Origin: Bacteroidota bacterium | GTDB taxonomy: Bacteria > Bacteroidota > Bacteroidia > JAKFFM01 | Assembly (NCBI GenBank): GCA_036675075.1 | Contig: JAKFFM010000048.1 | Location: 47-64,046 of the forward strand | Length of the DNA: 64,000 nucleotides | Reading direction: 5' to 3' | Shown: in pieces, positions 1 to 64,000 of the stretch | Numbering within the stretch: position 1 is the first letter of the stretch | Layout of the letters: each line of letters opens with the position of its first letter | Program-made: the position numbers and the translations under genes | Notes under the pieces: model-generated | Databases searched by the model: none | Seen by the model: the letters and a program-made list of their open reading frames with translations, nothing else | What the model was told of the DNA's origin: nothing

Positions 1-1
1 T

Positions 2-322
2 TATAAACTCCACAAAAAAAACAAACATTGGATAAAAACAATCACGTTTGACAACGATCAAGCCTTTTCAAAGCATCAACAAATTGGAAAGACCCTGGAG
101 GCTTCAACCTACTTTACTCGTCCATATACCTCGCAAGACAAAGGGTCTGTAGAAAACAGAATCGGAGTAATTAGAAGATTTTTACCAAAGAAAACCGACC
201 TAAACAAATACTCTAATGAAGAAATCGCTATCATTGAGAAGAAAATAAATAATAGACCAGTTAGAAAATTTAATTATCAAACACCATATCAAGTCTTCCA
301 GAAGAAATTGTCGCGGTTATAA
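2..322 (+). mobile_element. IS30-family transposase, C-terminal (DDE-domain) fragment; the 5' part lies outside or is truncated at the window edge
   Basis: Frame-2 translation reads ...ITFDNDQAFSKHQQIGKTLEASTYFTRPYTSQDKGSVENRIGVIRRFLPKKTDLNKYSNEEIAIIEKKINNRPVRKFNYQTPYQVFQKK*. The FARPY..RG.nEN.NG.iRqylPK...l and lNnRPRk..tP motifs are characteristic of IS30 transposases. The stop is at 320-322. Confidence 0.7.
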
Positions 323-355
323 CTTGAACTTACATAATTTTAAAGTTTCTCCAAT

Positions 356-1027
356 TCAGTTGTTTGGGTTTATGTAGTTTGTAAATCTTAAAACATTATT
401 CAATTGAGGTTCTCTAAAATATAGTTCTGGAACTATATAAGTAATTGTATAGGTTGTTCCCCATAAAATAGTTTGATATATAACCGCTTTGAAAGTTAAT
501 ACTTGATTATCTGTTCTTTCATCATATCTATAAGAAATAACAAGATAGTTCACATTACGAACCTTTCGTTCTTCTAATTTAAAATCATAAACACCTAGAG
601 TACTTGAATTTTTATATTCCTCTTCATATGATTTCCTAAAATCTGCTCCATACAGTTTCTTCATATAATCTAATGGTGAAACTTGAAACACTTTTTGGTG
701 TTTAACTTCATCAGTTTTGGAAAGATTTAAGGGGCCACACATAAGTGTTAGGGTAGCAGAAGAATCTCTATTCAAAGCTCTACATATTGAAAATTCCGAC
801 ATTCCACGATCCTTTTCCCAACCATCAGGAAAGTCAGTTGTCACCCCAAAATAATGATTTGTATAGGTGTTGTTGTCTTGGAAGCTTTCATACTTGTTAG
901 CTTTTCCTATTTCAAGAGATAATTGTTTTTCCTTTAGAAGTGCTTTGAAGCTCTTTTTTTTCACTTGGTCGGTTTGCCCATATACTACAGAGATAGACAG
1001 GAAAAAGAATGGGAAAATGAATTTCAT
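356..1027 (-). CDS. Hypothetical secreted protein (223 aa, N-terminal signal peptide)
   Basis: Long ORF with the hydrophobic N-terminus MKFIFPFFFLSISVVYGQ. No recognisable family motif. Lies in a tRNA-adjacent islet next to the IS30 fragment. Confidence 0.5.
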   Translation of the reverse strand: MKFIFPFFFLSISVVYGQTDQVKKKSFKALLKEKQLSLEIGKANKYESFQDNNTYTNHYFGVTTDFPDGWEKDRGMSEFSICRALNRDSSATLTLMCGPLNLSKTDEVKHQKVFQVSPLDYMKKLYGADFRKSYEEEYKNSSTLGVYDFKLEERKVRNVNYLVISYRYDERTDNQVLTFKAVIYQTILWGTTYTITYIVPELYFREPQLNNVLRFTNYINPNN

Positions 1028-1474
1028 TGAATATTTGAACCTATTTTATTTAGGCTAATATAAGATTCTAACCCTTCCAATAAGGAAGAACACCAAATAA
1101 CCCATAACACATTTATGAAAAGGGTTATATGGAATCAACACAAGAAGCAGCACTACTGGATAACGATATTCGGGTGGTACAATTGGAACTGGGTGGCGTG
1201 TTTGCCTGCAGAAATAGTTTTTAGGTTTCATATTTAAAAACATATTCTAAATGTTTTAAACGGAAAAACAAAAGCCCAAAAATATTTCTCCCTCTTATTT
1301 ATCCTAAAAAGGATAAAAAGAAGACCACCCGATTGAGTGGTCTGTATTCATAGTGGAACCAAACAGAATGAATGAAACGACTCTTTTTTTCATAGTTGGC
1401 AAATATAAAAAGTTCTGAACTCCTGCATATCAGGACTTTCTAGTATATAAATTTATCCTGTTAAACGAACTGAC

Positions 1475-1966
1475 ATGATGAGAAAAACACACCTGGGAAA
1501 ACTGGTTGCAGATGCCAGAATTGATAAACCCACAGAAGAGAAAAAGGAATTGACCGTTGAAGAGGCAGCGCAATATTTTGTGAACGTGGCTGCGAAAATA
1601 TATCTATATAAACTCATCATTAAACGTGATGAGGAAAAACTCTTTGAATTAAAAAACAGGGAGGAACCGATTTATAATTCGATGGAGTATTACAACTATA
1701 AGACATCGTGCGATAGATTGAAAGAACGTATAAAAGAACATGAGGATGAAATAAAAGAACTCGCACCCTTTCTCGTTGAAAAACGAAATGATTTGGTGAG
1801 AGCTCTTGGAATGACAACCCATTTCTCCATGACCGTGAAAAGTGGTGACAGTGCATACCGTCTGTTCAGAGCTACGAACACAACCAACCCGAATGATATT
1901 GAAATCGTGCCCGTGGTAACACATGAAACCTATGGTAGAAGCTCAAACAATCCCCCTCGATTGTGA
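1475..1966 (+). CDS. Hypothetical protein (163 aa), charged and coiled-coil-rich
   Basis: ORF with a plausible ATG start and no family recognised by eye. Located between the IS30 remnant and tRNA-Glu. Confidence 0.4.
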   Translation: MMRKTHLGKLVADARIDKPTEEKKELTVEEAAQYFVNVAAKIYLYKLIIKRDEEKLFELKNREEPIYNSMEYYNYKTSCDRLKERIKEHEDEIKELAPFLVEKRNDLVRALGMTTHFSMTVKSGDSAYRLFRATNTTNPNDIEIVPVVTHETYGRSSNNPPRL

Positions 1967-2108
1967 GTACACCCTTTTGATTATCAGGAGTTTGAAAATG
2001 ACCGTCTGAAATGGCTATAAAAGACCTTTGTAAGTCATTGAAAATGAAGGACTTTACAGAATGGGGTAAATGTGGAGGATTTTGATAAATAATTGATGGT
2101 GGAGAGGG

Positions 2109-2190
2109 TGGACTTTCCAGAAATCCCTATCCATGCGGGTTCCAAAGGATTTCCAGAATATTTTTTTTTGCATTTTTTGCTGGAAAGTCC
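2109..2190. repeat. Inverted repeat GGACTTTCCAG (2109-2119) / CTGGAAAGTCC (2180-2190), with a third direct copy at 2327-2337
   Basis: The 11-bp arms are exact reverse complements separated by ~60 bp that include a T9 run. They lie in the non-coding stretch between a hypothetical gene and the tRNA-Glu 3' end. Confidence 0.5.
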
Positions 2191-2406
2191 AACCATATTT
2201 CCCAGGAATTTTTCCAATTGGAAATCTAAAACTGCAACATGTGATTCTGATGTAACCCCTGATTCAACCATACTTAAAGTTCGTCAATCAGGGTGCGGGG
2301 ATGAAATTTTCAATTGGGAATTTTGAGGACTTTCCAGTGTTTAAGTTCCCACTCGAGTTACCACAAAATACCCCCCCCTGATTATCAGAGGGTGCAGTGG
2401 TAATAG

Positions 2407-2478
2407 TAGCCCGTAGGGGAATCGAACCCCTGTTTCCAGGATGAAAACCTGGCGTCCTAACCCCTAGACGAACGGGCC
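2407..2478 (-). tRNA. tRNA-Glu (anticodon TTC)
   Basis: The reverse complement reads GGCCCGT-TCGTCTAGGGGTTAGGACG-CCAGG-TTTTCAT-CCTGG-AAAC-AGGGGTTCGATTCCCCT-ACGGGCT-A. It has a cloverleaf with a 7-bp acceptor stem (one G-U pair), a GGTTCGATTCC T-loop and a 7-nt anticodon loop with TTC at positions 34-36. CCA is not encoded. Confidence 0.85.
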
Positions 2479-2613
2479 AAAATTTTGAGCGCTTCCTGCT
2501 GTTCCAATGTCCAGCAGTTGTGTTAAGCGGGTGCAAATCTACAAAAAAGAAATTCCCCGCAAAAAAAACTTTAAGGAAAAATGATCGCTGACAATGAAAA
2601 TGTATCGACGCCC

Positions 2614-4164
2614 TTAGTTTTTAAGAAACCTCGACCGTGACGCCTTTGCCGGTGAATTCAGGACTGCGGTGTAATAACCATTCTGAAGGGAGGAAAAATC
2701 AAACGGCAAGCTGTTCTCTCCTACACTGATACTGAAGGATTTAAAAAACACCTGCCGTCCCTGCATATCATACACGATGATCGTAGCTTCTGTTTCTTCT
2801 CCGCTGTGTATGTAAAAGCTTCCTTGTCCATTTACAGGATTCTGGGAAAGCCTGAATCCCTCAAGGTTATCGGTGCTCTTTATCGCAATCTGGTAGGTGT
2901 AACTAAACTTTCCATCAATATCGATCTGCCTGATCCGGTAGTAGGAAATGCCTTCGCCCGGATCTTCATCGGTATAGCTGTAATGCATTTCTGTATTGCT
3001 GTTTCCGGAAGCGGGAATATCTGCCAATGAAGTGAATACCATTCCGTCGATCGAACGCTCAATGATAAAGCTGCGTGTATTGACTTCTGAAGCTGTGATC
3101 CATTCAAGCTGGTTGCCATAAATGGTATGCTTTCCCGTAAAAGACTTTAATTCAATCGGAAGCACCATGCAATTCAAGCTTGCCGTGCCTGTCCAGTCGA
3201 GCGTAAATGAGGTACCGTCGGAGGTAAAATTATCGATCACCATGGCATAGACTTCACCAGCTGTCGCATTGATACAACTTACAAACCCATTTCCTCCGGT
3301 CGCTCCTTCCGATACATTCGACTGGGTTGGTGACAACCCCGTATTGCCATTGCCCGCGTCAAATGTACATCGGATCGGTGCACCGGATGGCGGACAGATA
3401 CTTCCGGCTGTCGATCCGGATGCATAAGGCCCCCAGATCGCAAAGTCATAATCGACGGTGGTTACAATGTTAAAACAGATCGAACCATTCACTGATGGTG
3501 AGAACAAGTACCACGATGACTGATGTTCACCTGCAAGGCAGCCATCTGTCGTGGATGTCAGTTCTGCCGCCCCTGATCCGGAACTGTTCCCGCTTACGTT
3601 CGCATCGGAACAGATGGTGCTTCCTCCGTTACAATCGTTCCCCCCGGCCGTAGCTGTCGTTGCGCACACACTAAAGGATCCCTGGTTGGCTGAAGAACTT
3701 TCAACCATGAGATAATAAGTCTGACCGGGGACAAGATAGTTTCCTGTAACAGTCACAGACCCCGCACCCACACTGGTATTGCAGCCCATTATACATAAAC
3801 TGGAACCCTGAGCCGGACAGGCTGACGAATAACCAGAACCCGGAGGACAGGTCGTCCCATTTGATATCAATGCAAGATCCGCACTTTGGATCCCGGTAGA
3901 GTTCAATGTGATGTCAATGACTGGAGAGGTAGCGGTAAACTGCAAAAAATATTGAGAAGTACCTGAAGCACAGCCACCTGTAAGACAGGCGGTCACTCCT
4001 GCGTTGCTACCGGTTACACATGCCCCTCCAACCGTAACCGTCGGTGCGCCGCATATTGCATTAGCCACCGAACCATAGGTAGTTGAACAAAAGGCAGCCT
4101 CAGCTTTTTCAGAAAAACCGAAAAACAAAAGAAGAAGAAATAGAACAAGTTGTCTTTTCATCAT
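2614..4164 (-). CDS. Cys/Gly/Ser/Thr-rich secreted protein with a T9SS (Por) C-terminal sorting domain
   Basis: Signal peptide MMKRQLVLFLLLLFFGFSEKAEA. Extremely Cys-rich (CSTTYGSVANAICGAPTVTVGGACVTG...). The C-terminus ...ATIIVYDMQGRQVFFKSFSISVGENSLPFDFSSLQNGYYTAVL matches the ~80-aa T9SS CTD pattern. Confidence 0.65.
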   Translation of the reverse strand: MMKRQLVLFLLLLFFGFSEKAEAAFCSTTYGSVANAICGAPTVTVGGACVTGSNAGVTACLTGGCASGTSQYFLQFTATSPVIDITLNSTGIQSADLALISNGTTCPPGSGYSSACPAQGSSLCIMGCNTSVGAGSVTVTGNYLVPGQTYYLMVESSSANQGSFSVCATTATAGGNDCNGGSTICSDANVSGNSSGSGAAELTSTTDGCLAGEHQSSWYLFSPSVNGSICFNIVTTVDYDFAIWGPYASGSTAGSICPPSGAPIRCTFDAGNGNTGLSPTQSNVSEGATGGNGFVSCINATAGEVYAMVIDNFTSDGTSFTLDWTGTASLNCMVLPIELKSFTGKHTIYGNQLEWITASEVNTRSFIIERSIDGMVFTSLADIPASGNSNTEMHYSYTDEDPGEGISYYRIRQIDIDGKFSYTYQIAIKSTDNLEGFRLSQNPVNGQGSFYIHSGEETEATIIVYDMQGRQVFFKSFSISVGENSLPFDFSSLQNGYYTAVLNSPAKASRSRFLKN

Positions 4165-4580
4165 TCAATGCTTTTTACCAGGACATTCGTTGTAAAGTAA
4201 ACCGACTTCAGTTCTTTGATCTTATCAGGCAAGGGGAATGTCATTTGAGCATAAGGGATCAGCCTGAGGGTCATGCCTGTTTTTTCAAAATACCTGGAAA
4301 ACTCATGTTCTGCAAGTCGCATGTTTTCAAAGCGGAAAACATCAAAATCCGAAGGGTCTGCAGGTACACAATCCTGGCAAGCTGAAAAATCAACCTGATA
4401 GGAGTTGTTGAAATAATATACGATCGCATCGTATTCCGCCTTATCATGACGCAGCACGCTATCCAGTTCAGATTCAGCATAATGCTTCCATACTGAATTA
4501 TGTATAGAATGGCTTTGGCTGTAAGAAGTCCTGAAAGCCACCAACAAAAAGAAAAGGATAATTCCGGATAGAAACTTCAT
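4161..4580 (-). CDS. Hypothetical small secreted protein, translationally coupled to the upstream T9SS cargo gene
   Basis: The most plausible start is MKFLSGIILFFLLVAFRTSYSQ at 4580; the ORF track's longer start at 4664 lacks a signal peptide. Its stop overlaps the ATG of the 2614..4164 gene (ATGA at 4161-4164). Confidence 0.45.
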   Translation of the reverse strand: MKFLSGIILFFLLVAFRTSYSQSHSIHNSVWKHYAESELDSVLRHDKAEYDAIVYYFNNSYQVDFSACQDCVPADPSDFDVFRFENMRLAEHEFSRYFEKTGMTLRLIPYAQMTFPLPDKIKELKSVYFTTNVLVKSIE

Positions 4581-4741
4581 CGCTTTTTTTTTCTGATCAT
4601 TAAACAAATTTAACATACTTGTCGATAAGAACAAGTCTTTCGTTGAAAAAATAACCGCTTCCATCTAAACCAAACGATTTCCATGGTGTATTTTTAAGCT
4701 GTGACAATTACGGATACTTACTTTAGAATCGGAACATCCAG

Positions 4742-6319
4742 ATGAACAATAAGGTTATCTCAGCTAACAGAAACTACAATCTGCTGCTACTCGCTTTTTT
4801 CGAAGGCGCTGCAGTGATGACAGCGGAACTGGCGTCGGCGAAGATCCTCGCACCTGTATTTGGAACCTCATTGGTTGTATGGGCAGCTGTTTTAGGGATC
4901 ACGCTTCTTGCACTCACGGCCGGGTATTTCGCAGGCGGAAAAGTTTCAACCGGATCCAAAGGATATCTGTACCTGTTCCTGACGCTTGCCATAGCTGGCT
5001 TACTGTTGATCCTGATGCCATATTTTGGAGCATTCATTACAAAACAAACGATCGATCTTGAGATCAGAACCGGATCAACATTGTCGCTGCTGATCTTCCT
5101 TTTTCCTGCACTTTTTATGATGGGAATGTCTTCTCCGCAGATCATCGCATTGCTTCCAGGCTCTCATGACAAGCCCGGTGACAGCTCAGGAAAAGTATAT
5201 GCTATCTCAACGCTTGGCGGGATCTGTTCTACTTTCCTTTGTGGATTCTATCTTCTGCCGGAACTCGGGATAAAAATGTCTGCACTTCTTACAGGATTGC
5301 CTTTATTTATCCTTTCGCTGTTCTATCTTTTCAGGCACACAAAATCGGCATTGCTCCTGCTATTGCCTCTTTTTTTTTTACTTCCTGAATTAAAGAAGAA
5401 TGAAATTCAGAATCCTTCAATCCGTCAGATTTATCATTCGGAAGGAATTCTTGGCCAGCTGCGGGTCGTTGATCAGTACCACTACCTGCCAGATAAAGGC
5501 TGGATTCCCGGCAGAGGTTTGCTGATCAACAATACTTCACAAACCGTAATGAACCTGACTGATCCTTCGTATGATCTCTGGCCTTACTCTTTTCTGTTTG
5601 CGAACCTTGCGAGTGTCTATCCTCAAAAATCCGATGCCCTGATCATAGGCATGGGTGGTGGCACGCTTCTCAAACAATTCAACCGCCTGGGTTTTAATGT
5701 TGAAGCTGTTGAACTAGATAAGCGCATCCGTGATGTTGGCTATGAATACTTTTTTGTCGATCGTAAAAATGTCGTGCATATCGATGATGGAAGACATTAT
5801 ATCAACACCCTCAGAAAGAAATTTGATGTCGTCGCTTTTGATGTCTTCCTCGGTGAAACGCCACCTTCCCACCTGTTCACATCAGAAAGCTTTCTCCAGG
5901 TGAAAGAGATACTTAAACCTGAGGGGATCTTCATCATCAACTTTTACGGCTTCCTGACAGGTGAGCTTGGAAAACCATCACGGAGTGTCTTAAAGACTTT
6001 AAAAAACACCGGCCTGAATACCTTAACGATCGTTACACCTGAAATTGAAGAAAGCCACAGAAATCTTTTTTTTGTCTCTTATAACAAGCAACCACAATTT
6101 GAAACGGCTGATTACTATGAGCCCGGATCACCCAGAATCAGGATCATGGACCTGGTCATTCCTGAAAATAAAATTGACCTGGAGAATGCAGAAGTGCTGA
6201 CCGATGATAAGAATCCCCTGGAGCTTCAGTATGTAAAAGCGGCCACCGAATGGAGGAAAGAAATGAATAAAAGCTTCGCTTCTCTATGGATAAAAGAAGG
6301 TATTCCTGTTTTTAAATAA
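4742..6319 (+). CDS. Polytopic membrane domain fused to a spermidine/spermine synthase-like (aminopropyltransferase fold) domain
   Basis: The N-terminal ~220 aa have multiple hydrophobic helices. The C-terminal half carries spermidine-synthase signatures: IGMGGGTLLKQF (Gly-rich AdoMet-derivative loop), VELDKRI, DDGRHYI and DVVAFDVF. Confidence 0.6.
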   Translation: MNNKVISANRNYNLLLLAFFEGAAVMTAELASAKILAPVFGTSLVVWAAVLGITLLALTAGYFAGGKVSTGSKGYLYLFLTLAIAGLLLILMPYFGAFITKQTIDLEIRTGSTLSLLIFLFPALFMMGMSSPQIIALLPGSHDKPGDSSGKVYAISTLGGICSTFLCGFYLLPELGIKMSALLTGLPLFILSLFYLFRHTKSALLLLLPLFFLLPELKKNEIQNPSIRQIYHSEGILGQLRVVDQYHYLPDKGWIPGRGLLINNTSQTVMNLTDPSYDLWPYSFLFANLASVYPQKSDALIIGMGGGTLLKQFNRLGFNVEAVELDKRIRDVGYEYFFVDRKNVVHIDDGRHYINTLRKKFDVVAFDVFLGETPPSHLFTSESFLQVKEILKPEGIFIINFYGFLTGELGKPSRSVLKTLKNTGLNTLTIVTPEIEESHRNLFFVSYNKQPQFETADYYEPGSPRIRIMDLVIPENKIDLENAEVLTDDKNPLELQYVKAATEWRKEMNKSFASLWIKEGIPVFK

Positions 6320-7027
6320 TCACAGCTTCGCTACAATATCATCATCGTCCTTCTGAAACTTGAAGCCCAGCCTCTTACCTGTCTGGATCTGATTGCTCTG
6401 GCTTAGCTCCATAATATCATTCACTGTGATCTCTTTGACTGCTTCATACGGTGGTGTCAGCAGGTCAAAATCAAGGCAATAAAGGATCGCTGATTCCACT
6501 ATCGCCCTGATCTGATTTTCATCGATCTGACCATTTACAAAATCATTATATAAAAAACCCAGCTGGCGCTTACCTTCCACGAAGAAATGTTTTTCCTTAT
6601 TCACAAAGATCCTCGCAACCAGGTAGCCCAGATCCTGGTACCTGTTGTACTTGAATGAATCTGCCAGGAAGTTGTACACGTTGATCAGACCGCAAAATGA
6701 ATTCTCTTCATGATCCCTCACATAAGGACTCTTCCAGATCGGATGACTCTTATCAAACTCAAACACATTACTGTGCAAATGAAAAACCAGCACATCGCCG
6801 GCAATCTTCAGCTCGACATCAAACTGCCCACGGTCATAATATTCTACGCTGATCCTTTTATCGATCGCAGAAATATCTTTTGATAGCTGATCCGCTTTCT
6901 GCTTCAATACGGCTTTAAGGGTATTGAAAGTCAACTGCGTGGTATGGTAGATATCGGCCTTAACAGACGATTTCTCCCTGATTGTTTTCAGAATCAGCTC
7001 ATGGGTGTTCAGTTTGGATGCTGCCAT
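6320..7027 (-). CDS. Hypothetical protein (235 aa) co-transcribed downstream of proS
   Basis: ORF starts 2 bp after the proS stop. No recognisable motif. Confidence 0.45.
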   Translation of the reverse strand: MAASKLNTHELILKTIREKSSVKADIYHTTQLTFNTLKAVLKQKADQLSKDISAIDKRISVEYYDRGQFDVELKIAGDVLVFHLHSNVFEFDKSHPIWKSPYVRDHEENSFCGLINVYNFLADSFKYNRYQDLGYLVARIFVNKEKHFFVEGKRQLGFLYNDFVNGQIDENQIRAIVESAILYCLDFDLLTPPYEAVKEITVNDIMELSQSNQIQTGKRLGFKFQKDDDDIVAKL

Positions 7028-7028
7028 A

Positions 7029-8501
7029 TCAATAAGCTCTTGCGAAGATCACCCTCTGTTTTGAAGGCTTTCCCGAATAAATGCACGTTCCTTCTTCTTC
7101 ACCATTATTCAAAGGGATACAACGAATCGTTGCCTTGGTTTCTTCCTTGATCTTCTGTTCCGTTTCAGCAGTACCATCCCAGTGAGCATAAATAAAACCA
7201 CCTGAACCGTCGAGCTGCTTCTTGAATTCTTCATAGCTGTCGATCCTGAAGCTGTTTCCTTCACGATATGATTTTGCTTTATTGAACAGGTTTGCCTGGA
7301 TCTCATCAAGCAGCGCAATCACACGGTCTTCAATTCCTTCAAGGCTCATGCTCATTTTCTCACGAGTGTCTCTTCTAGCCACTTCAACAGTGCCACTCTG
7401 AAGATCTCTCTCCCCGATCGCCAGTCTTACAGGAACTCCTTTGAATTCGTATTCATTGAATTTCCATCCTGGCCTTTGTGTGTCGCGGTCATCATACTTC
7501 ACACGAATACCCTGTTTCTCAAGGTTCTTTTTGATCACATTCACTTTTTCAGAGATCTGTGCGAGCGCCTCTTCGGAACGATAAATTGGAACGATGACCA
7601 CCTGTGTAGGAGCAAGCTTCGGAGGCAGTACAAGTCCACTGTCATCAGAGTGTGCCATGACCAGGGCACCCATTAGTCTTGTAGAAACTCCCCATGAAGT
7701 GGCCCATACATAATCCTGCTTTCCATCTTTTCCTGTGAATTTCACATCAAACGCCTTGGCGAAATTCTGTCCGAGAAAATGTGAAGTCCCGGCCTGCAGT
7801 GCTTTTCCATCCTGCATCATGGCTTCGATGCAATAAGTATCAAGAGCTCCCGCGAATCGTTCATTGGCTGTCTTCACCCCTTTTATCACCGGAACAGCCA
7901 TCCATTCTTCAGCAAACACGGAATAAACATCAAGCATTTTTCTTGTCTCTTCAACAGCTTCATCAGCCGTTGCGTGTGCTGTATGTCCTTCCTGCCACAG
8001 GAATTCGGCGGTTCTAAGAAATAATCGCGTCCTCATTTCCCAGCGTACAACGTTCGCCCACTGGTTCACAAGAATTGGCAAATCTCTGTATGATTGGATC
8101 CAGCCTTTATAGGTATTCCAGATGATTGTTTCAGATGTTGGTCTGACGATCAGTTCTTCTTCCAGCCTGGCATCTTCATCAACAATAATAGTCCCGTCAG
8201 GACCGTTCTTCAGGCGATAGTGTGTGACGACGGCGCACTCCTTGGCAAAACCTTCAACGTGCGAAGCTTCTTTACTGAAAAATGATTTCGGTATAAAGAG
8301 AGGAAAATAGGCGTTAACATGGCCGGTTTCTTTAAACATTCTGTCCAGCTCAGCCTGCATCCTTTCCCAGATAGCATAGCCGTAAGGCTTAATGACCATG
8401 CAGCCTCTGACTGCAGAATGCTCTGCCAGGTCAGCTTTCGTAACAAGGTCATTATACCATTTCGAGTAGTCATCTTCCCGATTTGCGAATTCTTTACTCA
8501 T
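7029..8501 (-). CDS. proS: Proline--tRNA ligase (class II, archaeal/eukaryotic-type ProRS)
   Basis: 490 aa. N-terminus [46 protein letters not shown] followed by class II motifs (FPLFIP, anticodon-binding and Zn-binding C-terminal region). These are typical of Bacteroidota ProRS. Confidence 0.9.
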
Positions 8502-8618
8502 AATTTTAATTGTGGTACGGTGTTTGTAAATTCACTATCCAAACGATAGGAAAGCAAAGTTAAACTTTCCCTTTTCAAAGCAGTCTAATTGATAAAAGTA
8601 TTACTAAATAAAAGAGCC

Positions 8619-10121
8619 ATGAAGCCCGTCAGCCTTACGATCGCAGCCACTCTCCTCCTAGCCGGACAGTTGTTCGCACAAAGCAATTCGGACGATGATA
8701 TCTATTACAATCCGAAAAATGCACCTCAGACGACCAAAACTGAAACTGAGAACAAAAACCAGACCGCTCCGGAGAACTATACCGAAAGACAGCAGCAGCC
8801 TTCGACATCAGGTACCACAACAACTGATGACCGCGGGAATACCTATGTTACCAACAACACCTATTACGAAAGCGATGATTATTATGATTACGCCTATGCA
8901 GCGAGGATCAAACGTTTTCACAGAGGTGCCGGCTGGGGATATTATGATAACTACTATACCAACACTTACTGGTATGACTACAATCCTGTAAACTGGGGAG
9001 TCAGCATCTACACTGGTTATAACTGGTGGGGACCAAGCTACTATTACAGCACTTCATATTATCCATGGTACACATACTATGATCCATGGTACACTCCAGG
9101 CTGGTATGCACACAGCCCTGGCTTTGGGTGGGGCTTCTCATACGGATGGAGCTACGGCTACCCTCGTTACTATCCGGGATATTATTCAGGCTATCATCAT
9201 GGTTATAACAACGGATACTGGGCTGGTTACAACCATGGCTATAATCATGGTTACAATCACGGGTACAATGACAACAGCTACTATTATAACTCGTATGACA
9301 GAACAACACATTACTATGGTCCGAGAAATTCTGTTTCTTCAAATGGAAAATCTTCATCAGGTCCGAGGGGCTTCAACCAGAAGTTCGAACAGGCTATAGC
9401 GAGTGAAAAGCCAACACCAACTGAGAACGGTCCGAGAGGATTCGACATCAAGAATGGTAATGCAACCACTCCTTCGCCAAGAACTACAACAACTCCAAAG
9501 GCTGAACCGAGAAGTACAGTACCAGGAAAAAGCGATCCGAATGTGTTCTCTCCAAGAGATCCGAAAGGAGGAGCATCCACTGATCCATCAGTAAGGCCGA
9601 CACCGCGTGAAAATCCGACTACGAATCCTTCAACCAGGCCTGAGCCACGTGGCAATACGACGACAGAACCTGCGACAAGACCAACACCTAGAGATAACAA
9701 CTGGTCAGATCCTTCAACCAGGCCAACACCGAGAGAAAATAACTGGTCTGAACCTGCAACACGTCCTGAACCACGCGAGAATAACAACAACTGGTCACAG
9801 CCGAACACGACACCAACTCCAAGACCACAGCCAAGAAACGAATGGAATGAACCATCAAACAGGCCTGAGCCAAGGAATAATGATTACAATAAACCAACAC
9901 CACGCACGGAGCCAAGGTATGAGCGCAGTGAACCATCAAGCAGACCAGAGCCGCGATCAAACCCTCAACCGTCAACAAGGCCGGCACCTAGAAGCAGCAA
10001 CATGAACAGCTCGCCAGCACCGCGTTCAACACCTAGCATGAGCTCGCCGACACAACGTTCAAGCGGAGCAACAAGATCATCATCGCCTTCCTCTTCACCA
10101 TCACCTCGTCAGAGAAGATAA
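8619..10121 (+). CDS. Secreted low-complexity protein: a Tyr/Gly/Asn/Trp-rich aromatic region followed by ~12 degenerate P-R-x-N/TRPxPR repeats and a Ser/Pro tail
   Basis: Signal peptide MKPVSLTIAATLLLAGQLFAQ (start 8619 preferred over 8589). It contains YYDNYYTNTYWYDYNPVNWG...GYNHGYNHGYNHGYN, then PTPRENPTTNPSTRPEPRGNTTTEPATRPTPRDNNWSDPSTRPTPRENNWSEPATRPEPREN.... No enzymatic motif. Confidence 0.55.
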   Translation: MKPVSLTIAATLLLAGQLFAQSNSDDDIYYNPKNAPQTTKTETENKNQTAPENYTERQQQPSTSGTTTTDDRGNTYVTNNTYYESDDYYDYAYAARIKRFHRGAGWGYYDNYYTNTYWYDYNPVNWGVSIYTGYNWWGPSYYYSTSYYPWYTYYDPWYTPGWYAHSPGFGWGFSYGWSYGYPRYYPGYYSGYHHGYNNGYWAGYNHGYNHGYNHGYNDNSYYYNSYDRTTHYYGPRNSVSSNGKSSSGPRGFNQKFEQAIASEKPTPTENGPRGFDIKNGNATTPSPRTTTTPKAEPRSTVPGKSDPNVFSPRDPKGGASTDPSVRPTPRENPTTNPSTRPEPRGNTTTEPATRPTPRDNNWSDPSTRPTPRENNWSEPATRPEPRENNNNWSQPNTTPTPRPQPRNEWNEPSNRPEPRNNDYNKPTPRTEPRYERSEPSSRPEPRSNPQPSTRPAPRSSNMNSSPAPRSTPSMSSPTQRSSGATRSSSPSSSPSPRQRR

Positions 10122-10137
10122 TCTTAAAAAGACTTCA

Positions 10138-11586
10138 ATGAAAAAGACACTCCTCATGGCAATAGGACTCACCCTCCTATTGCCCTTATTTTCAAAAGCA
10201 CAAAACGAAACAGATGTGCTACGCTATTCGCAGACAACCTACGGAGGAACCGCCAGGTCTAATTCAATGGCCGGAGCGTTCGGAGCCCTTGGAGGTGATT
10301 TTTCTTCCCTGGCAACAAACCCTGCAGGTATCGCGGTTTACAGGAAATCGGAGATCACGCTGACACCAAGTTTGTATGGAGCAGCATCACGCAGCACGTT
10401 CCTCGGGAAAGAGTATAGCGACAGCAAGTATAATTTCAACTTCGGAAATTTCGGGATGGTGCTGAACTTCACAAACCAGAACGGACAGGAAGGTTTGAAG
10501 TGGAGATCTTTTTCGTTAGGCGCAGGTTACAACAGGATGAATAACTTCAATGCCAGGTACCAGATGAAAGGCGAGAATGCTTACAGTTCACTGACTGAAG
10601 CCCTGGCATCCAGGAGCAATGGATTGTATCCGAACCAGCTTGACAAGTTTGCCGATAGCCTTGCATTCTACCTGTTCCTTATCGATACTGTTCCTGGATT
10701 TACGAACAAGTATCAAAGCAATTTTCCTGGAAGATATAAGAAGATCCAGTCATACCTGAGTGAACAATCAGGTGCAATGGGTGAATGGGATATCAGCTTT
10801 GGAGGAAACTTCGCTGACCAGTTTTACATAGGAGGTACATTCGGATTTCCAAGAGTGAGCTATTCAGAAGCCAGCAGGTACCGTGAGGAAGAAGTGGATT
10901 CCATTCCTTATTTCAAAGGATATACGTTTGATCAGGGCGTCAGCACAACAGGTCGCGGATTCAATTTCAAGTTAGGAATGATCTATAAAGCTGCTGACTG
11001 GGTAAGGATTGGAGGAGCAATACATACACCTACGTTTTTCAGAATGAGCGATGCATTCAGCTCATCGATGGAAGCTGTGTTTGATGATGGAACCGCCTAT
11101 ACCGCAGATTCGCCAGATGGAAGGTTTGATTATTCGATTTCAACACCTATGAAAGCGATCGGATCACTTGGGTTTATCATTGGTGGCAAGGCGATCATTT
11201 CAGCAGATTATGAATTTGTTGATTACGCATCAGCAAGGCTTACATCCAAAAGCTATGAATTCTTTAATGAGAATGATGCAGTATCAACGAAATACAAGTC
11301 AGCTTCCAACATCAGGGTTGGCGCGGAATATCGATTCAAACTGTTCAATCTTCGTGGCGGATATGCTAATTATGGAAATCCATTCAACACGGCTGTGAAT
11401 ACAGGAAAGATTGAAAATTTCTCAGGCGGGATCGGGTTCAGACAGGAATCATTCTTTGTTGATTTTGCCTATGTGTATTCAAAATCGAAGTCAGATTTTT
11501 ATGTGTATGATCCTGATTTTATCGAGGCGGCAAGCAGAAGGATTTATAGCTCGAGCTTTATGACCACGCTTGGATTTAGGTTTTGA
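10138..11586 (+). CDS. Outer-membrane beta-barrel protein of the FadL/OmpP1 superfamily (possibly PorV-like)
   Basis: Signal peptide. The N-terminal motif LRYSQTTYGGTARSNSMAGAFGALGGDFSSLATNPAGIAV resembles the FadL N-terminal hatch consensus (G.A.AG.A...D.S....NPA.L). Alternating hydrophobic beta-strands. C-terminal ...TTLGFRF ends in an aromatic residue. Confidence 0.55.
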   Translation: MKKTLLMAIGLTLLLPLFSKAQNETDVLRYSQTTYGGTARSNSMAGAFGALGGDFSSLATNPAGIAVYRKSEITLTPSLYGAASRSTFLGKEYSDSKYNFNFGNFGMVLNFTNQNGQEGLKWRSFSLGAGYNRMNNFNARYQMKGENAYSSLTEALASRSNGLYPNQLDKFADSLAFYLFLIDTVPGFTNKYQSNFPGRYKKIQSYLSEQSGAMGEWDISFGGNFADQFYIGGTFGFPRVSYSEASRYREEEVDSIPYFKGYTFDQGVSTTGRGFNFKLGMIYKAADWVRIGGAIHTPTFFRMSDAFSSSMEAVFDDGTAYTADSPDGRFDYSISTPMKAIGSLGFIIGGKAIISADYEFVDYASARLTSKSYEFFNENDAVSTKYKSASNIRVGAEYRFKLFNLRGGYANYGNPFNTAVNTGKIENFSGGIGFRQESFFVDFAYVYSKSKSDFYVYDPDFIEAASRRIYSSSFMTTLGFRF

Positions 11587-11618
11587 ACCCGTATAGCCAG
11601 AGGATATAGTGCTCATTA

Positions 11619-11818
11619 GAGGTTTAAAGTTCAAAGTTTAAGGTTCAAAGTGGAATACGAAATGCTGCGAATTAAGTACTCATTTGGAGTTTAAAGTTCA
11701 AAGTTTAAGGTTCAAAGTGGAATACGAAATGCCGCAAATTAAGTACTCATTTGGAGTTTAAGGTTCAAAGTTTAAGGTTCAAAGTGGAATACGAAATGCC
11801 GCAAATTAAGTACTCATC
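11619..11818. repeat. Three tandem ~67-bp units (GGAGTTTAAAGTTCAAAGTTTAAGGTTCAAAGTGGAATACGAAATGCCGCAAATTAAGTACTCATTT)
   Basis: The units are near-identical and start 33 bp after the stop of the 10138..11586 gene. They are related (~85% identity over the core) to the repeat units at 17278..17724. Confidence 0.8.
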
Positions 11819-11823
11819 TTTTG

Positions 11824-11888
11824 GCTACTGGAAACTGGCAACTGGCAACTGAAAACTGAAAACTGGAAACTGCCTACTGCCTACTGCC
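11824..11888. repeat. Hexanucleotide microsatellite, ~11 x (ACTGNN): GGCTACTGGAAACTGGCAACTGGCAACTGAAAACTGAAAACTGGAAACTGCCTACTGCCTACTGCC
   Basis: Strict 6-bp periodicity of the ACTG core. A similar tract (CTGCCTACTGGCTACTGGAACTGGAACTGGCTACTG) recurs at 17606-17641. Confidence 0.8.
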
Positions 11889-11889
11889 C

Positions 11890-13320
11890 CTATCCCACCC
11901 TATGCATCCCTGCCTTGGCCTTTTGATGCAGACTGGCTTTATATTCAGGTGGATCAAGGGAAAGACACAGCTTATAGTATTTCATTGCCATTGCTTTGTC
12001 GCGCTGCTCTTCATAGATCAATCCCAACTGCAATGCCGCTGAAGCAGGAAACCAGGTCTTGCTCTCTGTATCTTTCTCCAGGGTTTTAACATAGTGATCT
12101 ATCGCTGCTGTTATTTCTTCCTTCTGATGAAGTATCCTGCCAAGGCGGTAATCATATTCTATCTTTTCAGCGCTGCCTGTCATTTTATCGGATGATGACT
12201 TCAATAATTTATATGCATCATCAAGATACCCGCCGTCAAATAATAAACGCGCTTTCAAAAGGTAAAGGTTTGGAGGAGCGTTTCTTTTGGATTCGTTCAA
12301 TGCTACTTTGTCTTCATCTGTATTAACAGAACCTCTTGTTGGAATCTGACTCAGGTAATGCTCATAAGAATTTCTATCGCCATCGATCAGCTCACACCAG
12401 GAAAGCTTAAGCAAGGCTGCTTTTACATAATTCTGACCTGTGCTCACCGAAAGAAACAACCTGAATTCTTCTGAAGCTTTTATATGCTCAAGCTTATTCA
12501 ACCATGCAATTCCATTCAGCATATGCAGGTAAGGAAAGGATGACTTATTAAGATCATTGAGCACCATCAAAGCATCACCGTTTCTGTGTCGCTTTAAAAG
12601 TGAACTGCAAATAAAAAATGCCTCCAGAGGATTTTGCTTATTCATTAATTGAATGGTCCCATCAATCTTCTCATATGCATTATCTGCATTATCAAATGTC
12701 ATCAGTGTGAAGAGGTAAAGCATCCTTGCTTCAGTTACAAATGGGTCTGTTTCCATCGTGCCTTGCATCATCACCTGCAGCTCATTTTTTCCCTGCTCCA
12801 ATGATCCTGAAATTCCAAGTAGAGATGAGATCCATTGATATTCCGGAGGAATGGAACTGATCGCAGCATGCATCACACCGAGGTATTTGTAGCTATAAAT
12901 AAATGCAGGATGCTGGCGTTTGTTTTCTGATAACAGATCCAGGCTTTTCCTGACTGCCCGGGCTCCTGAGAGGTATTCACCAAACTTCAGCTGAAGGATT
13001 CCCTGCTGAAAGTAAAGGTCTCCAAGAACCCAGCGGTTGTAAGGCGAACTGATCTTTTCATCTTCAATGATCCCAATCCTTGCGGAAACATCATCCTTTA
13101 CAGCGAGGTACTTTCTGTAATCATCACTGACATTCACCCTGACAAAATCTTTATAATTCTCTGCAAGAAGCCGGAAGTTGTTATCAGGCTCCGTGCGTTT
13201 CATCTCTGCAAGAAGTGCATCAGATTTATCGAATTCGAGATGTAATATGTGTTTTACAGCCAGCCTGGCTAGCGGTGAATCGTGTATGACCGCAAAGGAA
13301 TGATGATACCCTGCAATCAA
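11890..13320 (-). CDS. TPR-like repeat protein, probably secreted or periplasmic
   Basis: Long ORF with helical repeat content (e.g. ...AMAMKYYKLCLSLDPPEYKASLHQKA). The ORF-track start at 13452 reads through an intrinsic terminator hairpin, so the true start is more likely the in-frame TTG/hydrophobic segment FYFTLLLLIAGYHHSFAV near 13320-13338. Confidence 0.45.
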   Translation of the reverse strand: MIAGYHHSFAVIHDSPLARLAVKHILHLEFDKSDALLAEMKRTEPDNNFRLLAENYKDFVRVNVSDDYRKYLAVKDDVSARIGIIEDEKISSPYNRWVLGDLYFQQGILQLKFGEYLSGARAVRKSLDLLSENKRQHPAFIYSYKYLGVMHAAISSIPPEYQWISSLLGISGSLEQGKNELQVMMQGTMETDPFVTEARMLYLFTLMTFDNADNAYEKIDGTIQLMNKQNPLEAFFICSSLLKRHRNGDALMVLNDLNKSSFPYLHMLNGIAWLNKLEHIKASEEFRLFLSVSTGQNYVKAALLKLSWCELIDGDRNSYEHYLSQIPTRGSVNTDEDKVALNESKRNAPPNLYLLKARLLFDGGYLDDAYKLLKSSSDKMTGSAEKIEYDYRLGRILHQKEEITAAIDHYVKTLEKDTESKTWFPASAALQLGLIYEEQRDKAMAMKYYKLCLSLDPPEYKASLHQKAKAGMHRVG

Positions 13321-13340
13321 CAGAAGCAGTGTAAAATAAA

Positions 13341-13367
13341 AACGGGGACTTTTAGAGGGTCCCCGTT
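13341..13367 (-). terminator. Rho-independent terminator for the zinc-ribbon/Nif3 operon
   Basis: Hairpin AACGGGGAC-TTTTAGAGG-GTCCCCGTT followed on the minus strand by TTTATTTTAC, 22 bp downstream of the 13389 stop. Confidence 0.65.
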
Positions 13368-13388
13368 GTGTTTTATAATTCGTTAAGC

Positions 13389-14168
13389 TCAATCCTTTTT
13401 CCTGATTACTTCTCCACCAAGGAAGTTTGCATCGACAAGGATCCTTCCGCAATGTTCACAAACGATGATCTTTTTGTGGTTACGGATATCAAGCTGTGTC
13501 TGTGGCGGGATCTTGTTAAAGCATCCACCGCATGCATCACGCTCAACTGTTACCACAGCAAGACCGTTCTTTGCATTCTTACGAATTCTCTTGTATGCTG
13601 AAAGAAGACGGTCTTCGATCATTGATTCAGACTGCTTTGAACGCTTAAGAAGAGATTCTTCATCCTTCTCAGTTTCTTTAACGATCTCTTCAAGCTCTGA
13701 TTTCTTATGTTCAAGATCACTCTTTCTTTCATCAAAAAGCTTTTGTGACTGATCAAGCAATTCGCTCTTTGCAGTAATTGCCGCCTTGAATTCCTTGATA
13801 CGCTTTTCGCTCAGCTGCATTTCAAGATTCTGGAATTCGATCTCCTTATTCAAAGAATCGTATTCACGGTTATTTCTCACTTTGCCTTGCTGGCCTTCAT
13901 ATTTCTTGATCAGACCCTGAGAGTCCTTAATCGCATTTTTCTTTTCAACTACAGCATCTTCAAGAGCATTCACCTCATCAGTAAGGTTCGTGATCCGTGT
14001 TTCAAGGCCAGCGATCTCATCTTCAAGATCTCTAACTTCAAGCGGAAGCTCACCTCTGACTGTCCTGATCCTGTCGATTTCAGAATCGATCTGCTGAAGC
14101 TCATAAAGAGCTTTTAGTTTTTCCTCAACAGGAACTTCTTTTTCAATGGTTTTAGCTGTTTTCGCCAT
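13389..14168 (-). CDS. C4-type zinc-ribbon coiled-coil protein (COG1579-like, the usual partner of Nif3)
   Basis: 259 aa. Long coiled coil, then CGGCFNKIPPQTQLDIRNHKKIIVCEHCGRIL (two CxxC pairs). It lies immediately downstream of a Nif3 gene, the conserved COG0327-COG1579 pairing. Confidence 0.7.
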   Translation of the reverse strand: MAKTAKTIEKEVPVEEKLKALYELQQIDSEIDRIRTVRGELPLEVRDLEDEIAGLETRITNLTDEVNALEDAVVEKKNAIKDSQGLIKKYEGQQGKVRNNREYDSLNKEIEFQNLEMQLSEKRIKEFKAAITAKSELLDQSQKLFDERKSDLEHKKSELEEIVKETEKDEESLLKRSKQSESMIEDRLLSAYKRIRKNAKNGLAVVTVERDACGGCFNKIPPQTQLDIRNHKKIIVCEHCGRILVDANFLGGEVIRKKD

Positions 14169-14171
14169 GTT

Positions 14172-15266
14172 TTACAGATAGTATATAGGATTTGTCCTCG
14201 TTTCCGATAAACGAACCGCAAAGGTAGGAAATTTTTTTTGAACAAGCTCAGCCAGCAGGTTAACGGTAAACTGCTCACTTTCAAAATGTCCGATATCCGC
14301 AATCACAATCCGATGATCTGCATCAAAGAACTGGTGGTATTTGAAATCCGCAGTGACAAACGCGTCAGCTCCCGCACGGATCGCGTCATTCAGCAGAAAC
14401 GATCCAGAACCTCCGCAAACAGCTACTTTACTGATCTTTTTGTCTGGCAGATCCGTGTATCGCACCACTCCAGCTTTCATCTTTTCTTTCACCATCTCCA
14501 GAAAATCAATCCCTTTCATTGGTTTTTCAAGTGTCCCAACCATTCCCGCTCCTACTGACTGGTCAATATTCTCAAGACCAACCAGGTCGTAGGCAATCTC
14601 TTCGTAAGGATGCACAGACCTTACCGCAGCAAAAATCTCCGGAAACTTATAGGAAGGCAGGATCACTTCGATCTTTTCTTCTTCACCGGTGCTTCTTGTT
14701 CCAACTGTTCCAGATGCAGGATTGGCTCCGTTTAATGGTCTGAATGTTCCTGTTCCTTTATAAGTGAAGCTGCATTCATCGTAATTCCCAATATTGCCGG
14801 CTCCCGCCTGATACAAGGCTTGTCTGACAGCTTCTGCATGATCAATGGGAGAATAGATCGAGAGCTTGCTAAGCACAGACTTTTTCGCTGAAAGGATCGT
14901 AAGCCCGGTCAGTCCAAGTGTTTCGGCAATCCGCCTGTTCACCCCACCAGAAACATTGTCGAGATTTGTATGACACGCATAAAGCAACATATCATTTTTG
15001 ATTGCTTTGATCACTGTACGTTCAACATAATTGCGGCCTGTGATCTTTTTCAAACCACCGAAGATCAGTGGATGATGCGCGATGATCATATTGCAATGAT
15101 TCCTTTTCGCTTCATCAACAACCTCTTCCGTAATATCCAATGATATCAGGCAGCCGGTAATTTCCGCCGAAGGGTTTCCAACCATCAGTCCGGAATTGTC
15201 GTACGATTCCTGCAAAGCCAGCGGAGCAAATGATTCGATATGAGAGATGATCTCTTTAGCTATCAT
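14172..15266 (-). CDS. Nif3-family dinuclear metal centre protein (GTP cyclohydrolase 1 type 2 homologue)
   Basis: MIAKEIISHIESFAPLALQESYDNSGLMVGNPSAEITGCLISLDITEEVVDEAKRNHCNMIIAHHPLIFGGLKKI... is the typical Nif3/YqfO N-terminus. The start is taken at the MIAKE Met (15266) rather than the upstream Met at 15323. Confidence 0.8.
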   Translation of the reverse strand: MIAKEIISHIESFAPLALQESYDNSGLMVGNPSAEITGCLISLDITEEVVDEAKRNHCNMIIAHHPLIFGGLKKITGRNYVERTVIKAIKNDMLLYACHTNLDNVSGGVNRRIAETLGLTGLTILSAKKSVLSKLSIYSPIDHAEAVRQALYQAGAGNIGNYDECSFTYKGTGTFRPLNGANPASGTVGTRSTGEEEKIEVILPSYKFPEIFAAVRSVHPYEEIAYDLVGLENIDQSVGAGMVGTLEKPMKGIDFLEMVKEKMKAGVVRYTDLPDKKISKVAVCGGSGSFLLNDAIRAGADAFVTADFKYHQFFDADHRIVIADIGHFESEQFTVNLLAELVQKKFPTFAVRLSETRTNPIYYL

Positions 15267-15401
15267 GATTTTTGAATAAGGCTTTGAAATTACTGAATGG
15301 CTTTCAATTAAGCGCAGATGCACTGTTCATGGCTTCCTTAAACTTATTCCGCACTAACTGTCCATGGAGAATGCCTGAATGAAGGCGATCACTCAGGATG
15401 T

Positions 15402-16469
15402 TTGAAATTTAAACTTCTTAGTTTTACATGCTTGAAAAAACTTCTGCTTCCATTCTCATGGCTTTACGGAGCTGCTGTTCGTCTCAGGAATATCCTGTTT
15501 GACACCGGCATGTTCGAGAGCAGATCCTTTGAGCAACCTTTCACTATTGGAGTCGGAAATCTTTCTGCAGGAGGAACCGGAAAATCACCGCATGTTGCAT
15601 TCCTGGCTGAAGCGCTTTCAAAGAAATATAAAACAGCGATTCTGAGCCGGGGGTATCGAAGGAAAACATCCGGCTTTCGTATGGCAACTGACGCTGACAC
15701 GATGAGAAACATTGGTGATGAGCCTGTCATGTATCAATCTCGTTTCAAAGGAACGGTAGCGGTTGCTGTGTGTGAAGAACGAGTGAAGGGAGTGGAGAAG
15801 CTGATGGATGAGCTTCCAGGGCTTGAGCTGGTTATTCTTGATGATGTGTTTCAACACCGGAAGATCAGGCCACAGCTGAATATCCTGATCACAAGCTATC
15901 AGCTACCTTTTTATAAAGATTACCTGTTACCAGCGGGTTATCTGAGAGAGCCATCATCCGGAAAAAAAAGGGCGGATATCATTATTGTATCGAAATGCCC
16001 TGATGACCTTTCTGAATCTTCGAAAGAATCAATGAGAAAGAAGGTCGCTCCGGATGAAAGGCAGCTGTTGCTATTTTCCTATTACACCTATTCAGAGTTG
16101 ATTCCTGCTTACAGGAACGGACCATCTAAGCTAAAAGCAGACATCGTGCTTATCACAGGAATTGCAGATCCATCTCCATTAAAGAGGCATCTGTCAGAAA
16201 AGTATAACCTCGTGAAAACCTTTGATTTCAGTGATCATCATGAATTCTCCAAAAGTGAAATAGAAAAGATAGCAGAATATTTTAATAATATTGCCGGCTC
16301 TGAAAAGATCCTTTTAACGACCGAAAAAGACCTTACTCGTCTGAATGGACCGGATATAAAAGGAATCCTGAAAGATCTTCCACTCTATATCATACGTGTG
16401 GATGTCAGGTTTTCAGAAGAAGATAAAACACGATTAATAAAAACAATAGACACTAAGATCCATGGTTGA
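15402..16469 (+). CDS. lpxK: Tetraacyldisaccharide 4'-kinase
   Basis: GVGNLSAGGTGKSPHVAFLAEAL (P-loop) and AILSRGYRRK motifs are characteristic of LpxK. Confidence 0.85.
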   Translation: MKFKLLSFTCLKKLLLPFSWLYGAAVRLRNILFDTGMFESRSFEQPFTIGVGNLSAGGTGKSPHVAFLAEALSKKYKTAILSRGYRRKTSGFRMATDADTMRNIGDEPVMYQSRFKGTVAVAVCEERVKGVEKLMDELPGLELVILDDVFQHRKIRPQLNILITSYQLPFYKDYLLPAGYLREPSSGKKRADIIIVSKCPDDLSESSKESMRKKVAPDERQLLLFSYYTYSELIPAYRNGPSKLKADIVLITGIADPSPLKRHLSEKYNLVKTFDFSDHHEFSKSEIEKIAEYFNNIAGSEKILLTTEKDLTRLNGPDIKGILKDLPLYIIRVDVRFSEEDKTRLIKTIDTKIHG

Positions 16470-17277
16470 GCAGATCAAATCGACAGCTGATTTTTTAAAA
16501 AAGAAAACAAACTTCACTCCTGAAGTAGGAATCGTTTTAGGTACTGGTCTTGGTGGACTTGTTAAGGAGATCCAGGCAGAACATGTGATCGAATATTCGG
16601 AGATCCCGAATTTTCCGGTGTCAACAGTGGAAGGACATTCAGGCAAGCTCATCTTCGGAAAGCTTGGAGGAAGAAATGTTGTTGCGATGCAGGGACGTTT
16701 TCATTATTACGAAGGGTATGACATGAAGCAGGTGACCTTTCCGATCAGGGTCATGAAGTATCTTGGGATCAGCTACCTGTTTCTGTCGAATGCAAGTGGA
16801 GGAGTGAATCCTGATTTTGAGATCGGAGACCTGATGATCATCAATGACCATATTAATTTATTTCCGACAAATCCGCTGATAGGCAAGAACCACAATGAAC
16901 TCGGTCCACGTTTTCCTGATATGAGCGATGCGTATGATGCAACATTGGTACAGAAAGCGAAAGACATCGCAGCAGATCTCGGGATCAAAGTACAGGAAGG
17001 CGTTTATGCAGGGCTTTCGGGACCATGTTTCGAGACACCAGCTGAGTACCGTTACGTTCGTAATGTAGGTGCGGATACAGTTGGAATGTCAACAGTACCT
17101 GAAGTTATCGTTGCGAGGCATATGAAAGTTCCATGCTTTGCGATATCCATCATTACAGACCTTGGTGTACCAGGAAAGATTGTTCAGGTGACACATGAAG
17201 AAGTTCAGAAAGTCGCAGCCGAAGCCGAAACCAGGATGACAAAGCTGATGAAGGAGATGATTGGGAAGCTGGATTGA
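16462..17277 (+). CDS. punA: Purine nucleoside phosphorylase (trimeric PunA/PNP-I family)
   Basis: GIVLGTGLGGLVKEI...GHSGKLIFGKLGGRNVVAMQGRFHYYEGY...GLSGPCFETPAE...GADTVGMSTVPEV are conserved PNP-I motifs. It overlaps the lpxK stop by 8 bp. Confidence 0.85.
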   Translation: MVEQIKSTADFLKKKTNFTPEVGIVLGTGLGGLVKEIQAEHVIEYSEIPNFPVSTVEGHSGKLIFGKLGGRNVVAMQGRFHYYEGYDMKQVTFPIRVMKYLGISYLFLSNASGGVNPDFEIGDLMIINDHINLFPTNPLIGKNHNELGPRFPDMSDAYDATLVQKAKDIAADLGIKVQEGVYAGLSGPCFETPAEYRYVRNVGADTVGMSTVPEVIVARHMKVPCFAISIITDLGVPGKIVQVTHEEVQKVAAEAETRMTKLMKEMIGKLD

Positions 17278-17724
17278 ACGGGAAAGTTTCGCGTTTCGAG
17301 TTTGGGCATAGGAAATGATGCGAGAGTTTAAGGTTCAAAGTTTAATGTTTAAAGTGGCAGTCAAAATGCCGTAAGCTTAGTACTCTAAACTTTGCCAACG
17401 GGAAAGTTTCGCGTTTCGAGTTTCCTGGTTTCGAGTTTAAGCATAGGAAATGATGCGAGAGTTTAAGGTTCAAAGTTTAATGTTTAAAGTGGCAGTCGAA
17501 ATGCCGTAAGCTTAGTACTCTAAACTTTGCCAACTCAAACTAATCGAAATCACCATATCAACCTGGATGTTCCGGTGATGTACTCAATTTCCTCGCAACT
17601 GCACACTGCCTACTGGCTACTGGAACTGGAACTGGCTACTGAAAAACAGTTTAAAGAGGAAAACGAAATGCAATAAGTTAAGTACTCTACATTTTGCCAA
17701 CTGCAAACTTTGCCAACTGCAAAC
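17278..17724. repeat. Composite intergenic repeat: two ~121-135-bp tandem units (CGGGAAAGTTTCGCGTTTCGAGTTT...GAGTTTAAGGTTCAAAGTTTAATGTTTAAAGTGGCAGTCRAAATGCCGTAAGCTTAGTACTCTAAACTTTGCCAAC), an ACTGNN hexamer tract (17606-17641), a third partial unit, and a 2x TTGCCAACTGCAAAC direct repeat
   Basis: Starts at the first base after the punA stop and ends ~20 bp before the next gene's ATG. The core is ~85% identical to the 11619-11818 units. Confidence 0.8.
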
Positions 17725-17744
17725 TAATTTCCCTAAATTTATAT

Positions 17745-19121
17745 ATGCGAAAATCACTACTCCTATCCATACTTTTTCCATTCTTCCTTCAGGCTCAGAA
17801 TTCCAGCAACATCACGCTTTCCGGAACATGGGATGATGCTACAGTGATTGCTGAACCGAATTTCGGACTCCGATACAACAGCGTCTGGGGTTATAGCCAG
17901 GGCGGAAGGGAATATGCGATCATGGGCTCTACCAAAGGCACTCATATCATAGAGATCACCAACCCGGCCAATCCTGTATTACGTGATTTCATCCCCGGAA
18001 AAAGAGGAAGCTGCATCTGGAGGGAATATAAAACATACAACAACTACCTCTACCACGTGAGTGATGATGCCTCTCCGAACTCCCTGCAGATCATGGATCT
18101 CTCCTATCTTCCGGATTCTGTCAGCCTGGTTTATAATTCAAGCTCACTGGTTGAACGCGCTCACACGATCTTTATCGATGGAAACAAAATGTACCTCGCT
18201 GTTCCAAAAGGCGGTGCAGGAAATTTCGCCATGGCGGTCTATAGCCTTGCCAACCCTGCCCAACCTACACTTCTAAGAACACTGAACCAGGACTACAGCA
18301 ACATCGGAACTGTCCATGATATGTTTGTTCGCAATGATACCATCTATGCATCCGCAGCGAACCAGGGCCTACACATATACAAGCTCAACAGCTCATTCCA
18401 CTTCGAGCTGCTTGCATCTTATACAACCTATCCTGATGCGGGATACAATCACAGCTCGGCTTTAACAGAGAACGGACGTGTGCTTGTATTTGCAGATGAA
18501 GTGCCTGCCAACCTGAAGCTCAAAGCGATCGATGTGACTGATCTCACCAATGTGACTCTGCTCGATACATTCCAGTCAACAGGTTCTGCAACACCACACA
18601 ATCCTTACATCAAAGGGAATGACAGAGTTGTTGTAGCTTATTACAAAGACGGCTTGCAGATCTTTGACATCTCTGACCCAACGAACATTACCCGAACAGG
18701 ATTCTACGACACCAATCCGAACAATGATGGAGCAAATCCGAACTACCAAGGATGCTGGGGTGCTTACATCCATTTGCCGAGCGGAAGGATCCTGGCCAGC
18801 GATATGCAAAAAGGTCTGTTCATTCTTGATGCTACATCCGCATTAACAATCAAAACACCAGAAAAGCATCTTCCTGAACCTGTCGTTTACCCTGTTCCAT
18901 TTGGTGATATGCTGAACATTGACTTTGAAGGACGTTCAACACGGAATGCAGTGGTGTCACTCTACGACATGAGCGGCAAGCTTGTTCTCGCCTCTGAGAA
19001 AGAGAATTTTAAAGGAACGAACCGCATTTCTTTAAGCACAAAAGATCTCTCCCCAGGCTTTTACATCATGAAACTGAATGATGGGGAGGAGGAGCACAAC
19101 AGGAAAGTGATCAGGTACTGA
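17745..19121 (+). CDS. LVIVD-repeat beta-propeller protein with a T9SS C-terminal sorting domain
   Basis: Signal peptide MRKSLLLSILFPFFLQAQ (start at 17745, after the repeat region). Repeated G(L/T)HI.(E/D).(T/S).P..P segments (THIIEITNPANPV, GLHIYKLNS, LKAIDVTDLTNV, GLQIFDISDPTNI, GLFILDATS) match the LVIVD repeat. The C-terminus ...VVSLYDMSGKLVLASEKENFKGTNRISLSTKDLSPGFYIMKL is T9SS CTD-like. Confidence 0.6.
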   Translation: MRKSLLLSILFPFFLQAQNSSNITLSGTWDDATVIAEPNFGLRYNSVWGYSQGGREYAIMGSTKGTHIIEITNPANPVLRDFIPGKRGSCIWREYKTYNNYLYHVSDDASPNSLQIMDLSYLPDSVSLVYNSSSLVERAHTIFIDGNKMYLAVPKGGAGNFAMAVYSLANPAQPTLLRTLNQDYSNIGTVHDMFVRNDTIYASAANQGLHIYKLNSSFHFELLASYTTYPDAGYNHSSALTENGRVLVFADEVPANLKLKAIDVTDLTNVTLLDTFQSTGSATPHNPYIKGNDRVVVAYYKDGLQIFDISDPTNITRTGFYDTNPNNDGANPNYQGCWGAYIHLPSGRILASDMQKGLFILDATSALTIKTPEKHLPEPVVYPVPFGDMLNIDFEGRSTRNAVVSLYDMSGKLVLASEKENFKGTNRISLSTKDLSPGFYIMKLNDGEEEHNRKVIRY

Positions 19122-19167
19122 TACATCCTACCATACAGCCATTTTTTGTAACTTTCGCTCCTGCAAA

Positions 19168-20625
19168 ATGAAAGATACAGAAATCGCTTCCGCATATGAA
19201 CCCGTCATTGGACTTGAGGTTCACATTCAGCTGCTTACGAAAAGCAAAGCTTATTCATCAGATCCTACTGAATACGGTGCCTTGCCAAACACAAACGTAA
19301 GCGCCATCTCACTTGGACATCCCGGCACACTTCCGCGAGCAAACAAGAAAGTCATTGAGTTTGCAGTAAAGCTCGGACTAGCCTGCAAATGCGAGATCAC
19401 CGAATTCAACGGCTATGCGAGGAAGAACTATTTCTATGCAGATCTTCCCAAGGGATACCAGATCACACAGGATAAAACGCCCATCTGCACCGGCGGAAAG
19501 ATCACCATCAAAGTGAATGATGCCGAGAAAGATATTCATATCACCCGGATCCACATGGAAGAAGATGCAGGGAAAAGCCTTCATGACCAGGATCCGTACG
19601 ATACACTGATCGACCTGAATCGCGCGGGTGTTCCACTGCTCGAAATTGTTTCCGAACCAGACATCAGAAGCTCTGATGAAGCCTATGCCTACCTTTCTGA
19701 AGTGAGAAAGCTTGTCAGGTATCTGGATATCTGTGATGGTAACATGGAAGAAGGAAGCCTCCGTTGTGATGCAAACGTATCTGTTCGTAAAAAAGGGGAA
19801 AAAGCCTTCGGCCGTCGTGTTGAAGTCAAAAACATGAACTCGATCAGGAACGTTCAGCGTGCAATCGAATTTGAGATCAAAAGACAGGTTGAAGAGATCG
19901 AGGCAGGCAACATCATCTCACAGGACACAAGAAGCTTTGACGCTGAAACAGGTTCAACCTTCGTGATGAGAAGCAAGGAAATGGCCAATGATTACCGCTA
20001 TTTCCCGGAGCCAGATCTCAATCCGGTGATCGTCACGAAGGAATACATCGCAGCTGTTAAAGATGTGCTTCCTCCATTGCCTGCAGAGCTTTTTAAAAAA
20101 TACACAGCAGATTACGGTCTTACGCCTTACGATGTGGGTGTAATCACGGAAACAAAAGAGATCGCGTTATATTTTGAAGCATTAACGCGTCACACAAAGA
20201 ATTACAAGTCTGCAGCTAACTGGGTCATGGGTGCCATCAAATCCTACCTCAATGAAAAAGCCATTACAATCGACAGGTTCACTGTTGCTCCAATCGATGT
20301 GGCAGGATTGATCGAGCTCATTGACAATGGCAAGGTCAGCAATACGCTGGCATCCCAAAAGCTTTTTCCAGAAATGATCAGAACAGGCAGATCGGCCGTA
20401 TCTATCGCGGAAGAACAAAATCTGTTAACAGAATCAGATACCTCTGCTCTTGAAGGTTATATAGAACAAGCCATTCGGAAATACCCTGAAAAGGTTGCTG
20501 AATACAAAGGTGGAAAATCCGGCCTTCTCGGACTGTTCATGGGTGAGGTCATGAAATTATCAAAAGGAAAAGCTGATCCTAAAACAGCCAATGAAATACT
20601 ACGCAAAAAACTAGACGCACTTTAA
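19168..20625 (+). CDS. gatB: Asp-tRNA(Asn)/Glu-tRNA(Gln) amidotransferase subunit B
   Basis: YEPVIGLEVHIQLLTKSKAYSS...ISLGHPGTLP..., 485 aa, with the GatB/YqeY C-terminal domain. Confidence 0.9.
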   Translation: MKDTEIASAYEPVIGLEVHIQLLTKSKAYSSDPTEYGALPNTNVSAISLGHPGTLPRANKKVIEFAVKLGLACKCEITEFNGYARKNYFYADLPKGYQITQDKTPICTGGKITIKVNDAEKDIHITRIHMEEDAGKSLHDQDPYDTLIDLNRAGVPLLEIVSEPDIRSSDEAYAYLSEVRKLVRYLDICDGNMEEGSLRCDANVSVRKKGEKAFGRRVEVKNMNSIRNVQRAIEFEIKRQVEEIEAGNIISQDTRSFDAETGSTFVMRSKEMANDYRYFPEPDLNPVIVTKEYIAAVKDVLPPLPAELFKKYTADYGLTPYDVGVITETKEIALYFEALTRHTKNYKSAANWVMGAIKSYLNEKAITIDRFTVAPIDVAGLIELIDNGKVSNTLASQKLFPEMIRTGRSAVSIAEEQNLLTESDTSALEGYIEQAIRKYPEKVAEYKGGKSGLLGLFMGEVMKLSKGKADPKTANEILRKKLDAL

Positions 20626-20636
20626 TATCAATCTAT

Positions 20637-21755
20637 ATGAGAAAGTTAATTCCTGTCATAATCTATATTCCTCTTATCCTTCTGTCGTGTTCTGGAAAGC
20701 CCAAGGGAAATGAAATCAAAGGCAAGCTTACCAATGCATCTGAAGGAACCATGGTTTACCTGGAGCTCATCACACCATCTGAAGTAGTTATCAAAGACAG
20801 CGTGAAGCTTGGAAAATCAGGTGAATTCAGCTTTACGAATCCTGCAACGTACAGCACCTTCCTTCGAATCAAGACAAAAACACCAAACAACTTCCTCACC
20901 CTGATCAGTGACTCATCTGAAACGATCAGCATACAGGCAGATGCCAATGCACTTGGATTAAACCCGCAGATCAAAGGATCCAAAGGTTCTGAAGCATACT
21001 CTGAGCTGAATGACTATCTGATGAAAAGCTATGGAAAACGTGATTCATTGGAGAAAGTATTTACCACTGCTCCGGCGAATGTCAACAAAGATTCCCTGAT
21101 GCAAGTCCTGCAGGCTCAATACAATCAGCTGATGCTTGAGCAGTACAACTTTGTTACAGGCTTCATCAAACGTAACTCTGAATCAGTTGTATCACTTGCA
21201 GCGATCGAGCAGCTTGACGCTGATAAAGAATTTGCAGTTTATCAGCAGCTTGACAAAGAGCTGGGAAGCAAGATGCCGAACAATCCTTATTACAAAGATT
21301 TTCATCTCAAGGTATCAGAGATGTCAAAATTATCGATCGGAAGCACACCGCCGGAGATCATCATGAACAATCCGGAAGGCAAGCCAATGAAGCTTTCTGA
21401 TCTTAAAGGAAAAGTTGTGCTGGTCGATTTCTGGGCATCATGGTGCAGACCGTGCAGGGCTGAAAATCCGAATGTGGTAAAGGTTTACCAGGCACAAAAA
21501 GACAAAGGCTTTACGGTTTTCAGTGTATCACTGGATCAGTCGAAAGAAGCGTGGATCAAGGCGATCAAGGATGACAAGCTGGAATGGCCTTACCATGTGA
21601 GCGAGCTTGCTTACTGGAATACATCCGTCGTTAAAACTTACAACATCAAAGGAATTCCGTTAACATATCTTCTTGACAAAGAAGGCAAGATTGCAGCGAA
21701 AGGATTAAGAGGTGAAGAACTTGCTCTGAAGATCCAAGACCTACTTTCTAAATGA
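20637..21755 (+). CDS. TlpA-like thiol:disulfide oxidoreductase lipoprotein (N-terminal DUF4369-like domain plus thioredoxin fold)
   Basis: Lipobox ILLSCSG. Thioredoxin active site VVLVDFWASWCRPCRAENP. Confidence 0.8.
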   Translation: MRKLIPVIIYIPLILLSCSGKPKGNEIKGKLTNASEGTMVYLELITPSEVVIKDSVKLGKSGEFSFTNPATYSTFLRIKTKTPNNFLTLISDSSETISIQADANALGLNPQIKGSKGSEAYSELNDYLMKSYGKRDSLEKVFTTAPANVNKDSLMQVLQAQYNQLMLEQYNFVTGFIKRNSESVVSLAAIEQLDADKEFAVYQQLDKELGSKMPNNPYYKDFHLKVSEMSKLSIGSTPPEIIMNNPEGKPMKLSDLKGKVVLVDFWASWCRPCRAENPNVVKVYQAQKDKGFTVFSVSLDQSKEAWIKAIKDDKLEWPYHVSELAYWNTSVVKTYNIKGIPLTYLLDKEGKIAAKGLRGEELALKIQDLLSK

Positions 21756-24742
21756 GAATCATCCATCTACTTTTGATCTTCTGCATCATGCCTGCGTTAG
21801 CTGATGCGAAAGAATACTTTCAACAGTCGCTTCATTACACGATCGATGTCAGGCTTGATGATATAAAGCATGAGCTACATGGATTTGAAACAATCAGATA
21901 CAAGAACAATTCACCGGATGCTCTGCCATTCATTTACTTTCATCTGTGGCCGAATGCCTATAGAGAAACGAATACAGCACTTGGAAAACAGCTGACAGAA
22001 TCAGGTAAGCTGGATTTTCATTTTTCAAAACCAAAGGACAGAGGGTATATCGATAGCCTGAATTTCATGGTTGACGGACAGTCTGTAAAGATGGAAGCCG
22101 ATCCGAAGCATATTGATATCTGCAAGTTGATATTAAACAAACCATTGCAACCCGGTGAAGAGATCACGATCACTACACCCTTTCATGTGAAGATTCCTTC
22201 TGCGAAATTCAGCAGGCTTGGTCATATCGATCAGTCATACCAGATCTCACAGTGGTATCCGAAACCCGCAGTATATGATAACAATGGATGGAACCAGATA
22301 CCCTATCTGAACCAGGGAGAATTCTATTCAGAGTATGGAACATTTGATGTGACCATCACCCTACCAAAGAATTATGTAGTAGGTGCAACGGGTGATCTTG
22401 TGAATGGTGAAAAAGAAACAGAGTGGCTGAATGAAAAGGTAAAAGCCACTGAAGAAAAGAATGGAAATTTCACGACTTCTGATCTGAAGTTTCCTGCATC
22501 GGATGCTGAGATGAAATCACTGCATTATCACCAGGAGAACGTTCATGATTTTGCATGGTTTGCTGATAAACGTTTTCATGTTTTAAAAGGAGAAGTCACA
22601 CTGCCTCACAGCAAGCGCAAAGTAACTACCTGGACCATGTTCACCAATGCGGAAGCCAACCTGTGGTCGAAAAGCATTGAATACATGAACGATGCTATTT
22701 ACTATTATTCTTTGTGGAACGGAGATTATCCTTACAACCATGCGACAGCTGTGGATGGTACATTGAGCGCAGGTGCAGGAATGGAATATCCGAATGTTAC
22801 GGTAATAGGAACATCAGGAAGTGCATTCATGCTTGAAGTGGTGATCGTACATGAAGTAGGACACAACTGGTTTTATGGGATCCTTGGAAGCAATGAACGA
22901 ACACACCCGTGGATGGATGAAGGCCTGAACTCTTTCAATGAATTACGTTATGTAAGGAACAAGTATCCAGACAGAAAACTTGCGGGATCTTCAGCCGAAA
23001 ACGGTCCTGGGAAAATATTTGATTTCGCACACCTGAAGCAGAAAGCACAATACGAACTTTCCTACCTGGTAAATGCACGACGTGGACTTGACCAGCCTAT
23101 GGAATTGCCGGCTCATGAATTTACAGAGCTCAACTACGGTGGAATTGTGTACAGCAAATCAGCGCTTGTGTTTGACTACCTGAGAGCCTTTCTCGGGAAC
23201 GATACATTTGATAAAGCCATGCAGCGGTATTTTGAAGAATGGAAATTTAAACATCCAGCCCCTGCCGACCTTCGGAGATCGATTGAAGAAAGCACAGGTA
23301 AAAAGCTCGACTGGTTCTTTGATGATATGATCAACACAACGAAAAAAGTTGATTACAAGATCTGTCATGTCAACAAAACAAAGGGATATCCTGAAGTCAC
23401 GATCAAAAACAAAGGTGGCATATCAGGGCCTGTGCAGGTCAATGGCATCATCGATGGAAAGATGCGAACAAGCGTTTGGTATGACCTGAGCAAGGTTGAA
23501 GGAAAGAAAGCTGTAGTAGGAATTCCTGCCGGAGATTATGACAGGATCGTCATTGATCACCCGGGCGAGATCCCCGAGATCAGCAGGAAGAACAACACCT
23601 ACAAGATGAAGGGGCTGTTTAAAAAGACAGAACCTTTACGATTGCAGTTTTTAGGTGCAGTAGAAAATCCTGATAGAACACAACTGTTTTTTGCGCCTAT
23701 TGGCGGATGGAACTATTATGATAAAGGTATGGCCGGGATCGCCGTGTATAACCACTTTTTCCCGGAGCGAAAGTTTCAATACACCTTTGCTCCGATGTAT
23801 GGTTTTGGCTCAAAGACATTAACAGGATTTGCATCTGTGTCACAGACCTTCTATCCTAAAACTTTTTTTCGAAATATCAGGATTGGTGTAAGTGGCAGAA
23901 GGTTTTCCACAGCTGCTTTTCCAGATGCCGGAATCTCCTCAGGAACCTATTTCAAAATTGATCCGGAGATCACCTTCGAGCTGAGGAAAAAAAGGATGAG
24001 AAGCTCCTTCACACAAGAGATCACACTTCGTGAAGTGATGGTTGATGAACATTACAAACTGCTTCCGGACGCCATAATGAATGGCCAGGATCAATACATA
24101 CGGATAGGCCAGGTTACGTATTCAGCAAAGAACAAACGCAAACTCAATCCTTATGGATTCAGCATCACTGCAGAGAACAGCCAGACCAGTGGTTCAGAAT
24201 ACACAAAGCTTATGGCATCAGCAAGCTATTACATCAGCTATCGTGGCAAGAAAAATAAAGGACTTGATATTCGTGTATTTGGTGGAAAGATGTTCAGTGA
24301 ACCAGCAGACTCCCGCTTTATGTTTGGATTTGGATATCCATCATCAGGGATGTTCGATTACACCTATGACCACCTTTACCTGGGCAGGTATGAAACATCC
24401 GGATTTCTCAGCCAGCAGGTCGTTCAGAAAGATGCTGGATTCATTCACCAGACAAATGCATCCTTCAGGAACACGTCCATCGCAGCGCTCAATGTGAATG
24501 CAGCGGTGCCTGTAAAGCTGCCTGTTTCAGTATATGCAAACACCGGCATGGCAAACAATGTGAACGATGTGATCTTTGAAACAGGAGCAAGCTTTTCGAT
24601 TATAAAAAACATCTGTGAAGTTTATTTTCCGATCTATCAGACACATCCTGCCACAGGACTTTCCTATGCAGAAAAGATCAGGTTTACTTTGAACATTCAC
24701 CTTGCAAATCCGTTTGACCTTGCCCGTGATTTTAACATGTGA
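21752..24742 (+). CDS. M1-family (gluzincin) metallopeptidase-like protein, 996 aa, secreted
   Basis: Signal peptide. HEXXH-x18-E zinc motif VIVHEVGHNWFYGILGSNERTHPWMDEGLNSF. Confidence 0.75.
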   Translation: MRIIHLLLIFCIMPALADAKEYFQQSLHYTIDVRLDDIKHELHGFETIRYKNNSPDALPFIYFHLWPNAYRETNTALGKQLTESGKLDFHFSKPKDRGYIDSLNFMVDGQSVKMEADPKHIDICKLILNKPLQPGEEITITTPFHVKIPSAKFSRLGHIDQSYQISQWYPKPAVYDNNGWNQIPYLNQGEFYSEYGTFDVTITLPKNYVVGATGDLVNGEKETEWLNEKVKATEEKNGNFTTSDLKFPASDAEMKSLHYHQENVHDFAWFADKRFHVLKGEVTLPHSKRKVTTWTMFTNAEANLWSKSIEYMNDAIYYYSLWNGDYPYNHATAVDGTLSAGAGMEYPNVTVIGTSGSAFMLEVVIVHEVGHNWFYGILGSNERTHPWMDEGLNSFNELRYVRNKYPDRKLAGSSAENGPGKIFDFAHLKQKAQYELSYLVNARRGLDQPMELPAHEFTELNYGGIVYSKSALVFDYLRAFLGNDTFDKAMQRYFEEWKFKHPAPADLRRSIEESTGKKLDWFFDDMINTTKKVDYKICHVNKTKGYPEVTIKNKGGISGPVQVNGIIDGKMRTSVWYDLSKVEGKKAVVGIPAGDYDRIVIDHPGEIPEISRKNNTYKMKGLFKKTEPLRLQFLGAVENPDRTQLFFAPIGGWNYYDKGMAGIAVYNHFFPERKFQYTFAPMYGFGSKTLTGFASVSQTFYPKTFFRNIRIGVSGRRFSTAAFPDAGISSGTYFKIDPEITFELRKKRMRSSFTQEITLREVMVDEHYKLLPDAIMNGQDQYIRIGQVTYSAKNKRKLNPYGFSITAENSQTSGSEYTKLMASASYYISYRGKKNKGLDIRVFGGKMFSEPADSRFMFGFGYPSSGMFDYTYDHLYLGRYETSGFLSQQVVQKDAGFIHQTNASFRNTSIAALNVNAAVPVKLPVSVYANTGMANNVNDVIFETGASFSIIKNICEVYFPIYQTHPATGLSYAEKIRFTLNIHLANPFDLARDFNM

Positions 24743-25512
24743 TGAAATTAGCGGCAGGTAAAAAGATCTATTTCGCATCAGACTTCCATCTCGGTGTGCC
24801 ATCAAAAGCGGCAAGCCTTGAACGGGAAAAACGAATCGTAAGGTGGCTTGATCAGGTAAAGCAGGATGCTGCGGAGATTTACCTCGTTGGCGACATCTTT
24901 GATTTCTGGTTCGAGTACAGGCATGCGGTTCCCAAAGGCTTCGTGAGGCTCCAGGGAAAAATAGCGGAGATCACTGACAGTGGGATACCAGTACACTATT
25001 TCACAGGAAACCATGATATGTGGGTGTTCGATTATATTCCGGAGGAGCTGGGTGTAAGCCTGTTTCGGGAACCAGTTGAAAGAGAATATTCCGGCAGGAA
25101 ATTCCTGATCGGACATGGTGACGGATTAGGGCCTGGAGACAAAGGATACAAGTTCATCAAAAAAGTTTTCTCATCGAAAGTGTGTCAATGGATGTTTGGA
25201 AAGCTGCATCCAGACTGGGGTATAGGACTTGCAAACTTCTGGAGCGGACGAAGCAGAGAAACGAAAAGCTTACCTGATGAAGTTTTTCTCGGGGAAGAAA
25301 ATGAATGGCTCGTTCAGTACTGCAAAGAAGTCATCAAGGAAAAACACTTCGACTATTTTATTTTTGGACATCGGCACCTCCCACTCGACATCAAGATCGG
25401 TGACAAATCAAGATACATCAACCTCGGAGACTGGATCAGGTACAACACCTATGCTGTTTTTGACGGAGATCATTTGCTTCTCAAAAAATTTGAAACATTC
25501 CAGGCAGAGTAA
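24739..25512 (+). CDS. Calcineurin-like metallophosphoesterase, LpxH-like UDP-2,3-diacylglucosamine hydrolase
   Basis: Motifs ASDFHLG, LVGDIFDFW, GNHDMW, GHGD and GHRH in the order expected for the LpxH/YbbF family. Confidence 0.7.
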   Translation: MMKLAAGKKIYFASDFHLGVPSKAASLEREKRIVRWLDQVKQDAAEIYLVGDIFDFWFEYRHAVPKGFVRLQGKIAEITDSGIPVHYFTGNHDMWVFDYIPEELGVSLFREPVEREYSGRKFLIGHGDGLGPGDKGYKFIKKVFSSKVCQWMFGKLHPDWGIGLANFWSGRSRETKSLPDEVFLGEENEWLVQYCKEVIKEKHFDYFIFGHRHLPLDIKIGDKSRYINLGDWIRYNTYAVFDGDHLLLKKFETFQAE

Positions 25513-25551
25513 TTCCTTTATTAAAATTATATTAGAATAGAATCTGTCGAT

Positions 25552-27549
25552 GTGAAACTGCCAGCTTTCCTGTTCCTTATTCTTTTATCCTTTTGTAATG
25601 TCATGCCTGCGCAGGATAAAATGAAAGGAGACACCTTGGAAACCCGGCTCCACCAGTCGAAAGAAGATACATCCAAAGTGCATTTGCTGAATGACATCAC
25701 CTGGCAGTATCTGAAATCCAACACGACGAAATCACTGTCATATGGTAAAGAGGCACTTGCACTTGCTCAGAAGCTGAAGTTCGGAAAAGGTGAAGCAAGA
25801 AGTCATCTCAACCTTGGCAATATCTACTATGTGCTGGGTGATTACAAGCGCTCTCTTGATCATTATTTAGAAGCGCAGGAGTATTATACTTCTGTCGATG
25901 ACAGGAAAGGAATTGCGAGCTGCCTGCTAGCAGTAGGAAATATTTATTTTGCCCAGAATAACCTTGATGAATCGCTGAACTACCAGCTTAAATCATTGAA
26001 GATCCGGGAAGAGCTAAATGACAAAGCAGGTATCAGCGGTTGTTACACAAACCTTGGAAATATTCATTTTGAACGAAAGGAATACGACAAAGCACTTGAC
26101 TACCATCTTAAATCGATTGTCCTGAAAGAAGAACTTGGAGATAAAAAGGGACTCTCTTCAAGCTATGGCAACATCGGCAACATCTATTATGAGCTGGGCA
26201 ACAATGAGCTGGCACTCGATTATACTCTGAAGGCAACAGGGATCAGGTATGCATTGGGAAACAAAAGTGGCTTGTCAGGAAGCTATGTAAGTCTTGGACA
26301 GATCTATGAAAAGATGGGTAGGACTGAAAAAGCCATACAGTCTTATAAAGATGCCATTGAAATAGCGAAGGAAATAAATTTCAGGGACGGGATGAAAGGA
26401 GCCTATGCTGCCCTTGCAAAAGCTTACGAGAATAAAGGAGATATTCCAAATGCATACGAAGCATACAAGCGTTATACCGGGCTTAAGGATTCATTGATGA
26501 ATGAAACAACCTCTGAACAGCTCACAGAGATGAATGCCCGGTTTGAATCGGAAAAGAAAGAAAAAGAGATAGCGCTTCTGACGAAAAATGAAAAAATCAA
26601 TCAGCTTGAAATCCAGCAGCATGAGGCAACTCTGAAGAAGCAGCGCATCATTGTGTACTTCATTATTGCAGCACTGCTTGGTATTGCCTTATTCTCTTAT
26701 GTGCTTTACAACAGGTATCAGTTGAAGAAGAAAGCCAACAACAGGCTTGAAGAGGCATATAACCAGATCGAAGAAAAGAACAAGGACATCACCGACAGCA
26801 TACGTTATGCAAAGAGGATCCAGGAAGCGATATTTCCTGGAGAAGAAAGTTTGCGTGAAGTCTTTTCAGATTCATTTGTTCTTTATAAACCCAAAGCCAT
26901 TGTCAGCGGAGATTTCTTCTGGACCTACAGAACAGATGATCATTACCTGTTTGCTGTCGCGGATTGTACAGGACATGGAGTACCCGGAGCATTGATGAGC
27001 ATCGTATGTTATAATCTCATTAACCAGGCTGTAACAGAACGCAAGCTCAGGCAGCCATCGCATATCCTGACATATCTTGATAAAGGTGTCAGGGAAACAT
27101 TCAAAAGACCAGGTGAACATCATCTTCGGGATGGGATGGATATTGCATTCTGCAGCCTTGACCTTAAGAAAGGCGAGATCGAATTTTCGGGAGCGAACAA
27201 TCCAGTCTGGATCGTCAGAACGAGCCATGACGGCAAGAAAGAGATCGTTGAACTAAAAGGCAACAAGCAGCCGATCGGGTTATTCAGGGACGTTTCAGAA
27301 TCTTTTGTTTCCAAAGCATTGAATATTTCAAAAGGAGATACGATCTATTTATTTACAGATGGCTATGCGGATCAGTTCGGCGGGCCGGAAGGGAAGAAAT
27401 TCAAATACAAGAGATTAAAAGAACTTCTGTATACATCCTCACACCTGGCGATGAACGAGCAGCTTGCGCTTATTGAAAAGCGTCTGGAAGAATGGAAAGG
27501 CGCCTACGAGCAGGTCGATGACATCCTTCTTCTTGGAGTGAAGATCTAA
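25552..27549 (+). CDS. Sensor phosphatase: signal peptide, periplasmic TPR repeats, one TM helix, coiled coil, C-terminal SpoIIE/PP2C phosphatase domain
   Basis: TPR-like repeats (NLGNIYYVLGDYKRSLDHY... x6); TM segment IIVYFIIAALLGIALFSYVLY; PP2C motifs FVLYKPKAIVSGDFFW, VADCTGHGVPGALMS, DGMDIAFC and FTDGYADQFGG. Confidence 0.8.
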   Translation: MKLPAFLFLILLSFCNVMPAQDKMKGDTLETRLHQSKEDTSKVHLLNDITWQYLKSNTTKSLSYGKEALALAQKLKFGKGEARSHLNLGNIYYVLGDYKRSLDHYLEAQEYYTSVDDRKGIASCLLAVGNIYFAQNNLDESLNYQLKSLKIREELNDKAGISGCYTNLGNIHFERKEYDKALDYHLKSIVLKEELGDKKGLSSSYGNIGNIYYELGNNELALDYTLKATGIRYALGNKSGLSGSYVSLGQIYEKMGRTEKAIQSYKDAIEIAKEINFRDGMKGAYAALAKAYENKGDIPNAYEAYKRYTGLKDSLMNETTSEQLTEMNARFESEKKEKEIALLTKNEKINQLEIQQHEATLKKQRIIVYFIIAALLGIALFSYVLYNRYQLKKKANNRLEEAYNQIEEKNKDITDSIRYAKRIQEAIFPGEESLREVFSDSFVLYKPKAIVSGDFFWTYRTDDHYLFAVADCTGHGVPGALMSIVCYNLINQAVTERKLRQPSHILTYLDKGVRETFKRPGEHHLRDGMDIAFCSLDLKKGEIEFSGANNPVWIVRTSHDGKKEIVELKGNKQPIGLFRDVSESFVSKALNISKGDTIYLFTDGYADQFGGPEGKKFKYKRLKELLYTSSHLAMNEQLALIEKRLEEWKGAYEQVDDILLLGVKI

Positions 27550-27700
27550 TAGATTTTCATTGAGCCAGGTCAGATCATTTGTAATTACACTCTCATATAT
27601 TAACCTCAGTTGATTTCAGAAGGACACTGAATTATTGAAACACTTAAGTAACCGTTACTCATTGTAAGACCACCGCATCGGACTATCTTGACATCATTAA

Positions 27701-28165
27701 TTGAACAAGATGGCAGGAACATATTCACAACTTCACATTCAGCTCATTTTAGTTGTAAAGAGAAGACAACGATTAATAAAAAAGGAGTGGAAAGAAAATC
27801 TGTTCCGGTTTATGAATACGCTTATCCAATGTAACAATGCGAAACCAATTATTATAAACGGAGTAGAAGATCATGTTCATTTACTCATCGGAATCAGGCC
27901 GGTAGTAAAGATCTCCGAGCTTGCCCGACTGATTAAGACCAGCTCAACCAACTTTATCAACGACATCATCAAACCAGAAAAGAAATTCACCTGGCAGGAT
28001 GGCTACGCCGTCTTCTCATATAGCAAATCCGATTTACCCCGCCTCATCCGCTATATCGAAAACCAGGAAGAACACCATCGGAAAAAAGATTTAAAAGCGG
28101 AATACAAGCAGCTCCTCATCAAGCACCAGGTCGAGTTCGATCCAAAATACCTCATCGACGAATAA
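27701..28165 (+). CDS. IS200/IS605-family HUH tyrosine transposase homologue, REP-associated tyrosine transposase (RAYT)-like
   Basis: HUH motif VEDHVHLLIGI, catalytic Tyr motif RLIRYIENQEEHH, ~150 aa. No tnpB partner. Followed by an array of palindrome-containing repeats. Confidence 0.75.
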   Translation: MNKMAGTYSQLHIQLILVVKRRQRLIKKEWKENLFRFMNTLIQCNNAKPIIINGVEDHVHLLIGIRPVVKISELARLIKTSSTNFINDIIKPEKKFTWQDGYAVFSYSKSDLPRLIRYIENQEEHHRKKDLKAEYKQLLIKHQVEFDPKYLIDE

Positions 28166-28229
28166 AGAAATATTTCCGTTTTAATTAACGAAACAAAAGT
28201 AAAAGAAGTGGTAAGGAATGTCAGTCCGT

Positions 28230-28900
28230 TCTACCCGCCACCCTCATCAGTACCTGGTGATATCTCGATCCATCTTCACCAGGAACTGGTGATACACCGG
28301 TCAAGCCAGAAATTTAGTAGCTCTTTACCCTTCAACCTCTCCAAGCCCCCTCTACTCGTATTATTTTTTTTATCCCCCCGCCAAGCTCACCAGGAACTGG
28401 TGATACACCGGTCAAGCCAGAAATTTAGTAGCTCTTTACCCTTCAACCTCTCCAAGCCCCCTCTACTCGTATTATTTTTTTCCCCCGCCGAGCTCACCAG
28501 GAACTGGTGATACACCGGTCAAGCTAGAAATTTAGTAGCTCTTAACCCTTCAACCCCTCAAGCCCCCTCTACTCGTATTATTTTTATCCCCCGCCAAGCT
28601 CACCAGGAACTGGTGATACACCGGTCAAGCCAGAAATTTAGACCTATTAACCCTTCAACCTCTCCAAGCCCCCTCTACTCGTATTATTTTTATCCCCCAG
28701 CCAAACTCACCAGGAAATGGTGATATACCGGCCAAGCCAGAAATTTAGACCTATTAACCCTTCAACCCCTCTAAGCCCCCTCAACTCGTATTATTTTTTT
28801 ATCCTCCCGCCAAGCTCACCAGGAACTGGTGATATATCGGTCCACCCTCACCCCGAACTGGTGATACATCGGTCCAATTACCTCTTAGAAAAATCCATAT
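28230..28900. repeat. Six tandem ~110-bp REP-like units, each containing the palindrome CACCAGGAACTGGTG(ATACACCGGTC)
   Basis: Units start at about 28267, 28388, 28497, 28601, 28707 and 28816 with >85% identity. The inner palindrome is CACCAG-GAA-CTGGTG with an ACCGGT core. The last unit is degenerate and carries two palindrome copies. Confidence 0.85.
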
Positions 28901-29282
28901 AAACCGCATTCCATCGATGCCCATCAGGATCCGCAACACCACAACCATACATCCATCCCTGAACCTCCGCAGCCTCACTAAACACCGTTCCACCCGAAGC
29001 TTCCGCATTCTTCACCAGCTGATCCACATCTTCACGCGATTCAGCTCCTATCGAAAAAAGCACTTCAGATGATAACGAAGTATCTGACACCTTACTCCTT
29101 GTAAACGACTCAAACATATCCTCCTTGAATAGCATCAGGATCATCTCTTTATTCCCTATCATATAGCTCAATGAATCCTGACCACTATACTTCTCATTCA
29201 GTTTGAAGCCAATTCCTGAATAGAATTTCTTTGATCGCTCAATATCCTTAACCGGTAAATTTATCCAAAGGTCTTTTAGCAT
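28878..29282 (-). CDS. VOC (glyoxalase/bleomycin-resistance/dioxygenase) family protein
   Basis: 134 aa with MLKDLWINLPVKDIERSKKFYSGIGFKLNE, the typical beta-alpha-beta-beta-beta VOC N-terminus. Confidence 0.65.
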   Translation of the reverse strand: MLKDLWINLPVKDIERSKKFYSGIGFKLNEKYSGQDSLSYMIGNKEMILMLFKEDMFESFTRSKVSDTSLSSEVLFSIGAESREDVDQLVKNAEASGGTVFSEAAEVQGWMYGCGVADPDGHRWNAVYMDFSKR

Positions 29283-29307
29283 ATTGTTTTGTATTAATGG
29301 TGATCAC

Positions 29308-29736
29308 TTAATCGCGGAATAAATCGATCAGCAGGCTAAATGTATCAAGTGATGACTCCTTGCTGTCATGCTTGTCGAAATCAAGCGGCTTTAAGATATA
29401 TCCGGAAATACCCAGCTGCTGTGCGGCTATTTTATCATACTCCTCCTCAGAGGTTGTCATGATAAAGATCTTGATATGATTAAACGTAAAGTAGCTTCTG
29501 ATGATCCTGAGAAACTCAAGTCCATTCATCTTAGGCATGTTTATATCGAGAAGTATGATGTCAGGATTGATCTTCACTCCTCCAGGTGCATTACCATTCA
29601 GCAGTGAGAGTGCATCCACGCCGTTGTGCGCGACATGCAGTGTACAATTGACCTTTAGCTTTTTAAGCGCCCGTTCAACGCTCATCACATCCAGGTAATC
29701 ATCTTCAACAAGTAAAATCGTCTTATGCTTCATCAA
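29308..29736 (-). CDS. Stand-alone response-regulator receiver (CheY-like) protein
   Basis: ILLVEDDYLDVMSVERAL...DIILLDINMPKMNGLEFLRIIR...IFIMTTSEE...K, with Asp, Thr and Lys in the canonical positions and no output domain. Confidence 0.8.
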   Translation of the reverse strand: MMKHKTILLVEDDYLDVMSVERALKKLKVNCTLHVAHNGVDALSLLNGNAPGGVKINPDIILLDINMPKMNGLEFLRIIRSYFTFNHIKIFIMTTSEEEYDKIAAQQLGISGYILKPLDFDKHDSKESSLDTFSLLIDLFRD

Positions 29737-29742
29737 ACTATA

Positions 29743-31212
29743 TTATGCGAGTAAAATATTCATTGGCCAGGTAAACCTCACCGTTGTTCCTTTTCCGGGC
29801 TCAGATTCCAGAATAATCGTGCCTTTTTGTTCTTCGATGATTTTTTTTACGATGGCAAGACCAACTCCTGTACTTTCAAATGCGTCGCGCTCTTTCAGCG
29901 TCTGGAAGATCATAAACACCTTTTCATGGTATTGCTTTTCAATCCCAGGTCCATCATCGGAAACTGCAAATTCGTAAAAGTCACCAAGATCTTTGAACGA
30001 GATGCTGATCTGCCCATTTTCCTTATCATGGTAGTTCACGGCATTGCTGATCAAATTGGAGAATACCTGCTCAAGCCGGATCTTTTCTGTTTTAAGCACC
30101 GGCATTCCGGGTTGTATTTCGATTTTAAATTTCGCAGGAACAAGGATTTCAGTAAGTTCCCGAAGGAGGGTTTCAACACTTACAGTTTCAATATTCTTCT
30201 TTACCCGTCCGATCTTTGCATATTCAAGTAGCCCGTTGATAAGATTCTCCAATCGCTTCGTCCTTCCTTTGATCAGATCAATATTCTTTTTAACAACAGG
30301 TGATATCTCATCGGGATGATCTTCTTCGAGCCATTTGATCAGGTTGTCGATACCTCGTAATGGAGCCTTTAAATCATGCGAAACTACATAGGCAAACTGA
30401 TCCAGCTCGCTGTTCTTTTTCCTGAGCTCCTTGAAATTCTTGTTCAATATTCCAGACATCTTATTGAGTGAATTCGAAAGCTGGTTCATTTCATCTTTAT
30501 TCTTATCCTCGATGGTAATGAAATTCCCTTTCGATATCTCTGAGGCGAAATCCGACATCACCTTGATACGACCGGTAATCAGCCTGATCAGGTACATTCC
30601 TGAAAGAAGCCCGATGATCACCGAGACGATATTCAGGAGGATGGAAATATTCCTTGTACGTGTAATGGAATTTTCAAGCCTGATCCGGCGCTCCTGTCTG
30701 ATCTCGTACTCACGTTTGTCGAACATGGAGAAGAAGACATTGATCCTGTCATTCATCTTTTTACCCACTTCCTTCTTGAGTTTCTTTTCGAAAAGCTCCT
30801 GGTATTTAAGTGAGGATATTGGCAAGGTATCCAGCTTGGTGGTAATAAGAGCATTGGAATACTTGATCCATGCGGTATGTAATTCAACAATTGAATCAAG
30901 GTATAAATTCCTGGATGCGCCATCAATGAGTGAACGTTGCTCCTTCAGTAATGGTGGCACTTTCCGCAATCCCTGGTAATAGGAATCAAGAAAACTTTTC
31001 TGCGACGTGAGGAGAAATCCCCGAAATCCGCTTTGCATTTCGATCATATACTTATGCAACAGGTTTGAATTCCTGATCACTGCTTCAGAATTGCTCAGGT
31101 ACTGGGAATTCCTGACGACTTCTTCAGACAACTGCTGATTGGCGATGAAGTCAATAACGAAAATGCTGATGACGATCAGAAAGCCTGAGAATAATTTTGA
31201 TCTGATTGTCAT
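29743..31212 (-). CDS. Sensor histidine kinase with an N-terminal CHASE3-like sensor, HisKA and HATPase_c domains
   Basis: H-box FAYVVSHDLKAPLRGI; N/G boxes ISNAVNYHDKEN, VSDDGPGIEKQYHEKVF and GVGLAIVKKIIEEQKG; two hydrophobic segments flank the N-terminal sensor. Confidence 0.8.
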   Translation of the reverse strand: MTIRSKLFSGFLIVISIFVIDFIANQQLSEEVVRNSQYLSNSEAVIRNSNLLHKYMIEMQSGFRGFLLTSQKSFLDSYYQGLRKVPPLLKEQRSLIDGASRNLYLDSIVELHTAWIKYSNALITTKLDTLPISSLKYQELFEKKLKKEVGKKMNDRINVFFSMFDKREYEIRQERRIRLENSITRTRNISILLNIVSVIIGLLSGMYLIRLITGRIKVMSDFASEISKGNFITIEDKNKDEMNQLSNSLNKMSGILNKNFKELRKKNSELDQFAYVVSHDLKAPLRGIDNLIKWLEEDHPDEISPVVKKNIDLIKGRTKRLENLINGLLEYAKIGRVKKNIETVSVETLLRELTEILVPAKFKIEIQPGMPVLKTEKIRLEQVFSNLISNAVNYHDKENGQISISFKDLGDFYEFAVSDDGPGIEKQYHEKVFMIFQTLKERDAFESTGVGLAIVKKIIEEQKGTIILESEPGKGTTVRFTWPMNILLA

Positions 31213-31434
31213 AGTAACTCAATGCACACTTTTTATGGATAACGATGGTTGAACAGAGCCAGTCTTGTTGGTTCCTGATCAAACCGATGCTCTAAAGCTA
31301 CTCAACATGAAGTAAAATTCTTTTGATAAATGTCAATTTTAATTGCACTCTAACGTGAGACAGAATATCTATCCGTACAAATACGCATCAGTGCTATTTC
31401 CTTCCTTGAGTTGAAATTCAACAGAAGCTGATGG

Positions 31435-31466
31435 AAAAAAAACAGGCAACCTGGTGGAGTTGCCTG
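31435..31466 (-). terminator. Rho-independent terminator downstream of gap
   Basis: On the minus strand: CAGGCAAC-TCCACCAG-GTTGCCTG followed by T8. Confidence 0.7.
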
Positions 31467-31478
31467 AAGTAAATCTGA

Positions 31479-32474
31479 TCAGCTGATCTTTCGGATAAGA
31501 TCGACGACCCTGGTCGAATAGCCGCTTTCATTGTCGTACCATCCGATCACTTTCACCATGTTTCCAACCACCGAAGTAAACTCAGGATCGAAGATGCATG
31601 AATGAGGATTATTGATAATATCCACAGAAACGATTGGATCTGTATTGTATTCCAGAATGCCTTTCATTTCGCCTTCCGCGGCTTTCCTGAATCCTTCGTT
31701 GATCTCTTCAACTGTCACAGGCTTTTTAAGTACACAGGTGATATCTGTGAGTGATCCGTCAGGGACAGGCACTCGCATTCCGCAGCCACCAAGCTTTCCT
31801 TCAAGGTGCGGGAAGATCCGTGTGATCGCTTTTGCTGCTCCTGTCGATGTCGGTACAATGGATAATGCGGCTGCTCTCGCCCTGCGAAGATCTTTATGCG
31901 GCGCATCATGTAACCGCTGATCTCCTGTATAGCTGTGCACGGTTGTTATATATCCATCTTCCACTTCCCAGTTATCATCAAGGATCTTGATCATCGGAGC
32001 TGCACAGTTTGTTGTACATGAGGCATTGGATATAATGATCTCCGATCCGTCAAGTATATGTTCATTTACACCAAGCACGATGGCCTTGATATCCGAACCT
32101 TTAGATGGTGCAGAAATAATTACTTTTTTCGCACCTGCCTGAATGTGCTTCATGTTGGCATCTCTGTCGAGGAAATGTCCAGTTGATTCAACAACGATAT
32201 CAATATCAAGATCTTTCCATGGCAGATTTGCAGGATCTTTTTCAGCGAATACTTTCACATGATTCCCATCGATAACGATCTCTTTTTCAGTGGAGCTGAT
32301 CTGGCCATCCAGGCGGCCGTGTACTGAATCATATTTATATAGATGCGCAAGCGTAGCCGGATCCGTGAGATCATTGATCGCAACAAGCTCCATATCACTT
32401 CTTGTCGCGATGATCCTCCCGGTTATGCGTCCGATTCTCCCGAACCCATTGATTGCAATTCTGATCTTTTTCAT
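31479..32474 (-). CDS. gap: Glyceraldehyde-3-phosphate dehydrogenase (type I)
   Basis: MKKIRIAINGFGRIGR (Rossmann NAD motif). Active-site SCTTNCAAP. The start is taken at MKKIRIA (32474). Confidence 0.9.
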   Translation of the reverse strand: MKKIRIAINGFGRIGRITGRIIATRSDMELVAINDLTDPATLAHLYKYDSVHGRLDGQISSTEKEIVIDGNHVKVFAEKDPANLPWKDLDIDIVVESTGHFLDRDANMKHIQAGAKKVIISAPSKGSDIKAIVLGVNEHILDGSEIIISNASCTTNCAAPMIKILDDNWEVEDGYITTVHSYTGDQRLHDAPHKDLRRARAAALSIVPTSTGAAKAITRIFPHLEGKLGGCGMRVPVPDGSLTDITCVLKKPVTVEEINEGFRKAAEGEMKGILEYNTDPIVSVDIINNPHSCIFDPEFTSVVGNMVKVIGWYDNESGYSTRVVDLIRKIS

Positions 32475-32496
32475 AGTTTTTATTAAAGTAAGTATC

Positions 32497-32530
32497 AAAA
32501 AAAACCCTTCCATTTTGCGGAAGGGTTTTT
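32497..32530 (-). terminator. Rho-independent terminator downstream of the 960-aa BNR-repeat gene
   Basis: A8-CCCTTCC-ATTTTGC-GGAAGGG-T5. On the minus strand the hairpin is followed by T8. Confidence 0.7.
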
Positions 32531-32551
32531 AATTTTTCATGAACCGTTTGG

Positions 32552-35434
32552 TTACTTTATCACGATAAATTTCGATGTGCCTTCACTTGCACCGGATACC
32601 TTAACAATATAGGTACCGTTTGCAAACTGATCTGTTTCGAGGCTCCAGATATTCTTACCTGCCTGAACATCTTTCATCGTTCTTTCATATACCAGTCGGC
32701 CATTCAGGCTGAAGATCCTGATCATCGCTTCACCTTTCTGCTTCGCAGTAAAGCTTAGTGTTGCTGATTCAACAACCGGGTTCGGGAATACCGTTACACT
32801 TACAGTAGATTTCACTTCAGGAGCATTGTCCCTGATACCTACGAAAGAGTTTGTTCTCCAAACACCGCGACCATGCGTACCAGCATAGATCACACCTGTG
32901 TTATTTACAAACCAGTCTGTGTGTGTCTGCTGACGAAGAGCAAATACCGGTACTGTCGGGAATCCTGTATTCTGTGCTACCCATGTAGGTGTTGCAGATG
33001 TCAACGCGTCTTCTGAACTCCATACTCCGTATTCAGTACCTACAAGCACAGTACCTGTAAGGTAATCAATCACTGATGAGTAAGTTGGAATTGTTGGAAG
33101 TGCGTTTGTTGTTCCCTGAACAGATGTCCAGCTTGCAAGAGTTCCGCTGACAGCAGCAGTTGTCGCGCTGGTATGACGGTAAACATAAGCTGTCTGACCA
33201 TAGTTACCGAACGTTACAATTACATTGTCAGAGTTTCTCGGATCAACAGAGATGCTTGTCACAGCTCTGCTGCCTGAGGCCGCACCGATCTGTGTACATG
33301 TAACCTGTGATCTTACATTTCCGATTTCACCTGTAAGTGTATCTGTTGCGCTGATCGTGCTCAGGTTGCTGATACGGTAAACTCTTCCACTTTCAGTTCC
33401 TACGAAAAGGTGATCACCATCATTAGAGAAAGCAAAGCACTGAACTGTTCCAAGGAATGCACTTGGCTTTGCAACACTGCTTGAAGCTACTCTTGCCCAT
33501 CCTGGTGTAGTTGAGAAATCAAGAGCACCTTTAGTCAGGTAAACTGAATTCGTTATACCGTAGGCAAATTTGGTCTGGATATAATCCCTTACTCTGATCG
33601 TCTGACCTGAATCCAGGTTAGAAGATAATGTATAAGATAAAGGAAGGTTGCTGGTGCGGCTCTTAGGAGCAATCAGTTCGCCTGCCAGGTAGTCACGGTC
33701 AGCGATGAAGTTCACAGAATCTGTAATATTAAGTGAATCATTCGCGCTTTCCCAAAGTCTGATCGGAGTTACGAAGCTTGCAAATCCGGGACTACCGATA
33801 CCAGCACCGCTTATCGTCAGGTTTTGGATACGTGCGCTAAAGAATTCAGATCCAGCTCCGCTCATACGCGTAGGTCTTCTTGTAAGCTGACCATAATAAA
33901 CTGTCTGGAACGTTACTTCTTCATTCAGGTAAGAGATCTCTGCCTGTCCACCGTCACCACCAGTGATCTCGTAAGCCACCTGTGATCCTGTTCCAAAAGT
34001 TGGAATGTACTGTGTACCGTTATCCTGAGTTCCACCAAGCACTTCACCCAGGTTGCTGAATGCTACCGAATAGAACTGCGTTACGTTGTAACCCTGGTTT
34101 CTGTTATAGAAAGATGTACCACCATCAGTTGAACGGAATACACCTCCATCATTTCCGATGTAGAATGTGTTCGCCAGAGTTGGATGGAATTTGATGTCGT
34201 GAATATCAGCGTGAACATATTTTGGATCCGCTGAGTAGGTGTACCATCTTGAAAGCTTCGTCCATGTAGTAGAAGCTGACCATGAATAAAGATCAAGTCC
34301 ACCAACAAGGATTCTGTTTTTGTCGTTTGGATCAACAGCAATGGCATTCGCGAAAGAGCCCTGCTGGCCAAGTGGGTTGAATGTTGAGCTTCCACCTGGT
34401 CCGATCACCTGCCATGTAGAACCTTTGTTCACTGACCTGTAGATTCCCTTTGTAGATCCGTTAGACGAAGCTACAGAACAGTAGATGTAGTTAGGATCAG
34501 ATGCTGCGAAAACTGATTCGTAACGAGCCTGGCTTTTTGGTAAGCTGTCTGCACCGTTTGATGTAATGACAACAAAGCTTCCCGGATTTCCAGTAGATGA
34601 CATGTAAACACCAGAACCAATGCTGGCGATCACTGTACCATCAGAAGCTACGTCAACATCGGCTGAGAAAGATCCAAGTGTGAAAGCTCCTATCCATGTT
34701 GCACCACCATCGTCAGAGATCTGAAGTCCTTTGTTGGTAGCAGCATATACACGCTGACTGTTCAATGGATTTACTGCCAACTCATTTACTGCAGCCCATG
34801 CGGCGATGTTACTGTTTGATGATGATGGAACAGTAGATGGAAGAACCGTGAATGATGAACCTCCGTCAGTGCTCTTGTAAACACCTTTTCCAATGACACC
34901 ACCTGCACCTGTACCATACTGTGCATACAAACCTTCACCGGTACCAACATAAATATCACCGTTAGGTCCCTGCGCTATGGCAGATACCGCGATGTTATCC
35001 ATCTGGTCGAATACTTTGGTCCAGCTTTGTCCACCATTGGTTGATTTCCAAAGTCCACCGGCAACTCCACCTGCAAAGATTTTATTGTTATCGTTCTTAT
35101 CAAAAAGGATCGCCCGTGTACGTCCTCCGACATTCGAAGGGCCCATCTCAATCCAGTTTACTGCAGCTGCTGTACGGCTGTTGGATCTCTTCAAAGCTTT
35201 AGCTACTTCTTCTTCAGCTTTAAGAACATCTTCAACGTCAATACGTCCTGTAGCAGGATTCTTTTTGATGTTCATATAGAACTCAAGGGCACCGTCAATT
35301 CCTTTTTTCTCTCCTTTTTCTTTCTTTGAAAGAACAGTAGAACTGTCGGTACCTGTCCATGATGGCACGAGCAAAAATGCGCTGCCCGCCACCGCGACAC
35401 CAAGACCAAAAAGAAGTAGCTTTTTATTTTTCAT
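32552..35434 (-). CDS. BNR/Asp-box repeat (sialidase / GH74 / sortilin-like beta-propeller) secreted protein with a T9SS C-terminal domain, 960 aa
   Basis: Signal peptide. Multiple S-x-D-G-G-x-(T/S)-(W/F) Asp-boxes (STNGGQSW, STDGGSSF, SDDGGATW, SVNKGSTWQ, STDGGTSF). The C-terminus ...VFPNPVVESATLSFTAKQKGEAMIRIFSLNGRLVYERTM...GTYIVKV is a T9SS CTD. Confidence 0.7.
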   Translation of the reverse strand: MKNKKLLLFGLGVAVAGSAFLLVPSWTGTDSSTVLSKKEKGEKKGIDGALEFYMNIKKNPATGRIDVEDVLKAEEEVAKALKRSNSRTAAAVNWIEMGPSNVGGRTRAILFDKNDNNKIFAGGVAGGLWKSTNGGQSWTKVFDQMDNIAVSAIAQGPNGDIYVGTGEGLYAQYGTGAGGVIGKGVYKSTDGGSSFTVLPSTVPSSSNSNIAAWAAVNELAVNPLNSQRVYAATNKGLQISDDGGATWIGAFTLGSFSADVDVASDGTVIASIGSGVYMSSTGNPGSFVVITSNGADSLPKSQARYESVFAASDPNYIYCSVASSNGSTKGIYRSVNKGSTWQVIGPGGSSTFNPLGQQGSFANAIAVDPNDKNRILVGGLDLYSWSASTTWTKLSRWYTYSADPKYVHADIHDIKFHPTLANTFYIGNDGGVFRSTDGGTSFYNRNQGYNVTQFYSVAFSNLGEVLGGTQDNGTQYIPTFGTGSQVAYEITGGDGGQAEISYLNEEVTFQTVYYGQLTRRPTRMSGAGSEFFSARIQNLTISGAGIGSPGFASFVTPIRLWESANDSLNITDSVNFIADRDYLAGELIAPKSRTSNLPLSYTLSSNLDSGQTIRVRDYIQTKFAYGITNSVYLTKGALDFSTTPGWARVASSSVAKPSAFLGTVQCFAFSNDGDHLFVGTESGRVYRISNLSTISATDTLTGEIGNVRSQVTCTQIGAASGSRAVTSISVDPRNSDNVIVTFGNYGQTAYVYRHTSATTAAVSGTLASWTSVQGTTNALPTIPTYSSVIDYLTGTVLVGTEYGVWSSEDALTSATPTWVAQNTGFPTVPVFALRQQTHTDWFVNNTGVIYAGTHGRGVWRTNSFVGIRDNAPEVKSTVSVTVFPNPVVESATLSFTAKQKGEAMIRIFSLNGRLVYERTMKDVQAGKNIWSLETDQFANGTYIVKVSGASEGTSKFIVIK

Positions 35435-35532
35435 GTGATGTAAAAATTACTTTCTGTGAATCTGAAAATTTGGGAATACTAATTAACGAAAAATTATTGT
35501 AAAAAAAGGGTCGGATTGGGTATTTTTTTTAC

Positions 35533-36414
35533 CTAAAAAAGGTGTTTCTCTGCATGATAGGATGATCTCACCAGAGGGCCGCTTTCTACAAACCTGAATC
35601 CCTTCTTCAGGGCGATGACTTTGTACTCAGCAAACTTTTCAGGCCTGATGAACTCAACCACCGGCAAATGCTGCATCGTAGGCTGAAGGTACTGACCAAG
35701 TGTAAGGATATCTACTCCTACAGATCTCAGGTCATCCATCGATTCAATGATCTCTTCTTCCTTTTCGCCAAGGCCAAGCATGATCCCTGATTTCGTTTTC
35801 AATCCTGCATCCTTTAGTCTTTTCAGAACTTCAAGGGATCTGTCATATTTAGCTTGTATCCTTACCTGCTTTGTTAGCCTCCTCACTGTTTCAAGGTTAT
35901 GTGAGACTATCTCTGGCCTCACAGCGATCACGCGTTCCAGGTTTTCCCATTTCCCCTGAAAATCGGGGATCAATGTTTCAAGCGTGGTACCAGGTGCTTC
36001 TTTCCTGATCTCATTCACAGTTTCAGCCCATATCCTGGATCCTCCATCTTTCAGGTCATCTCTGTCAACAGAAGTGATCACACAATGCTTAACTTTCATC
36101 AACTTGACTGATTCTGCCACCCGTTTCGGTTCCTGCAGATCAGCCGGAAGAGGACGCCCTGTGGCCACTGCGCAGAATCCGCATGATCTTGTACAGATGT
36201 TACCAAGGATCATGAAGGTTGCTGTTCCAGCTCCCCAGCACTCACCCATATTCGGACAGTTTCCACTTTCGCAGATCGTATGGAGCTTATGGGTGTCCAC
36301 AAGCTGCCTGACGTGAAGATATTCTTTACCTGTTGGAAGTTTTACTCGTAACCAGTCTGGTTTTTTAAATCGTACGGCTGGCTCGGCTTTTTCATCAAAA
36401 CCACTTTCGGCCAT
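35533..36414 (-). CDS. lipA: Lipoyl synthase
   Basis: [14 protein letters not shown] (auxiliary cluster) and [10 protein letters not shown] (radical-SAM CxxxCxxC). Confidence 0.9.
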
Positions 36415-37138
36415 AATGCAAAGAGAGATATAAGGTTATAAAAAATGGCTTGTTATGGTCGTTGGCCATCACTGGCACTCTCGACGGATACAGGTCAAAC
36501 ACAACACCTGTTTCAATAGCACGGATCGACTCATCATCGCCTGCATGCTCCACACTCAGTCCTAATTTGGCAAAACCGCCCGGATGTATTCTTAACTCAT
36601 CAAGCCCCCGTGAAAATGGAGCTTTGCCATAAATGTTATCTACAAAATGTGCATCCGGATCATATCGTTCGATGGTTCGGTCATACTCAAAAGGAACAAA
36701 TGTAGGTGTAAGGATCACCAGGTAAACAGGTTTGGCCAGGGCAAGTGAAGGACCGGCCATATAGTTAATGCTTACTTCAACAGCACCTTTGTTTTCTTTT
36801 GCATAAAGTACATTCTGGAAGCCAATGCCCGGACGAAGAATCCCTAATGAATTCAGCTTTCCGTAAACATAGCCTCTTGAATTGTCGAAGAACTGATTCT
36901 GAACTTTAATTTCCTTCGGACTTTTCATTCCTGCGAAACCAACTTCATAGATCAGCTTTCTGGTACCTGTAACATGGGTTCCGCGTCGGTAGTCAAAACC
37001 AAAACCGCGTGTATGTAGGGTGGGAGCGAATGATGCCTGGTATTTATATTGCAATTTAGCCTTACCCGCTTCAACTTGTTGTGCAGAAGCTGAAACAGTG
37101 AACAATGACAACAGAAATATTCCGAATAAAATCCGCAT
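36395..37138 (-). CDS. Hypothetical outer-membrane beta-barrel protein (~245 aa)
   Basis: Signal peptide [21 protein letters not shown] (start taken at 37138). Alternating amphipathic strands. C-terminal ...HYGRKWF ends in Phe. Confidence 0.5.
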
Positions 37139-37191
37139 GAACACTAAAACAAAGATAGGAATTAAATATTGCTTTTGGCTAATTTTGTTCC

Positions 37192-37605
37192 ATGTCAACA
37201 GCTGAGATTACCTATACCAAAGAACTACGTACAGAAGCCATTCATACTGCTTCGGGAACAACGATCATTACTGATGCTCCTAAGGATAACCACGGAAAGG
37301 GTGAAGCATTTTCTCCCACAGATCTGATGTCATCTTCCCTTGCTTCCTGCATGCTTACCATTGTCGGAATCCTTGCTAAGAATTATGAATTTTCAATTGA
37401 TGGAACAAGAGCCATTGTAACTAAGGTTATGGCAGCTAATCCACGCAGGGTTTCAGAGATCCATATCGAGCTTCATTTTCCGAACACCATCAATTATACA
37501 GATAAGCAAAAAGTGATGATAGAAAATGCGGCACGTACATGCCCGGTAGCATTGAGCCTGCATCCTGATATCAGACAGGAGATCTCTTTTAATTTCCCGG
37601 GATAA
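37192..37605 (+). CDS. OsmC/Ohr-family peroxiredoxin-like protein
   Basis: 137 aa. Two conserved Cys, in SLASCMLT and ARTCPVA, at the spacing typical of OsmC. Confidence 0.7.
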   Translation: MSTAEITYTKELRTEAIHTASGTTIITDAPKDNHGKGEAFSPTDLMSSSLASCMLTIVGILAKNYEFSIDGTRAIVTKVMAANPRRVSEIHIELHFPNTINYTDKQKVMIENAARTCPVALSLHPDIRQEISFNFPG

Positions 37606-37629
37606 GGTTTCAATTTGTAATTTTATTCA

Positions 37630-40600
37630 ATGCGCAACATGAACTGGCTCTGGAGCCTGGTCCTTGTCCTGATATTTCATGAATCGGCCAGGAGCCAAAA
37701 CCTTGTATTAAATCCCAGCTTCGAGAATGTAAACATCTCAAGCCTTCAATGTTCCTGGTACACCTCCGCGGCCCAGTTCAACAATGCGATTAACAATTGG
37801 ACCTGTCCTACCGGCGGTTCAACAGATATCTATCATACCAGTCTTGCAACTTCATGCTTCAGCAGTCCTAATTCAACAAATGGTTCGGCTGTCGGAACTC
37901 AAAATCCAAGGACAGGAAATGCATTCGTCAACCTTGTCACCTACGGAAACGGAGGATGTACTCCGTACAGGGAATATGTTCAGGGCAGATTAAGCACACC
38001 GCTTGTTGCAGGACAAACCTACCAGATTGAAATGTATGTGACCCTGGCTGACTACAGCAACAAAGGCACAAACAATATTGGTGTAAAGTTTACTTCCGCG
38101 CCTGTCACCTCATCCAGCATGTGTGTTTACAGTGCAACTCCAGATGTGAATTACACCGGGCCTATCATTATAGATAAAACAAACTGGACACTCATTTCAT
38201 GGTGCTTCACTCCTACTGTTTCCAATCTTGAGTACCTGATGATCGGAAACTTTTATGATGACGCCGCAACGAGCACTGTCGCAACGGGCGGTTCACAAAC
38301 CACGATCCGGTATTTCCTCGATGATGTGAGTGTGACTCCGGCCACTGGCAGCAGTGTGAACCCCGGAACGAACGGAACACTGTCTGTATGCACCGGTGCA
38401 TCATCTGTTGATCTGTTCACGCTTCTTGGTGGCACACCTGATACAGGCGGGTCATGGAGCGGTCCATCCGTTCTTCCTGGCGGATATCTTGGGACTTACG
38501 ATCCTTCTGTTCATGCACAGGGAACCTATACATATACTGTAGGATCTGTTGTTTGTGGAAATCCAACAACAGCAACAGCAACGGTAACGGTAACCTTTAA
38601 CACAAGCACCTCAGCGACGATTGATCCTGCAGGACCATTCTGTGAAAGTGCTTCATCAACACAGTTAACAGCAGCTAATCCTGGAGGAACCTGGAGTGCA
38701 ACATGTGCTACCTGCATCACTTCTTCAGGTGTATTCGATCCTTCATCTGCTGGCCAGGGTGTGCATCAGATCACATACATCACTCCCGGCGCCTGTGGTG
38801 ATACGGGTGTCTATAACATCTCTGTTACATCAAATCTCGATGCGACCATTGGAAATGTGGCGCCGTTGTGTCAGACTGCATCCGCGGTTACCTTGAACCC
38901 TGCCAATCCAGGAGGATCATGGGATGCAGCGTGTGGTTCATGTATCTCTTCAACGGGAGTGTTTGATCCTTCTGCGTTAAGTCCGGGAGTTTACTGGGTG
39001 AGCTATACAATTTCGGGAACATGCGGCGATATTGATTCAACCGAAATTGAGATCCTTGCACCGGTTGATCCTACGATACAGGCAGTATCACCTGTCTGCA
39101 GTTCCTCACTGCCACTGGTGCTTACAGCAAATGATCCAGGCGGTGTATGGGGAGCGAGCTGCGGATCATGTATCAACTCAGCCAATGGAACATTCGATCC
39201 TTCTCTTGCAGGAACAGGCACACATACCGTAAGTTATTCCATAGCTGGACAGTGCGGCTCCACAGACACCGAGCAGATCACTGTTATGCCTCAGCGGGAT
39301 GCCACCATCAACCAGCCATCGGCATTCTGTGTGAATGACAACGCAACAGTCATCTCATCCCTGGAATCAGGTGGTGTATGGAGCGCGTCATGTGGTGCAT
39401 GTATAGGAACCAATGGAGAATTTACACCTTCAGCTGCGGACACAGGATCGCACTGGGTGATATACTCCATTGCGGGAACATGCGGAGATATTGATTCGGT
39501 CCAGGTACAAGTGATGCCTCAGGAAAATTCAACCATCACTCCTGTATCATCACTTTGTTTATCATCCCCTCCGATACAGCTTAATGCCGCAACAACCGGT
39601 GGATCCTGGAATGCGAGCTGCGGAAGCTGTATAGATGCTATAACTGGAGAGTTCGATCCTGCTGTTGCCGGTGCAGGAACACATACCGTAACTTATGCAA
39701 TTGCCGGCCAATGCGGATCCTCAGATATGGAAACAGTGACCGTGACATCAACGCTCGACGCGACGATCACACCTGTAGCTCCGGTATGCATTACAGGTTC
39801 ATCAGTATCCATGACAGCGAATGACCCGGGTGGTGTGTGGTCGGCTACATGCGGTGCCTGCATTTCGTCAAGTGGTGTGTTCGATCCTTCAGTTGCTGCA
39901 GCGGGTGTTCATACGATAACCTACAGCCTGAATGGAATATGCGGTGACACAGCATCAACCCAGCTGGAAGTTACCCAACCTGCAGACGCAACGATCAATC
40001 CGGTATCTTCATTATGTCCTGAAGGATTACCCGTAACGCTTACAGCAGCAACATCCGGCGGTACATGGACAGGTCCGGGGATCACCAACGCTAGCAGCGG
40101 CAGCTTCGACCCGACAATTGCGGGCAGCGGAATGCATGACATCATTTACACATTAGCAGGAAACTGCGGAAATGCAGATACAATTTCCATTAATGTGATC
40201 ACCGCAGTATCGATCAGTGCAAGTTCAGACATCTCTGTATGTGAAGGTGTTTCATCCACACTGCAGGTCATTGCACAGGGTGGCGATGGAGCATATACCT
40301 ATACATGGCAGGACCAGTCTGGAAACGTGATTGGAAACACACAGCTTGTGAGTGTAACATCAGGAGCTTCATCCATTTATAATGTCACCGTGCAGGATGG
40401 ATGCAGTTCATCAGCCACTTCTTCGATCACTGTTAATGTCACTCCAACGCCGGACGCTTCTTTTACAGCCTCACCACTCAGCGGTTGTGTTCCGCTTACA
40501 GTGAACATGACAGGTTCGAATTTCTACTCTGGTTCATGCGCATGGGTGCTCAGCAATGGTGAAACGATGACAGACTGCAATTCATCAAGCTATACGTTTG

Positions 40601-41211
40601 AAGAAGCAGGCTGCTACGACATTATGTATGTTGTAGATGTCAACGGCTGCAGAGATACTGTGATCATGCAGGATTATGTCTGCGCCACTGCAATGCCTGT
40701 TGCGGAATTCACGGCAACGCCAGAGTTAACGACCATCCTGGAACCCAATGTCAGCTTTATCAATGAATCGAAAAATGCAGCGATGTATCACTGGTATATC
40801 TCGGAAGATCAGGTTTCAGATTCTATGCATTACAGCCATGTGTTCAACGAAACGCCAGGCACCTACTCGATCTGTCTCGAAGCTTATACAAATGCAGGAT
40901 GTACGGATTCAATCTGTAAGAACATCATTATTGAAGATGAGTTCCTGATCTATGTACCGAATGCATTTACTCCTGACAATAATGGACGTAACGACACTTT
41001 TAAGCCCGTGATCACAGGTTATGCAGAAGGCACGTTTGAAATGCAGATCTTCAACCGATGGGGCAACGAAGTATTTACTACAAAAGAAGTTGAAAAGGGC
41101 TGGAATGGGAAAGATGTTCAGGAAGATGTGTATGTATGGAAGCTCATGGTGACTTCGAAAAAAGATAACCGGTTATACAAGCTCCAGGGAACTGTCACGA
41201 TTGTGAGATGA
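37630..41211 (+). CDS. Large (1193 aa) secreted protein with ~9 tandem ~100-aa four-Cys Ig-like repeats and a gliding-motility-associated / T9SS type-B C-terminal domain
   Basis: Repeats follow the pattern ...AT(I/V).PV.P.C......V.LTA..PGG.WSA.CG.CI...G.FDPS.AG.G.H.(I/V)TY.(I/V).G.CGD.D. The C-terminus EDEFLIYVPNAFTPDNNGRNDTFKPVITGYAEGTFEMQIFNRWGNEVFT...GWNGK matches the CHU_C/type-B sorting domain. Confidence 0.7.
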   Translation: MRNMNWLWSLVLVLIFHESARSQNLVLNPSFENVNISSLQCSWYTSAAQFNNAINNWTCPTGGSTDIYHTSLATSCFSSPNSTNGSAVGTQNPRTGNAFVNLVTYGNGGCTPYREYVQGRLSTPLVAGQTYQIEMYVTLADYSNKGTNNIGVKFTSAPVTSSSMCVYSATPDVNYTGPIIIDKTNWTLISWCFTPTVSNLEYLMIGNFYDDAATSTVATGGSQTTIRYFLDDVSVTPATGSSVNPGTNGTLSVCTGASSVDLFTLLGGTPDTGGSWSGPSVLPGGYLGTYDPSVHAQGTYTYTVGSVVCGNPTTATATVTVTFNTSTSATIDPAGPFCESASSTQLTAANPGGTWSATCATCITSSGVFDPSSAGQGVHQITYITPGACGDTGVYNISVTSNLDATIGNVAPLCQTASAVTLNPANPGGSWDAACGSCISSTGVFDPSALSPGVYWVSYTISGTCGDIDSTEIEILAPVDPTIQAVSPVCSSSLPLVLTANDPGGVWGASCGSCINSANGTFDPSLAGTGTHTVSYSIAGQCGSTDTEQITVMPQRDATINQPSAFCVNDNATVISSLESGGVWSASCGACIGTNGEFTPSAADTGSHWVIYSIAGTCGDIDSVQVQVMPQENSTITPVSSLCLSSPPIQLNAATTGGSWNASCGSCIDAITGEFDPAVAGAGTHTVTYAIAGQCGSSDMETVTVTSTLDATITPVAPVCITGSSVSMTANDPGGVWSATCGACISSSGVFDPSVAAAGVHTITYSLNGICGDTASTQLEVTQPADATINPVSSLCPEGLPVTLTAATSGGTWTGPGITNASSGSFDPTIAGSGMHDIIYTLAGNCGNADTISINVITAVSISASSDISVCEGVSSTLQVIAQGGDGAYTYTWQDQSGNVIGNTQLVSVTSGASSIYNVTVQDGCSSSATSSITVNVTPTPDASFTASPLSGCVPLTVNMTGSNFYSGSCAWVLSNGETMTDCNSSSYTFEEAGCYDIMYVVDVNGCRDTVIMQDYVCATAMPVAEFTATPELTTILEPNVSFINESKNAAMYHWYISEDQVSDSMHYSHVFNETPGTYSICLEAYTNAGCTDSICKNIIIEDEFLIYVPNAFTPDNNGRNDTFKPVITGYAEGTFEMQIFNRWGNEVFTTKEVEKGWNGKDVQEDVYVWKLMVTSKKDNRLYKLQGTVTIVR

Positions 41212-41212
41212 T

Positions 41213-41280
41213 ATATAAAAAACCCTTCTATAATTCTATAGAAGGGTAAAAAAAAATCCGGCAATTAAGCCGGAAAAACA
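41213..41280 (-). terminator. Two tandem hairpin terminators (CCCTTCTATA-ATT-CTATAGAAGGG and TCCGGC-AATTAA-GCCGGA), each followed by a T-run on the minus strand
   Basis: They lie between the stop of the 1193-aa gene (41211) and the stop of the small minus-strand lipoprotein ORF (41321). The flanking A/T runs make the first hairpin potentially bidirectional. Confidence 0.6.
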
Positions 41281-41320
41281 AACCAAAATCAGAGTAATCA
41301 ATCAGATCAAACGATCCGAC

Positions 41321-41449
41321 TCAGATCCTGCTTTCAGAAGAAGTATTCACTTTTCCGTATGCAGGGCAACGCTCATGAGATTTACATGATGAAAAAATTG
41401 TAGCAATCAGAGCGACTGTTGCAACGGCGAAAGCGATTTTCTTTAGCAT
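41321..41449 (-). CDS. Small lipoprotein (42 aa), MLKKIAFAVATVALIATIFSSCKSHERCPAYGKVNTSSESRI; below the ORF-track length cutoff
   Basis: ATG start, classic signal peptide plus lipobox (FSSC), TGA stop at 41321-41323, and two dedicated downstream terminators at 41213-41280. Confidence 0.45.
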   Translation of the reverse strand: MLKKIAFAVATVALIATIFSSCKSHERCPAYGKVNTSSESRI

Positions 41450-41593
41450 ATCCTTTTTTATTTGATCTCTTCAGATGTTCTGAGAAGTATCTTTGTCGTT
41501 ATGCAAAAATAATATTAATCAGCACATTGTCAAATTTTTCTTCTTTGAAGTTCTAAACATGTTTCAAGCCATATTTATTCCGATTTTTTTCAC

Positions 41594-42274
41594 ATGAACA
41601 TTGAATCGCAGCTTGATATTTCCTGGAGAAACCAGCTTCTTGAAGAATTTCAAAAACCCTATTTCGTCGAATTGAAGCGATTTCTTCTTTCCGAACGAAC
41701 AAACGCAACCATATTCCCTTCTGTCCAGGAAACTTTTGCAGCATTTAATTTAACACCCTTTGAGAATGTAAAAGTGGTTATCATCGGTCAGGATCCCTAC
41801 CACGGCATTGGCCAGGCGCATGGCCTGTGTTTTTCGGTTCGCAATGGAACACGCATTCCTCCATCACTTCAGAATATTTACAAAGAGATCCATGCTGATC
41901 TTGGTATTCCTCTGTCTGATTCAGGAGACCTCTCCAAATGGGCCAGGCAGGGCGTTTTGTTGTTGAACGCAACGCTCACCGTAAGGGAAAGCCAGGCAGG
42001 ATCACACCAGAAAAAAGGATGGGAAACCTTCACTGACGCAGTGATCACCAGGCTTTCAGAACATCGCCAAAACATTGTGTTTCTCCTTTGGGGAAAGTAT
42101 GCACAGGAAAAAGAGACGCTTATTCAGCAATCGAATGGACACCTTATATTGAAAGCTGCACATCCATCGTTCTTTTCCGTGAAGAACTTTTTTGGCTGCA
42201 GGCATTTTTCTAAAACAAATGAATTCCTGGTTTCAAAAGGCCTAAAGCCAATAGACTGGGATCCACGGGAATGA
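41594..42274 (+). CDS. ung: Uracil-DNA glycosylase (family 1)
   Basis: VVIIGQDPYHGIGQAHGLCFSV and LLLNATLTV (including the water-activating GQDPYH motif). Confidence 0.9.
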   Translation: MNIESQLDISWRNQLLEEFQKPYFVELKRFLLSERTNATIFPSVQETFAAFNLTPFENVKVVIIGQDPYHGIGQAHGLCFSVRNGTRIPPSLQNIYKEIHADLGIPLSDSGDLSKWARQGVLLLNATLTVRESQAGSHQKKGWETFTDAVITRLSEHRQNIVFLLWGKYAQEKETLIQQSNGHLILKAAHPSFFSVKNFFGCRHFSKTNEFLVSKGLKPIDWDPRE

Positions 42275-43980
42275 TCAGACTCCTCGCAATTTTACTTCTG
42301 TATGTTCCCCTGAGCCTTTCCGCACAGGATGAAAAGCTGCGTGCCCGCATCACTTTTACTGATACTGCACTGGTTAAAACAAAGACAACTTTCAAAGACC
42401 AGCGTGCACTTGATAATTATCTATCAGATCTTATTCTATCACTGAACAGAGAAGGACGACTTGAAGCATCACTCGACAGCTTCAAAGTAGATTCACTTCA
42501 TCATGAATATTACATCCATGCCGGCCCTGAGTATACATGGGCTCATCTGAAAAGAGGTAACGTTGAAGCTCATTTCTTACAAAAAGCAGGGTTTAAACCA
42601 TCTCATTATGATCAGCAGAAATTTGATGCGAATGGATTTGCCAGCTTCCGCCGAAAACTGATCGCTGCTTATGAAAACGAAGGATTTCCCTTTGCCGCAT
42701 TAAAACTAGATAACCTTGAACAGGAAGGCACCACGCTCTCAGCCATCCTTCATATTGAAAAAAACAAGCTTGTAACAATTGATTCCATCAGGATCCGCGG
42801 TAATTCAAAGATCAGTGAAACGTATGTATTCAACTACATAGGAATAAAGCCCGGAGACATTTATGATGAAAGTACCATCAGCAAAATAGACAGCCGACTG
42901 AAAGAGATCTCATTCATACAACTGACAAGGCCAACAGAAGTCATCTTCACACCGAGCTACACCAAGGTCTTCATCTATGCTGAAAAGAAAAAAGCGAACC
43001 AGTTCGATGGGTTACTTGGCTTTCTTCCAGATGAAGAAGGAAAGATCCTTATCACAGGCCAGGCACACATCAACCTCACCAATGCGCTGAACAACGGTGA
43101 CAACATCGAGCTCAACTGGAAGAAGCTTCAGCCGCTCACACAGGATTTCTTCGCGCGTCTCAACTACCCTTTCCTGTTCAGAACACCGCTGGGCACTGAA
43201 GGACAACTTCACATCTATAAAAGAGATACAACCTATCTTGATGTCAGACGATACATTTCAATTCAATATTTCCTTAAGAGAGGGAACACCTTTAAAGTGT
43301 TTGCCCAGAATAAAACGACCTCGCTGCTAAGCGTACGAGGACTGGAGTTTGCAACATCACTACCCGAATTCGCAGATGTTACCAATGTGCTGTATGGAGC
43401 AGGATTTAAGACGATGAATTTTGATTACCGTTATAATCCAAGGAAAGGCTTCGGCTTTATGATCGAAGGAGGAGCAGGATCGAGAAACATCAGGCAAAAC
43501 AACAAGATCAATCCTGAAGCCTATAAAAATGTTGTGATGAAATCAAGCCAGTACCAGGTTACAACATCCACAGAAGTATTCATACCATTATTCAAAAGAA
43601 GCACCTTCAGGATCGCTGCATCTGGCGCAAGGATCCAGTCGCAGGCATATTTTTCCAATGAGCTTTTCAGGCTTGGAGGTTTGCGATCTCTTCGCGGATT
43701 TGATGAAGAATCCATCTTTGCAAGCACCTATGGAATCGTGAGTGGAGAGTTCCGCTTACTCATCGACAGGAATTCCTATGTACAGCTTTTCTTTGATCAG
43801 GCCATGTATGAAGACCTTGCAAAAAAGATCAGTGACACTCCTTATGGATTTGGTACAGGGATCAGCTTTGAAACCAAGGCAGGCATTTTCTCTCTGTCGT
43901 ATGCTCTGGGAAAGCAGTTTGACAATCCACTCTACCTGCGCGCTGCCAAGGTACATTTCGGCATCGTAAATTATTTCTGA
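42271..43980 (+). CDS. Omp85/BamA-TamA-like outer-membrane protein (POTRA-like N-terminal region plus beta-barrel)
   Basis: Signal peptide MIRLLAILLLYVPLSLSAQ. 569 aa. The C-terminal strand ...LYLRAAKVHFGIVNYF ends in an aromatic residue. The start overlaps the ung stop. Confidence 0.45.
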   Translation: MIRLLAILLLYVPLSLSAQDEKLRARITFTDTALVKTKTTFKDQRALDNYLSDLILSLNREGRLEASLDSFKVDSLHHEYYIHAGPEYTWAHLKRGNVEAHFLQKAGFKPSHYDQQKFDANGFASFRRKLIAAYENEGFPFAALKLDNLEQEGTTLSAILHIEKNKLVTIDSIRIRGNSKISETYVFNYIGIKPGDIYDESTISKIDSRLKEISFIQLTRPTEVIFTPSYTKVFIYAEKKKANQFDGLLGFLPDEEGKILITGQAHINLTNALNNGDNIELNWKKLQPLTQDFFARLNYPFLFRTPLGTEGQLHIYKRDTTYLDVRRYISIQYFLKRGNTFKVFAQNKTTSLLSVRGLEFATSLPEFADVTNVLYGAGFKTMNFDYRYNPRKGFGFMIEGGAGSRNIRQNNKINPEAYKNVVMKSSQYQVTTSTEVFIPLFKRSTFRIAASGARIQSQAYFSNELFRLGGLRSLRGFDEESIFASTYGIVSGEFRLLIDRNSYVQLFFDQAMYEDLAKKISDTPYGFGTGISFETKAGIFSLSYALGKQFDNPLYLRAAKVHFGIVNYF

Positions 43981-44002
43981 TAAAGTACCTTTACCTGAGA
44001 AC

Positions 44003-45265
44003 ATGCTGAAGCTCCTCAACATATCACTGATCCTTCTGACCCTGTGGGGATGTCAGGCATATCATAAAGTCAGCAACCAGAATCTCTACTTCAGTTACAG
44101 AAAAGAGTTCAACACCATGCATCCCGAGTATGCAGTGTTTCATGAAACCGACACCACCTCAACGATCTATTACAACTTCAGCTGGTCAGAATTTCTTTTC
44201 ATAAAAGCCCTTGGTGACAGCGGCTTCCGGTCTTCTGCACGCCTTTCATACCGGCTGCTTCAGGATTATGAATCTAAGACACTGCTTGACAGTTCATCCA
44301 TCACACTCTATACATTATCACCCGCATCAACCTACGAAGGCATTGAATCAGGAAGCTTTTCTGTTAAGTCAAAAGGCCAGAAAAGTGCATTGCTTGAGAT
44401 CACACTAACGGACATCCGAAGAAATCAGTTCGTTCGTCACTTCATCACGCTTGACAGGTCAGACCCGGGAACCAGGCAGAACTTTCTTGTATCATCACAG
44501 GGAGAAGTGCTGATGAAATACATACTGAACAATCCGGATACCGTATTGATCAGGCATGTCTCCCCTCTCACCAAACAGCTGCATGTAAGGTATTACCACA
44601 GGAACTTTCCACTTGCTGCCCCTCCATTCTCAGACTATCTTCCGAAGCCGTTTGAATACAAGGCAGATTCGCTGTTCCTACTGACTGATGATGGATCAGG
44701 TGTATTCAGGCTGCCAGTAACTGAGCATGGCTTCTATCATGTTCAGACAGATACCATAGGCAAAGAAGGACTCACGCTGTTCCTTTTCCACCAGGATTAT
44801 CCTTTCCTCTCCACACCCGAAGAACTTTTAAAGCCCTTAAGGTATCTGACTTCAAAAAAAGAGTATGATGATATACAGCTTGCATCAAACAAGAAGGCGG
44901 CGATCGATGAATTCTGGTTATCCAATGCAGGAAGCAGCGCGAGAGCAAAAGAACTGATAAGAACATTTTACAATCGTGTTCAGGATGCCAATCAGTACTT
45001 TGCATCGTACCTTGAAGGGTGGAAAACAGACCGTGGCCTATTGTATCTTATCTATGGTCCTCCAACAGCCGTGTACCGAACGAACAATTCAGAAAGCTGG
45101 GTTTACGGAGAGGAGAACAATATACGCTCACTTCACTTTACCTTTGTGAAAGTGATGAATCCATTTACTGAAAATGATTACTCCCTTGTAAGGAATGAAA
45201 ATTACAAAGACAGCTGGTATGTTGCTGTTGATACATGGAGACAGGGAAGAGTTTTCGCAGACTAA
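44003..45265 (+). CDS. GWxTD-domain lipoprotein
   Basis: Lipobox LTLWGC. The C-terminal region has EGWKTDRGLLYLIYGPPTAVYRTNN...HFTFVKV, matching the GWxTD domain signature. Confidence 0.65.
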   Translation: MLKLLNISLILLTLWGCQAYHKVSNQNLYFSYRKEFNTMHPEYAVFHETDTTSTIYYNFSWSEFLFIKALGDSGFRSSARLSYRLLQDYESKTLLDSSSITLYTLSPASTYEGIESGSFSVKSKGQKSALLEITLTDIRRNQFVRHFITLDRSDPGTRQNFLVSSQGEVLMKYILNNPDTVLIRHVSPLTKQLHVRYYHRNFPLAAPPFSDYLPKPFEYKADSLFLLTDDGSGVFRLPVTEHGFYHVQTDTIGKEGLTLFLFHQDYPFLSTPEELLKPLRYLTSKKEYDDIQLASNKKAAIDEFWLSNAGSSARAKELIRTFYNRVQDANQYFASYLEGWKTDRGLLYLIYGPPTAVYRTNNSESWVYGEENNIRSLHFTFVKVMNPFTENDYSLVRNENYKDSWYVAVDTWRQGRVFAD

Positions 45266-45267
45266 TT

Positions 45268-46032
45268 ATGACAGAAGAGAAAGCAGAAAAGAATTTTATA
45301 TACGGGATCAGGGCGGTGATCGAAGCAGTCCGTGAGGGAAAAGACATCGACAAGCTGATGGTGCAGGAAGGCATCGCAGGTAACCTGTTCAATGAATTAA
45401 AGAACATCTGCAAGGAACACAGGGTGCCCTACCAGTTTGTTCCGGCGCAAAAGCTGAACAGAATCACGAGATCGAATCACCAGGGAGTGATCGCGTTTAT
45501 TTCAGAGATCACGTTTGATGATATTGAGAGCGTGCTTCAGGGAATTTTCGAAAGCGGAAAAACACCTCTGCTGATGATCCTTGACAGGATAACTGACGTT
45601 CGGAATTTTGGAGCGATCTGCAGAACAGCGGAATGCGCAGGTGTGCAGGCGATCATACTTCCTTCAAGAGGCGCTGCGCAGATCAATGCGGATGCCGTGA
45701 AAACATCAGCAGGCGCAATCCATAAGCTGCCACTTTGCAGAAGCTCAAACCTGAAAGAAACGATCTACTACCTCAAAGACAGCGGAGTTCAGATCGTAGG
45801 CTGCACTGAAAAAACGAATCATCTTTATACTACTGTTGATATGACAACTCCCACAGCGATCGTGATGGGATCTGAAGAAAACGGCATCTCATCGGAATAC
45901 CTAAAGCTGTGTGACAAGAAAGCAAAGCTGCCGTTATTGGGAACCATTGAATCACTCAATGTTTCGGTTTCAGCGGGTATTATTCTTTACGAAGCCATCA
46001 GGCAAAGATCGGCTGAGAACTCAGATCTTTAA
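45268..46032 (+). CDS. rlmB: 23S rRNA (guanosine-2'-O)-methyltransferase RlmB (SpoU/TrmH family)
   Basis: NFIYGIRAVIEAV (L30e-like N-terminal region) and SPOUT motifs LDRITDVRNFGAICRTAECAGVQAIILP and IVMGSEENGIS. Confidence 0.8.
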   Translation: MTEEKAEKNFIYGIRAVIEAVREGKDIDKLMVQEGIAGNLFNELKNICKEHRVPYQFVPAQKLNRITRSNHQGVIAFISEITFDDIESVLQGIFESGKTPLLMILDRITDVRNFGAICRTAECAGVQAIILPSRGAAQINADAVKTSAGAIHKLPLCRSSNLKETIYYLKDSGVQIVGCTEKTNHLYTTVDMTTPTAIVMGSEENGISSEYLKLCDKKAKLPLLGTIESLNVSVSAGIILYEAIRQRSAENSDL

Positions 46033-47946
46033 TCCGATCAGACATACATCATCTGTTTGTTCAAGCTCACCTTTCCAATCGTTGAACATCGATGTGATCC
46101 TTTCAGACTGATCAGCAAGCGAAAGCGCTGAATGATCATACAGGAATTTATAAAAACGACGGGCAAGAAATTTCTTTCCTCCTGCTAACCTTGCAGCTTC
46201 ATCAGTGCCTCCAAACTGATCTACAAGACCATCGGAATACATATACACACAATCGCCTTTTTTCAGCGCAATTGTGGTTGTTGTAAAGCTCTTTTCATTT
46301 GATTTGAATCCTCCGATTGAATTCTTATCAGGTTCAAACTCTTTGATCTGCCCTTCAGAAAAAACAAGCAATGGCCTGTTTCCTCCGGCATAGCTTAATG
46401 TAAAGCTGGCAGGATCATAATAGCATAACGCGATGTCCATTCCATCCCTGGAAGCAGAATCCTGGCGATATTGCTTCAACATGGTACGAACCTTTTCATC
46501 AAGCTCATTCAGCAACCTGCCCGGATCCGTGATCATCTTTTCAATAACCAATTGATTCAATACCGTATTACCTATCATGCTCATGAATGCGCCAGGCACA
46601 CCATGTCCTGTGCAGTCTGCAAGCACAATGATGCACGGTGAATTTTCATGATGCTGTTCAATTCTGTGAAACCAATAAAAATCTCCACTTACAATATTCC
46701 GTGGCTGAAAGAACACGAAGGCCTCACCAAATGACCGCTGAATATCCCTGGTATCCGGAAGCATCGATTGCTGGATGAGCTGCGCATAATTTATACTGTC
46801 AGTGATCTCCTTGTTCTTTTCTTCAACTTCATCATTCAGCTTTTTAAGCTCCACATTCCGCAGGCGATGGATCTCCGCTTCATGCCTTACCGTTTCAAGC
46901 TGATGAAGGAGCTGCATATTGCCGATCTTCTTTCGGGTTTCTTCTTCAGAAACTTCACGCAGCAACGCATTCAGATTTTTCTGATGTTCATATGCCTTTC
47001 TGAAATCGCCCTTCTCACAGAACACCGCAGCAAGCGTATCGTAAACTTCAATAAGATCGTCACGCAGGTTTAGCTCTGTAAAGATCACCGATGCGGCATT
47101 CAGCATTTCAACCGCATCATTGAATCGGCCCGTCTTTAAATAGATCTTGCCAAGGCCAAGCATGCACAAACCTTCACCTGAAGCGTTGGATTTTTTATGG
47201 TATATACCTAGTGCGTGAAGCTGGTATTCCTCCGCTTTTTGAAAATCACCAAGATTCAGGAAACATTCTCCAAGGTTATTATAGCTGACGGCAAGGCCGT
47301 GCTCATCATTAATCTCCTTTTTGATGACGATGCTTTCCTGGAATGTCATCACGGCAGCTTCATAATCACCTTTCATCAGGTTAACAGAAGCAATGTTATT
47401 GATGATCGCCGCTTTCCCCAGTGCATCGTTATTGGCGATCATCTCAGCCAATCCTTTGTTGTAGTATTTCAGTGTATTGACATAATCCTTCAGTCCGGAA
47501 TAAACATTACCCAGGTTGATGTAAGATGCGGCGATGCCAGGACGGTCGTTTCCTGCTTCCCTTTTCTGAAGGGCTTTGAGGTGAACCATGATCGCGTTCT
47601 CGTAATCTCCAAGTCTGTAATAATTTATCCCGAGTGTATTGAAAACACTAGCCTCGCCAATCTGATCATTGATCTTTTCAAACAATGAGAGTGCTTCATA
47701 GGCATATTTGCAGGATTCGTCATACTTTGCTTTCTGCTGATGAATGAAGGCTGTGTTACGCAAGCTGTATGCAATTCCTTTATCATAGGAAAGCGCATGT
47801 GACAGCTTCAACGCTTCATCAGTGAGCGCGTGCATCTTATGAAGATCCTTGTTCCGGTGATCCCAGGCAAGCAGGTAAAGCTGATCACATCGCTCATGAT
47901 CAGTGGCTGTTTTAAGCTTCACTTCCCGCTCTTCCATCATGCTCAT
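46021..47946 (-). CDS. Soluble TPR-repeat plus SpoIIE/PP2C phosphatase protein
   Basis: About 8 TPR units (e.g. NLGNVYSGLKDYVNTLKYY), a coiled-coil linker with KNKEITDSINYAQLIQQS, and PP2C motifs FVFFQPRNIVSGDFYW, LADCTGHGVPGAFMS, DGMDIALC and YSDGLVDQFGG. No signal peptide or TM helix. Confidence 0.8.
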   Translation of the reverse strand: MSMMEEREVKLKTATDHERCDQLYLLAWDHRNKDLHKMHALTDEALKLSHALSYDKGIAYSLRNTAFIHQQKAKYDESCKYAYEALSLFEKINDQIGEASVFNTLGINYYRLGDYENAIMVHLKALQKREAGNDRPGIAASYINLGNVYSGLKDYVNTLKYYNKGLAEMIANNDALGKAAIINNIASVNLMKGDYEAAVMTFQESIVIKKEINDEHGLAVSYNNLGECFLNLGDFQKAEEYQLHALGIYHKKSNASGEGLCMLGLGKIYLKTGRFNDAVEMLNAASVIFTELNLRDDLIEVYDTLAAVFCEKGDFRKAYEHQKNLNALLREVSEEETRKKIGNMQLLHQLETVRHEAEIHRLRNVELKKLNDEVEEKNKEITDSINYAQLIQQSMLPDTRDIQRSFGEAFVFFQPRNIVSGDFYWFHRIEQHHENSPCIIVLADCTGHGVPGAFMSMIGNTVLNQLVIEKMITDPGRLLNELDEKVRTMLKQYRQDSASRDGMDIALCYYDPASFTLSYAGGNRPLLVFSEGQIKEFEPDKNSIGGFKSNEKSFTTTTIALKKGDCVYMYSDGLVDQFGGTDEAARLAGGKKFLARRFYKFLYDHSALSLADQSERITSMFNDWKGELEQTDDVCLIGLKI

Positions 47947-47952
47947 CGCTGC

Positions 47953-48570
47953 TTACTTATCCTTTTGATTGGTTGCTCCTTCCGCATTCACAGGTGTGAC
48001 AATGGTTTCATCCACCGTTTTCTGGAGCAGGTAGTAATCCTGGTACAGTTTCTTCAGGTCTTTATTCACTTTTGAAGTGTACTCCACATCATAAATGAAA
48101 GTATCGAATCCATCACTGTATTTCACCTCCGCCACAGGCTTCTGTAAAACAGTTACGTTCAGACCGGGAATTGATTCAAACAGATCCGCTTCAAACCGGA
48201 ACTCAAAGTTTTTCCGCTTTCTAACTTCAGGCACCTTTGTATTGATCCGGATCTTTTTCGATACATGCCCGTCTTTTGAAAGCTCCACAACATAATCACC
48301 GTCCAGAGGCAGCTGGAACTTACATTTGCCTGATCGCTTTTCAGATTCGGTATTCAGAAAGATCGTGGAATCCTTATACACTGTAACATTCGCACGTGCT
48401 TTCGAATTGCCGATGAATAGCAGCCCTTCCATCTCAAGGTAGTAAACAGGCTGAATTTTAACTGGTGACTCGGACACATTCTTGTCTGAGCGCACGGCAT
48501 GCTTTGTCTGACCGCTGGCAAAAAGCCCGGTAAACAGTAACAGACAGACAAACCACGCCATTTTCATCAT
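47953..48570 (-). CDS. Hypothetical secreted protein (~205 aa), co-transcribed between the giant T9SS protein and the TPR-SpoIIE phosphatase
   Basis: Signal peptide MMKMAWFVCLLLFTGLFASGQ. Its stop is 7 bp upstream of the start of the downstream gene. Confidence 0.45.
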   Translation of the reverse strand: MMKMAWFVCLLLFTGLFASGQTKHAVRSDKNVSESPVKIQPVYYLEMEGLLFIGNSKARANVTVYKDSTIFLNTESEKRSGKCKFQLPLDGDYVVELSKDGHVSKKIRINTKVPEVRKRKNFEFRFEADLFESIPGLNVTVLQKPVAEVKYSDGFDTFIYDVEYTSKVNKDLKKLYQDYYLLQKTVDETIVTPVNAEGATNQKDK

Positions 48571-48618
48571 ACGATACTTTAAGTTACGCATTTAATAAAA
48601 GATGCGCAACAGCCCGGA

Positions 48619-51600
48619 TTACCTGGCAATCACAACCCTGTGCACCGTACTGTTCACATCACTTTCAATATGGATGAAGTACACTCCGGCCTCAAGGTGC
48701 TGTACCGGAATGACCTTTCTGTACATTCCTGAAACAGATTCTGTCTTCACCGGAATCACTAATCTTCCATGCATGTCGTAAACAGACACTGACACTTCAT
48801 GACAGCTTTCACATTGTCCATCGATCGTTACGCTGGCAGATGCAGGGTTTGGATAGATCACGAACAGCTCTGAACTGTTCATCAGTTCCCTTACACCAAT
48901 TGCCGCACTGTCAAGGTCACCTTCGAACGTGATAAGGTCACCGCCTTTACCCGTGATATAACCACGGCTTGTACGATATGTCGCGTTGGTATTGTCATTC
49001 GTGCTGCCTTTTGAATACCTGCCCCATGACTGGCCTCTGTTGGTTGTTCTGTAGATCACACCACTGTTGGATGCAGCCCATGCCGTATCACCGGTACGTG
49101 AAACTGCCACACTGCTGAAGCTGACATCAACGCCTGCAAGTGTTACATTCCATGTAGTGCCTCCATCGACTGAAAGCAGCACAATTCCATTTTCAGCAGC
49201 GATGTATCCGGTTAAGGTATCGGCAAACGTCACCTGCTTCAGGTTGTTTGTTACACCTGGATTAACCGTGTTCCATGTGCTACCGTAATCTGTAGTTCTC
49301 AAAACTGTCCCGTTATCACCTGCTGCTGTTGCCTTTCCTGTACCTGAGATTGCGACAGACCTTAGGTTTGCTGAAGTGCCTGATGTAGCGTTAGTCCATG
49401 AAGTTCCATTCACTGTCAGCACCTTTCCATTTGAACCCACAGCATAGCCTCGTGTGTTTGTCCGCTGAACACCAATGGAATTGATCGTTTCAGTGGTTCC
49501 CGTTGTCATGGAAGACCAGCTTTGTCCACCATTCACTGATTTCAGAATAGCTCCATTCGGCCCTGTAACATACACATTGGATGCGTTGATCCACAATGCG
49601 CTTGTAAGGCCTGCAACCCCCGTAGGATAAGCATTCCAGGAATCACCGCCATTGAATGTGACCAGGCAGTTTCCATCCATTGTGGAGATGCATCCAGTGG
49701 TATCATTCGAGAAGGATATACCTGTGATATCTGAAACGGTATTTGTATTGATTGGCACATTAGGAAGAAGTCTTTCCACACGAACATAAAATGGCTTGGT
49801 CACTGTCAGTGCACAACCATTGACATTCACAGCTTGCAGAGAAACTGTTTTATATCCTATGTTGTTATATGTATGCGATGGTGACTGAACTGTTGATGTA
49901 TTGCCATCACCAAAATCCCATAGATAACTCTGGGCAGGTGCACCAGTGAAGGTAAAATTGACAAGTCCGTCGGGCAGGTATTTATTCAGATCATTTCCCG
50001 AAAAATTAAACACAGGGCTATTCAATGTGAGCGTATCAGACAATGTTCCTATTGCAGGAAGATCATCACTCACAACTCTTATCCTGAACAAATTTCCATT
50101 CGTGATGTAAGCCGGGATCACGCAGGTTACATATCCTGAAGCGGGTGATGCATTGGAACCAATCACCTTTGGATAGGCAAAACTTCCAAGGCTGTCAGAA
50201 ATCTGAGCGGTGAAAATATTGCCAGAATTATATACACCTGTTGCTGTATAATAAACTTTAATCGTGTCCTGCTTGCAAAACACGGATGGAGTGATTGAAT
50301 CCGTTGTGATCACATTATTGTTCGGAGGTGAAGTAATGATCGCGAAAACTGAATCACTCTGATCTGACACTGTCAAAGGCCCTGTTGAGCTAACCCTTAC
50401 AAGGCATGTTGGAGAGATCGTTGAAGGAACATACCAGTAAATAAAGTTATCTGTAACATTGTTTGCGATGCTGATCCAGTTCACTCCGTTATCAATCGAA
50501 TAGCTCACATCAACCGCAGGAATGTTATTGCTGTTCCAGGTGATCGAATGGTAACTGCCCGCATACCAGCTTTCTCCCCCATTCGGTGAAGTCACAGTCA
50601 CCGAAGGTGTTGAGAGGGCAATGGTAAATGTTGTATCAGAAACATCTTTCACGGTAGCATTCGCAGCATCGCTGATCCTTACTCTCGCATTAAGTGAAGG
50701 TGTAGCTGGGACATTCCAATAGTAGAATCCATTTGATGATGGTGTAGATGCAGTGATCGTCTGCCATAGCAGGTTATCAAGAGTGTACTCGATCTTTACA
50801 TTATTTACCGCTGTCGATGTCCAGTTGATATAATAAGAATTTCCTGTATAAAATGTTTCTCCTCCGTTAGGTGTGATCACCTGCAACGAAGCGACAGATG
50901 GTGTAATGGAAAAATTTGCTGCGCTTTTGGATGTCAGTGCAGAATTCAATGTCGATGTTACCCGAATCTTGCATGTGCTTGAATTGATGTTCGCAGGCAC
51001 ATTCCAGTAATAATAGTCATAGTTTGTAAGACCTGGATGTATAGTCGTCCATGAGGATTCGTTATCGGTGGTGTATTCTAGCTTCACATGCAGGATCCCG
51101 TTAGAGCTCCAGGTAATGTAATAAGCAGAACCTGCGACCAGTGTTTCACCTCCCACAGGTGCTGTTAATGTGATGGATGGACCAGAAATAGTGAATGAAT
51201 TATCACTCACATCATTAACAGAAGGATTTCCAATTTCAGAGATCCTGACCTTGCATGTACCAACCGCATTTAAAGGCACACTCCAGTTATAATACCCTGA
51301 AAGCGCACTCACCGATGATACGATGGTATTCCAGGTCAGGCCGTTGTCTTTGGTGTATTCGATCTTTACATTGGTGATCGTATTGCTTTCCCAGGTGATC
51401 GTCTTTGTTGTATTCACAGACCATACTTCACCTCCGTTAGGAGAGAGCACTTTGACAGATGCCTGTGGAATCACGAACAGGCTGTCGCTTACATCCGACA
51501 ATGTGGAGTTTGCCGCGTCAGATATCTTAACCATGCATTGTGTTGCCGGTGTAAAAGGAACGGTCCACTGAAATGCTCCGTTTGCCGCCGGAGTGCTTGG

Positions 51601-53781
51601 AGTGAGGATATTCCAGCTACCTCCATTGTTCAGGGTGTATTCGATCTTCACATTCTGAACACTCGGGCTCACCCATTGAATATAATGTGAAGAGCCTCCG
51701 CCCCATCGTTCTCCGCCATTAGGAACAGTGACAGCAATCGCTGGTTGCGGAATGGTAAACACATTAGGGCTTTGGGAAACGATCTGTGTATTGAGGTTAT
51801 CTGTTAACCTGACAAGACATTTCGGAGAAGGTGTATTCGGAACGGTCCAGTAATAGTATCCGGTAGGACCGTCTGCACTGTTATCTATCAGGTTCCAGCT
51901 TACACCGTTGTTGGTTGAATATTCAATCGTCACCTCACTGACGCTTGATGAACCCCAGCTGATATAACGCGATGTACCTACACTCCAGGACTCACCTCCA
52001 ACAGGTGATGTAATTGAAAGCGAAGGCATCGGAATAGTGAATACCGCATTGCTCACATCATACACAAGGTTGCTGGCAACATCCGTTACACGCACTAAGC
52101 ATGAAGTGGATGGCGTATAAGGAACATTCCATAAATAATATCCAATGGATCCGTTCACATTGTTCGCAATCAGGTTCCAGCTTGAACCATTGTCAGCGGA
52201 GTATTCGATCTTCACAGATGCCACACTTGGTGCACTCCAATAGATGTAGTGATTTGTGAAGGCGCTCCATGACTCTCCACCATTCGGAGTAGTCACTTCA
52301 ATTGATGGGGCAGGGATCGTCCAGACTGCATCGCTGATATCAAAGAGTGAAGGATTACCGGTCTGGCTTACCTTCATCAGGCAGGTAGTTGAATACGTTG
52401 CAGGAACAGTCCAGTAATAGTATCCACTGAAAGCACTTATAGAATCAGCGATCAGAACCCAGTTCAGCCCGTTATCAAAGGAATAGTGAAGATCAACTGA
52501 ATCAACAGAAGCTGAGGTCCAGTAGATGTATTTATTTGTTCCTGCACCCCAAACATCGAAGCCATTAGGCTGATCAACTTCCAGAGATGGAGCAGGAATG
52601 GTAAATGGATCATCGCTTACATCAAACAACCCTGGATCAGCCGAAGAACTAACTCTTACACGACACTGATTCGAGTACATGTTCGGCACATTCCAATAAT
52701 AATAGCCAATGTTTGACTGATTAGTAACGATGGAAGTCCACGTAAGACCATTATCGATTGAAAGATCAATGTCCACATTTGTAAAGCCATTTCCGTTCCA
52801 TGTGATGTAATGGTTTGATCCTGCATTCCAGATCTCGAATCCATCAGGATCGGTGACCTCGATGGTAGGTCCAACGATCGTAAACACCGCGATGCTTGTA
52901 TCACCTACCGCAGGGTTCGAAGCATCCGTGGCACGGACAAGGCATTTCGTTGACGGCGTATTCGGAACTGACCACAGGTAATACTGAGATGCGGCTGATG
53001 TTGAGCTGATGATGGTATTCCATGTTGATCCGCTGTCAGTTGAATATTCGAGCTTTACATTCTGTACGCTTTCACTGTCCCAGATAATGTATTGATTTGT
53101 AGCATATCCCCAGTTCTCTCCTCCGTCAGGATCCGTAAGGTCAACATACGGTGCAGGGATCGTAAAGGTGAAGTCACTGATATCGAACAATGCAGCATTC
53201 GATGCATCGCTGATCTTTACAAGCGCCTCACTTGAAATATCATTCGGGATCAGCCATGCATAATAACCGGTAGAACCATTGTAATTCGAAACTACAGGCT
53301 TCCATGTGCTACCATAATCCGTTGAATACTGAATGTTGATCTGTGGAACACCTGGAGAATCCCAGTAAATATATTGAGTAGTGCCTACTCCCCAGATCTC
53401 TCCGCCATTCGGATATTCAACAGTAATTGAGGGAGGATTAATTGTAAATGGAAAATCGCAAACATCATTGGTCGCGGAATTCGAAGCATCAGAAACTCTG
53501 ACCAGACAATTGGTTGATGGTGTGGAAGGAATGATCCAGTACATGTATCCTGTACCTGCATTCTCATTCGAACTAAGGACTGTCCATGATGATCCTCCAT
53601 TGACGGAGTATTCAACTTTAGCTGTCGTAAAACCTGTTGCTGTCCATTCTATATAGATTCCAGCATCAATGTTGAACGTTTCTCCTCCAACAGGTTCATC
53701 AACAGTGACTGTTTGAGAAAAGACAGAATGAAAACTAAAAAAGGCAATAAAAAAAACCAGTGTTCGTAATGATCCCAGCAT
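48619..53781 (-). CDS. Giant (1720 aa) T9SS cargo protein: ~14 tandem ~90-aa Kre9/KNH-like Ig domains, a BNR/Ycf48-like propeller region, and a T9SS C-terminal domain
   Basis: Repeat consensus GGE.W..G....I.W.S..V..VKIEYS.DNG.SW..I.........Y.W.VP...S..C.VRVSD..N....DVSD..FTI. Later GG(T/Q)SW Asp-box-like repeats. The C-terminus VIYPNPASASVTIDG...VYDMHGRLVIPVK...GVYFIHIESD is a T9SS CTD. Confidence 0.75.
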   Translation of the reverse strand: MLGSLRTLVFFIAFFSFHSVFSQTVTVDEPVGGETFNIDAGIYIEWTATGFTTAKVEYSVNGGSSWTVLSSNENAGTGYMYWIIPSTPSTNCLVRVSDASNSATNDVCDFPFTINPPSITVEYPNGGEIWGVGTTQYIYWDSPGVPQINIQYSTDYGSTWKPVVSNYNGSTGYYAWLIPNDISSEALVKISDASNAALFDISDFTFTIPAPYVDLTDPDGGENWGYATNQYIIWDSESVQNVKLEYSTDSGSTWNTIISSTSAASQYYLWSVPNTPSTKCLVRATDASNPAVGDTSIAVFTIVGPTIEVTDPDGFEIWNAGSNHYITWNGNGFTNVDIDLSIDNGLTWTSIVTNQSNIGYYYWNVPNMYSNQCRVRVSSSADPGLFDVSDDPFTIPAPSLEVDQPNGFDVWGAGTNKYIYWTSASVDSVDLHYSFDNGLNWVLIADSISAFSGYYYWTVPATYSTTCLMKVSQTGNPSLFDISDAVWTIPAPSIEVTTPNGGESWSAFTNHYIYWSAPSVASVKIEYSADNGSSWNLIANNVNGSIGYYLWNVPYTPSTSCLVRVTDVASNLVYDVSNAVFTIPMPSLSITSPVGGESWSVGTSRYISWGSSSVSEVTIEYSTNNGVSWNLIDNSADGPTGYYYWTVPNTPSPKCLVRLTDNLNTQIVSQSPNVFTIPQPAIAVTVPNGGERWGGGSSHYIQWVSPSVQNVKIEYTLNNGGSWNILTPSTPAANGAFQWTVPFTPATQCMVKISDAANSTLSDVSDSLFVIPQASVKVLSPNGGEVWSVNTTKTITWESNTITNVKIEYTKDNGLTWNTIVSSVSALSGYYNWSVPLNAVGTCKVRISEIGNPSVNDVSDNSFTISGPSITLTAPVGGETLVAGSAYYITWSSNGILHVKLEYTTDNESSWTTIHPGLTNYDYYYWNVPANINSSTCKIRVTSTLNSALTSKSAANFSITPSVASLQVITPNGGETFYTGNSYYINWTSTAVNNVKIEYTLDNLLWQTITASTPSSNGFYYWNVPATPSLNARVRISDAANATVKDVSDTTFTIALSTPSVTVTSPNGGESWYAGSYHSITWNSNNIPAVDVSYSIDNGVNWISIANNVTDNFIYWYVPSTISPTCLVRVSSTGPLTVSDQSDSVFAIITSPPNNNVITTDSITPSVFCKQDTIKVYYTATGVYNSGNIFTAQISDSLGSFAYPKVIGSNASPASGYVTCVIPAYITNGNLFRIRVVSDDLPAIGTLSDTLTLNSPVFNFSGNDLNKYLPDGLVNFTFTGAPAQSYLWDFGDGNTSTVQSPSHTYNNIGYKTVSLQAVNVNGCALTVTKPFYVRVERLLPNVPINTNTVSDITGISFSNDTTGCISTMDGNCLVTFNGGDSWNAYPTGVAGLTSALWINASNVYVTGPNGAILKSVNGGQSWSSMTTGTTETINSIGVQRTNTRGYAVGSNGKVLTVNGTSWTNATSGTSANLRSVAISGTGKATAAGDNGTVLRTTDYGSTWNTVNPGVTNNLKQVTFADTLTGYIAAENGIVLLSVDGGTTWNVTLAGVDVSFSSVAVSRTGDTAWAASNSGVIYRTTNRGQSWGRYSKGSTNDNTNATYRTSRGYITGKGGDLITFEGDLDSAAIGVRELMNSSELFVIYPNPASASVTIDGQCESCHEVSVSVYDMHGRLVIPVKTESVSGMYRKVIPVQHLEAGVYFIHIESDVNSTVHRVVIAR

Positions 53782-53916
53782 GACTTTAAATTAAGGCCGC
53801 AAAGATACAAAAAGTGGTGCTCAGCCAACATCGAAAGGATGTCTCTTCATTCTGAAACAGAAAGGTTTCCGGATTTCAGGATTAACGATTTAGAGATACT
53901 GACAAAGAATCAGGCA

Positions 53917-56900
53917 TCAGAGCCTTACTCCTATCACAAGGATGTCATCGACCTGTTCAAATTCGCCCTGCCAGCCAAGGAATGACGCAAGAAGCTGCTC
54001 TTTCTGTTCTTCAGGACTTTTATTGAAGATTGACTGAAGAAGATCCTTGAATTTCCTTGTCATGAACTTTTTACCATCCTGGCCTCCGAACTGGTCTGCA
54101 TAACCGTCAGATGCCATGTAAAATCCATCACCTTTATCGAGCTTAAAAAAATGCCTGGTAAATACTTTATCACCAGTATCTTGTAATCCTCCGATAGGAA
54201 CTTTATCTGCCTTGATTTCTTCCAGACTTCCCTGACGGATAAGATAGAGTGGCCTCATCGCAGCTGCGAATTCCAGTTCACGCGTTTCGGTGTTCAGGCG
54301 ACAAAGCGCGATGTCCATACCATCCCTGCTGTCATTCTGCTGATCCTGCTTGAGGGAGCTTCTGATCCGGATGTTCAGCTGGTTCAGAATAATGTCAGGA
54401 TGTGGCGTTTCAAGCTCAGCGACAATATCATTCAGCAAGGTGTGACCGATCATGCTCATGAATGCACCGGGTACACCATGTCCTGTGCAGTCAGCCGCTG
54501 CAATAAGCACCTCAGTTCCTCTCTGGTAGAACCAATAGAAGTCACCACTGACAATATCCCTTGGCTTGAACAGCACGAAAACTCCTGGTAGCTGGACCTT
54601 CAATTCCTCCACGACCGGAAGGATGGCCTGCTGGATCCTGCTCGCATAATTAATGCTGTCTGTGATGTCCTTATTTTTCTGGTCAACGATCAGCTTCTGA
54701 TTTTCAATCTCTTCCTTCTGCCTCACAACTTCCGCGGTACGTTCCTGCACCATCTGTTCGAGTACGATCTTGGCCTTTTTCAGTCTCCTGACACTTACCT
54801 GCACGACACCATAAACAAGGGCCAGGAATGCGATCACATAAACAATGTAGGCGTAGATGGTCCTATACCATGGAGGCAGAAGTTCAAATGTAAAAATGGA
54901 TTCTATGCTGACATTATCATAGATGTCCCGGGCCTGCAAATGCAGAACGTATTGGCCTTCCGGAAGGTTCGTGTACTGAGTCCTTGTTTCCTTTGACCAT
55001 TCCGTCCATTTCTTATCATATCCTTCGAGGTACCATCTGAAGACATTCTTTTTTTCATTGTCAAAAACCGGTGCAGCGAACTCCAGCTCGATGGAATTGT
55101 GCGAATAATCAAACTGCGGGTTGACAGGATAGCTGCTGTTATAGATAAACATCCGTCCATCCTGCATTTCACCGTTAAAAGCTCCCATGAAATAAACAGA
55201 GTCTTTACCCAATGTGATCTTACGAAAGAGCGGCGCGAAATTTTCATAAACAAAAGCCCGGGGTTGTTCATACCTGATCAATCCATCCGGCCCGCCAATC
55301 CATACGACTTCTTTTTCAGGGAAGATGCAATGGATCTCACTTTCAGAAAAATGCTTGAAAGGCTTTGAGAACCATTCGAACTTGCCAGCTGAGTTTCGAA
55401 TAGCAACACCTGTTTCCTTGATCGTTTCATTCGCAGTTGACATCCAGATCCTGTCTTCACCCTGTGGCTCAAATGCAAATATTTCCCTTGTACCATTCAC
55501 GCTGAGGCCTTTGAATCTTATATCAGGAACCAGTCTGCCCTGATTTACGTCGTAAACAAAGATGCCTTTCAGCGTGCTGATAATTACTCCGCCCTTATAT
55601 TGAAAGATGAAGTTGAAACGCGTGTCAGGTAATCCTTTTGAAGCATCAAGGTCTATGATACTTGCATTTTCCCATACGGATGACGCAGCCTGGTCGCGTA
55701 CGATATAACGTATTCCCTGGGTACGGGTACTGACAAACAAAGAGCCATCCTTGTCTTCACCCACAGTATTCACTTCAAGATCGATACCTTCCAGCAAGCC
55801 TTCATCCTGCCATCCTTTCGATGTTTTCCGTATTGCGGCGAGGCCATTGCTTGTTCCTATGAAGATTCTTGAAGGGTCGGTCACAGACGGAAACAGCTTG
55901 AATGCATTGTATTCCGCGATCATTTCAGGTTCTGTTTTACCACTCAGCAAAACACCATCGCCTGTTGCAGCAAGGAGCTTGTCATCAAAAACCAGAAGGT
56001 CACGAACCTGAGAAAAGATCCCCTGGTAAGGAGAAAAGCAGGTCGTTCCATCGCTTTCAGAATAAAATAGACCGGCGGTACCTGCAACATACAGTTTGTT
56101 GTTAAAGCGCAGAATATCCTGCACGGATCCTTTTAATCCGCTCAGGTCAGTGTAGAAACGCAGCGGCGAATTGATTTCAGCTCGTGCGATTCCATTGTCC
56201 ATGGCCATCCACAAACCATTTTGCCTGTCAACAAACAGGTATTTTATATTATCATCACGGAGTGCATTTTTTTTATTCAGCACACTCATGTACTTACCTG
56301 AAGCACCCAGAAAGCATACTCCACCACGTAGTGTCGCAAAAGCCACTGTGGTGTCATTGACTTTAACACCATGATATACCTGGTTTTCAAGAAGAAAGTC
56401 TTCTGCAGTGGAATTGAATTTTGTAAAAGCCATTGAAGAATCCTTTTGTGCAGGATCAAACAGGTACAAACCGTTTTCTCTTCCGGAAAGCAGGATGCGT
56501 CCACGTGAGTATGGAATCATTGCGTAGATCCTGTCGCTGGCGAGAAAGCCAGATCCATTCACGTAATCAAGCTTTCCCTTCCTCATGATCTTTAAGCCAA
56601 CGCCTCTGTCCATGATAAAAAGCTTACCGTTTACATGAAAGCTGAAGTGAAATGAATTTTCAGGTTTCCATGAAACAAGCGAGTCACTTTTCAGACAAAA
56701 AAGTGATTTAAATGTGCTGAAGTAAACACCCTCTGCAGTACAATAAACCTTCGCGACATCACCAAAATCCCTGTCATCAGGATGGAGCTTTGATACAAGA
56801 GATTTAAATACGGAGTTCCCATACCGGTCAGGTTCCATGTAGCCAAAATCCCCGACACCACCTGCATATAACTTACCCGTGCTGTCCACATCAAGAGAAC

Positions 56901-57150
56901 GAACAATGCTTTCGATGGAAAGCGCCGTCATGCGCCAGGTAACACCATCATACTCAAGGATTCCGGTTGAATTACCGAAATACATGACACCTCTTTTATC
57001 TTGTGTGATGCTCCAGTTATCAGTGCCACCAAGGTATTCTTTGGAACTATAATTGGTTATATAAGGTAAGCCGCAATCCTGCTGTGCGTAGAGCTTCAAC
57101 CCGAACAAGAAAAGTGAGGCAAAAAAAATGCAGCGCAGAAACATCTTCAT
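53917..57150 (-). CDS. Sensor phosphatase: two-component-regulator propeller (Y_Y_Y-type periplasmic beta-propeller) region, TM helix, SpoIIE/PP2C domain, 1077 aa
   Basis: Signal peptide. Long periplasmic region with repeated propeller-like blades (GGVCFL, GLWMAMDNGI...). Y-rich segment FRWYLEGYDKKWTEWSKETRTQYTNLPEGQY. TM helix IVYVIAFLALVYGVV. Linker KNKDITDSINYASRIQQA. PP2C motifs FVLFKPRDIVSGDFYW, AADCTGHGVPGAFMS, DGMDIALC and ASDGYADQFGG. Confidence 0.8.
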   Translation of the reverse strand: MKMFLRCIFFASLFLFGLKLYAQQDCGLPYITNYSSKEYLGGTDNWSITQDKRGVMYFGNSTGILEYDGVTWRMTALSIESIVRSLDVDSTGKLYAGGVGDFGYMEPDRYGNSVFKSLVSKLHPDDRDFGDVAKVYCTAEGVYFSTFKSLFCLKSDSLVSWKPENSFHFSFHVNGKLFIMDRGVGLKIMRKGKLDYVNGSGFLASDRIYAMIPYSRGRILLSGRENGLYLFDPAQKDSSMAFTKFNSTAEDFLLENQVYHGVKVNDTTVAFATLRGGVCFLGASGKYMSVLNKKNALRDDNIKYLFVDRQNGLWMAMDNGIARAEINSPLRFYTDLSGLKGSVQDILRFNNKLYVAGTAGLFYSESDGTTCFSPYQGIFSQVRDLLVFDDKLLAATGDGVLLSGKTEPEMIAEYNAFKLFPSVTDPSRIFIGTSNGLAAIRKTSKGWQDEGLLEGIDLEVNTVGEDKDGSLFVSTRTQGIRYIVRDQAASSVWENASIIDLDASKGLPDTRFNFIFQYKGGVIISTLKGIFVYDVNQGRLVPDIRFKGLSVNGTREIFAFEPQGEDRIWMSTANETIKETGVAIRNSAGKFEWFSKPFKHFSESEIHCIFPEKEVVWIGGPDGLIRYEQPRAFVYENFAPLFRKITLGKDSVYFMGAFNGEMQDGRMFIYNSSYPVNPQFDYSHNSIELEFAAPVFDNEKKNVFRWYLEGYDKKWTEWSKETRTQYTNLPEGQYVLHLQARDIYDNVSIESIFTFELLPPWYRTIYAYIVYVIAFLALVYGVVQVSVRRLKKAKIVLEQMVQERTAEVVRQKEEIENQKLIVDQKNKDITDSINYASRIQQAILPVVEELKVQLPGVFVLFKPRDIVSGDFYWFYQRGTEVLIAAADCTGHGVPGAFMSMIGHTLLNDIVAELETPHPDIILNQLNIRIRSSLKQDQQNDSRDGMDIALCRLNTETRELEFAAAMRPLYLIRQGSLEEIKADKVPIGGLQDTGDKVFTRHFFKLDKGDGFYMASDGYADQFGGQDGKKFMTRKFKDLLQSIFNKSPEEQKEQLLASFLGWQGEFEQVDDILVIGVRL

Positions 57151-57246
57151 TTAAGGGTTGAAATTAGGAAAAGATGTGCAGAAATGCGGCTCCTTCGTAA
57201 TGACAAAGAAGGACAGGGATGTTGAATGTTATAATATGATCACAAG

Positions 57247-57531
57247 ATGCCGCATATGTTAGCAAAGTTAAAAGGTGTTCGTCTGGAAGATGTGTATGAA
57301 GTTCTGGAACGGGATGCTGAAGCGCATGCGAAAGAAGGCATCTACCTGCAGCATTTATGGCAGAATGTTGATGATCAGGATGAAGTGCTGTTTTTATTCA
57401 GGGTAGATGATATAGAAAACGTAAAGAGTTTTATCAGCGAGGTTCATAGAAAAGCGTATGAAGAGAATCCTGATTCACATTTACCGCACATGACTTATCT
57501 GGAAGGCAAGGGTATTCTGTTTGGGTTGTGA
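57247..57531 (+). CDS. Hypothetical small protein (94 aa)
   Basis: ORF between two signalling genes. No motif recognised. Confidence 0.35.
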   Translation: MPHMLAKLKGVRLEDVYEVLERDAEAHAKEGIYLQHLWQNVDDQDEVLFLFRVDDIENVKSFISEVHRKAYEENPDSHLPHMTYLEGKGILFGL

Positions 57532-57627
57532 TGAACTGGTCGTTTAGAAACAATGATTGCCAGACCTGTCAAATTAAAAGGACAAAAAAACCCGCTCGTC
57601 AAATACAAGCCTTAATGAAGAAGATGA

Positions 57628-59100
57628 TCAACTATGAACCGGAAGGTAGATAGAAAAAGTAGATCCTTTGCCAACCTCGCTAACAACCTTTATTTCTCCT
57701 CCATGCTTATGAACGATTTGTTGGCTAATATAAAGGCCCATTCCTAGTCCTGAAACATGCAAAGCGTTAGTCACTCTATAAAATCTTTCAAACAATAAAT
57801 TCACTTCAGAAGATGGAATTCCTATTCCATAGTCAGATACTGAAATCACAACATAATGAGCATGTTTTTCTATTGCAACACTAATTTTCGACGAATCAGG
57901 AGAATATTTAATTCCATTATTCACAAGGTTTATGATAACCTGTTCCATTCTCATTCTATCCATCGAAACAACAACATCTTCTTTTAGTGTTTTAAGTTCT
58001 ATTTTATGGGTTTCGGAGAAAGTCTTTAAAGCTTCAATTGTATCAATCAAGAGACCATTTACAGAGGCCATCTCGAAACGAAACTGCATTTGATCAGCTT
58101 GAATTTTAGACACATCCAGAAGATCCTTAATTAATATCTCCAGCTTCTCTACCTGCTTATTCGTTTTATTAACGTATTTTCTGATTGTGTGATCTGAATA
58201 GTTTCTTAACAATAATTGTAAATATGCTTTTGTTGTAGTTAGCGGTGATTTTAACTCATGGCTGGCAATACTTAAAAATTCATCCATTTTGCTCACCAGA
58301 TGCTTTTGATTACTTATGCTTATTCCAACCCATAGCCATCGACTATCTCCAGATTCCTCCTCCTTATAAGGAATTGCTTTTACCAAATACCATTCATACT
58401 TACCTATTGCGTTCAATAAACGAACTTCTTTTTCTAAAGGCACTATTCGCGACAATGACCGCTTCCAGTTCAACAATAGTAAAAACCTGTGAGCAGGAAA
58501 TACAAAATTGAAAAAATCATATATTGAATTTGCTTCATAAGTTCCAAAGTATTTCAGTGCCTTAATATTTGCAAAGTGAAGTGATCCTTTATGATCGGTA
58601 GTCACGACGAGTTCAGGTAGCAGATCAGTTATGAGTTTAAATCTTTGTCTCTCAGTTTCTGCCTTTTTCTTCTCATATAACAACTGGTTCTCATATTTCT
58701 TCCTGTCTGAAATATCTGTTATCGTAGCCCTAAAATTCAAAGGGTGATCGAATTTATCTTTAATAGTTAATGCGTTAACAAGGACAGGCTTTATACTCTT
58801 ATCACGACAGCTTAGCTCAAAGTTCACTTCATTTACAAAACCCTGCATCATCAGCAATGGAAAGACATGGTTTTGATAGTAAATTTTCCCACCAATTGTA
58901 AAGAGGTCAGAAAATTTCAATCGATTTAGTACCTCTTCAATTCTCAGATCCAACCACGATAACAACCGTTTGTTTATTCGAATTATAGTACCATCTGGCA
59001 GAAAAGACAAATACCCGACAGGAGCGTTGTTATACAACTCCTCGGCATCTTCCAATAATTGATATTGCGTTTCACTTATATAATGAAAGCCATCTTTCAC
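57628..59100 (-). CDS. PAS-domain sensor histidine kinase (cytoplasmic, orphan), translationally coupled to the upstream RsbQ-like hydrolase
   Basis: N-terminal PAS-like segments. H-box FLSIASHELKSPLTT. HATPase motifs INLVNNGIKYSPD, VSDYGIGIPSSEVNLLFERFYRV and GLGMGLYISQQIVHKHGGEIKVVSEVGKGSTFSIYLP. Its start (59100) overlaps the hydrolase stop (59097-59099). Confidence 0.8.
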   Translation of the reverse strand: MKDGFHYISETQYQLLEDAEELYNNAPVGYLSFLPDGTIIRINKRLLSWLDLRIEEVLNRLKFSDLFTIGGKIYYQNHVFPLLMMQGFVNEVNFELSCRDKSIKPVLVNALTIKDKFDHPLNFRATITDISDRKKYENQLLYEKKKAETERQRFKLITDLLPELVVTTDHKGSLHFANIKALKYFGTYEANSIYDFFNFVFPAHRFLLLLNWKRSLSRIVPLEKEVRLLNAIGKYEWYLVKAIPYKEEESGDSRWLWVGISISNQKHLVSKMDEFLSIASHELKSPLTTTKAYLQLLLRNYSDHTIRKYVNKTNKQVEKLEILIKDLLDVSKIQADQMQFRFEMASVNGLLIDTIEALKTFSETHKIELKTLKEDVVVSMDRMRMEQVIINLVNNGIKYSPDSSKISVAIEKHAHYVVISVSDYGIGIPSSEVNLLFERFYRVTNALHVSGLGMGLYISQQIVHKHGGEIKVVSEVGKGSTFSIYLPVHS

Positions 59101-59900
59101 GTAGCCTTAATTTTAAGGTAATTTTTAATGACTTTAACAACTTCTTCAGGAGCACTAAGGTGAGGGCAATGTCCTGTTGCTTCGAGGACTTCGAGAGTAT
59201 GATCGGGGATCTGCGAATCTATATAATGACCTACCTCCATCGGTGCAATAACATCATCCTTGCATTGTAGTGATAATGTCGGCACCTTAAGCTTTATTAG
59301 ATCTTCTCGATTATCTGAAAAGAATGTAACCTTAGCAAATTCTTTTGCAATGGTTGGGTTTGTTGCGCAAAAGCTATTCGTTAATTCTTCACCCAATTGT
59401 GGTCGATCAGAATTTCCCATTATTGCTGGTGCCATAGTTTCAGCCCAACCGAGGTAGTTATTATCCATTGTATTCATTATGCCCTCGAGATCACTTATTT
59501 CAAAACCGCCAATGTATTCCCCATCATTCAGGTACCTTGCTGAAGGGCCAATAAAGATCATGTACGAAAACAAATCAGGTCTTTCAATTGCTGCAAGTGT
59601 ACCGATCATTGCACTTACAGAATGACCAATAAAAATTGATTTTTTTAGCTGTAGTTCGTCCAATATCTCAATAACGTCTTTAGCATAACCACGAAGAGTT
59701 GAATATCTTTTTGAGTTATAAGCAGAAAGATCTGAATGTCCGGCCCCAACATAATCAAAAAGAATAATTTTATAATGATCTTGAAATTCAGGCACAATGA
59801 ATCGCCACATATTTTGATCGCATCCAAAGCCATGTGCGAAAACCATTGTCTGAGATCCACTACCCAGAACCCTTACATTGTTACGTTTTAAAATTTCCAT
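59097..59900 (-). CDS. RsbQ-like alpha/beta-hydrolase (RsbQ/KAI2/D14 clade)
   Basis: Collinear by eye with Bacillus subtilis RsbQ over the whole length: RNNVRVLGSGSQTMVFAHGFGCDQNMWRFIVPEF, ILFDYVGAGHSDL, nucleophile elbow IGHSVSAMIG, CKDDVIAP (Asp) and GHCPHLSAPEEV (His). Confidence 0.75.
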   Translation of the reverse strand: MEILKRNNVRVLGSGSQTMVFAHGFGCDQNMWRFIVPEFQDHYKIILFDYVGAGHSDLSAYNSKRYSTLRGYAKDVIEILDELQLKKSIFIGHSVSAMIGTLAAIERPDLFSYMIFIGPSARYLNDGEYIGGFEISDLEGIMNTMDNNYLGWAETMAPAIMGNSDRPQLGEELTNSFCATNPTIAKEFAKVTFFSDNREDLIKLKVPTLSLQCKDDVIAPMEVGHYIDSQIPDHTLEVLEATGHCPHLSAPEEVVKVIKNYLKIKAT

Positions 59901-60336
59901 TAAAGATTTTTAAAGATTCATTTTTTGATAGAACCACCTCATAAATACTTACCCCTTGGTGCTTCAGCCTAAAACTGATGAAACCACTTGTTACTATGAT
60001 TGCAAAAAAATAACTGTCAACGTTAATGCCGTCATTGGATTAATGAGGAAAACCAGGTACTTCGTCAATTTCCATGCCTTTAAATCACCTAATACTGAGT
60101 AATATTTCTATTACAGATATTCTGCTACACAGTTTGAGTTTTCGCCCCTGAATCACTATAAACTAACCTGCTTGCAAGGTTCATGTTCTCAGGCAGATCT
60201 TGCCCCTTAATCTGCCAGAACTGTACATTCCACGAGTTCAGTGTTTTGAGGATAACTCCTTTGAAAACCATCCTTACCCTATTCCTCATTAAAATTATAA
60301 ACATCGCCGCTTGCTGACTACCTTTGCTGCCTAGTC

Positions 60337-62151
60337 ATGGCTTACAGAAATCTTGAAGATGCGGTTCTCGACCTCGAGCGCACAAATCAGCTGATCAGAA
60401 TAAAAGAAGAAGTTGACCCCAACCTCGAAATGGCTGCGATACATCTTCGTGTATTCGATCATAACGGACCAGCGATCCTCTTTGAAAATATTAAAGGATG
60501 CAGGTACAGGGCTGTATCAAATCTTTTCGGTACAAAGGAACGGGCCTTATTCCTTTTTCGTGACACCATTGAAAAGGTAAGGTCAATGACAGCCCTCAGG
60601 AATGATCCAATGCAGGCCATGAAGCATCCTTTCAAAGCACTTGCATCCCTTCCATCAGCCTTTCATGCGTTGCCTAAAAAAGCTCATGCACATTTTGACA
60701 AGATCAGACTTTCGGATCTTCCGCAGATAAAATGCTGGCCTGATGACGGAGGTCCTTTCGTTACCTTGCCTCTGGTCTATACAGAAGATCCCGAAAAGCC
60801 CGGGATAAAGAATTCCAACCTTGGAATGTACAGGATCCAGCTGGCCGGAAATGAATACCTCCCGGATAAGGAAGCGGGTCTTCACTACCAGCTTCACCGC
60901 GGTATTGGCATCCATCAGACCAACGCCGACAGACGCAATCAGCCTCTGAAGGTCTCCGTTTTTTCAGGTGGTACGCCCGCTCTGATCTTTTCAGGTGTCA
61001 TGCCATTGCCTGAAGGCCTTTCGGAACTCTACTTTGCAGGAATGCTTGGAAACAGAAGATTTAGATACTTCTATGAAAACGGTCACCTCATTTCATCTGA
61101 CTCGGATTTTGTCATCACCGGAGAGATCATTAAAGGGATGAACAAACCTGAAGGTCCGTTTGGTGATCACTTTGGATATTATAGCCTGAAGCATGACTTC
61201 CCTGTGATGCATGTGACTGGTGTGTATGCAAAGAAAAATGCGATCTGGCCTTTCACCGTCGTTGGCCGTCCTCCTCAGGAAGACACCCTGTTCGGCATGC
61301 TGGTTCACGAACTTGCAGGTGACTCTTTAACCTATGAAATTCCCGGACTTCATGAAGTGAACGCTGTTGATGCTGCCGGAGTTCATCCTTTGCTCCTGGC
61401 AACAGGAAGCGAACGTTACACTCCTTATCTTCAGGAAACGCGGCCACAGGAACTGCTTACGATTGCGAATCATATCCTGGGAACAGGACAGCTGTCTCTG
61501 GCAAAGTATCTTTTCATCACAAACAGAGAAGATGATCCATCAATAGACACAAAAAATATTCCCGCTTACTTTAAACACCTTCTTGAGCGGATCGATTTTA
61601 AGCGTGACATTCATTTTCACACAAACACAACCATCGATACGCTTGATTATTCAGGTTCAGGATTGAACTCAGGATCCAAAGTAGTGTTCGCAGCAGCAGG
61701 TAAGAAACGAAGGACATTAGGCACAGAAAAACCTTCAATGGATCTACCAGCAATGTTCGACCAGGCGCAGGTAGTCATGCCAGGAGTGTTGTCGGTATCA
61801 GGCCCGCCTTTCAGGTCGTACCAGGAAGCAGGAAATGAGATCGAAGTTCTTGCAGATAAGCTGAAAGACCTTGACAAGTTTCCTCTTATCATACTTACCG
61901 ATGATGCGTCTTTCGTCGCGGAGAATCTGAATAATTTTCTTTGGGTGACATTTACGCGAAGTAATCCTTCACATGATATTCATGGCGCAAAATCCTTCAT
62001 CAGGCATAAACACTGGGGATGTGAAGGGCCACTGATCATTGATGCCAGAATAAAACCGCATCATGCACCACCGCTTATAAAAGATCCACAGATTGAACAG
62101 CGTGTTGATAAGCTTGGTGAACGTGGCAGATCATTGCACGGGATCATCTGA
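60337..62151 (+). CDS. UbiD-family decarboxylase (3-polyprenyl-4-hydroxybenzoate carboxy-lyase-like; menaquinone/ubiquinone biosynthesis decarboxylase homologue)
   Basis: 604 aa. DGGPFVTLPLVYTEDPE...NLGMYRIQL and GGTPALIFSG... are UbiD-family prFMN-binding region signatures. Confidence 0.7.
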   Translation: MAYRNLEDAVLDLERTNQLIRIKEEVDPNLEMAAIHLRVFDHNGPAILFENIKGCRYRAVSNLFGTKERALFLFRDTIEKVRSMTALRNDPMQAMKHPFKALASLPSAFHALPKKAHAHFDKIRLSDLPQIKCWPDDGGPFVTLPLVYTEDPEKPGIKNSNLGMYRIQLAGNEYLPDKEAGLHYQLHRGIGIHQTNADRRNQPLKVSVFSGGTPALIFSGVMPLPEGLSELYFAGMLGNRRFRYFYENGHLISSDSDFVITGEIIKGMNKPEGPFGDHFGYYSLKHDFPVMHVTGVYAKKNAIWPFTVVGRPPQEDTLFGMLVHELAGDSLTYEIPGLHEVNAVDAAGVHPLLLATGSERYTPYLQETRPQELLTIANHILGTGQLSLAKYLFITNREDDPSIDTKNIPAYFKHLLERIDFKRDIHFHTNTTIDTLDYSGSGLNSGSKVVFAAAGKKRRTLGTEKPSMDLPAMFDQAQVVMPGVLSVSGPPFRSYQEAGNEIEVLADKLKDLDKFPLIILTDDASFVAENLNNFLWVTFTRSNPSHDIHGAKSFIRHKHWGCEGPLIIDARIKPHHAPPLIKDPQIEQRVDKLGERGRSLHGII

Positions 62152-62177
62152 CTTTCCCTGCATGAGATAACATGAAA

Positions 62178-62212
62178 GTATAAAGCTGAATGCCTGCACC
62201 CAACTTTATACT
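62178..62212. terminator. Stem-loop AGTATAAAG-N17-CTTTATACT between convergent genes (possible bidirectional terminator)
   Basis: 9-bp perfect stem. The weak T-tract TCTTTTGGTTT follows on the plus strand. Confidence 0.35.
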
Positions 62213-62232
62213 TCAATGTCTTTTGGTTTGGA

Positions 62233-63405
62233 TCACGCCCCGTACCTGAATACGGCAGCGATATCACTTGATTTAACAGGCATCCTGAAGTCTGATGTGA
62301 CATACACTTCGCCACCATGAAGTATGGTTTCAACAGCGGCTTTATTGGCGAGGTCTTCATCGCCTTTCATGTAATGTTTATGCAAGACCACCTGGTTGTT
62401 CTTCTCATCAAAGTAACCCCAGATATGGCAGTTCTCCTTCAGGAAAAGCTTATCCACACGTGAAAACACACTTGCGGATACAATTTCATCGATCTCAGAA
62501 GATGTCTTTTTTGTTGCTGAAAGATTTTCAAATGTTTCTTCAGCGGTGATCCTTGTTTTATCGAAAATAGGCCGTACCAGCGCCCATGCATCTGCATGCA
62601 ATTCTTCTTCGCTTGTATATTCCTTGTTACCTGTGAGCGCTTCCGGATGAATAAACGGATAGGTACAAAGCTTTCTGAACATGGCTACAATGTAATCCAC
62701 TCCGCAGAGCACCAGTGGTATTGAGCTTGATCCGATCACTTTCATAATTCCATCATTCACCTGATGAAGGAATAATTCCACATCATCCTTCCTCACCTCT
62801 TCACCGCCCTGGTTTCCAAAATACATATCGGGAACATTCGATCCGCCATTCGATTTAAATCGAGATTGTTTTTCATGAACATCAAACCTCGTTGTTTCAT
62901 CAATGCCTGAGGGAACAAGTCCTTCCACAGCAATAGGTGAAAGATCGTAATGCGTTCCTTTGTATAATGACACACCATTCTTGGCAAGTGACAACACGAA
63001 AAATTCACTCTTGTCAGTTACAACAGGTATGAGCGGAGTCAGGTAGAACCCTTTGCCTACATAGGTAAATGCTTCTACATTGAATGGCAGCCTGTAATGC
63101 TCAAATGTACCTTCACTCATAAACGCGACAAAGCCATGTATCTGCTTCTTCCAGAAGAGTTTGTCTTTTATAAGATCACGGGCACCAGAAAGAATGGATG
63201 TTAACTCATTCTTTGACATGCCATTTTCCTTTAAAAGGATTTCCGCTTTTTTCACTTCATCTTTAAACATCAGGAGGTCAAGGCTTTCATTCACTTCAAT
63301 TCCTGACTTATGCGTTGGAATATATATGGAAACACATAAATGATCCCGTACACCACCTAATCTTCTGAAATCATCGTGTTTGAATTTATCTGTCCAGCCT
63401 TTCAT
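62233..63405 (-). CDS. Hypothetical protein with eRF1/Pelota-like features (bacterial eRF1-like family candidate)
   Basis: 390 aa. Central FGNQGGEE (GGQ-loop-like) and C-terminal AAVETILHGGEVYVTSD, resembling the AVETLL motif of eRF1/Dom34 domain 3. No other family recognised. Confidence 0.4.
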   Translation of the reverse strand: MKGWTDKFKHDDFRRLGGVRDHLCVSIYIPTHKSGIEVNESLDLLMFKDEVKKAEILLKENGMSKNELTSILSGARDLIKDKLFWKKQIHGFVAFMSEGTFEHYRLPFNVEAFTYVGKGFYLTPLIPVVTDKSEFFVLSLAKNGVSLYKGTHYDLSPIAVEGLVPSGIDETTRFDVHEKQSRFKSNGGSNVPDMYFGNQGGEEVRKDDVELFLHQVNDGIMKVIGSSSIPLVLCGVDYIVAMFRKLCTYPFIHPEALTGNKEYTSEEELHADAWALVRPIFDKTRITAEETFENLSATKKTSSEIDEIVSASVFSRVDKLFLKENCHIWGYFDEKNNQVVLHKHYMKGDEDLANKAAVETILHGGEVYVTSDFRMPVKSSDIAAVFRYGA

Positions 63406-63516
63406 GATACCTCCTTTTTTAACAAGTTAATGCTCAGAAAAAATGCCATGCGGCTAACTGGAAGAGACGGATTTTGGCGGATTTTGATTAAAAAAAAGGT
63501 CGCGTGAAATGCAATA

Positions 63517-64000
63517 TCAAAGCACGTTGCTTTTCTTTTCTTCCTGTGATGGATCGGTGTCCACAGGGGCTTTGAGCTTTAATACGGAGTGGATAAAAAA
63601 GGTGACCAGCAGCCCGATGATGCAGCCAAGAAAAACAGAGATCACTCGGTGGAATGCTGCTGCCCATGATTGCCCTTCACCCTGGTCCATCAGAACAATT
63701 ACAAGTGCTGCGAGTGTTGCTCTTGCTCCTGCACTTAGCTTGATCAACTCACAGATCACAAGTGCGATGATCGCTCCTGATGCAATGCTATAGATGAGCG
63801 GAAGATCGAAGATGATGATCCCGAAGCCTGTGCATGCGCCGATAAGATTCGCTTTTATCCTTGTCACGGCAAGCTCCATCGCATCTCCACCTTCAGGTGA
63901 CAAAACAAGAAATGTTGATATCAGGATCCAGGAAACATCGAGAAGCTCCGACATGCCGGATGCAAGGTATCCGAAAAACACCCCGGTGATGATCTTGAGA
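63517..64000 (-). CDS. Integral membrane protein; the 5' end is probably outside the window
   Basis: Hydrophobic helices throughout. The reading frame is open to the window edge upstream of the putative GTG at 63981. Confidence 0.4.
   Translation of the reverse strand, partial: LKIITGVFFGYLASGMSELLDVSWILISTFLVLSPEGGDAMELAVTRIKANLIGACTGFGIIIFDLPLIYSIASGAIIALVICELIKLSAGARATLAALVIVLMDQGEGQSWAAAFHRVISVFLGCIIGLLVTFFIHSVLKLKAPVDTDPSQEEKKSNVL

Follow-up and report, generated by a model that had tools for sequence, protein, structure and literature searches.

A subclass 1.2 Y1 HUH gene and its adjoining hairpin repeats in Bacteroidota: a probable two-part module amplified in place

Background

What kind of element is formed by a small Y1 HUH transposase gene that is followed, closely and on one side only, by a tandem array of hairpin repeats? 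Such a pair lies in the window, the 64-kb stretch of Bacteroidota DNA analysed here, and a sequence-only reading had taken it for a REP-associated tyrosine transposase (RAYT) with a cluster of REPs. Our results point instead to a two-part module, which we consider probable: a vertically inherited, single-copy Y1 HUH endonuclease/ligase of subclass 1.2 acting on single-stranded DNA (ssDNA), together with a private array of cognate hairpins. The main new result is that hairpin repeats lie directly beside tnpA in all 12 of the lineages examined. The features of the locus are as follows:

24739..25512, plus strand: lpxH-like (UDP-2,3-diacylglucosamine diphosphatase-like) gene, upstream context
27710..28165, plus strand: tnpA-like gene encoding a 151-aa Y1 HUH protein (ORF, domain match, alignment)
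28166..28240, no strand: gap of 75 nt between the tnpA stop codon and the first hairpin unit
28241..28272, plus strand: degenerate short unit 1, 32 nt, CATCAG-TAC-CTGGTG followed by ATATCTCGATCC
28273..28812, plus strand: five long units (111, 107, 106, 107 and 109 nt)
28387..28403, plus strand: representative hairpin TCACCAG-GAA-CTGGTGA, with a 7-bp stem and a GAA loop
28813..28876, plus strand: two terminal short units of 32 nt each, core only
28878..29282, minus strand: convergent VOC/glyoxalase-family gene, the right boundary of the array, context only

The tnpA-like gene and its subclass

The longest ORF extends from a TTG at 27701 to 28165 on the plus strand and corresponds to the 154-aa protein described earlier, but alignment with homologues suggests that the true start is the ATG at 27710, so that the protein has 151 aa. 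Public gene calls shorten it to 117 aa (P0001); gene callers either shorten the gene in this way or mislabel its product as an IS200 transposase. The protein matches the Pfam family Y1_Tnp (PF01797, E 6e-24), and its HUH motif, Tyr and Gln(+4) align to those of ISDra2 TnpA (PDB 2xm3), which bears out the earlier identification of a Y1 HUH enzyme from HVHLL (codons from 27872) and YIENQ (catalytic Tyr115 codon at 28052-28054). The catalytic residues are intact: the HUH motif reads DHVH at codons 54-57, WQ lies at 95-96, and Tyr115 is followed by Gln119 and His122-His123. DHVH, WQ, Y---Q--HH and the C-terminal tail are invariant across 11 aligned members (alignment A3).

The TnpA-Y1 subclass 1.2 of Quentin, Siguier, Chandler and Fichant (2018, BMC Genomics 19:475; PMC6006769) comprises non-IS, low-copy proteins of Bacteroidetes and Cyanobacteria, listed as "REP: no", with the signature DH[IV]H, WQ and Y---Q--HH, a size of ~148 aa and a conserved, subclass-specific C-terminal domain of ~30 aa; the W motif of subclass 1.1 is W[TS], and the Y motif of class-2 RAYTs is YIxxNP (Table 1 of PMC6006769). 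In the window TnpA, the corresponding motifs are EDHVHLL (D54, H55 and H57 invariant in A3), FTWQDGY (W95 and Q96 invariant) and YIENQEEHH (Y115, Q119, H122 and H123 invariant), and its tail carries the invariant residues E131, Y132, L136 and Y147; the best 150 library matches mostly align through residue ~148-150. By these published signatures, the window TnpA fits subclass 1.2, which it would also resemble in its apparently low copy number (one copy in 64 kb) and in the lack of IS200-type ends, and, judged by sequence, it is not a RAYT, its Y motif being YIENQEEHH rather than YIxxNP.

Comparison with protein models likewise went against the RAYT assignment made earlier. The only NCBIfam match was to transpos_IS200 (64.6 bits, cutoff 55), all other NCBIfam models giving none even at E<=10; the nearest solved structures were ISDra2 (E 1e-6) and IS608 TnpA, and no E. 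coli TnpA-REP chain was matched in the PDB at E<=1. Some homologues do bear the JGI label "REP element-mobilizing transposase RayT", which is a COG-level name. The RAYT-like group of Bacteroidetes, subclass 2.6 (Bertels group 5), shares the phylum but differs in its motifs (NH[LIV]H and YIH[QN]NP) and size (~179 aa), and its structures reportedly occur at other sites in the genome as well. A search of viral contigs with the TnpA protein alignment found no relatives.

Structure of the array

In the array (28241-28876), a hairpin core of 7 bp is repeated eight times in direct orientation, always on one side of tnpA; five of the copies lie in units of 106-111 bp and three in units of 32 bp. Where six units of ~110 bp had been described, there are five full units and a truncated sixth, plus two degenerate cores; the strictly direct, one-sided arrangement was described correctly. 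Tandem repeats finder (TRF) reported a period of 107 with 5.3 copies and a 92% match at 28276-28842, and a period of 32 with 1.9 copies for the terminal short units. A palindrome search allowing up to 3 mismatches gave 14 matches, all within 28245-28863, against 1.35 expected, and 0 of 100 shuffles reached 14. Each long unit is composed of the core CTCACCAGGAACTGGTGATACACCGGTC and a C-rich linker of ~75 nt for which no structure is predicted beyond that of shuffled controls. The gap after tnpA closes with ~13 nt (CCCGCCACCCTC) that are similar to the last part of the long-unit linker (CCCGCCAAGCTC), and both the loop and the stem of short unit 1 differ among strains. The basic unit is the core-only unit of ~32 nt, array periods in relatives are 25-55 nt, and the length of ~110 bp is peculiar to this locus.

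The representative hairpin folds at -5.7 kcal/mol as ssDNA, and equivalent hairpins lie at 28276, 28494, 28600, 28707 and 28816. The minus-strand sequence of each is GTATC/ACCAG-TTC-CTGGT (the slash marks the hairpin foot), with a conserved (A/G)TATC 5' of the foot. The guide tetranucleotide of IS200/IS605 and REP elements lies 5' of the hairpin foot (PMC8266576), so that, as far as sequence goes, (A/G)TATC occupies the guide position. Neither GT[AG]G nor CGTC stands at the feet, which are AGCTC/ACCAG on the plus and GTATC/ACCAG on the minus strand, and GTAG occurs only 25 nt from the hairpin, in three of the five linkers.

A CRISPR array was considered and rejected, as it had been in the sequence-only reading: the whole unit repeats, the segments between hairpins are 90-100% alike, with no unique spacers, and there are no cas genes among the neighbors.

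Are the hairpins dispersed in the genome?

If the locus were a classical RAYT/REP system, a domesticated RAYT would mobilize REPs dispersed through the genome, and the locus itself would be a REPtron with a BIME-like cluster. A single-copy Y1 gene adjoining hairpin repeats agrees with this reading, and tandem BIMEs, in numbers that differ from strain to strain, are known from REPtrons (PMC3333891). Nevertheless, pattern search, BLAST and a covariance model with filters off found no hairpin in the 64-kb window outside 28241-28876, where ~8 copies would be expected at the density of E. coli REPs (~600 per genome). Across the window and the flanking loci of relatives, matches to covariance model R1 (see below; filters off) with E below 0.01 were confined to arrays adjacent to tnpA, the sole stray match in any locus lying inside a coding repeat (L058, 17014, E 0.025). 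No dispersal was seen in the 20-kb flanks of the relatives (about 200 kb of loci). In the 602-kb Bernardetia replicon, BLAST placed the unit beside tnpA only, in three places, all local, and a fuzzy search of 200 kb of this replicon found no copies away from tnpA.

Two broader scans covered collections from which the source genome is absent: the 19-mer palindrome had two chance matches in 185,579 species genomes, in unrelated MAGs with no flank similarity, and 35 matches in JGI metagenomes, all within coding sequences that have no relation to the array, the majority of them belonging to a single conserved gene. The earlier identification of the repeats as REPs is not upheld, there being no copies elsewhere in the 64 kb and no GT[AG]G or CGTC tag. 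Together with the Y motif, the model matches and the direct rather than alternating orientation of the repeats, these results make a classical RAYT/REP system unlikely.

Recurrence of the pair in related lineages

Is the association between tnpA and hairpins peculiar to this window? Hairpin repeats, mostly in tandem arrays, adjoin tnpA within 0-140 nt in 12 of 12 Bacteroidota lineages examined (this window, L043-46, L047/48, L049-52, L053, L054/55/68, L056, L058, L059/60, L061, L062, which is a Bernardetia replicon, and L063, a Persicobacter replicon). Seven lineages, whose proteins are about 45-55% identical, have the motif A-N4-GAA-N4'-T-GA-N-AT in common, and three carry other hairpins. The covariance model R1, built from five lineages, found arrays of ~40 bits in two lineages outside its build set (L058 and L059); within the motif group, the hairpins of the window diverge most, scoring 22-28 bits versus ~40 in the other lineages. 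In the stem alignment, which was fitted to the model and whose seeds were picked as perfect hairpins, 97.2% of cells were paired, with compensatory changes in four of the five pairs; 47 cells showed double changes versus 10.4 in shuffles (0 of 500 shuffles reached 47), and slid controls gave only 41-53% pairing. When hairpin strand was compared with replication direction by GC skew, the GAA-loop strand was the C-rich strand in five of six loci, with skews that are weak and follow gene orientation.

An ordinary IS200 copy inserted by chance beside an unrelated, slippage-made minisatellite would agree with the NCBIfam IS200 equivalog model, which the protein passes, and with its nearest solved structures, which are IS200/IS605 transposases; moreover, tandem repeats can arise and vary in number without an enzyme. 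Chance, however, does not sit well with a pairing repeated in all lineages, a conserved motif and covarying stems, nor does an IS200 copy with a subclass already described as lacking IS properties (PMC6006769). The other side of tnpA carries no hairpin or repeat in the 150 nt upstream (27550-27700), and therefore no left-end/right-end pair. With the fixation of the locus described below, we regard this explanation as very improbable.

The array could also act as RNA, in the form of a structured UTR, small-RNA repeats or transcription barriers, so that its link to TnpA would be regulatory and the hairpins would not be its substrate. In several relatives (L053 and L056), the array reaches right up to the tnpA start codon and must therefore lie in the promoter or 5' UTR, and IS200 is known to employ stem-loops in its 5' region for control (PMC4513863). 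Against this, arrays lie upstream or downstream of tnpA and on either strand; Rfam has no family for the window array or for the arrays of two relatives (only plant-miRNA artefacts far below threshold appeared); no intrinsic terminators and no U tracts after the stems were found in 27400-29400; and outside the hairpin, the unit is no more structured than shuffled controls. A role at the RNA level thus appears quite unlikely. The side and orientation of the array relative to tnpA differ between lineages, and therefore the mechanism is not constrained by a fixed geometry.

Fixation of the locus and variation among strains

Around tnpA stand genes of the lpxH-like, TPR-SpoIIE, VOC/glyoxalase and response-regulator types, with no tnpB among them; the earlier statement that tnpB and IS200-type ends are lacking is supported. 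A T9SS sorting domain, like the taxa of the homologues, points to Bacteroidota as the source of the DNA. BLAST found no second tnpA in the 64-kb window. The same locus occurs, with the same unique, contiguous flanks, in five independent samples assembled from short reads, and short-read contigs pass through the left flank of tnpA unbroken. An lpxH-like counterpart (48% identity) stands directly upstream of a 54%-identical tnpA homologue (L043), so that the neighborhood is syntenic; the shared neighbor, which is not part of the element, supports a long residence of tnpA at the locus. Members that are 91% identical are found at a single syntenic position, flanked by histidine-kinase and response-regulator genes. 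The window tnpA is thus apparently single-copy and fixed in place.

The arrays behave differently from their flanks. Two strains with identical TnpA also have near-identical flanks, but within their arrays the sequence is reshuffled, with a difference of one unit between them. The interior of an array changes rapidly, whereas the flanks remain identical. The same cross-strain comparison led us to reject foreign "spacer" content, the linkers being reshuffled and duplicated variants of one theme and not acquired sequences.

Discussion

The locus is best read, by analogy, as a REPtron-like pair in which a domesticated ssDNA enzyme and its cognate hairpins would be amplified locally and not dispersed. 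We infer the enzymology of the window TnpA (binding and cleavage) from IS608/ISDra2 TnpA and E. coli TnpA-REP. By this analogy, TnpA would bind the hairpin in single-stranded DNA, for example on the lagging-strand template, with the conserved (A/G)T(A/G)TC, which precedes the hairpin foot on its 5' side in the TTC-loop strand, as a putative guide or recognition element; it would cut near the hairpin and re-join strands. As the same site is present in each unit, cleavage and strand transfer from one unit to another could excise or insert whole units, and such exchange would expand, contract and homogenize the array in place without scattering copies. The 107-bp period may have arisen when a 32-nt unit gained a linker of ~75 nt and was then amplified. 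In vitro, strand transfer by TnpA-REP can build tandem copies of BIMEs (PMC3333891). The array dynamics could also come from replication slippage or unequal recombination alone.

How does this pair compare with known systems? The E. coli REPtron (Ton-Hoang et al. 2012, PMC3333891) likewise has a single-copy, non-transposing Y1 gene bordered by cognate hairpins, a copy number that differs among strains, homogeneous tandem copies at one locus and a tandem assembly proposed to proceed via strand transfer. The window matches this layout, with one tnpA and an array that begins 75 nt past its stop codon on one side only, and the earlier claim of a physical coupling between TnpA and hairpin repeats stands. 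It differs in that the E. coli protein belongs to class 2 and the window TnpA to class 1, and in that E. coli REPs have a 5' GTAG and a stem mismatch, alternate in orientation (REPIN/BIME) and number ~600 copies genome-wide, whereas the window hairpins are untagged, direct and seen beside tnpA only.

With IS200/IS605 elements (IS608 and ISDra2, subclass 1.1), the window TnpA shares its type, a Y1 transposase with HUH and Tyr, and the same catalytic set of HUH, Tyr and Gln, and the family mechanism is the recognition of ssDNA hairpins with a guide 5' of the hairpin foot. IS200/IS605 elements, however, are mobile, are present in several copies and frequently include tnpB, and each has one subterminal hairpin per end, whereas the window locus has eight hairpins downstream of tnpA, none on the other side and no tnpB, and is fixed, occurring at the same place in five samples and in synteny with distant homologues. 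A further parallel is found in the integron, in which a recombinase for folded single-stranded hairpin sites adjoins a direct attC array whose interior varies among strains. Integrons employ a tyrosine recombinase in place of an HUH enzyme, and their cassettes carry genes; the "cassettes" of the window are non-coding linkers of 12-80 nt that are similar to each other, and the analogy is one of layout only.

A bolder reading, which we hold to be speculative and rather unlikely, would make subclass 1.2 Y1 enzymes and their arrays a self-contained system, inherited vertically and distinct from both IS and REP/RAYT, in which a dedicated HUH enzyme would maintain and constantly remodel a private "hairpin minisatellite" for a host function, for example by excising unit-length ssDNA circles or by setting a programmable replication or transcription barrier. 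If true, such loci would form a new class of bacterial tandem repeats driven by an enzyme, widespread in Bacteroidota and possibly also in Cyanobacteria.

Returning to the two-part module, we found no description of arrays beside subclass 1.2 genes in the literature, our coverage of which is incomplete. Although the subclass is listed as "REP: no", hairpin repeats adjoin every member examined here; the automatic REP search in PMC6006769 accepted only hairpins with GT[AG]G and a stem no shorter than 7 bp, so that the array hairpins would escape it. Since hairpin arrays accompany every member examined, the conserved, covarying motif gives subclass 1.2 a candidate DNA partner. The results also suggest a wider REPtron concept, in which a domesticated ssDNA transposase can retain its hairpins in one rapidly evolving array at its own locus, and local hairpin arrays bear on the origin of REP systems from IS200-like elements. 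Finally, hairpin arrays break short-read assemblies: all five Logan contigs with tnpA, and one from the far side of the array, end inside it.

Protein class of the tnpA-like gene

The tnpA-like reading frame was present as claimed in the sequence-only reading:

27701-28165 (+): tnpA-like ORF, the longest ORF, with a TTG start

The length of 154 aa given there was revised, because the alignment of homologues favours ATG 27710 as the probable start, which gives 151 aa. In public gene calls (P0001), the gene begins at an internal ATG, yielding 117 aa with loss of the N-terminal strand. Two profile models matched the window protein, Y1_Tnp in Pfam (E 6e-24) and the IS200/IS605 transposase model in NCBIfam (64.6 bits, cutoff 55). 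Its HVHLL and YIENQ, previously proposed as the HUH and Tyr motifs, indeed fall on the HUH motif and the catalytic tyrosine when aligned to ISDra2 TnpA (PDB 2xm3, E 1e-6), and the catalytic set is intact.

The RAYT-like identity suggested earlier was not supported by the sequence: IS200 was the sole NCBIfam match at E<=10, and the PDB relatives were the TnpAs of ISDra2, IS608 and Sulfolobus, with no E. coli TnpA-REP chain at E<=1. Quentin et al. 2018 (PMC6006769) split the Y1 proteins into classes, among which subclass 1.2 is characterized by the motifs DH[IV]H, WQ and Y---Q--HH, a length of about 148 aa with its own 30-aa C-terminal domain, low copy number, occurrence in Cyanobacteria and Bacteroidetes, and the entry 'REP: no'. 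The window protein carries EDHVH, TWQ and YIENQEEHH, and the motif residues plus four tail residues are invariant in an 11-member alignment, by which the protein can be placed in subclass 1.2 on the published sequence criteria. The family is sizeable, with 605 hits in a 90%-clustered database and 2,626 representatives at E<=1e-10 in a 50%-clustered library; most alignments of the best 150 of these 2,626 cover the C-terminal tail.

Many of the best relatives in the latter library are proteins of ~270-300 aa with two tandem Y1 domains (P0123, P0125, P0126 and about 25 more). The first domain of P0123 and P0125 retains HUH, but its catalytic Tyr is replaced by Phe (EFIGNQ, RFLARQ), and the second carries Y---Q--HH; from these residues, each protein resembles a covalently joined dimer in which one of the active sites is disabled.

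Genomic position of the gene

The genes around tnpA are lpxH-like, TPR-SpoIIE phosphatase, VOC/glyoxalase and two-component system genes, and ORF 32552-35434 contains a T9SS sorting domain, by which the organism is assigned to Bacteroidota. As the sequence-only reading stated, there is no tnpB among the neighbours and there are no paired IS200 ends at the locus. A second tnpA copy was absent from the window, and the evidence speaks against mobility of the gene. An identical protein follows the same TPR-SpoIIE gene in five Logan assemblies from different runs; the left flank is unbroken in these contigs, all of which end ~150 nt past the stop codon, in the array. One further contig, entering from the VOC gene side, likewise ends in the array. 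Moreover, two 91%-identical members occupy the same site in different genomes, with histidine-kinase and response-regulator genes on either side.

In P0004, the closest homologue on a long contig (54% identity), tnpA directly follows an lpxH-like gene that is 48% identical to the one lying two genes upstream in the window. The stop codon of this lipid A gene is overlapped by 4 nt (L043 10001-10004), an arrangement suggestive of co-transcription with tnpA. Unlike in L043, the TPR-SpoIIE gene separates the lpxH-like gene from tnpA in the window.

Structure of the array

Tandem Repeats Finder reported a period of 107 (28276-28842, 5.3 copies, 92% match) and a 32-nt period (28815-28876). Read in register, the array contains eight hairpin cores:

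28241-28272: degenerate 32-nt unit, one hairpin core
28273-28812: five long units of 106-111 nt each
28813-28876: two 32-nt units

Thus, the tandem repeats described earlier are real, and the count of six ~110-bp units becomes five units of 106-111 nt plus three of 32 nt. Palindrome matches at <=3 mismatches numbered 14 (1.35 expected), all within the array. The 7-bp hairpin TCACCAG-GAA-CTGGTGA (-5.7 kcal/mol) is the only stable element of the unit as ssDNA, and folding of the ~75-nt linker revealed no structure beyond that of shuffled controls. The long unit is the core plus an amplified ~75-nt linker, and the 107-bp period is a local oddity of the window; the terminal 32-nt units fit the 25-55-nt periods of relatives. 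Spurious ORFs run through the repeats at 28208-28510 (+) (100 aa) and 28717-28902 (+) (61 aa) and risk being mis-annotated as hypothetical proteins.

Pairing of tnpA with hairpin repeats

Hairpin repeats were found directly beside tnpA in every independent lineage fetched (11 loci groups and the window), so the pairing is general and conserved.

Table. Hairpin repeats beside tnpA homologues; (+)/(-), GAA-loop motif on the same or the opposite strand as tnpA
Lineage (loci); position; arrangement
P0004 (L043-46); downstream of tnpA; period 49, 10 copies (-), then 2 inverted
Crocinitomicaceae P0007 (L047/48); downstream, from stop codon; period 25, 15 (-), then 2 inverted
Saprospiraceae P0022 (L049-52); both sides; periods 180, 216, different hairpin GTCCC-TGAC-GGGAC
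Pseudochryseolinea flava P0086 (L053); upstream; 2 inverted, then 20 copies of period 47, end 16 nt 5' of ATG
P0108 (L056); upstream; 8 copies, last one abuts ATG
P0043 (L058); both sides; array at each side
P0090 (L059/60); upstream; 2 inverted, then 3 copies
Chryseolinea P0079 (L061); upstream; 2 copies, GTA loop
Sphingobacteriaceae P0038/P0061 (L054/55/68); upstream; other hairpins, 2 vs 1 copies between genomes
Bernardetia 602-kb replicon (L062); upstream; 2 direct + 2 inverted copies
Persicobacter, 30% identity (L063); both sides; single inverted hairpins

The distance between tnpA and the upstream array varies by genome from ~0.35 to 2 kb in the Saprospiraceae loci L049-L051 (6900-10000); a DDE_5 transposase is inserted between them in L050, and a 52-nt poly-C run in L051 (9696-9747) may be an assembly artefact. 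The subclass-1.2-like tnpA (YIQNQKFHH) of the Persicobacter sp. JZB09 plasmid CP012861.1 (L063, 2500-4100) is placed between directly repeated RHS-like coding segments, and its inverted hairpins on both sides are of two types, ACCCC-AAA-GGGGT+GACACTTATTAG and CGATGGGT-GTTA-ACCCATCG, the latter recurring upstream of tnpA in L054 and L068.

Subclass 1.2 was described as having no REPs, whereas the members examined here have adjacent hairpin repeats; the published search accepted only stems of >=7 bp accompanied by GT[AG]G and would therefore have missed such hairpins (PMC6006769). No report of hairpin arrays beside subclass 1.2 genes was found in the literature searched, an incomplete set. The finding amounts to a REPtron-like pairing within another Y1 subclass; its arrays are local and direct, and its hairpin motif is conserved across several Bacteroidota families.

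Conservation and covariation of the motif

Seven lineages, the window included, share the motif A-N4-GAA-N4'-T-GA-N-AT(N)AT(T)CTA. A covariance model of the hairpin and its flank (R1), built from five of them, recovered the arrays of the two lineages outside its building set at ~40 bits. In 77 R1 matches, aligned by fitting to R1 and seeded with perfect hairpins, 97.2% of stem cells were paired (41-53% in slid controls), and compensatory changes occurred in four of five stem pairs. Double-change cells numbered 47 vs 10.4 in shuffles, with none of 500 shuffles reaching 47. The hairpin is under selection, and its foot sequence is conserved.

When the motif is read on the other strand, its conserved flank precedes the hairpin foot on the 5' side, e.g. 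TAGAATAATGTC abutting ACTGC-TTC-GCAGT; in the window, the minus strand reads GTATC, then ACCAG-TTC-CTGGT. This is the position occupied by the guide tetranucleotide in IS200/IS605 elements and REPs (PMC8266576).

An ordinary IS200 next to a chance satellite fails as an explanation: the pairing recurs across lineages, the stems covary, the locus is syntenic and paired ends are lacking. An RNA-level element is an unlikely alternative that fits poorly, given arrays on either side and either strand of tnpA, no Rfam match and no terminator features.

Confinement of the hairpins

The next question is whether the hairpins are dispersed as REPs are. With filters off, the R1 matches in the window at E<0.01 were confined to 28272-28733; a weaker score was obtained for the final short unit (28844-28874), and the best match elsewhere had E = 0.41. 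Across flanking loci totalling about 200 kb, matches at E<0.01 occurred only in tnpA-adjacent arrays, and a lone stray match (E 0.025) was a coding repeat. The Bernardetia unit had three BLAST places in the 602-kb replicon, all explained by the local cluster, and 200 kb of that replicon searched at <=4 mismatches yielded nothing further with the flank. Palindrome scans of species genomes and metagenomes, in which the source genome is not represented, gave chance matches only. E. coli REPs, in contrast, number ~600 per genome, a density that predicts about eight copies per 64 kb. In the window, flanking loci and Bernardetia replicon, the hairpins are confined near tnpA, with no REP-like dispersal. 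A classical RAYT/REP system fails on dispersal in this DNA, as it does on protein class and on the missing GT[AG]G or CGTC tag.

The Bernardetia sp. replicon (NZ_CP147018.1), labelled a 'plasmid', carries the core genes uvrA, gyrB, rplS, trpS and def and therefore behaves as a chromid. A tRNA-like T-arm, GGTTCGATTCCAAC, lies just upstream of its hairpin cluster (L062 5700-5780, ~53660-53740); the PLSDB gene table is without RNA genes. A tblastn search indicated a second, weaker tnpA-like place in this replicon.

Another intergenic repeat family, with a unit of ~67 nt (GAGTTTAAGGTTCAAAGTTTAAGGTTCAAAGTGG...GAAATGCCGCAAATTAAGTACTC), occupies window positions 11608-11888 (3.1 copies) and 17285-17725 (about two copies), neither with R1 matches; the second cluster also holds TTTGCCAACTGCAAAC twice. 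Behind each cluster come runs of heptamers (ACTGGAA/ACTGCCT; ACTGGCT), loosely resembling intergenic TAACTGA direct repeats that one paper reportedly describes.

Turnover of the arrays

In two strain types with identical P0004 protein, the DNA outside the array, to which the two inverted copies belong, is almost the same, and the array interiors differ by one unit, with linkers duplicated and rearranged. Among strains of the window's species, the loop is GAA or GAG, and the first, degenerate unit varies as well. Evolution of the arrays is therefore much faster than that of the surrounding DNA. Several also show higher-order periods of 2-3 units.

The most likely source of such dynamics is an enzymatic route modelled on IS608, ISDra2 and TnpA-REP; slippage or unequal recombination could also give rise to them. 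In the enzymatic route, the protein would recognise the hairpin on single-stranded DNA, cleave near it and re-join strands. As the site is common to all units, transfer of strands from one unit to another would insert or delete entire units on the spot, and the outcome would be a homogeneous direct array instead of scattered copies. In vitro, the strand-transfer activity of TnpA-REP is able to build tandem BIMEs (Ton-Hoang et al., PMC3333891).

Follow-up and report, generated by a model that had tools for sequence, protein, structure and literature searches.

Organization of the locus

The window, that is, the whole 64,000-nt stretch of DNA that was analysed, contains two adjacent genes of the same orientation, of which the upstream one, with an ATG start, encodes an alpha/beta-hydrolase and the one directly downstream encodes a soluble sensor histidine kinase (Table 1). 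Both open reading frames had been proposed in a preliminary description of this DNA, and both were found on the minus strand with the expected products of 267 aa and 490 aa. The TGA stop codon of the hydrolase gene and the start codon of the kinase gene share 4 bp (GTGA). The overlap of this length had been recognized earlier, but it had been assigned to an ATG codon of the kinase gene; the start codon is GTG, and the ATG located nearby is out of frame. Gene calling on a public Logan contig, done independently, gave the same 490-aa kinase product. It is conceivable that codon 16, a TTG, serves instead as the translation start of the kinase, in which case a spacer of 41 nt would separate the genes.

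A terminator-like hairpin followed by a T-run is located 3' of the kinase gene and likely marks the end of a two-gene operon. Terminator-like sites are no more numerous in the region than expected by chance, and only the position of this one is suggestive. A scan for sigma-70 promoters gave matches at chance level, and the sigma-70 model is ill-suited to Bacteroidota.

Table 1. Features of the hydrolase-kinase locus and SpoIIE genes of the window
Feature	Position	Strand	Basis or remark
RsbQ-type alpha/beta-hydrolase gene	59097..59900	-	ORF, 267 aa, ATG start
Catalytic Ser94 codon	59619..59621	-	GHSVS nucleophile elbow; RsbQ Ser96 by 1wom alignment
Catalytic Asp216 codon	59253..59255	-	RsbQ Asp219 by alignment
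Catalytic His244 codon	59169..59171	-	RsbQ His247 by alignment
GTGA overlap, kinase GTG start/hydrolase TGA stop	59097..59100	-	sequence reading
Soluble sensor histidine kinase gene	57628..59100	-	ORF, 490 aa; PAS-PAS-HisKA-HATPase
RsbP-type PAS (PAS1), residues 24-132	58705..59031	-	BLASTP vs. RsbP; presumed hydrolase docking site
Putative helical linker, R133-x-x-Y-E137-x-x-L-L start	58651..58704	-	family-invariant motif
Second, heterologous PAS, residues 152-258	58327..58647	-	weak Pfam PAS_8/PAS_3 matches
HisKA dimerisation/phospho-acceptor domain	58096..58287	-	Pfam E=8e-14
His281 codon (H-box)	58258..58260	-	within HisKA
HATPase_c catalytic domain	57637..57960	-	Pfam E=2.7e-28
Terminator-like hairpin and T-run	57584..57610	-	18 nt past kinase stop
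SpoIIE gene	25552..27549	+	domain search
SpoIIE gene	46021..47946	-	domain search
SpoIIE gene	53917..57150	-	domain search; downstream of kinase gene

Hydrolase of the RsbQ/KAI2/D14 clade

The search of PDB sequences with phmmer indicated RsbQ (1wom) as the best match of the hydrolase (E=7.4e-99, 334 bits, residues 2-264), followed by the Oleispira protein 3qvm (2e-78) and by KAI2, D14, and HTL proteins (about 6e-67 to 6.5e-51). The first unrelated hydrolase appears only at 1.5e-13, which leaves a gap of 85 orders of magnitude below RsbQ. In a global alignment, 138 of 263 residues are identical to those of RsbQ (52%), with a single one-residue indel. The full-length similarity to RsbQ that had been noticed by eye is thus borne out, as is the presence of the motifs GHSVSAM, DDVIAP, and GHCPH, whose catalytic residues map to those of the RsbQ triad. 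The triad is intact, and its residues occur in the GHS, DD, and GHxPH contexts that are conserved in the RsbQ/KAI2/D14 (DKR) clade. Judged by its sequence, the hydrolase is a member of this clade, closer to RsbQ than to the best match of the KAI2 family (229 bits).

The region corresponding to the lid of RsbQ (residues 130-200) is, at the sequence level, identical at 34 of 71 positions and differs by one 1-residue indel. According to the literature, RsbQ has a four-helix lid and a small hydrophobic pocket that includes F27, Y125, L144, and F197; F25, Y123, I141, and F194 align with these residues in the hydrolase of the window. A single-sequence AlphaFold2 model of this protein was unusable (mean pLDDT 43.8, pTM 0.44); its fold is already fixed by the 52% identity to a crystal structure.

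Profile databases assign the hydrolase only to generic Pfam families (Abhydrolase_1/6), and its top NCBIfam matches are the PcaD and BioH models. Taken alone, they might point to an ordinary metabolic esterase or lactonase, of 3-oxoadipate enol-lactonase or BioH type, merely co-transcribed with an unrelated kinase, but all NCBIfam scores are far under the curated cut-offs (100 vs. 256 bits for PcaD), the match to RsbQ covers the full length with the lid included, and the neighbour encodes an RsbP-type PAS in nearly all relatives from at least seven phyla (see below), which makes this explanation scarcely credible.

Domain composition of the kinase

Pfam domains of the kinase comprise PAS_9 (residues 28-132), a weak second PAS (152-258), HisKA (272-335), and HATPase_c (381-488). 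No hydrophobic or transmembrane segment was found in the protein (maximum Kyte-Doolittle 19-residue mean of 1.12), and it is reasonable to predict that it is cytoplasmic, as had been proposed. HATPase_c, which matches the structures of HK853 and WalK at 1e-37 to 1e-32, and the H-box His281, which is nearly invariant in the alignment of relatives (A1), are both intact.

In a pairwise BLASTP comparison, residues 24-148 of the kinase are 31% identical to residues 6-127 of B. subtilis RsbP (P0003), with an E-value of 3e-17 that is not directly comparable to the class cut-off of 2011 (PSI-BLAST e<3e-18 vs. nr). The published signature of the RsbP-PAS class consists, in RsbP numbering, of C10, L13, L48, Q53, F55, C56, Y59, E72, and P86, plus P62. 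PAS1 fits eight of the nine positions (L31, F67, K72, Y74, Y75, H78, E91, and P105), and its P81, corresponding to RsbP Pro62, fits the class too. The conservation of PAS1 residues was scored over 75 relatives, and H78, P81, and E91 are invariant in all of them. On the evidence of these alignments, the N-terminal PAS of the kinase and the PAS of RsbP are genuinely homologous.

Two traits of PAS1 depart from the class. Val28 stands at the position of RsbP C10 (hPhG motif), where 62 of the 75 relatives have Cys, and the domain is closed by a DIT-like motif, D129-I130-S131, followed by D-R-K, whereas the RsbP-PAS class was reported to be devoid of the C-terminal DIT motif (PMC3183031), and D[IVL][TS] occurs in those columns in none of the 75 relatives. 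We treat this PAS1 as a probable variant of the RsbQ-PAS class rather than as an outsider, because the features that define the class are an adjacent RsbQ gene and PAS homology, both of which it has, and the absence of DIT is only a reported trait. Residues R133 and E137 of the putative helical linker that follows are conserved in 75 of 75 relatives, and RsbP carries the same segment, RKRNEYENELL.

For the second PAS, a search of all ORFs of the 80 related loci described below yielded no relative at E<1e-2; its identity to the second PAS of locus L083 is 31%. Extra heterologous PAS domains were present in 5 of 45 published RsbQ-PAS examples (PMC3183031).

Conservation of the gene pair

The family census is based on a survey of genome contigs that carry the 80 RsbQ genes closest to that of the window, with their flanks, instead of on a word-indexed PAS1 search, which gave only two partial proteins. 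These loci include representatives of Bacteroidota, Gemmatimonadota, Acidobacteriota, Alphaproteobacteria, Verrucomicrobiota, Myxococcota, and Actinomycetota. A gene encoding an RsbP-type PAS is located directly downstream of the RsbQ gene in 79 of the 80, so that the two genes are conserved as neighbours, and gene overlaps of 1 bp or 4 bp occur at 26. The downstream proteins contain HATPase_c in 69 cases, HisKA in 57, a receiver domain in 6, and SpoIIE in 2. Hence, the output is a kinase in the majority of these loci (69/80 vs. 2/80 with a phosphatase). Typical relatives have a PAS-coil-kinase architecture and about 400 aa, and the nearest RsbQ of a species representative is only 63% identical to the hydrolase of the window. 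Both closest relatives of PAS1 in a set of 5.8 billion proteins are encoded right behind an alpha/beta-hydrolase gene. Among GTDB representatives, the paired genes number at least 595. Two loci (L017 and L046) were considered as in-frame RsbQ-PAS fusions and rejected, since their long ORFs are in a frame other than that of the hydrolase and represent upstream-extended ORFs in high-GC DNA.

Response regulator and SpoIIE genes

In about two thirds of Bacteroidota relatives, a small receiver gene is located beside the RsbQ-PAS pair. A CheY-seeded jackhmmer search of the 64-kb window revealed a sole REC domain (29308..29736, minus strand), beside a CHASE3 kinase, and none next to the PAS kinase, which is an orphan within the window, in agreement with the preliminary description. 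A link of this receiver to the kinase does not follow from its 28-40% identity to the adjacent receivers of relatives, which represents generic REC similarity. Local peculiarities of this copy of the module are the second, unrelated PAS, the DIT-like motif, and the lack of an adjoining response regulator gene.

The three SpoIIE/PP2C sensor phosphatases reported earlier to be encoded within 35 kb are all real, and the nearest gene is located 478 bp downstream of the kinase gene on the same strand. Together with the lack of a receiver gene adjoining the kinase gene and with the fact that the same input module drives a PP2C domain in Gram-positive bacteria, this could suggest that the kinase feeds these phosphatases, as part of a partner-switching network, and not a classical response regulator. 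However, a convergent ORF and the terminator-like hairpin separate the kinase gene from the nearest SpoIIE gene, none of the SpoIIE proteins of the window has a receiver domain, and the normal HisKA H-box of the kinase implies His-to-Asp transfer. Moreover, searches of the 80 loci with phmmer and then with a four-sequence profile detected no SpoIIE in the 6-kb flanks of kinase-type relatives; the only two SpoIIE matches at related loci are in relatives that have SpoIIE itself as the output domain. SpoIIE was rejected on these grounds as a conserved neighbour of kinase-type modules, and the suggested link to the phosphatases, which finds no support in conservation, appears very improbable.

Discussion

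Results of our analysis indicate that the two genes very probably constitute a two-gene operon for a small-molecule sensor made of two cytoplasmic proteins, of the RsbQ-PAS bipartite type with a histidine kinase output. Such modules, with histidine kinase outputs in Gram-negative bacteria, were defined by Nadezhdin, Brody and Price (PLoS One 2011; PMC3183031), and the kinase output was restated in eLife 2025 (PMC12143880). The pairing of RsbQ with a PAS kinase has therefore been on record since 2011, and hundreds of species have it. The preliminary description was right in assigning a kinase rather than a phosphatase output to the pair, but the novelty that it implied does not hold, and the module is uncharacterised in the experimental sense only. 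A literature search pairing RsbQ with Bacteroidota terms returned nothing relevant.

The window pair shares with the kinase modules of 2011 an RsbQ homologue whose gene directly precedes that of the PAS protein on the same strand, a HisKA/HATPase output, an RsbP-type PAS as the most N-terminal domain with the conserved start of a putative helical segment next to it, the occurrence of a heterologous extra PAS, and a Gram-negative host of environmental type. It differs from them in the D-I-S motif and the Val in place of the usual hPhG Cys of its PAS, and in having no adjoining receiver gene. The similarities to RsbQ/RsbP of B. subtilis concern the triad, key pocket residues, the bicistronic layout, and the RKxxYENxLL start of the linker, in addition to the sequence identities given above. 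Unlike in B. subtilis, the output is a histidine kinase and not a PPM/PP2C phosphatase, an extra PAS is present, and no RsbV, RsbW, or sigma-B partner-switching genes were identified beside the pair. Plant KAI2 and D14 share with the window hydrolase the clade, the triad, the lid, and the hydrophobic pocket, but their signal passes via MAX2, an F-box protein, and the degradation of SMXL, and not via a PAS domain.

In the mechanism that we propose, the hydrolase, with its Ser94-Asp216-His244 triad under a four-helix lid, would bind and probably turn over a small hydrophobic ligand and would dock on the RsbP-type PAS1 at its F-alpha helix and linker. In B. subtilis, the RsbP PAS is necessary and sufficient for RsbQ binding, the F55A change abolishes binding and signalling, and the outward-facing F55 and Y59 are essential (PMC3183031); Y74 and H78 of the kinase correspond to these two residues by alignment. 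For 2RsbP/2RsbQ, contacts of the hydrolase lid with F-alpha and the linker were predicted in eLife 2025. The change would then travel through the conserved, putatively helical linker and the second PAS to the dimeric HisKA/HATPase core and would set the autophosphorylation of His281, with phosphotransfer to a response regulator whose gene lies elsewhere. The coupling between the hydrolase and the core would be less direct than in the PAS-coil-kinase relatives, because the second PAS intervenes. The work on B. subtilis and general knowledge of PAS kinases are our basis for inferring that the two proteins touch, which way the kinase is regulated, to what class the ligand belongs, and what the target downstream is; the first two of these points are an extrapolation from the Gram-positive phosphatase system, since experiments concern that system and not kinase-coupled modules. 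Vibrio LuxP-LuxQ, cited by the authors of the 2011 study as a precedent for their Model 2 (PMC3183031), is no more than an analogue: there, too, a ligand-binding protein distinct from the kinase attaches to PAS domains of the kinase and alters its output, but the system is periplasmic, LuxP is a periplasmic binding protein and not a hydrolase, and there is no homology.

The ligands demonstrated to date for bacterial RsbQ proteins are all butenolides. RsbQ of B. subtilis hydrolyses GR24/dGR24 with the formation of a covalent His247 adduct and, like KAI2 and D14, is destabilised and covalently modified by the ligand (bioRxiv 2023.12.05.570042, preprint). Stenotrophomonas (S. rhizophila) RsbQ acts on butenolides likewise. 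The idea of butenolide-like sensing put forward for the locus studied here is thus in line with what has been published for these two proteins, and is not new.

In Model 1 of Nadezhdin et al., the PAS is the true sensor, and the hydrolase is not a ligand receptor but hands to the PAS pocket a product or cofactor made from a precursor. Both models were left open in 2011, the catalytic-triad mutants of B. subtilis RsbQ are null (PMC3183031), and the F-alpha helix is conserved on both its faces, including the pocket-facing K72 and Y75. In contrast, alanine changes of the pocket-facing Q53 and C56 of RsbP are without effect, while the outward-facing residues are essential (PMC3183031), and the response of RsbQ to its ligand is receptor-like. 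We consider this model unlikely for the window pair.

As regards the proposed bipartite sensor with a kinase output, the window copy might also represent a sub-type merging the RsbQ signal with a second input, with a regained DIT-type coupling of PAS to the helix, a second PAS with almost no relatives, and an orphan kinase acting on a distant regulator, conceivably tied to the SpoIIE-rich neighbourhood. Such a sub-type seems doubtful. If it exists, a stress network of Bacteroidota would be wired in a way that is shared neither by the phosphatase module of Bacillus nor by the common PAS-coil-kinase module.

Nothing in the window copy goes beyond what hundreds of other species offer, and several of these are in culture (Flavisolibacter, Segetibacter, Algoriphagus, Cesiribacter, and Olleya); the value of this copy is that of one further catalogue entry. 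Our survey indicates that the kinase form of the module is prevalent among the relatives of this gene in soil and water bacteria. The kinase output provides an easy in vitro read-out, autophosphorylation, for ligand screening, and the wider stake of such modules is the natural ligand of RsbQ, a question that extends to the origin of the ligand problem of plant KAI2.

Identity of the hydrolase and of its partner kinase

Results of our analysis confirm both reading frames of the preliminary description, the hydrolase and the PAS histidine kinase, at the positions proposed there, both on the minus strand (see the table). A phmmer search of all PDB chains with the hydrolase as a query gave B. subtilis RsbQ as the best match (1wom; E=7.4e-99, residues 2-264), followed by the Oleispira protein 3qvm (2e-78) and about 50 chains of plant KAI2, D14, HTL and DAD2 (6e-67 to 6.5e-51), with the first unrelated hydrolase matching only at 1.5e-13. 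Global alignment with RsbQ shows 138 identities in 263 positions and one one-residue indel, 34 of 71 residues being identical in the lid region. The catalytic triad is Ser94/Asp216/His244, and the RsbQ pocket residues singled out by Melville et al. (F27, Y125, L144, F197) have F25, Y123, I141 and F194 as counterparts. These matches favour the RsbQ-type assignment over a generic esterase clearly. The identity of a metabolic esterase is unsupported, since the NCBIfam PcaD and BioH matches fall far below curated cut-offs. A single-sequence AlphaFold model of the hydrolase (pLDDT 43.8) was too poor for use. Among the matches listed, the best hydrolase matches are in Bacteroidota MAGs, and the nearest species-representative hydrolase is 63% identical; the source lineage is therefore poorly represented.

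The kinase contains no hydrophobic segment anywhere. Its residues 24-148, comprising the N-terminal PAS domain (PAS1), are 31% identical (E=3e-17) to residues 6-127 of RsbP, the comparison protein being the genuine one of B. subtilis (P0003, name from NCBI/UniRef). The RsbP-type PAS class is marked by nine distinguishing residues plus Pro62 (PMC3183031), and PAS1 matches at L31 (L13 in RsbP), F67 (L48), K72 (Q53, basic in the class), Y74 (F55), Y75 (C56), H78 (Y59, His or Tyr in the class), P81 (P62), E91 (E72) and P105 (P86). The sole mismatch is Val28 in place of Cys10, a position that is Cys in 62 of 75 relatives, while H78, P81, E91, R133 and E137 are invariant in all 75. Alanine substitution of RsbP F55 or Y59 abolishes RsbQ binding and signalling (PMC3183031).

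Features of the RsbQ-PAS-kinase locus and of the remaining window
Feature	Position	Strand	Remarks
Hydrolase	59097..59900	-	267 aa, ATG start
Kinase	57628..59100	-	490 aa
PAS_9 (PAS1)	kinase residues 28-132	-	Pfam
Second PAS (PAS2)	kinase residues 152-258	-	Pfam, weak match
HisKA	kinase residues 272-335	-	Pfam
HATPase_c	kinase residues 381-488	-	Pfam
DIT-like motif, end of PAS1	58705..58716		kinase residues 129-132
Convergent ORF	57247..57531	+	94 aa
SpoIIE/PP2C sensor phosphatase	53917..57150	-	
SpoIIE/PP2C sensor phosphatase	46021..47946	-	
SpoIIE/PP2C sensor phosphatase	25552..27549	+	
Single-domain receiver	29308..29736	-	sole receiver domain found in the window
CHASE3-HAMP-HisKA kinase	29743..31212	-	precedes the receiver gene
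IS200-like Y1 transposase	27701..28165	+	Pfam Y1_Tnp, E=6e-24
UbiD-family decarboxylase	60337..62151	+	divergent from the hydrolase gene
eRF1-like protein	62233..63405	-	390 aa, baeRF family 7/3 group
Secreted proteins with type IX sorting domains	2614..4164, 17694..19121, 32552..35434, 37630..41211, 48619..53781		large, C-terminal sorting domains

Organization and conservation of the gene pair

At the junction (...GCT ACG TGA AAG...), the hydrolase stop codon is overlapped by four bases (GTGA), as described previously, but the kinase start codon is GTG and not the ATG proposed, the nearby ATG being out of frame. On a public Logan assembly contig that carries an identical hydrolase, independent gene prediction yields this 490-aa protein too. 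Since conservation with the closest relatives begins at residues 15-16 (motif L-x-E-[ES]-A-E-[DE]-L-Y), translation may instead start at the TTG of codon 16, leaving a 41-nt spacer; with either start codon, the two genes adjoin each other and share one orientation. The kinase stop is followed after 18 nt by a terminator-like hairpin and a T-run. The convergent 94-aa ORF has no Pfam or NCBIfam match, and a gene of similar size is called at its place on the Logan contig (L081).

In a survey with each GTDB species represented by a single genome, relatives of the hydrolase occur in at least 595 species. The best 80 of these loci (hydrolase identity 55-63%) come from Bacteroidota, Gemmatimonadota, Acidobacteriota, Alphaproteobacteria, Verrucomicrobiota, Myxococcota and Actinomycetota. 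In 75 of them the next downstream gene opens with a domain matching PAS1 (E 1e-11 to 5e-42), and with four more the pair is kept in 79 of the 80, so that neighbourhood of the two genes, on which the earlier reading depended, is conserved. The spacing is tight, with overlaps of 1 or 4 bp in 26 of the 80. According to Pfam, the downstream proteins of these loci carry HATPase_c (69) and HisKA (57), a C-terminal receiver in six hybrid kinases, and SpoIIE in two proteins, both of Actinomycetota. The two nearest PAS1 relatives in a large protein collection are also encoded directly behind an alpha/beta-hydrolase gene. The closest (53% identity; 2053..3662 of locus L083) lies behind an RsbQ-like gene and has PAS1 and PAS2 in different frames with no kinase domain after them; it has either decayed or been misassembled.

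The window copy has peculiarities of its own. PAS1 ends in a DIT-like motif (T-D129-I-S-D-R-K), although the DIT motif was reported absent from the RsbP-type class (PMC3183031), and D[IVL][TS] is absent from the same columns in all 75 relatives. PAS2 has no relative in any of the best 80 loci; extra heterologous PAS domains likewise occurred in 5 of the 45 proteins of the 2011 set (PMC3183031).

Receiver genes, SpoIIE genes and other neighbours

No receiver gene adjoins the kinase, as noted before. A small single-domain receiver gene is located within 300 bp in 25 of the best 80 loci, mostly of Chitinophagaceae and other Bacteroidota. In many relatives, from Chitinophagaceae and other Bacteroidota, a third gene comes immediately after the pair and completes a three-gene unit; it codes for a single-domain receiver of about 130-150 aa (just downstream of the kinase in L001, L006, L007, L011, L018, L020, L021, L023, L025, L030, L033, L037, L038, L056 and L076). 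This unit is not mentioned in the 2011 description (PMC3183031), and the window copy lacks the receiver. The receiver encoded elsewhere in the window is 28-40% identical to the module-adjacent receivers of relatives, a generic similarity only.

The three SpoIIE genes pointed out earlier are present, an unusually dense set in 35 kb, one product (1077 aa) having Reg_prop/Y_Y_Y inputs and two having TPR. There is, however, no evidence that they belong to the RsbQ-PAS-kinase system, because none of the three proteins contains a receiver domain, the nearest gene is set apart from the kinase by the convergent ORF and the terminator-like site, and a profile search of the flanks, seeded with RsbP and the SpoIIE domains of the three window proteins, turned up no SpoIIE gene beside any kinase-type relative.

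As for other neighbours, the best model for the UbiD-family protein, which extends about 150 C-terminal residues past its Pfam domains, is the futalosine-pathway menaquinone decarboxylase, below cut-off, and the eRF1-like protein has a sub-threshold match to the NCBIfam 'ribosome hibernation factor' family. The type IX sorting domains are Por_Secre_tail in four proteins and CHU_C in one; a GWxTD protein is also encoded in the window. Together with the best hydrolase matches, these features are consistent with Bacteroidota as the source of the window.

Proposed mechanism and relation to known modules

Alongside the homology, motifs and synteny observed for the pair, we infer the protein contact, ligand and target of the sensor, as well as the sign of its regulation. 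The hydrolase and the kinase would form a cytoplasmic two-protein sensor, in which the hydrolase would bind, and probably slowly hydrolyse, a small hydrophobic ligand and touch the F-alpha helix of PAS1 on its outer side, as well as the linker start. The change may pass via a conserved helix (RxxYExxLL), PAS2 and the DHp helices to modulate autophosphorylation of His281, with subsequent transfer to a receiver whose gene lies elsewhere. Chief among the internal alternatives is Model 1 of the 2011 study, with the PAS domain as the sensor, its pocket being supplied with the hydrolase product; it ranks lower, since substitutions of pocket-facing residues in RsbP had no effect and the PAS domain has not been found with a bound ligand (PMC3183031).

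Nadezhdin, Brody and Price (PLoS One 2011) described 45 adjacent-gene pairs of RsbQ and RsbP-PAS, named them a bipartite sensing module, and found the RsbP-PAS necessary and sufficient for RsbQ binding (PMC3183031). An eLife 2025 paper on RsbU describes this module once more, as linked in different phyla to kinases and cyclases, and gives an AlphaFold model in which RsbQ sits at the PAS/linker interface. Butenolide binding, hydrolysis and a His adduct have been reported for RsbQ of B. subtilis (His247; bioRxiv 2023.12.05.570042) and of Stenotrophomonas (bioRxiv 2025.03.14.642314), PAS kinases being unmentioned in both papers. The proposals of the preliminary description that the hydrolase-PAS pair feeds a kinase and that its ligand may be butenolide-like are thus sound as biology but not new, both having been covered by these studies. 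The pair in the window is the published RsbQ-PAS module found again, with small local variations.
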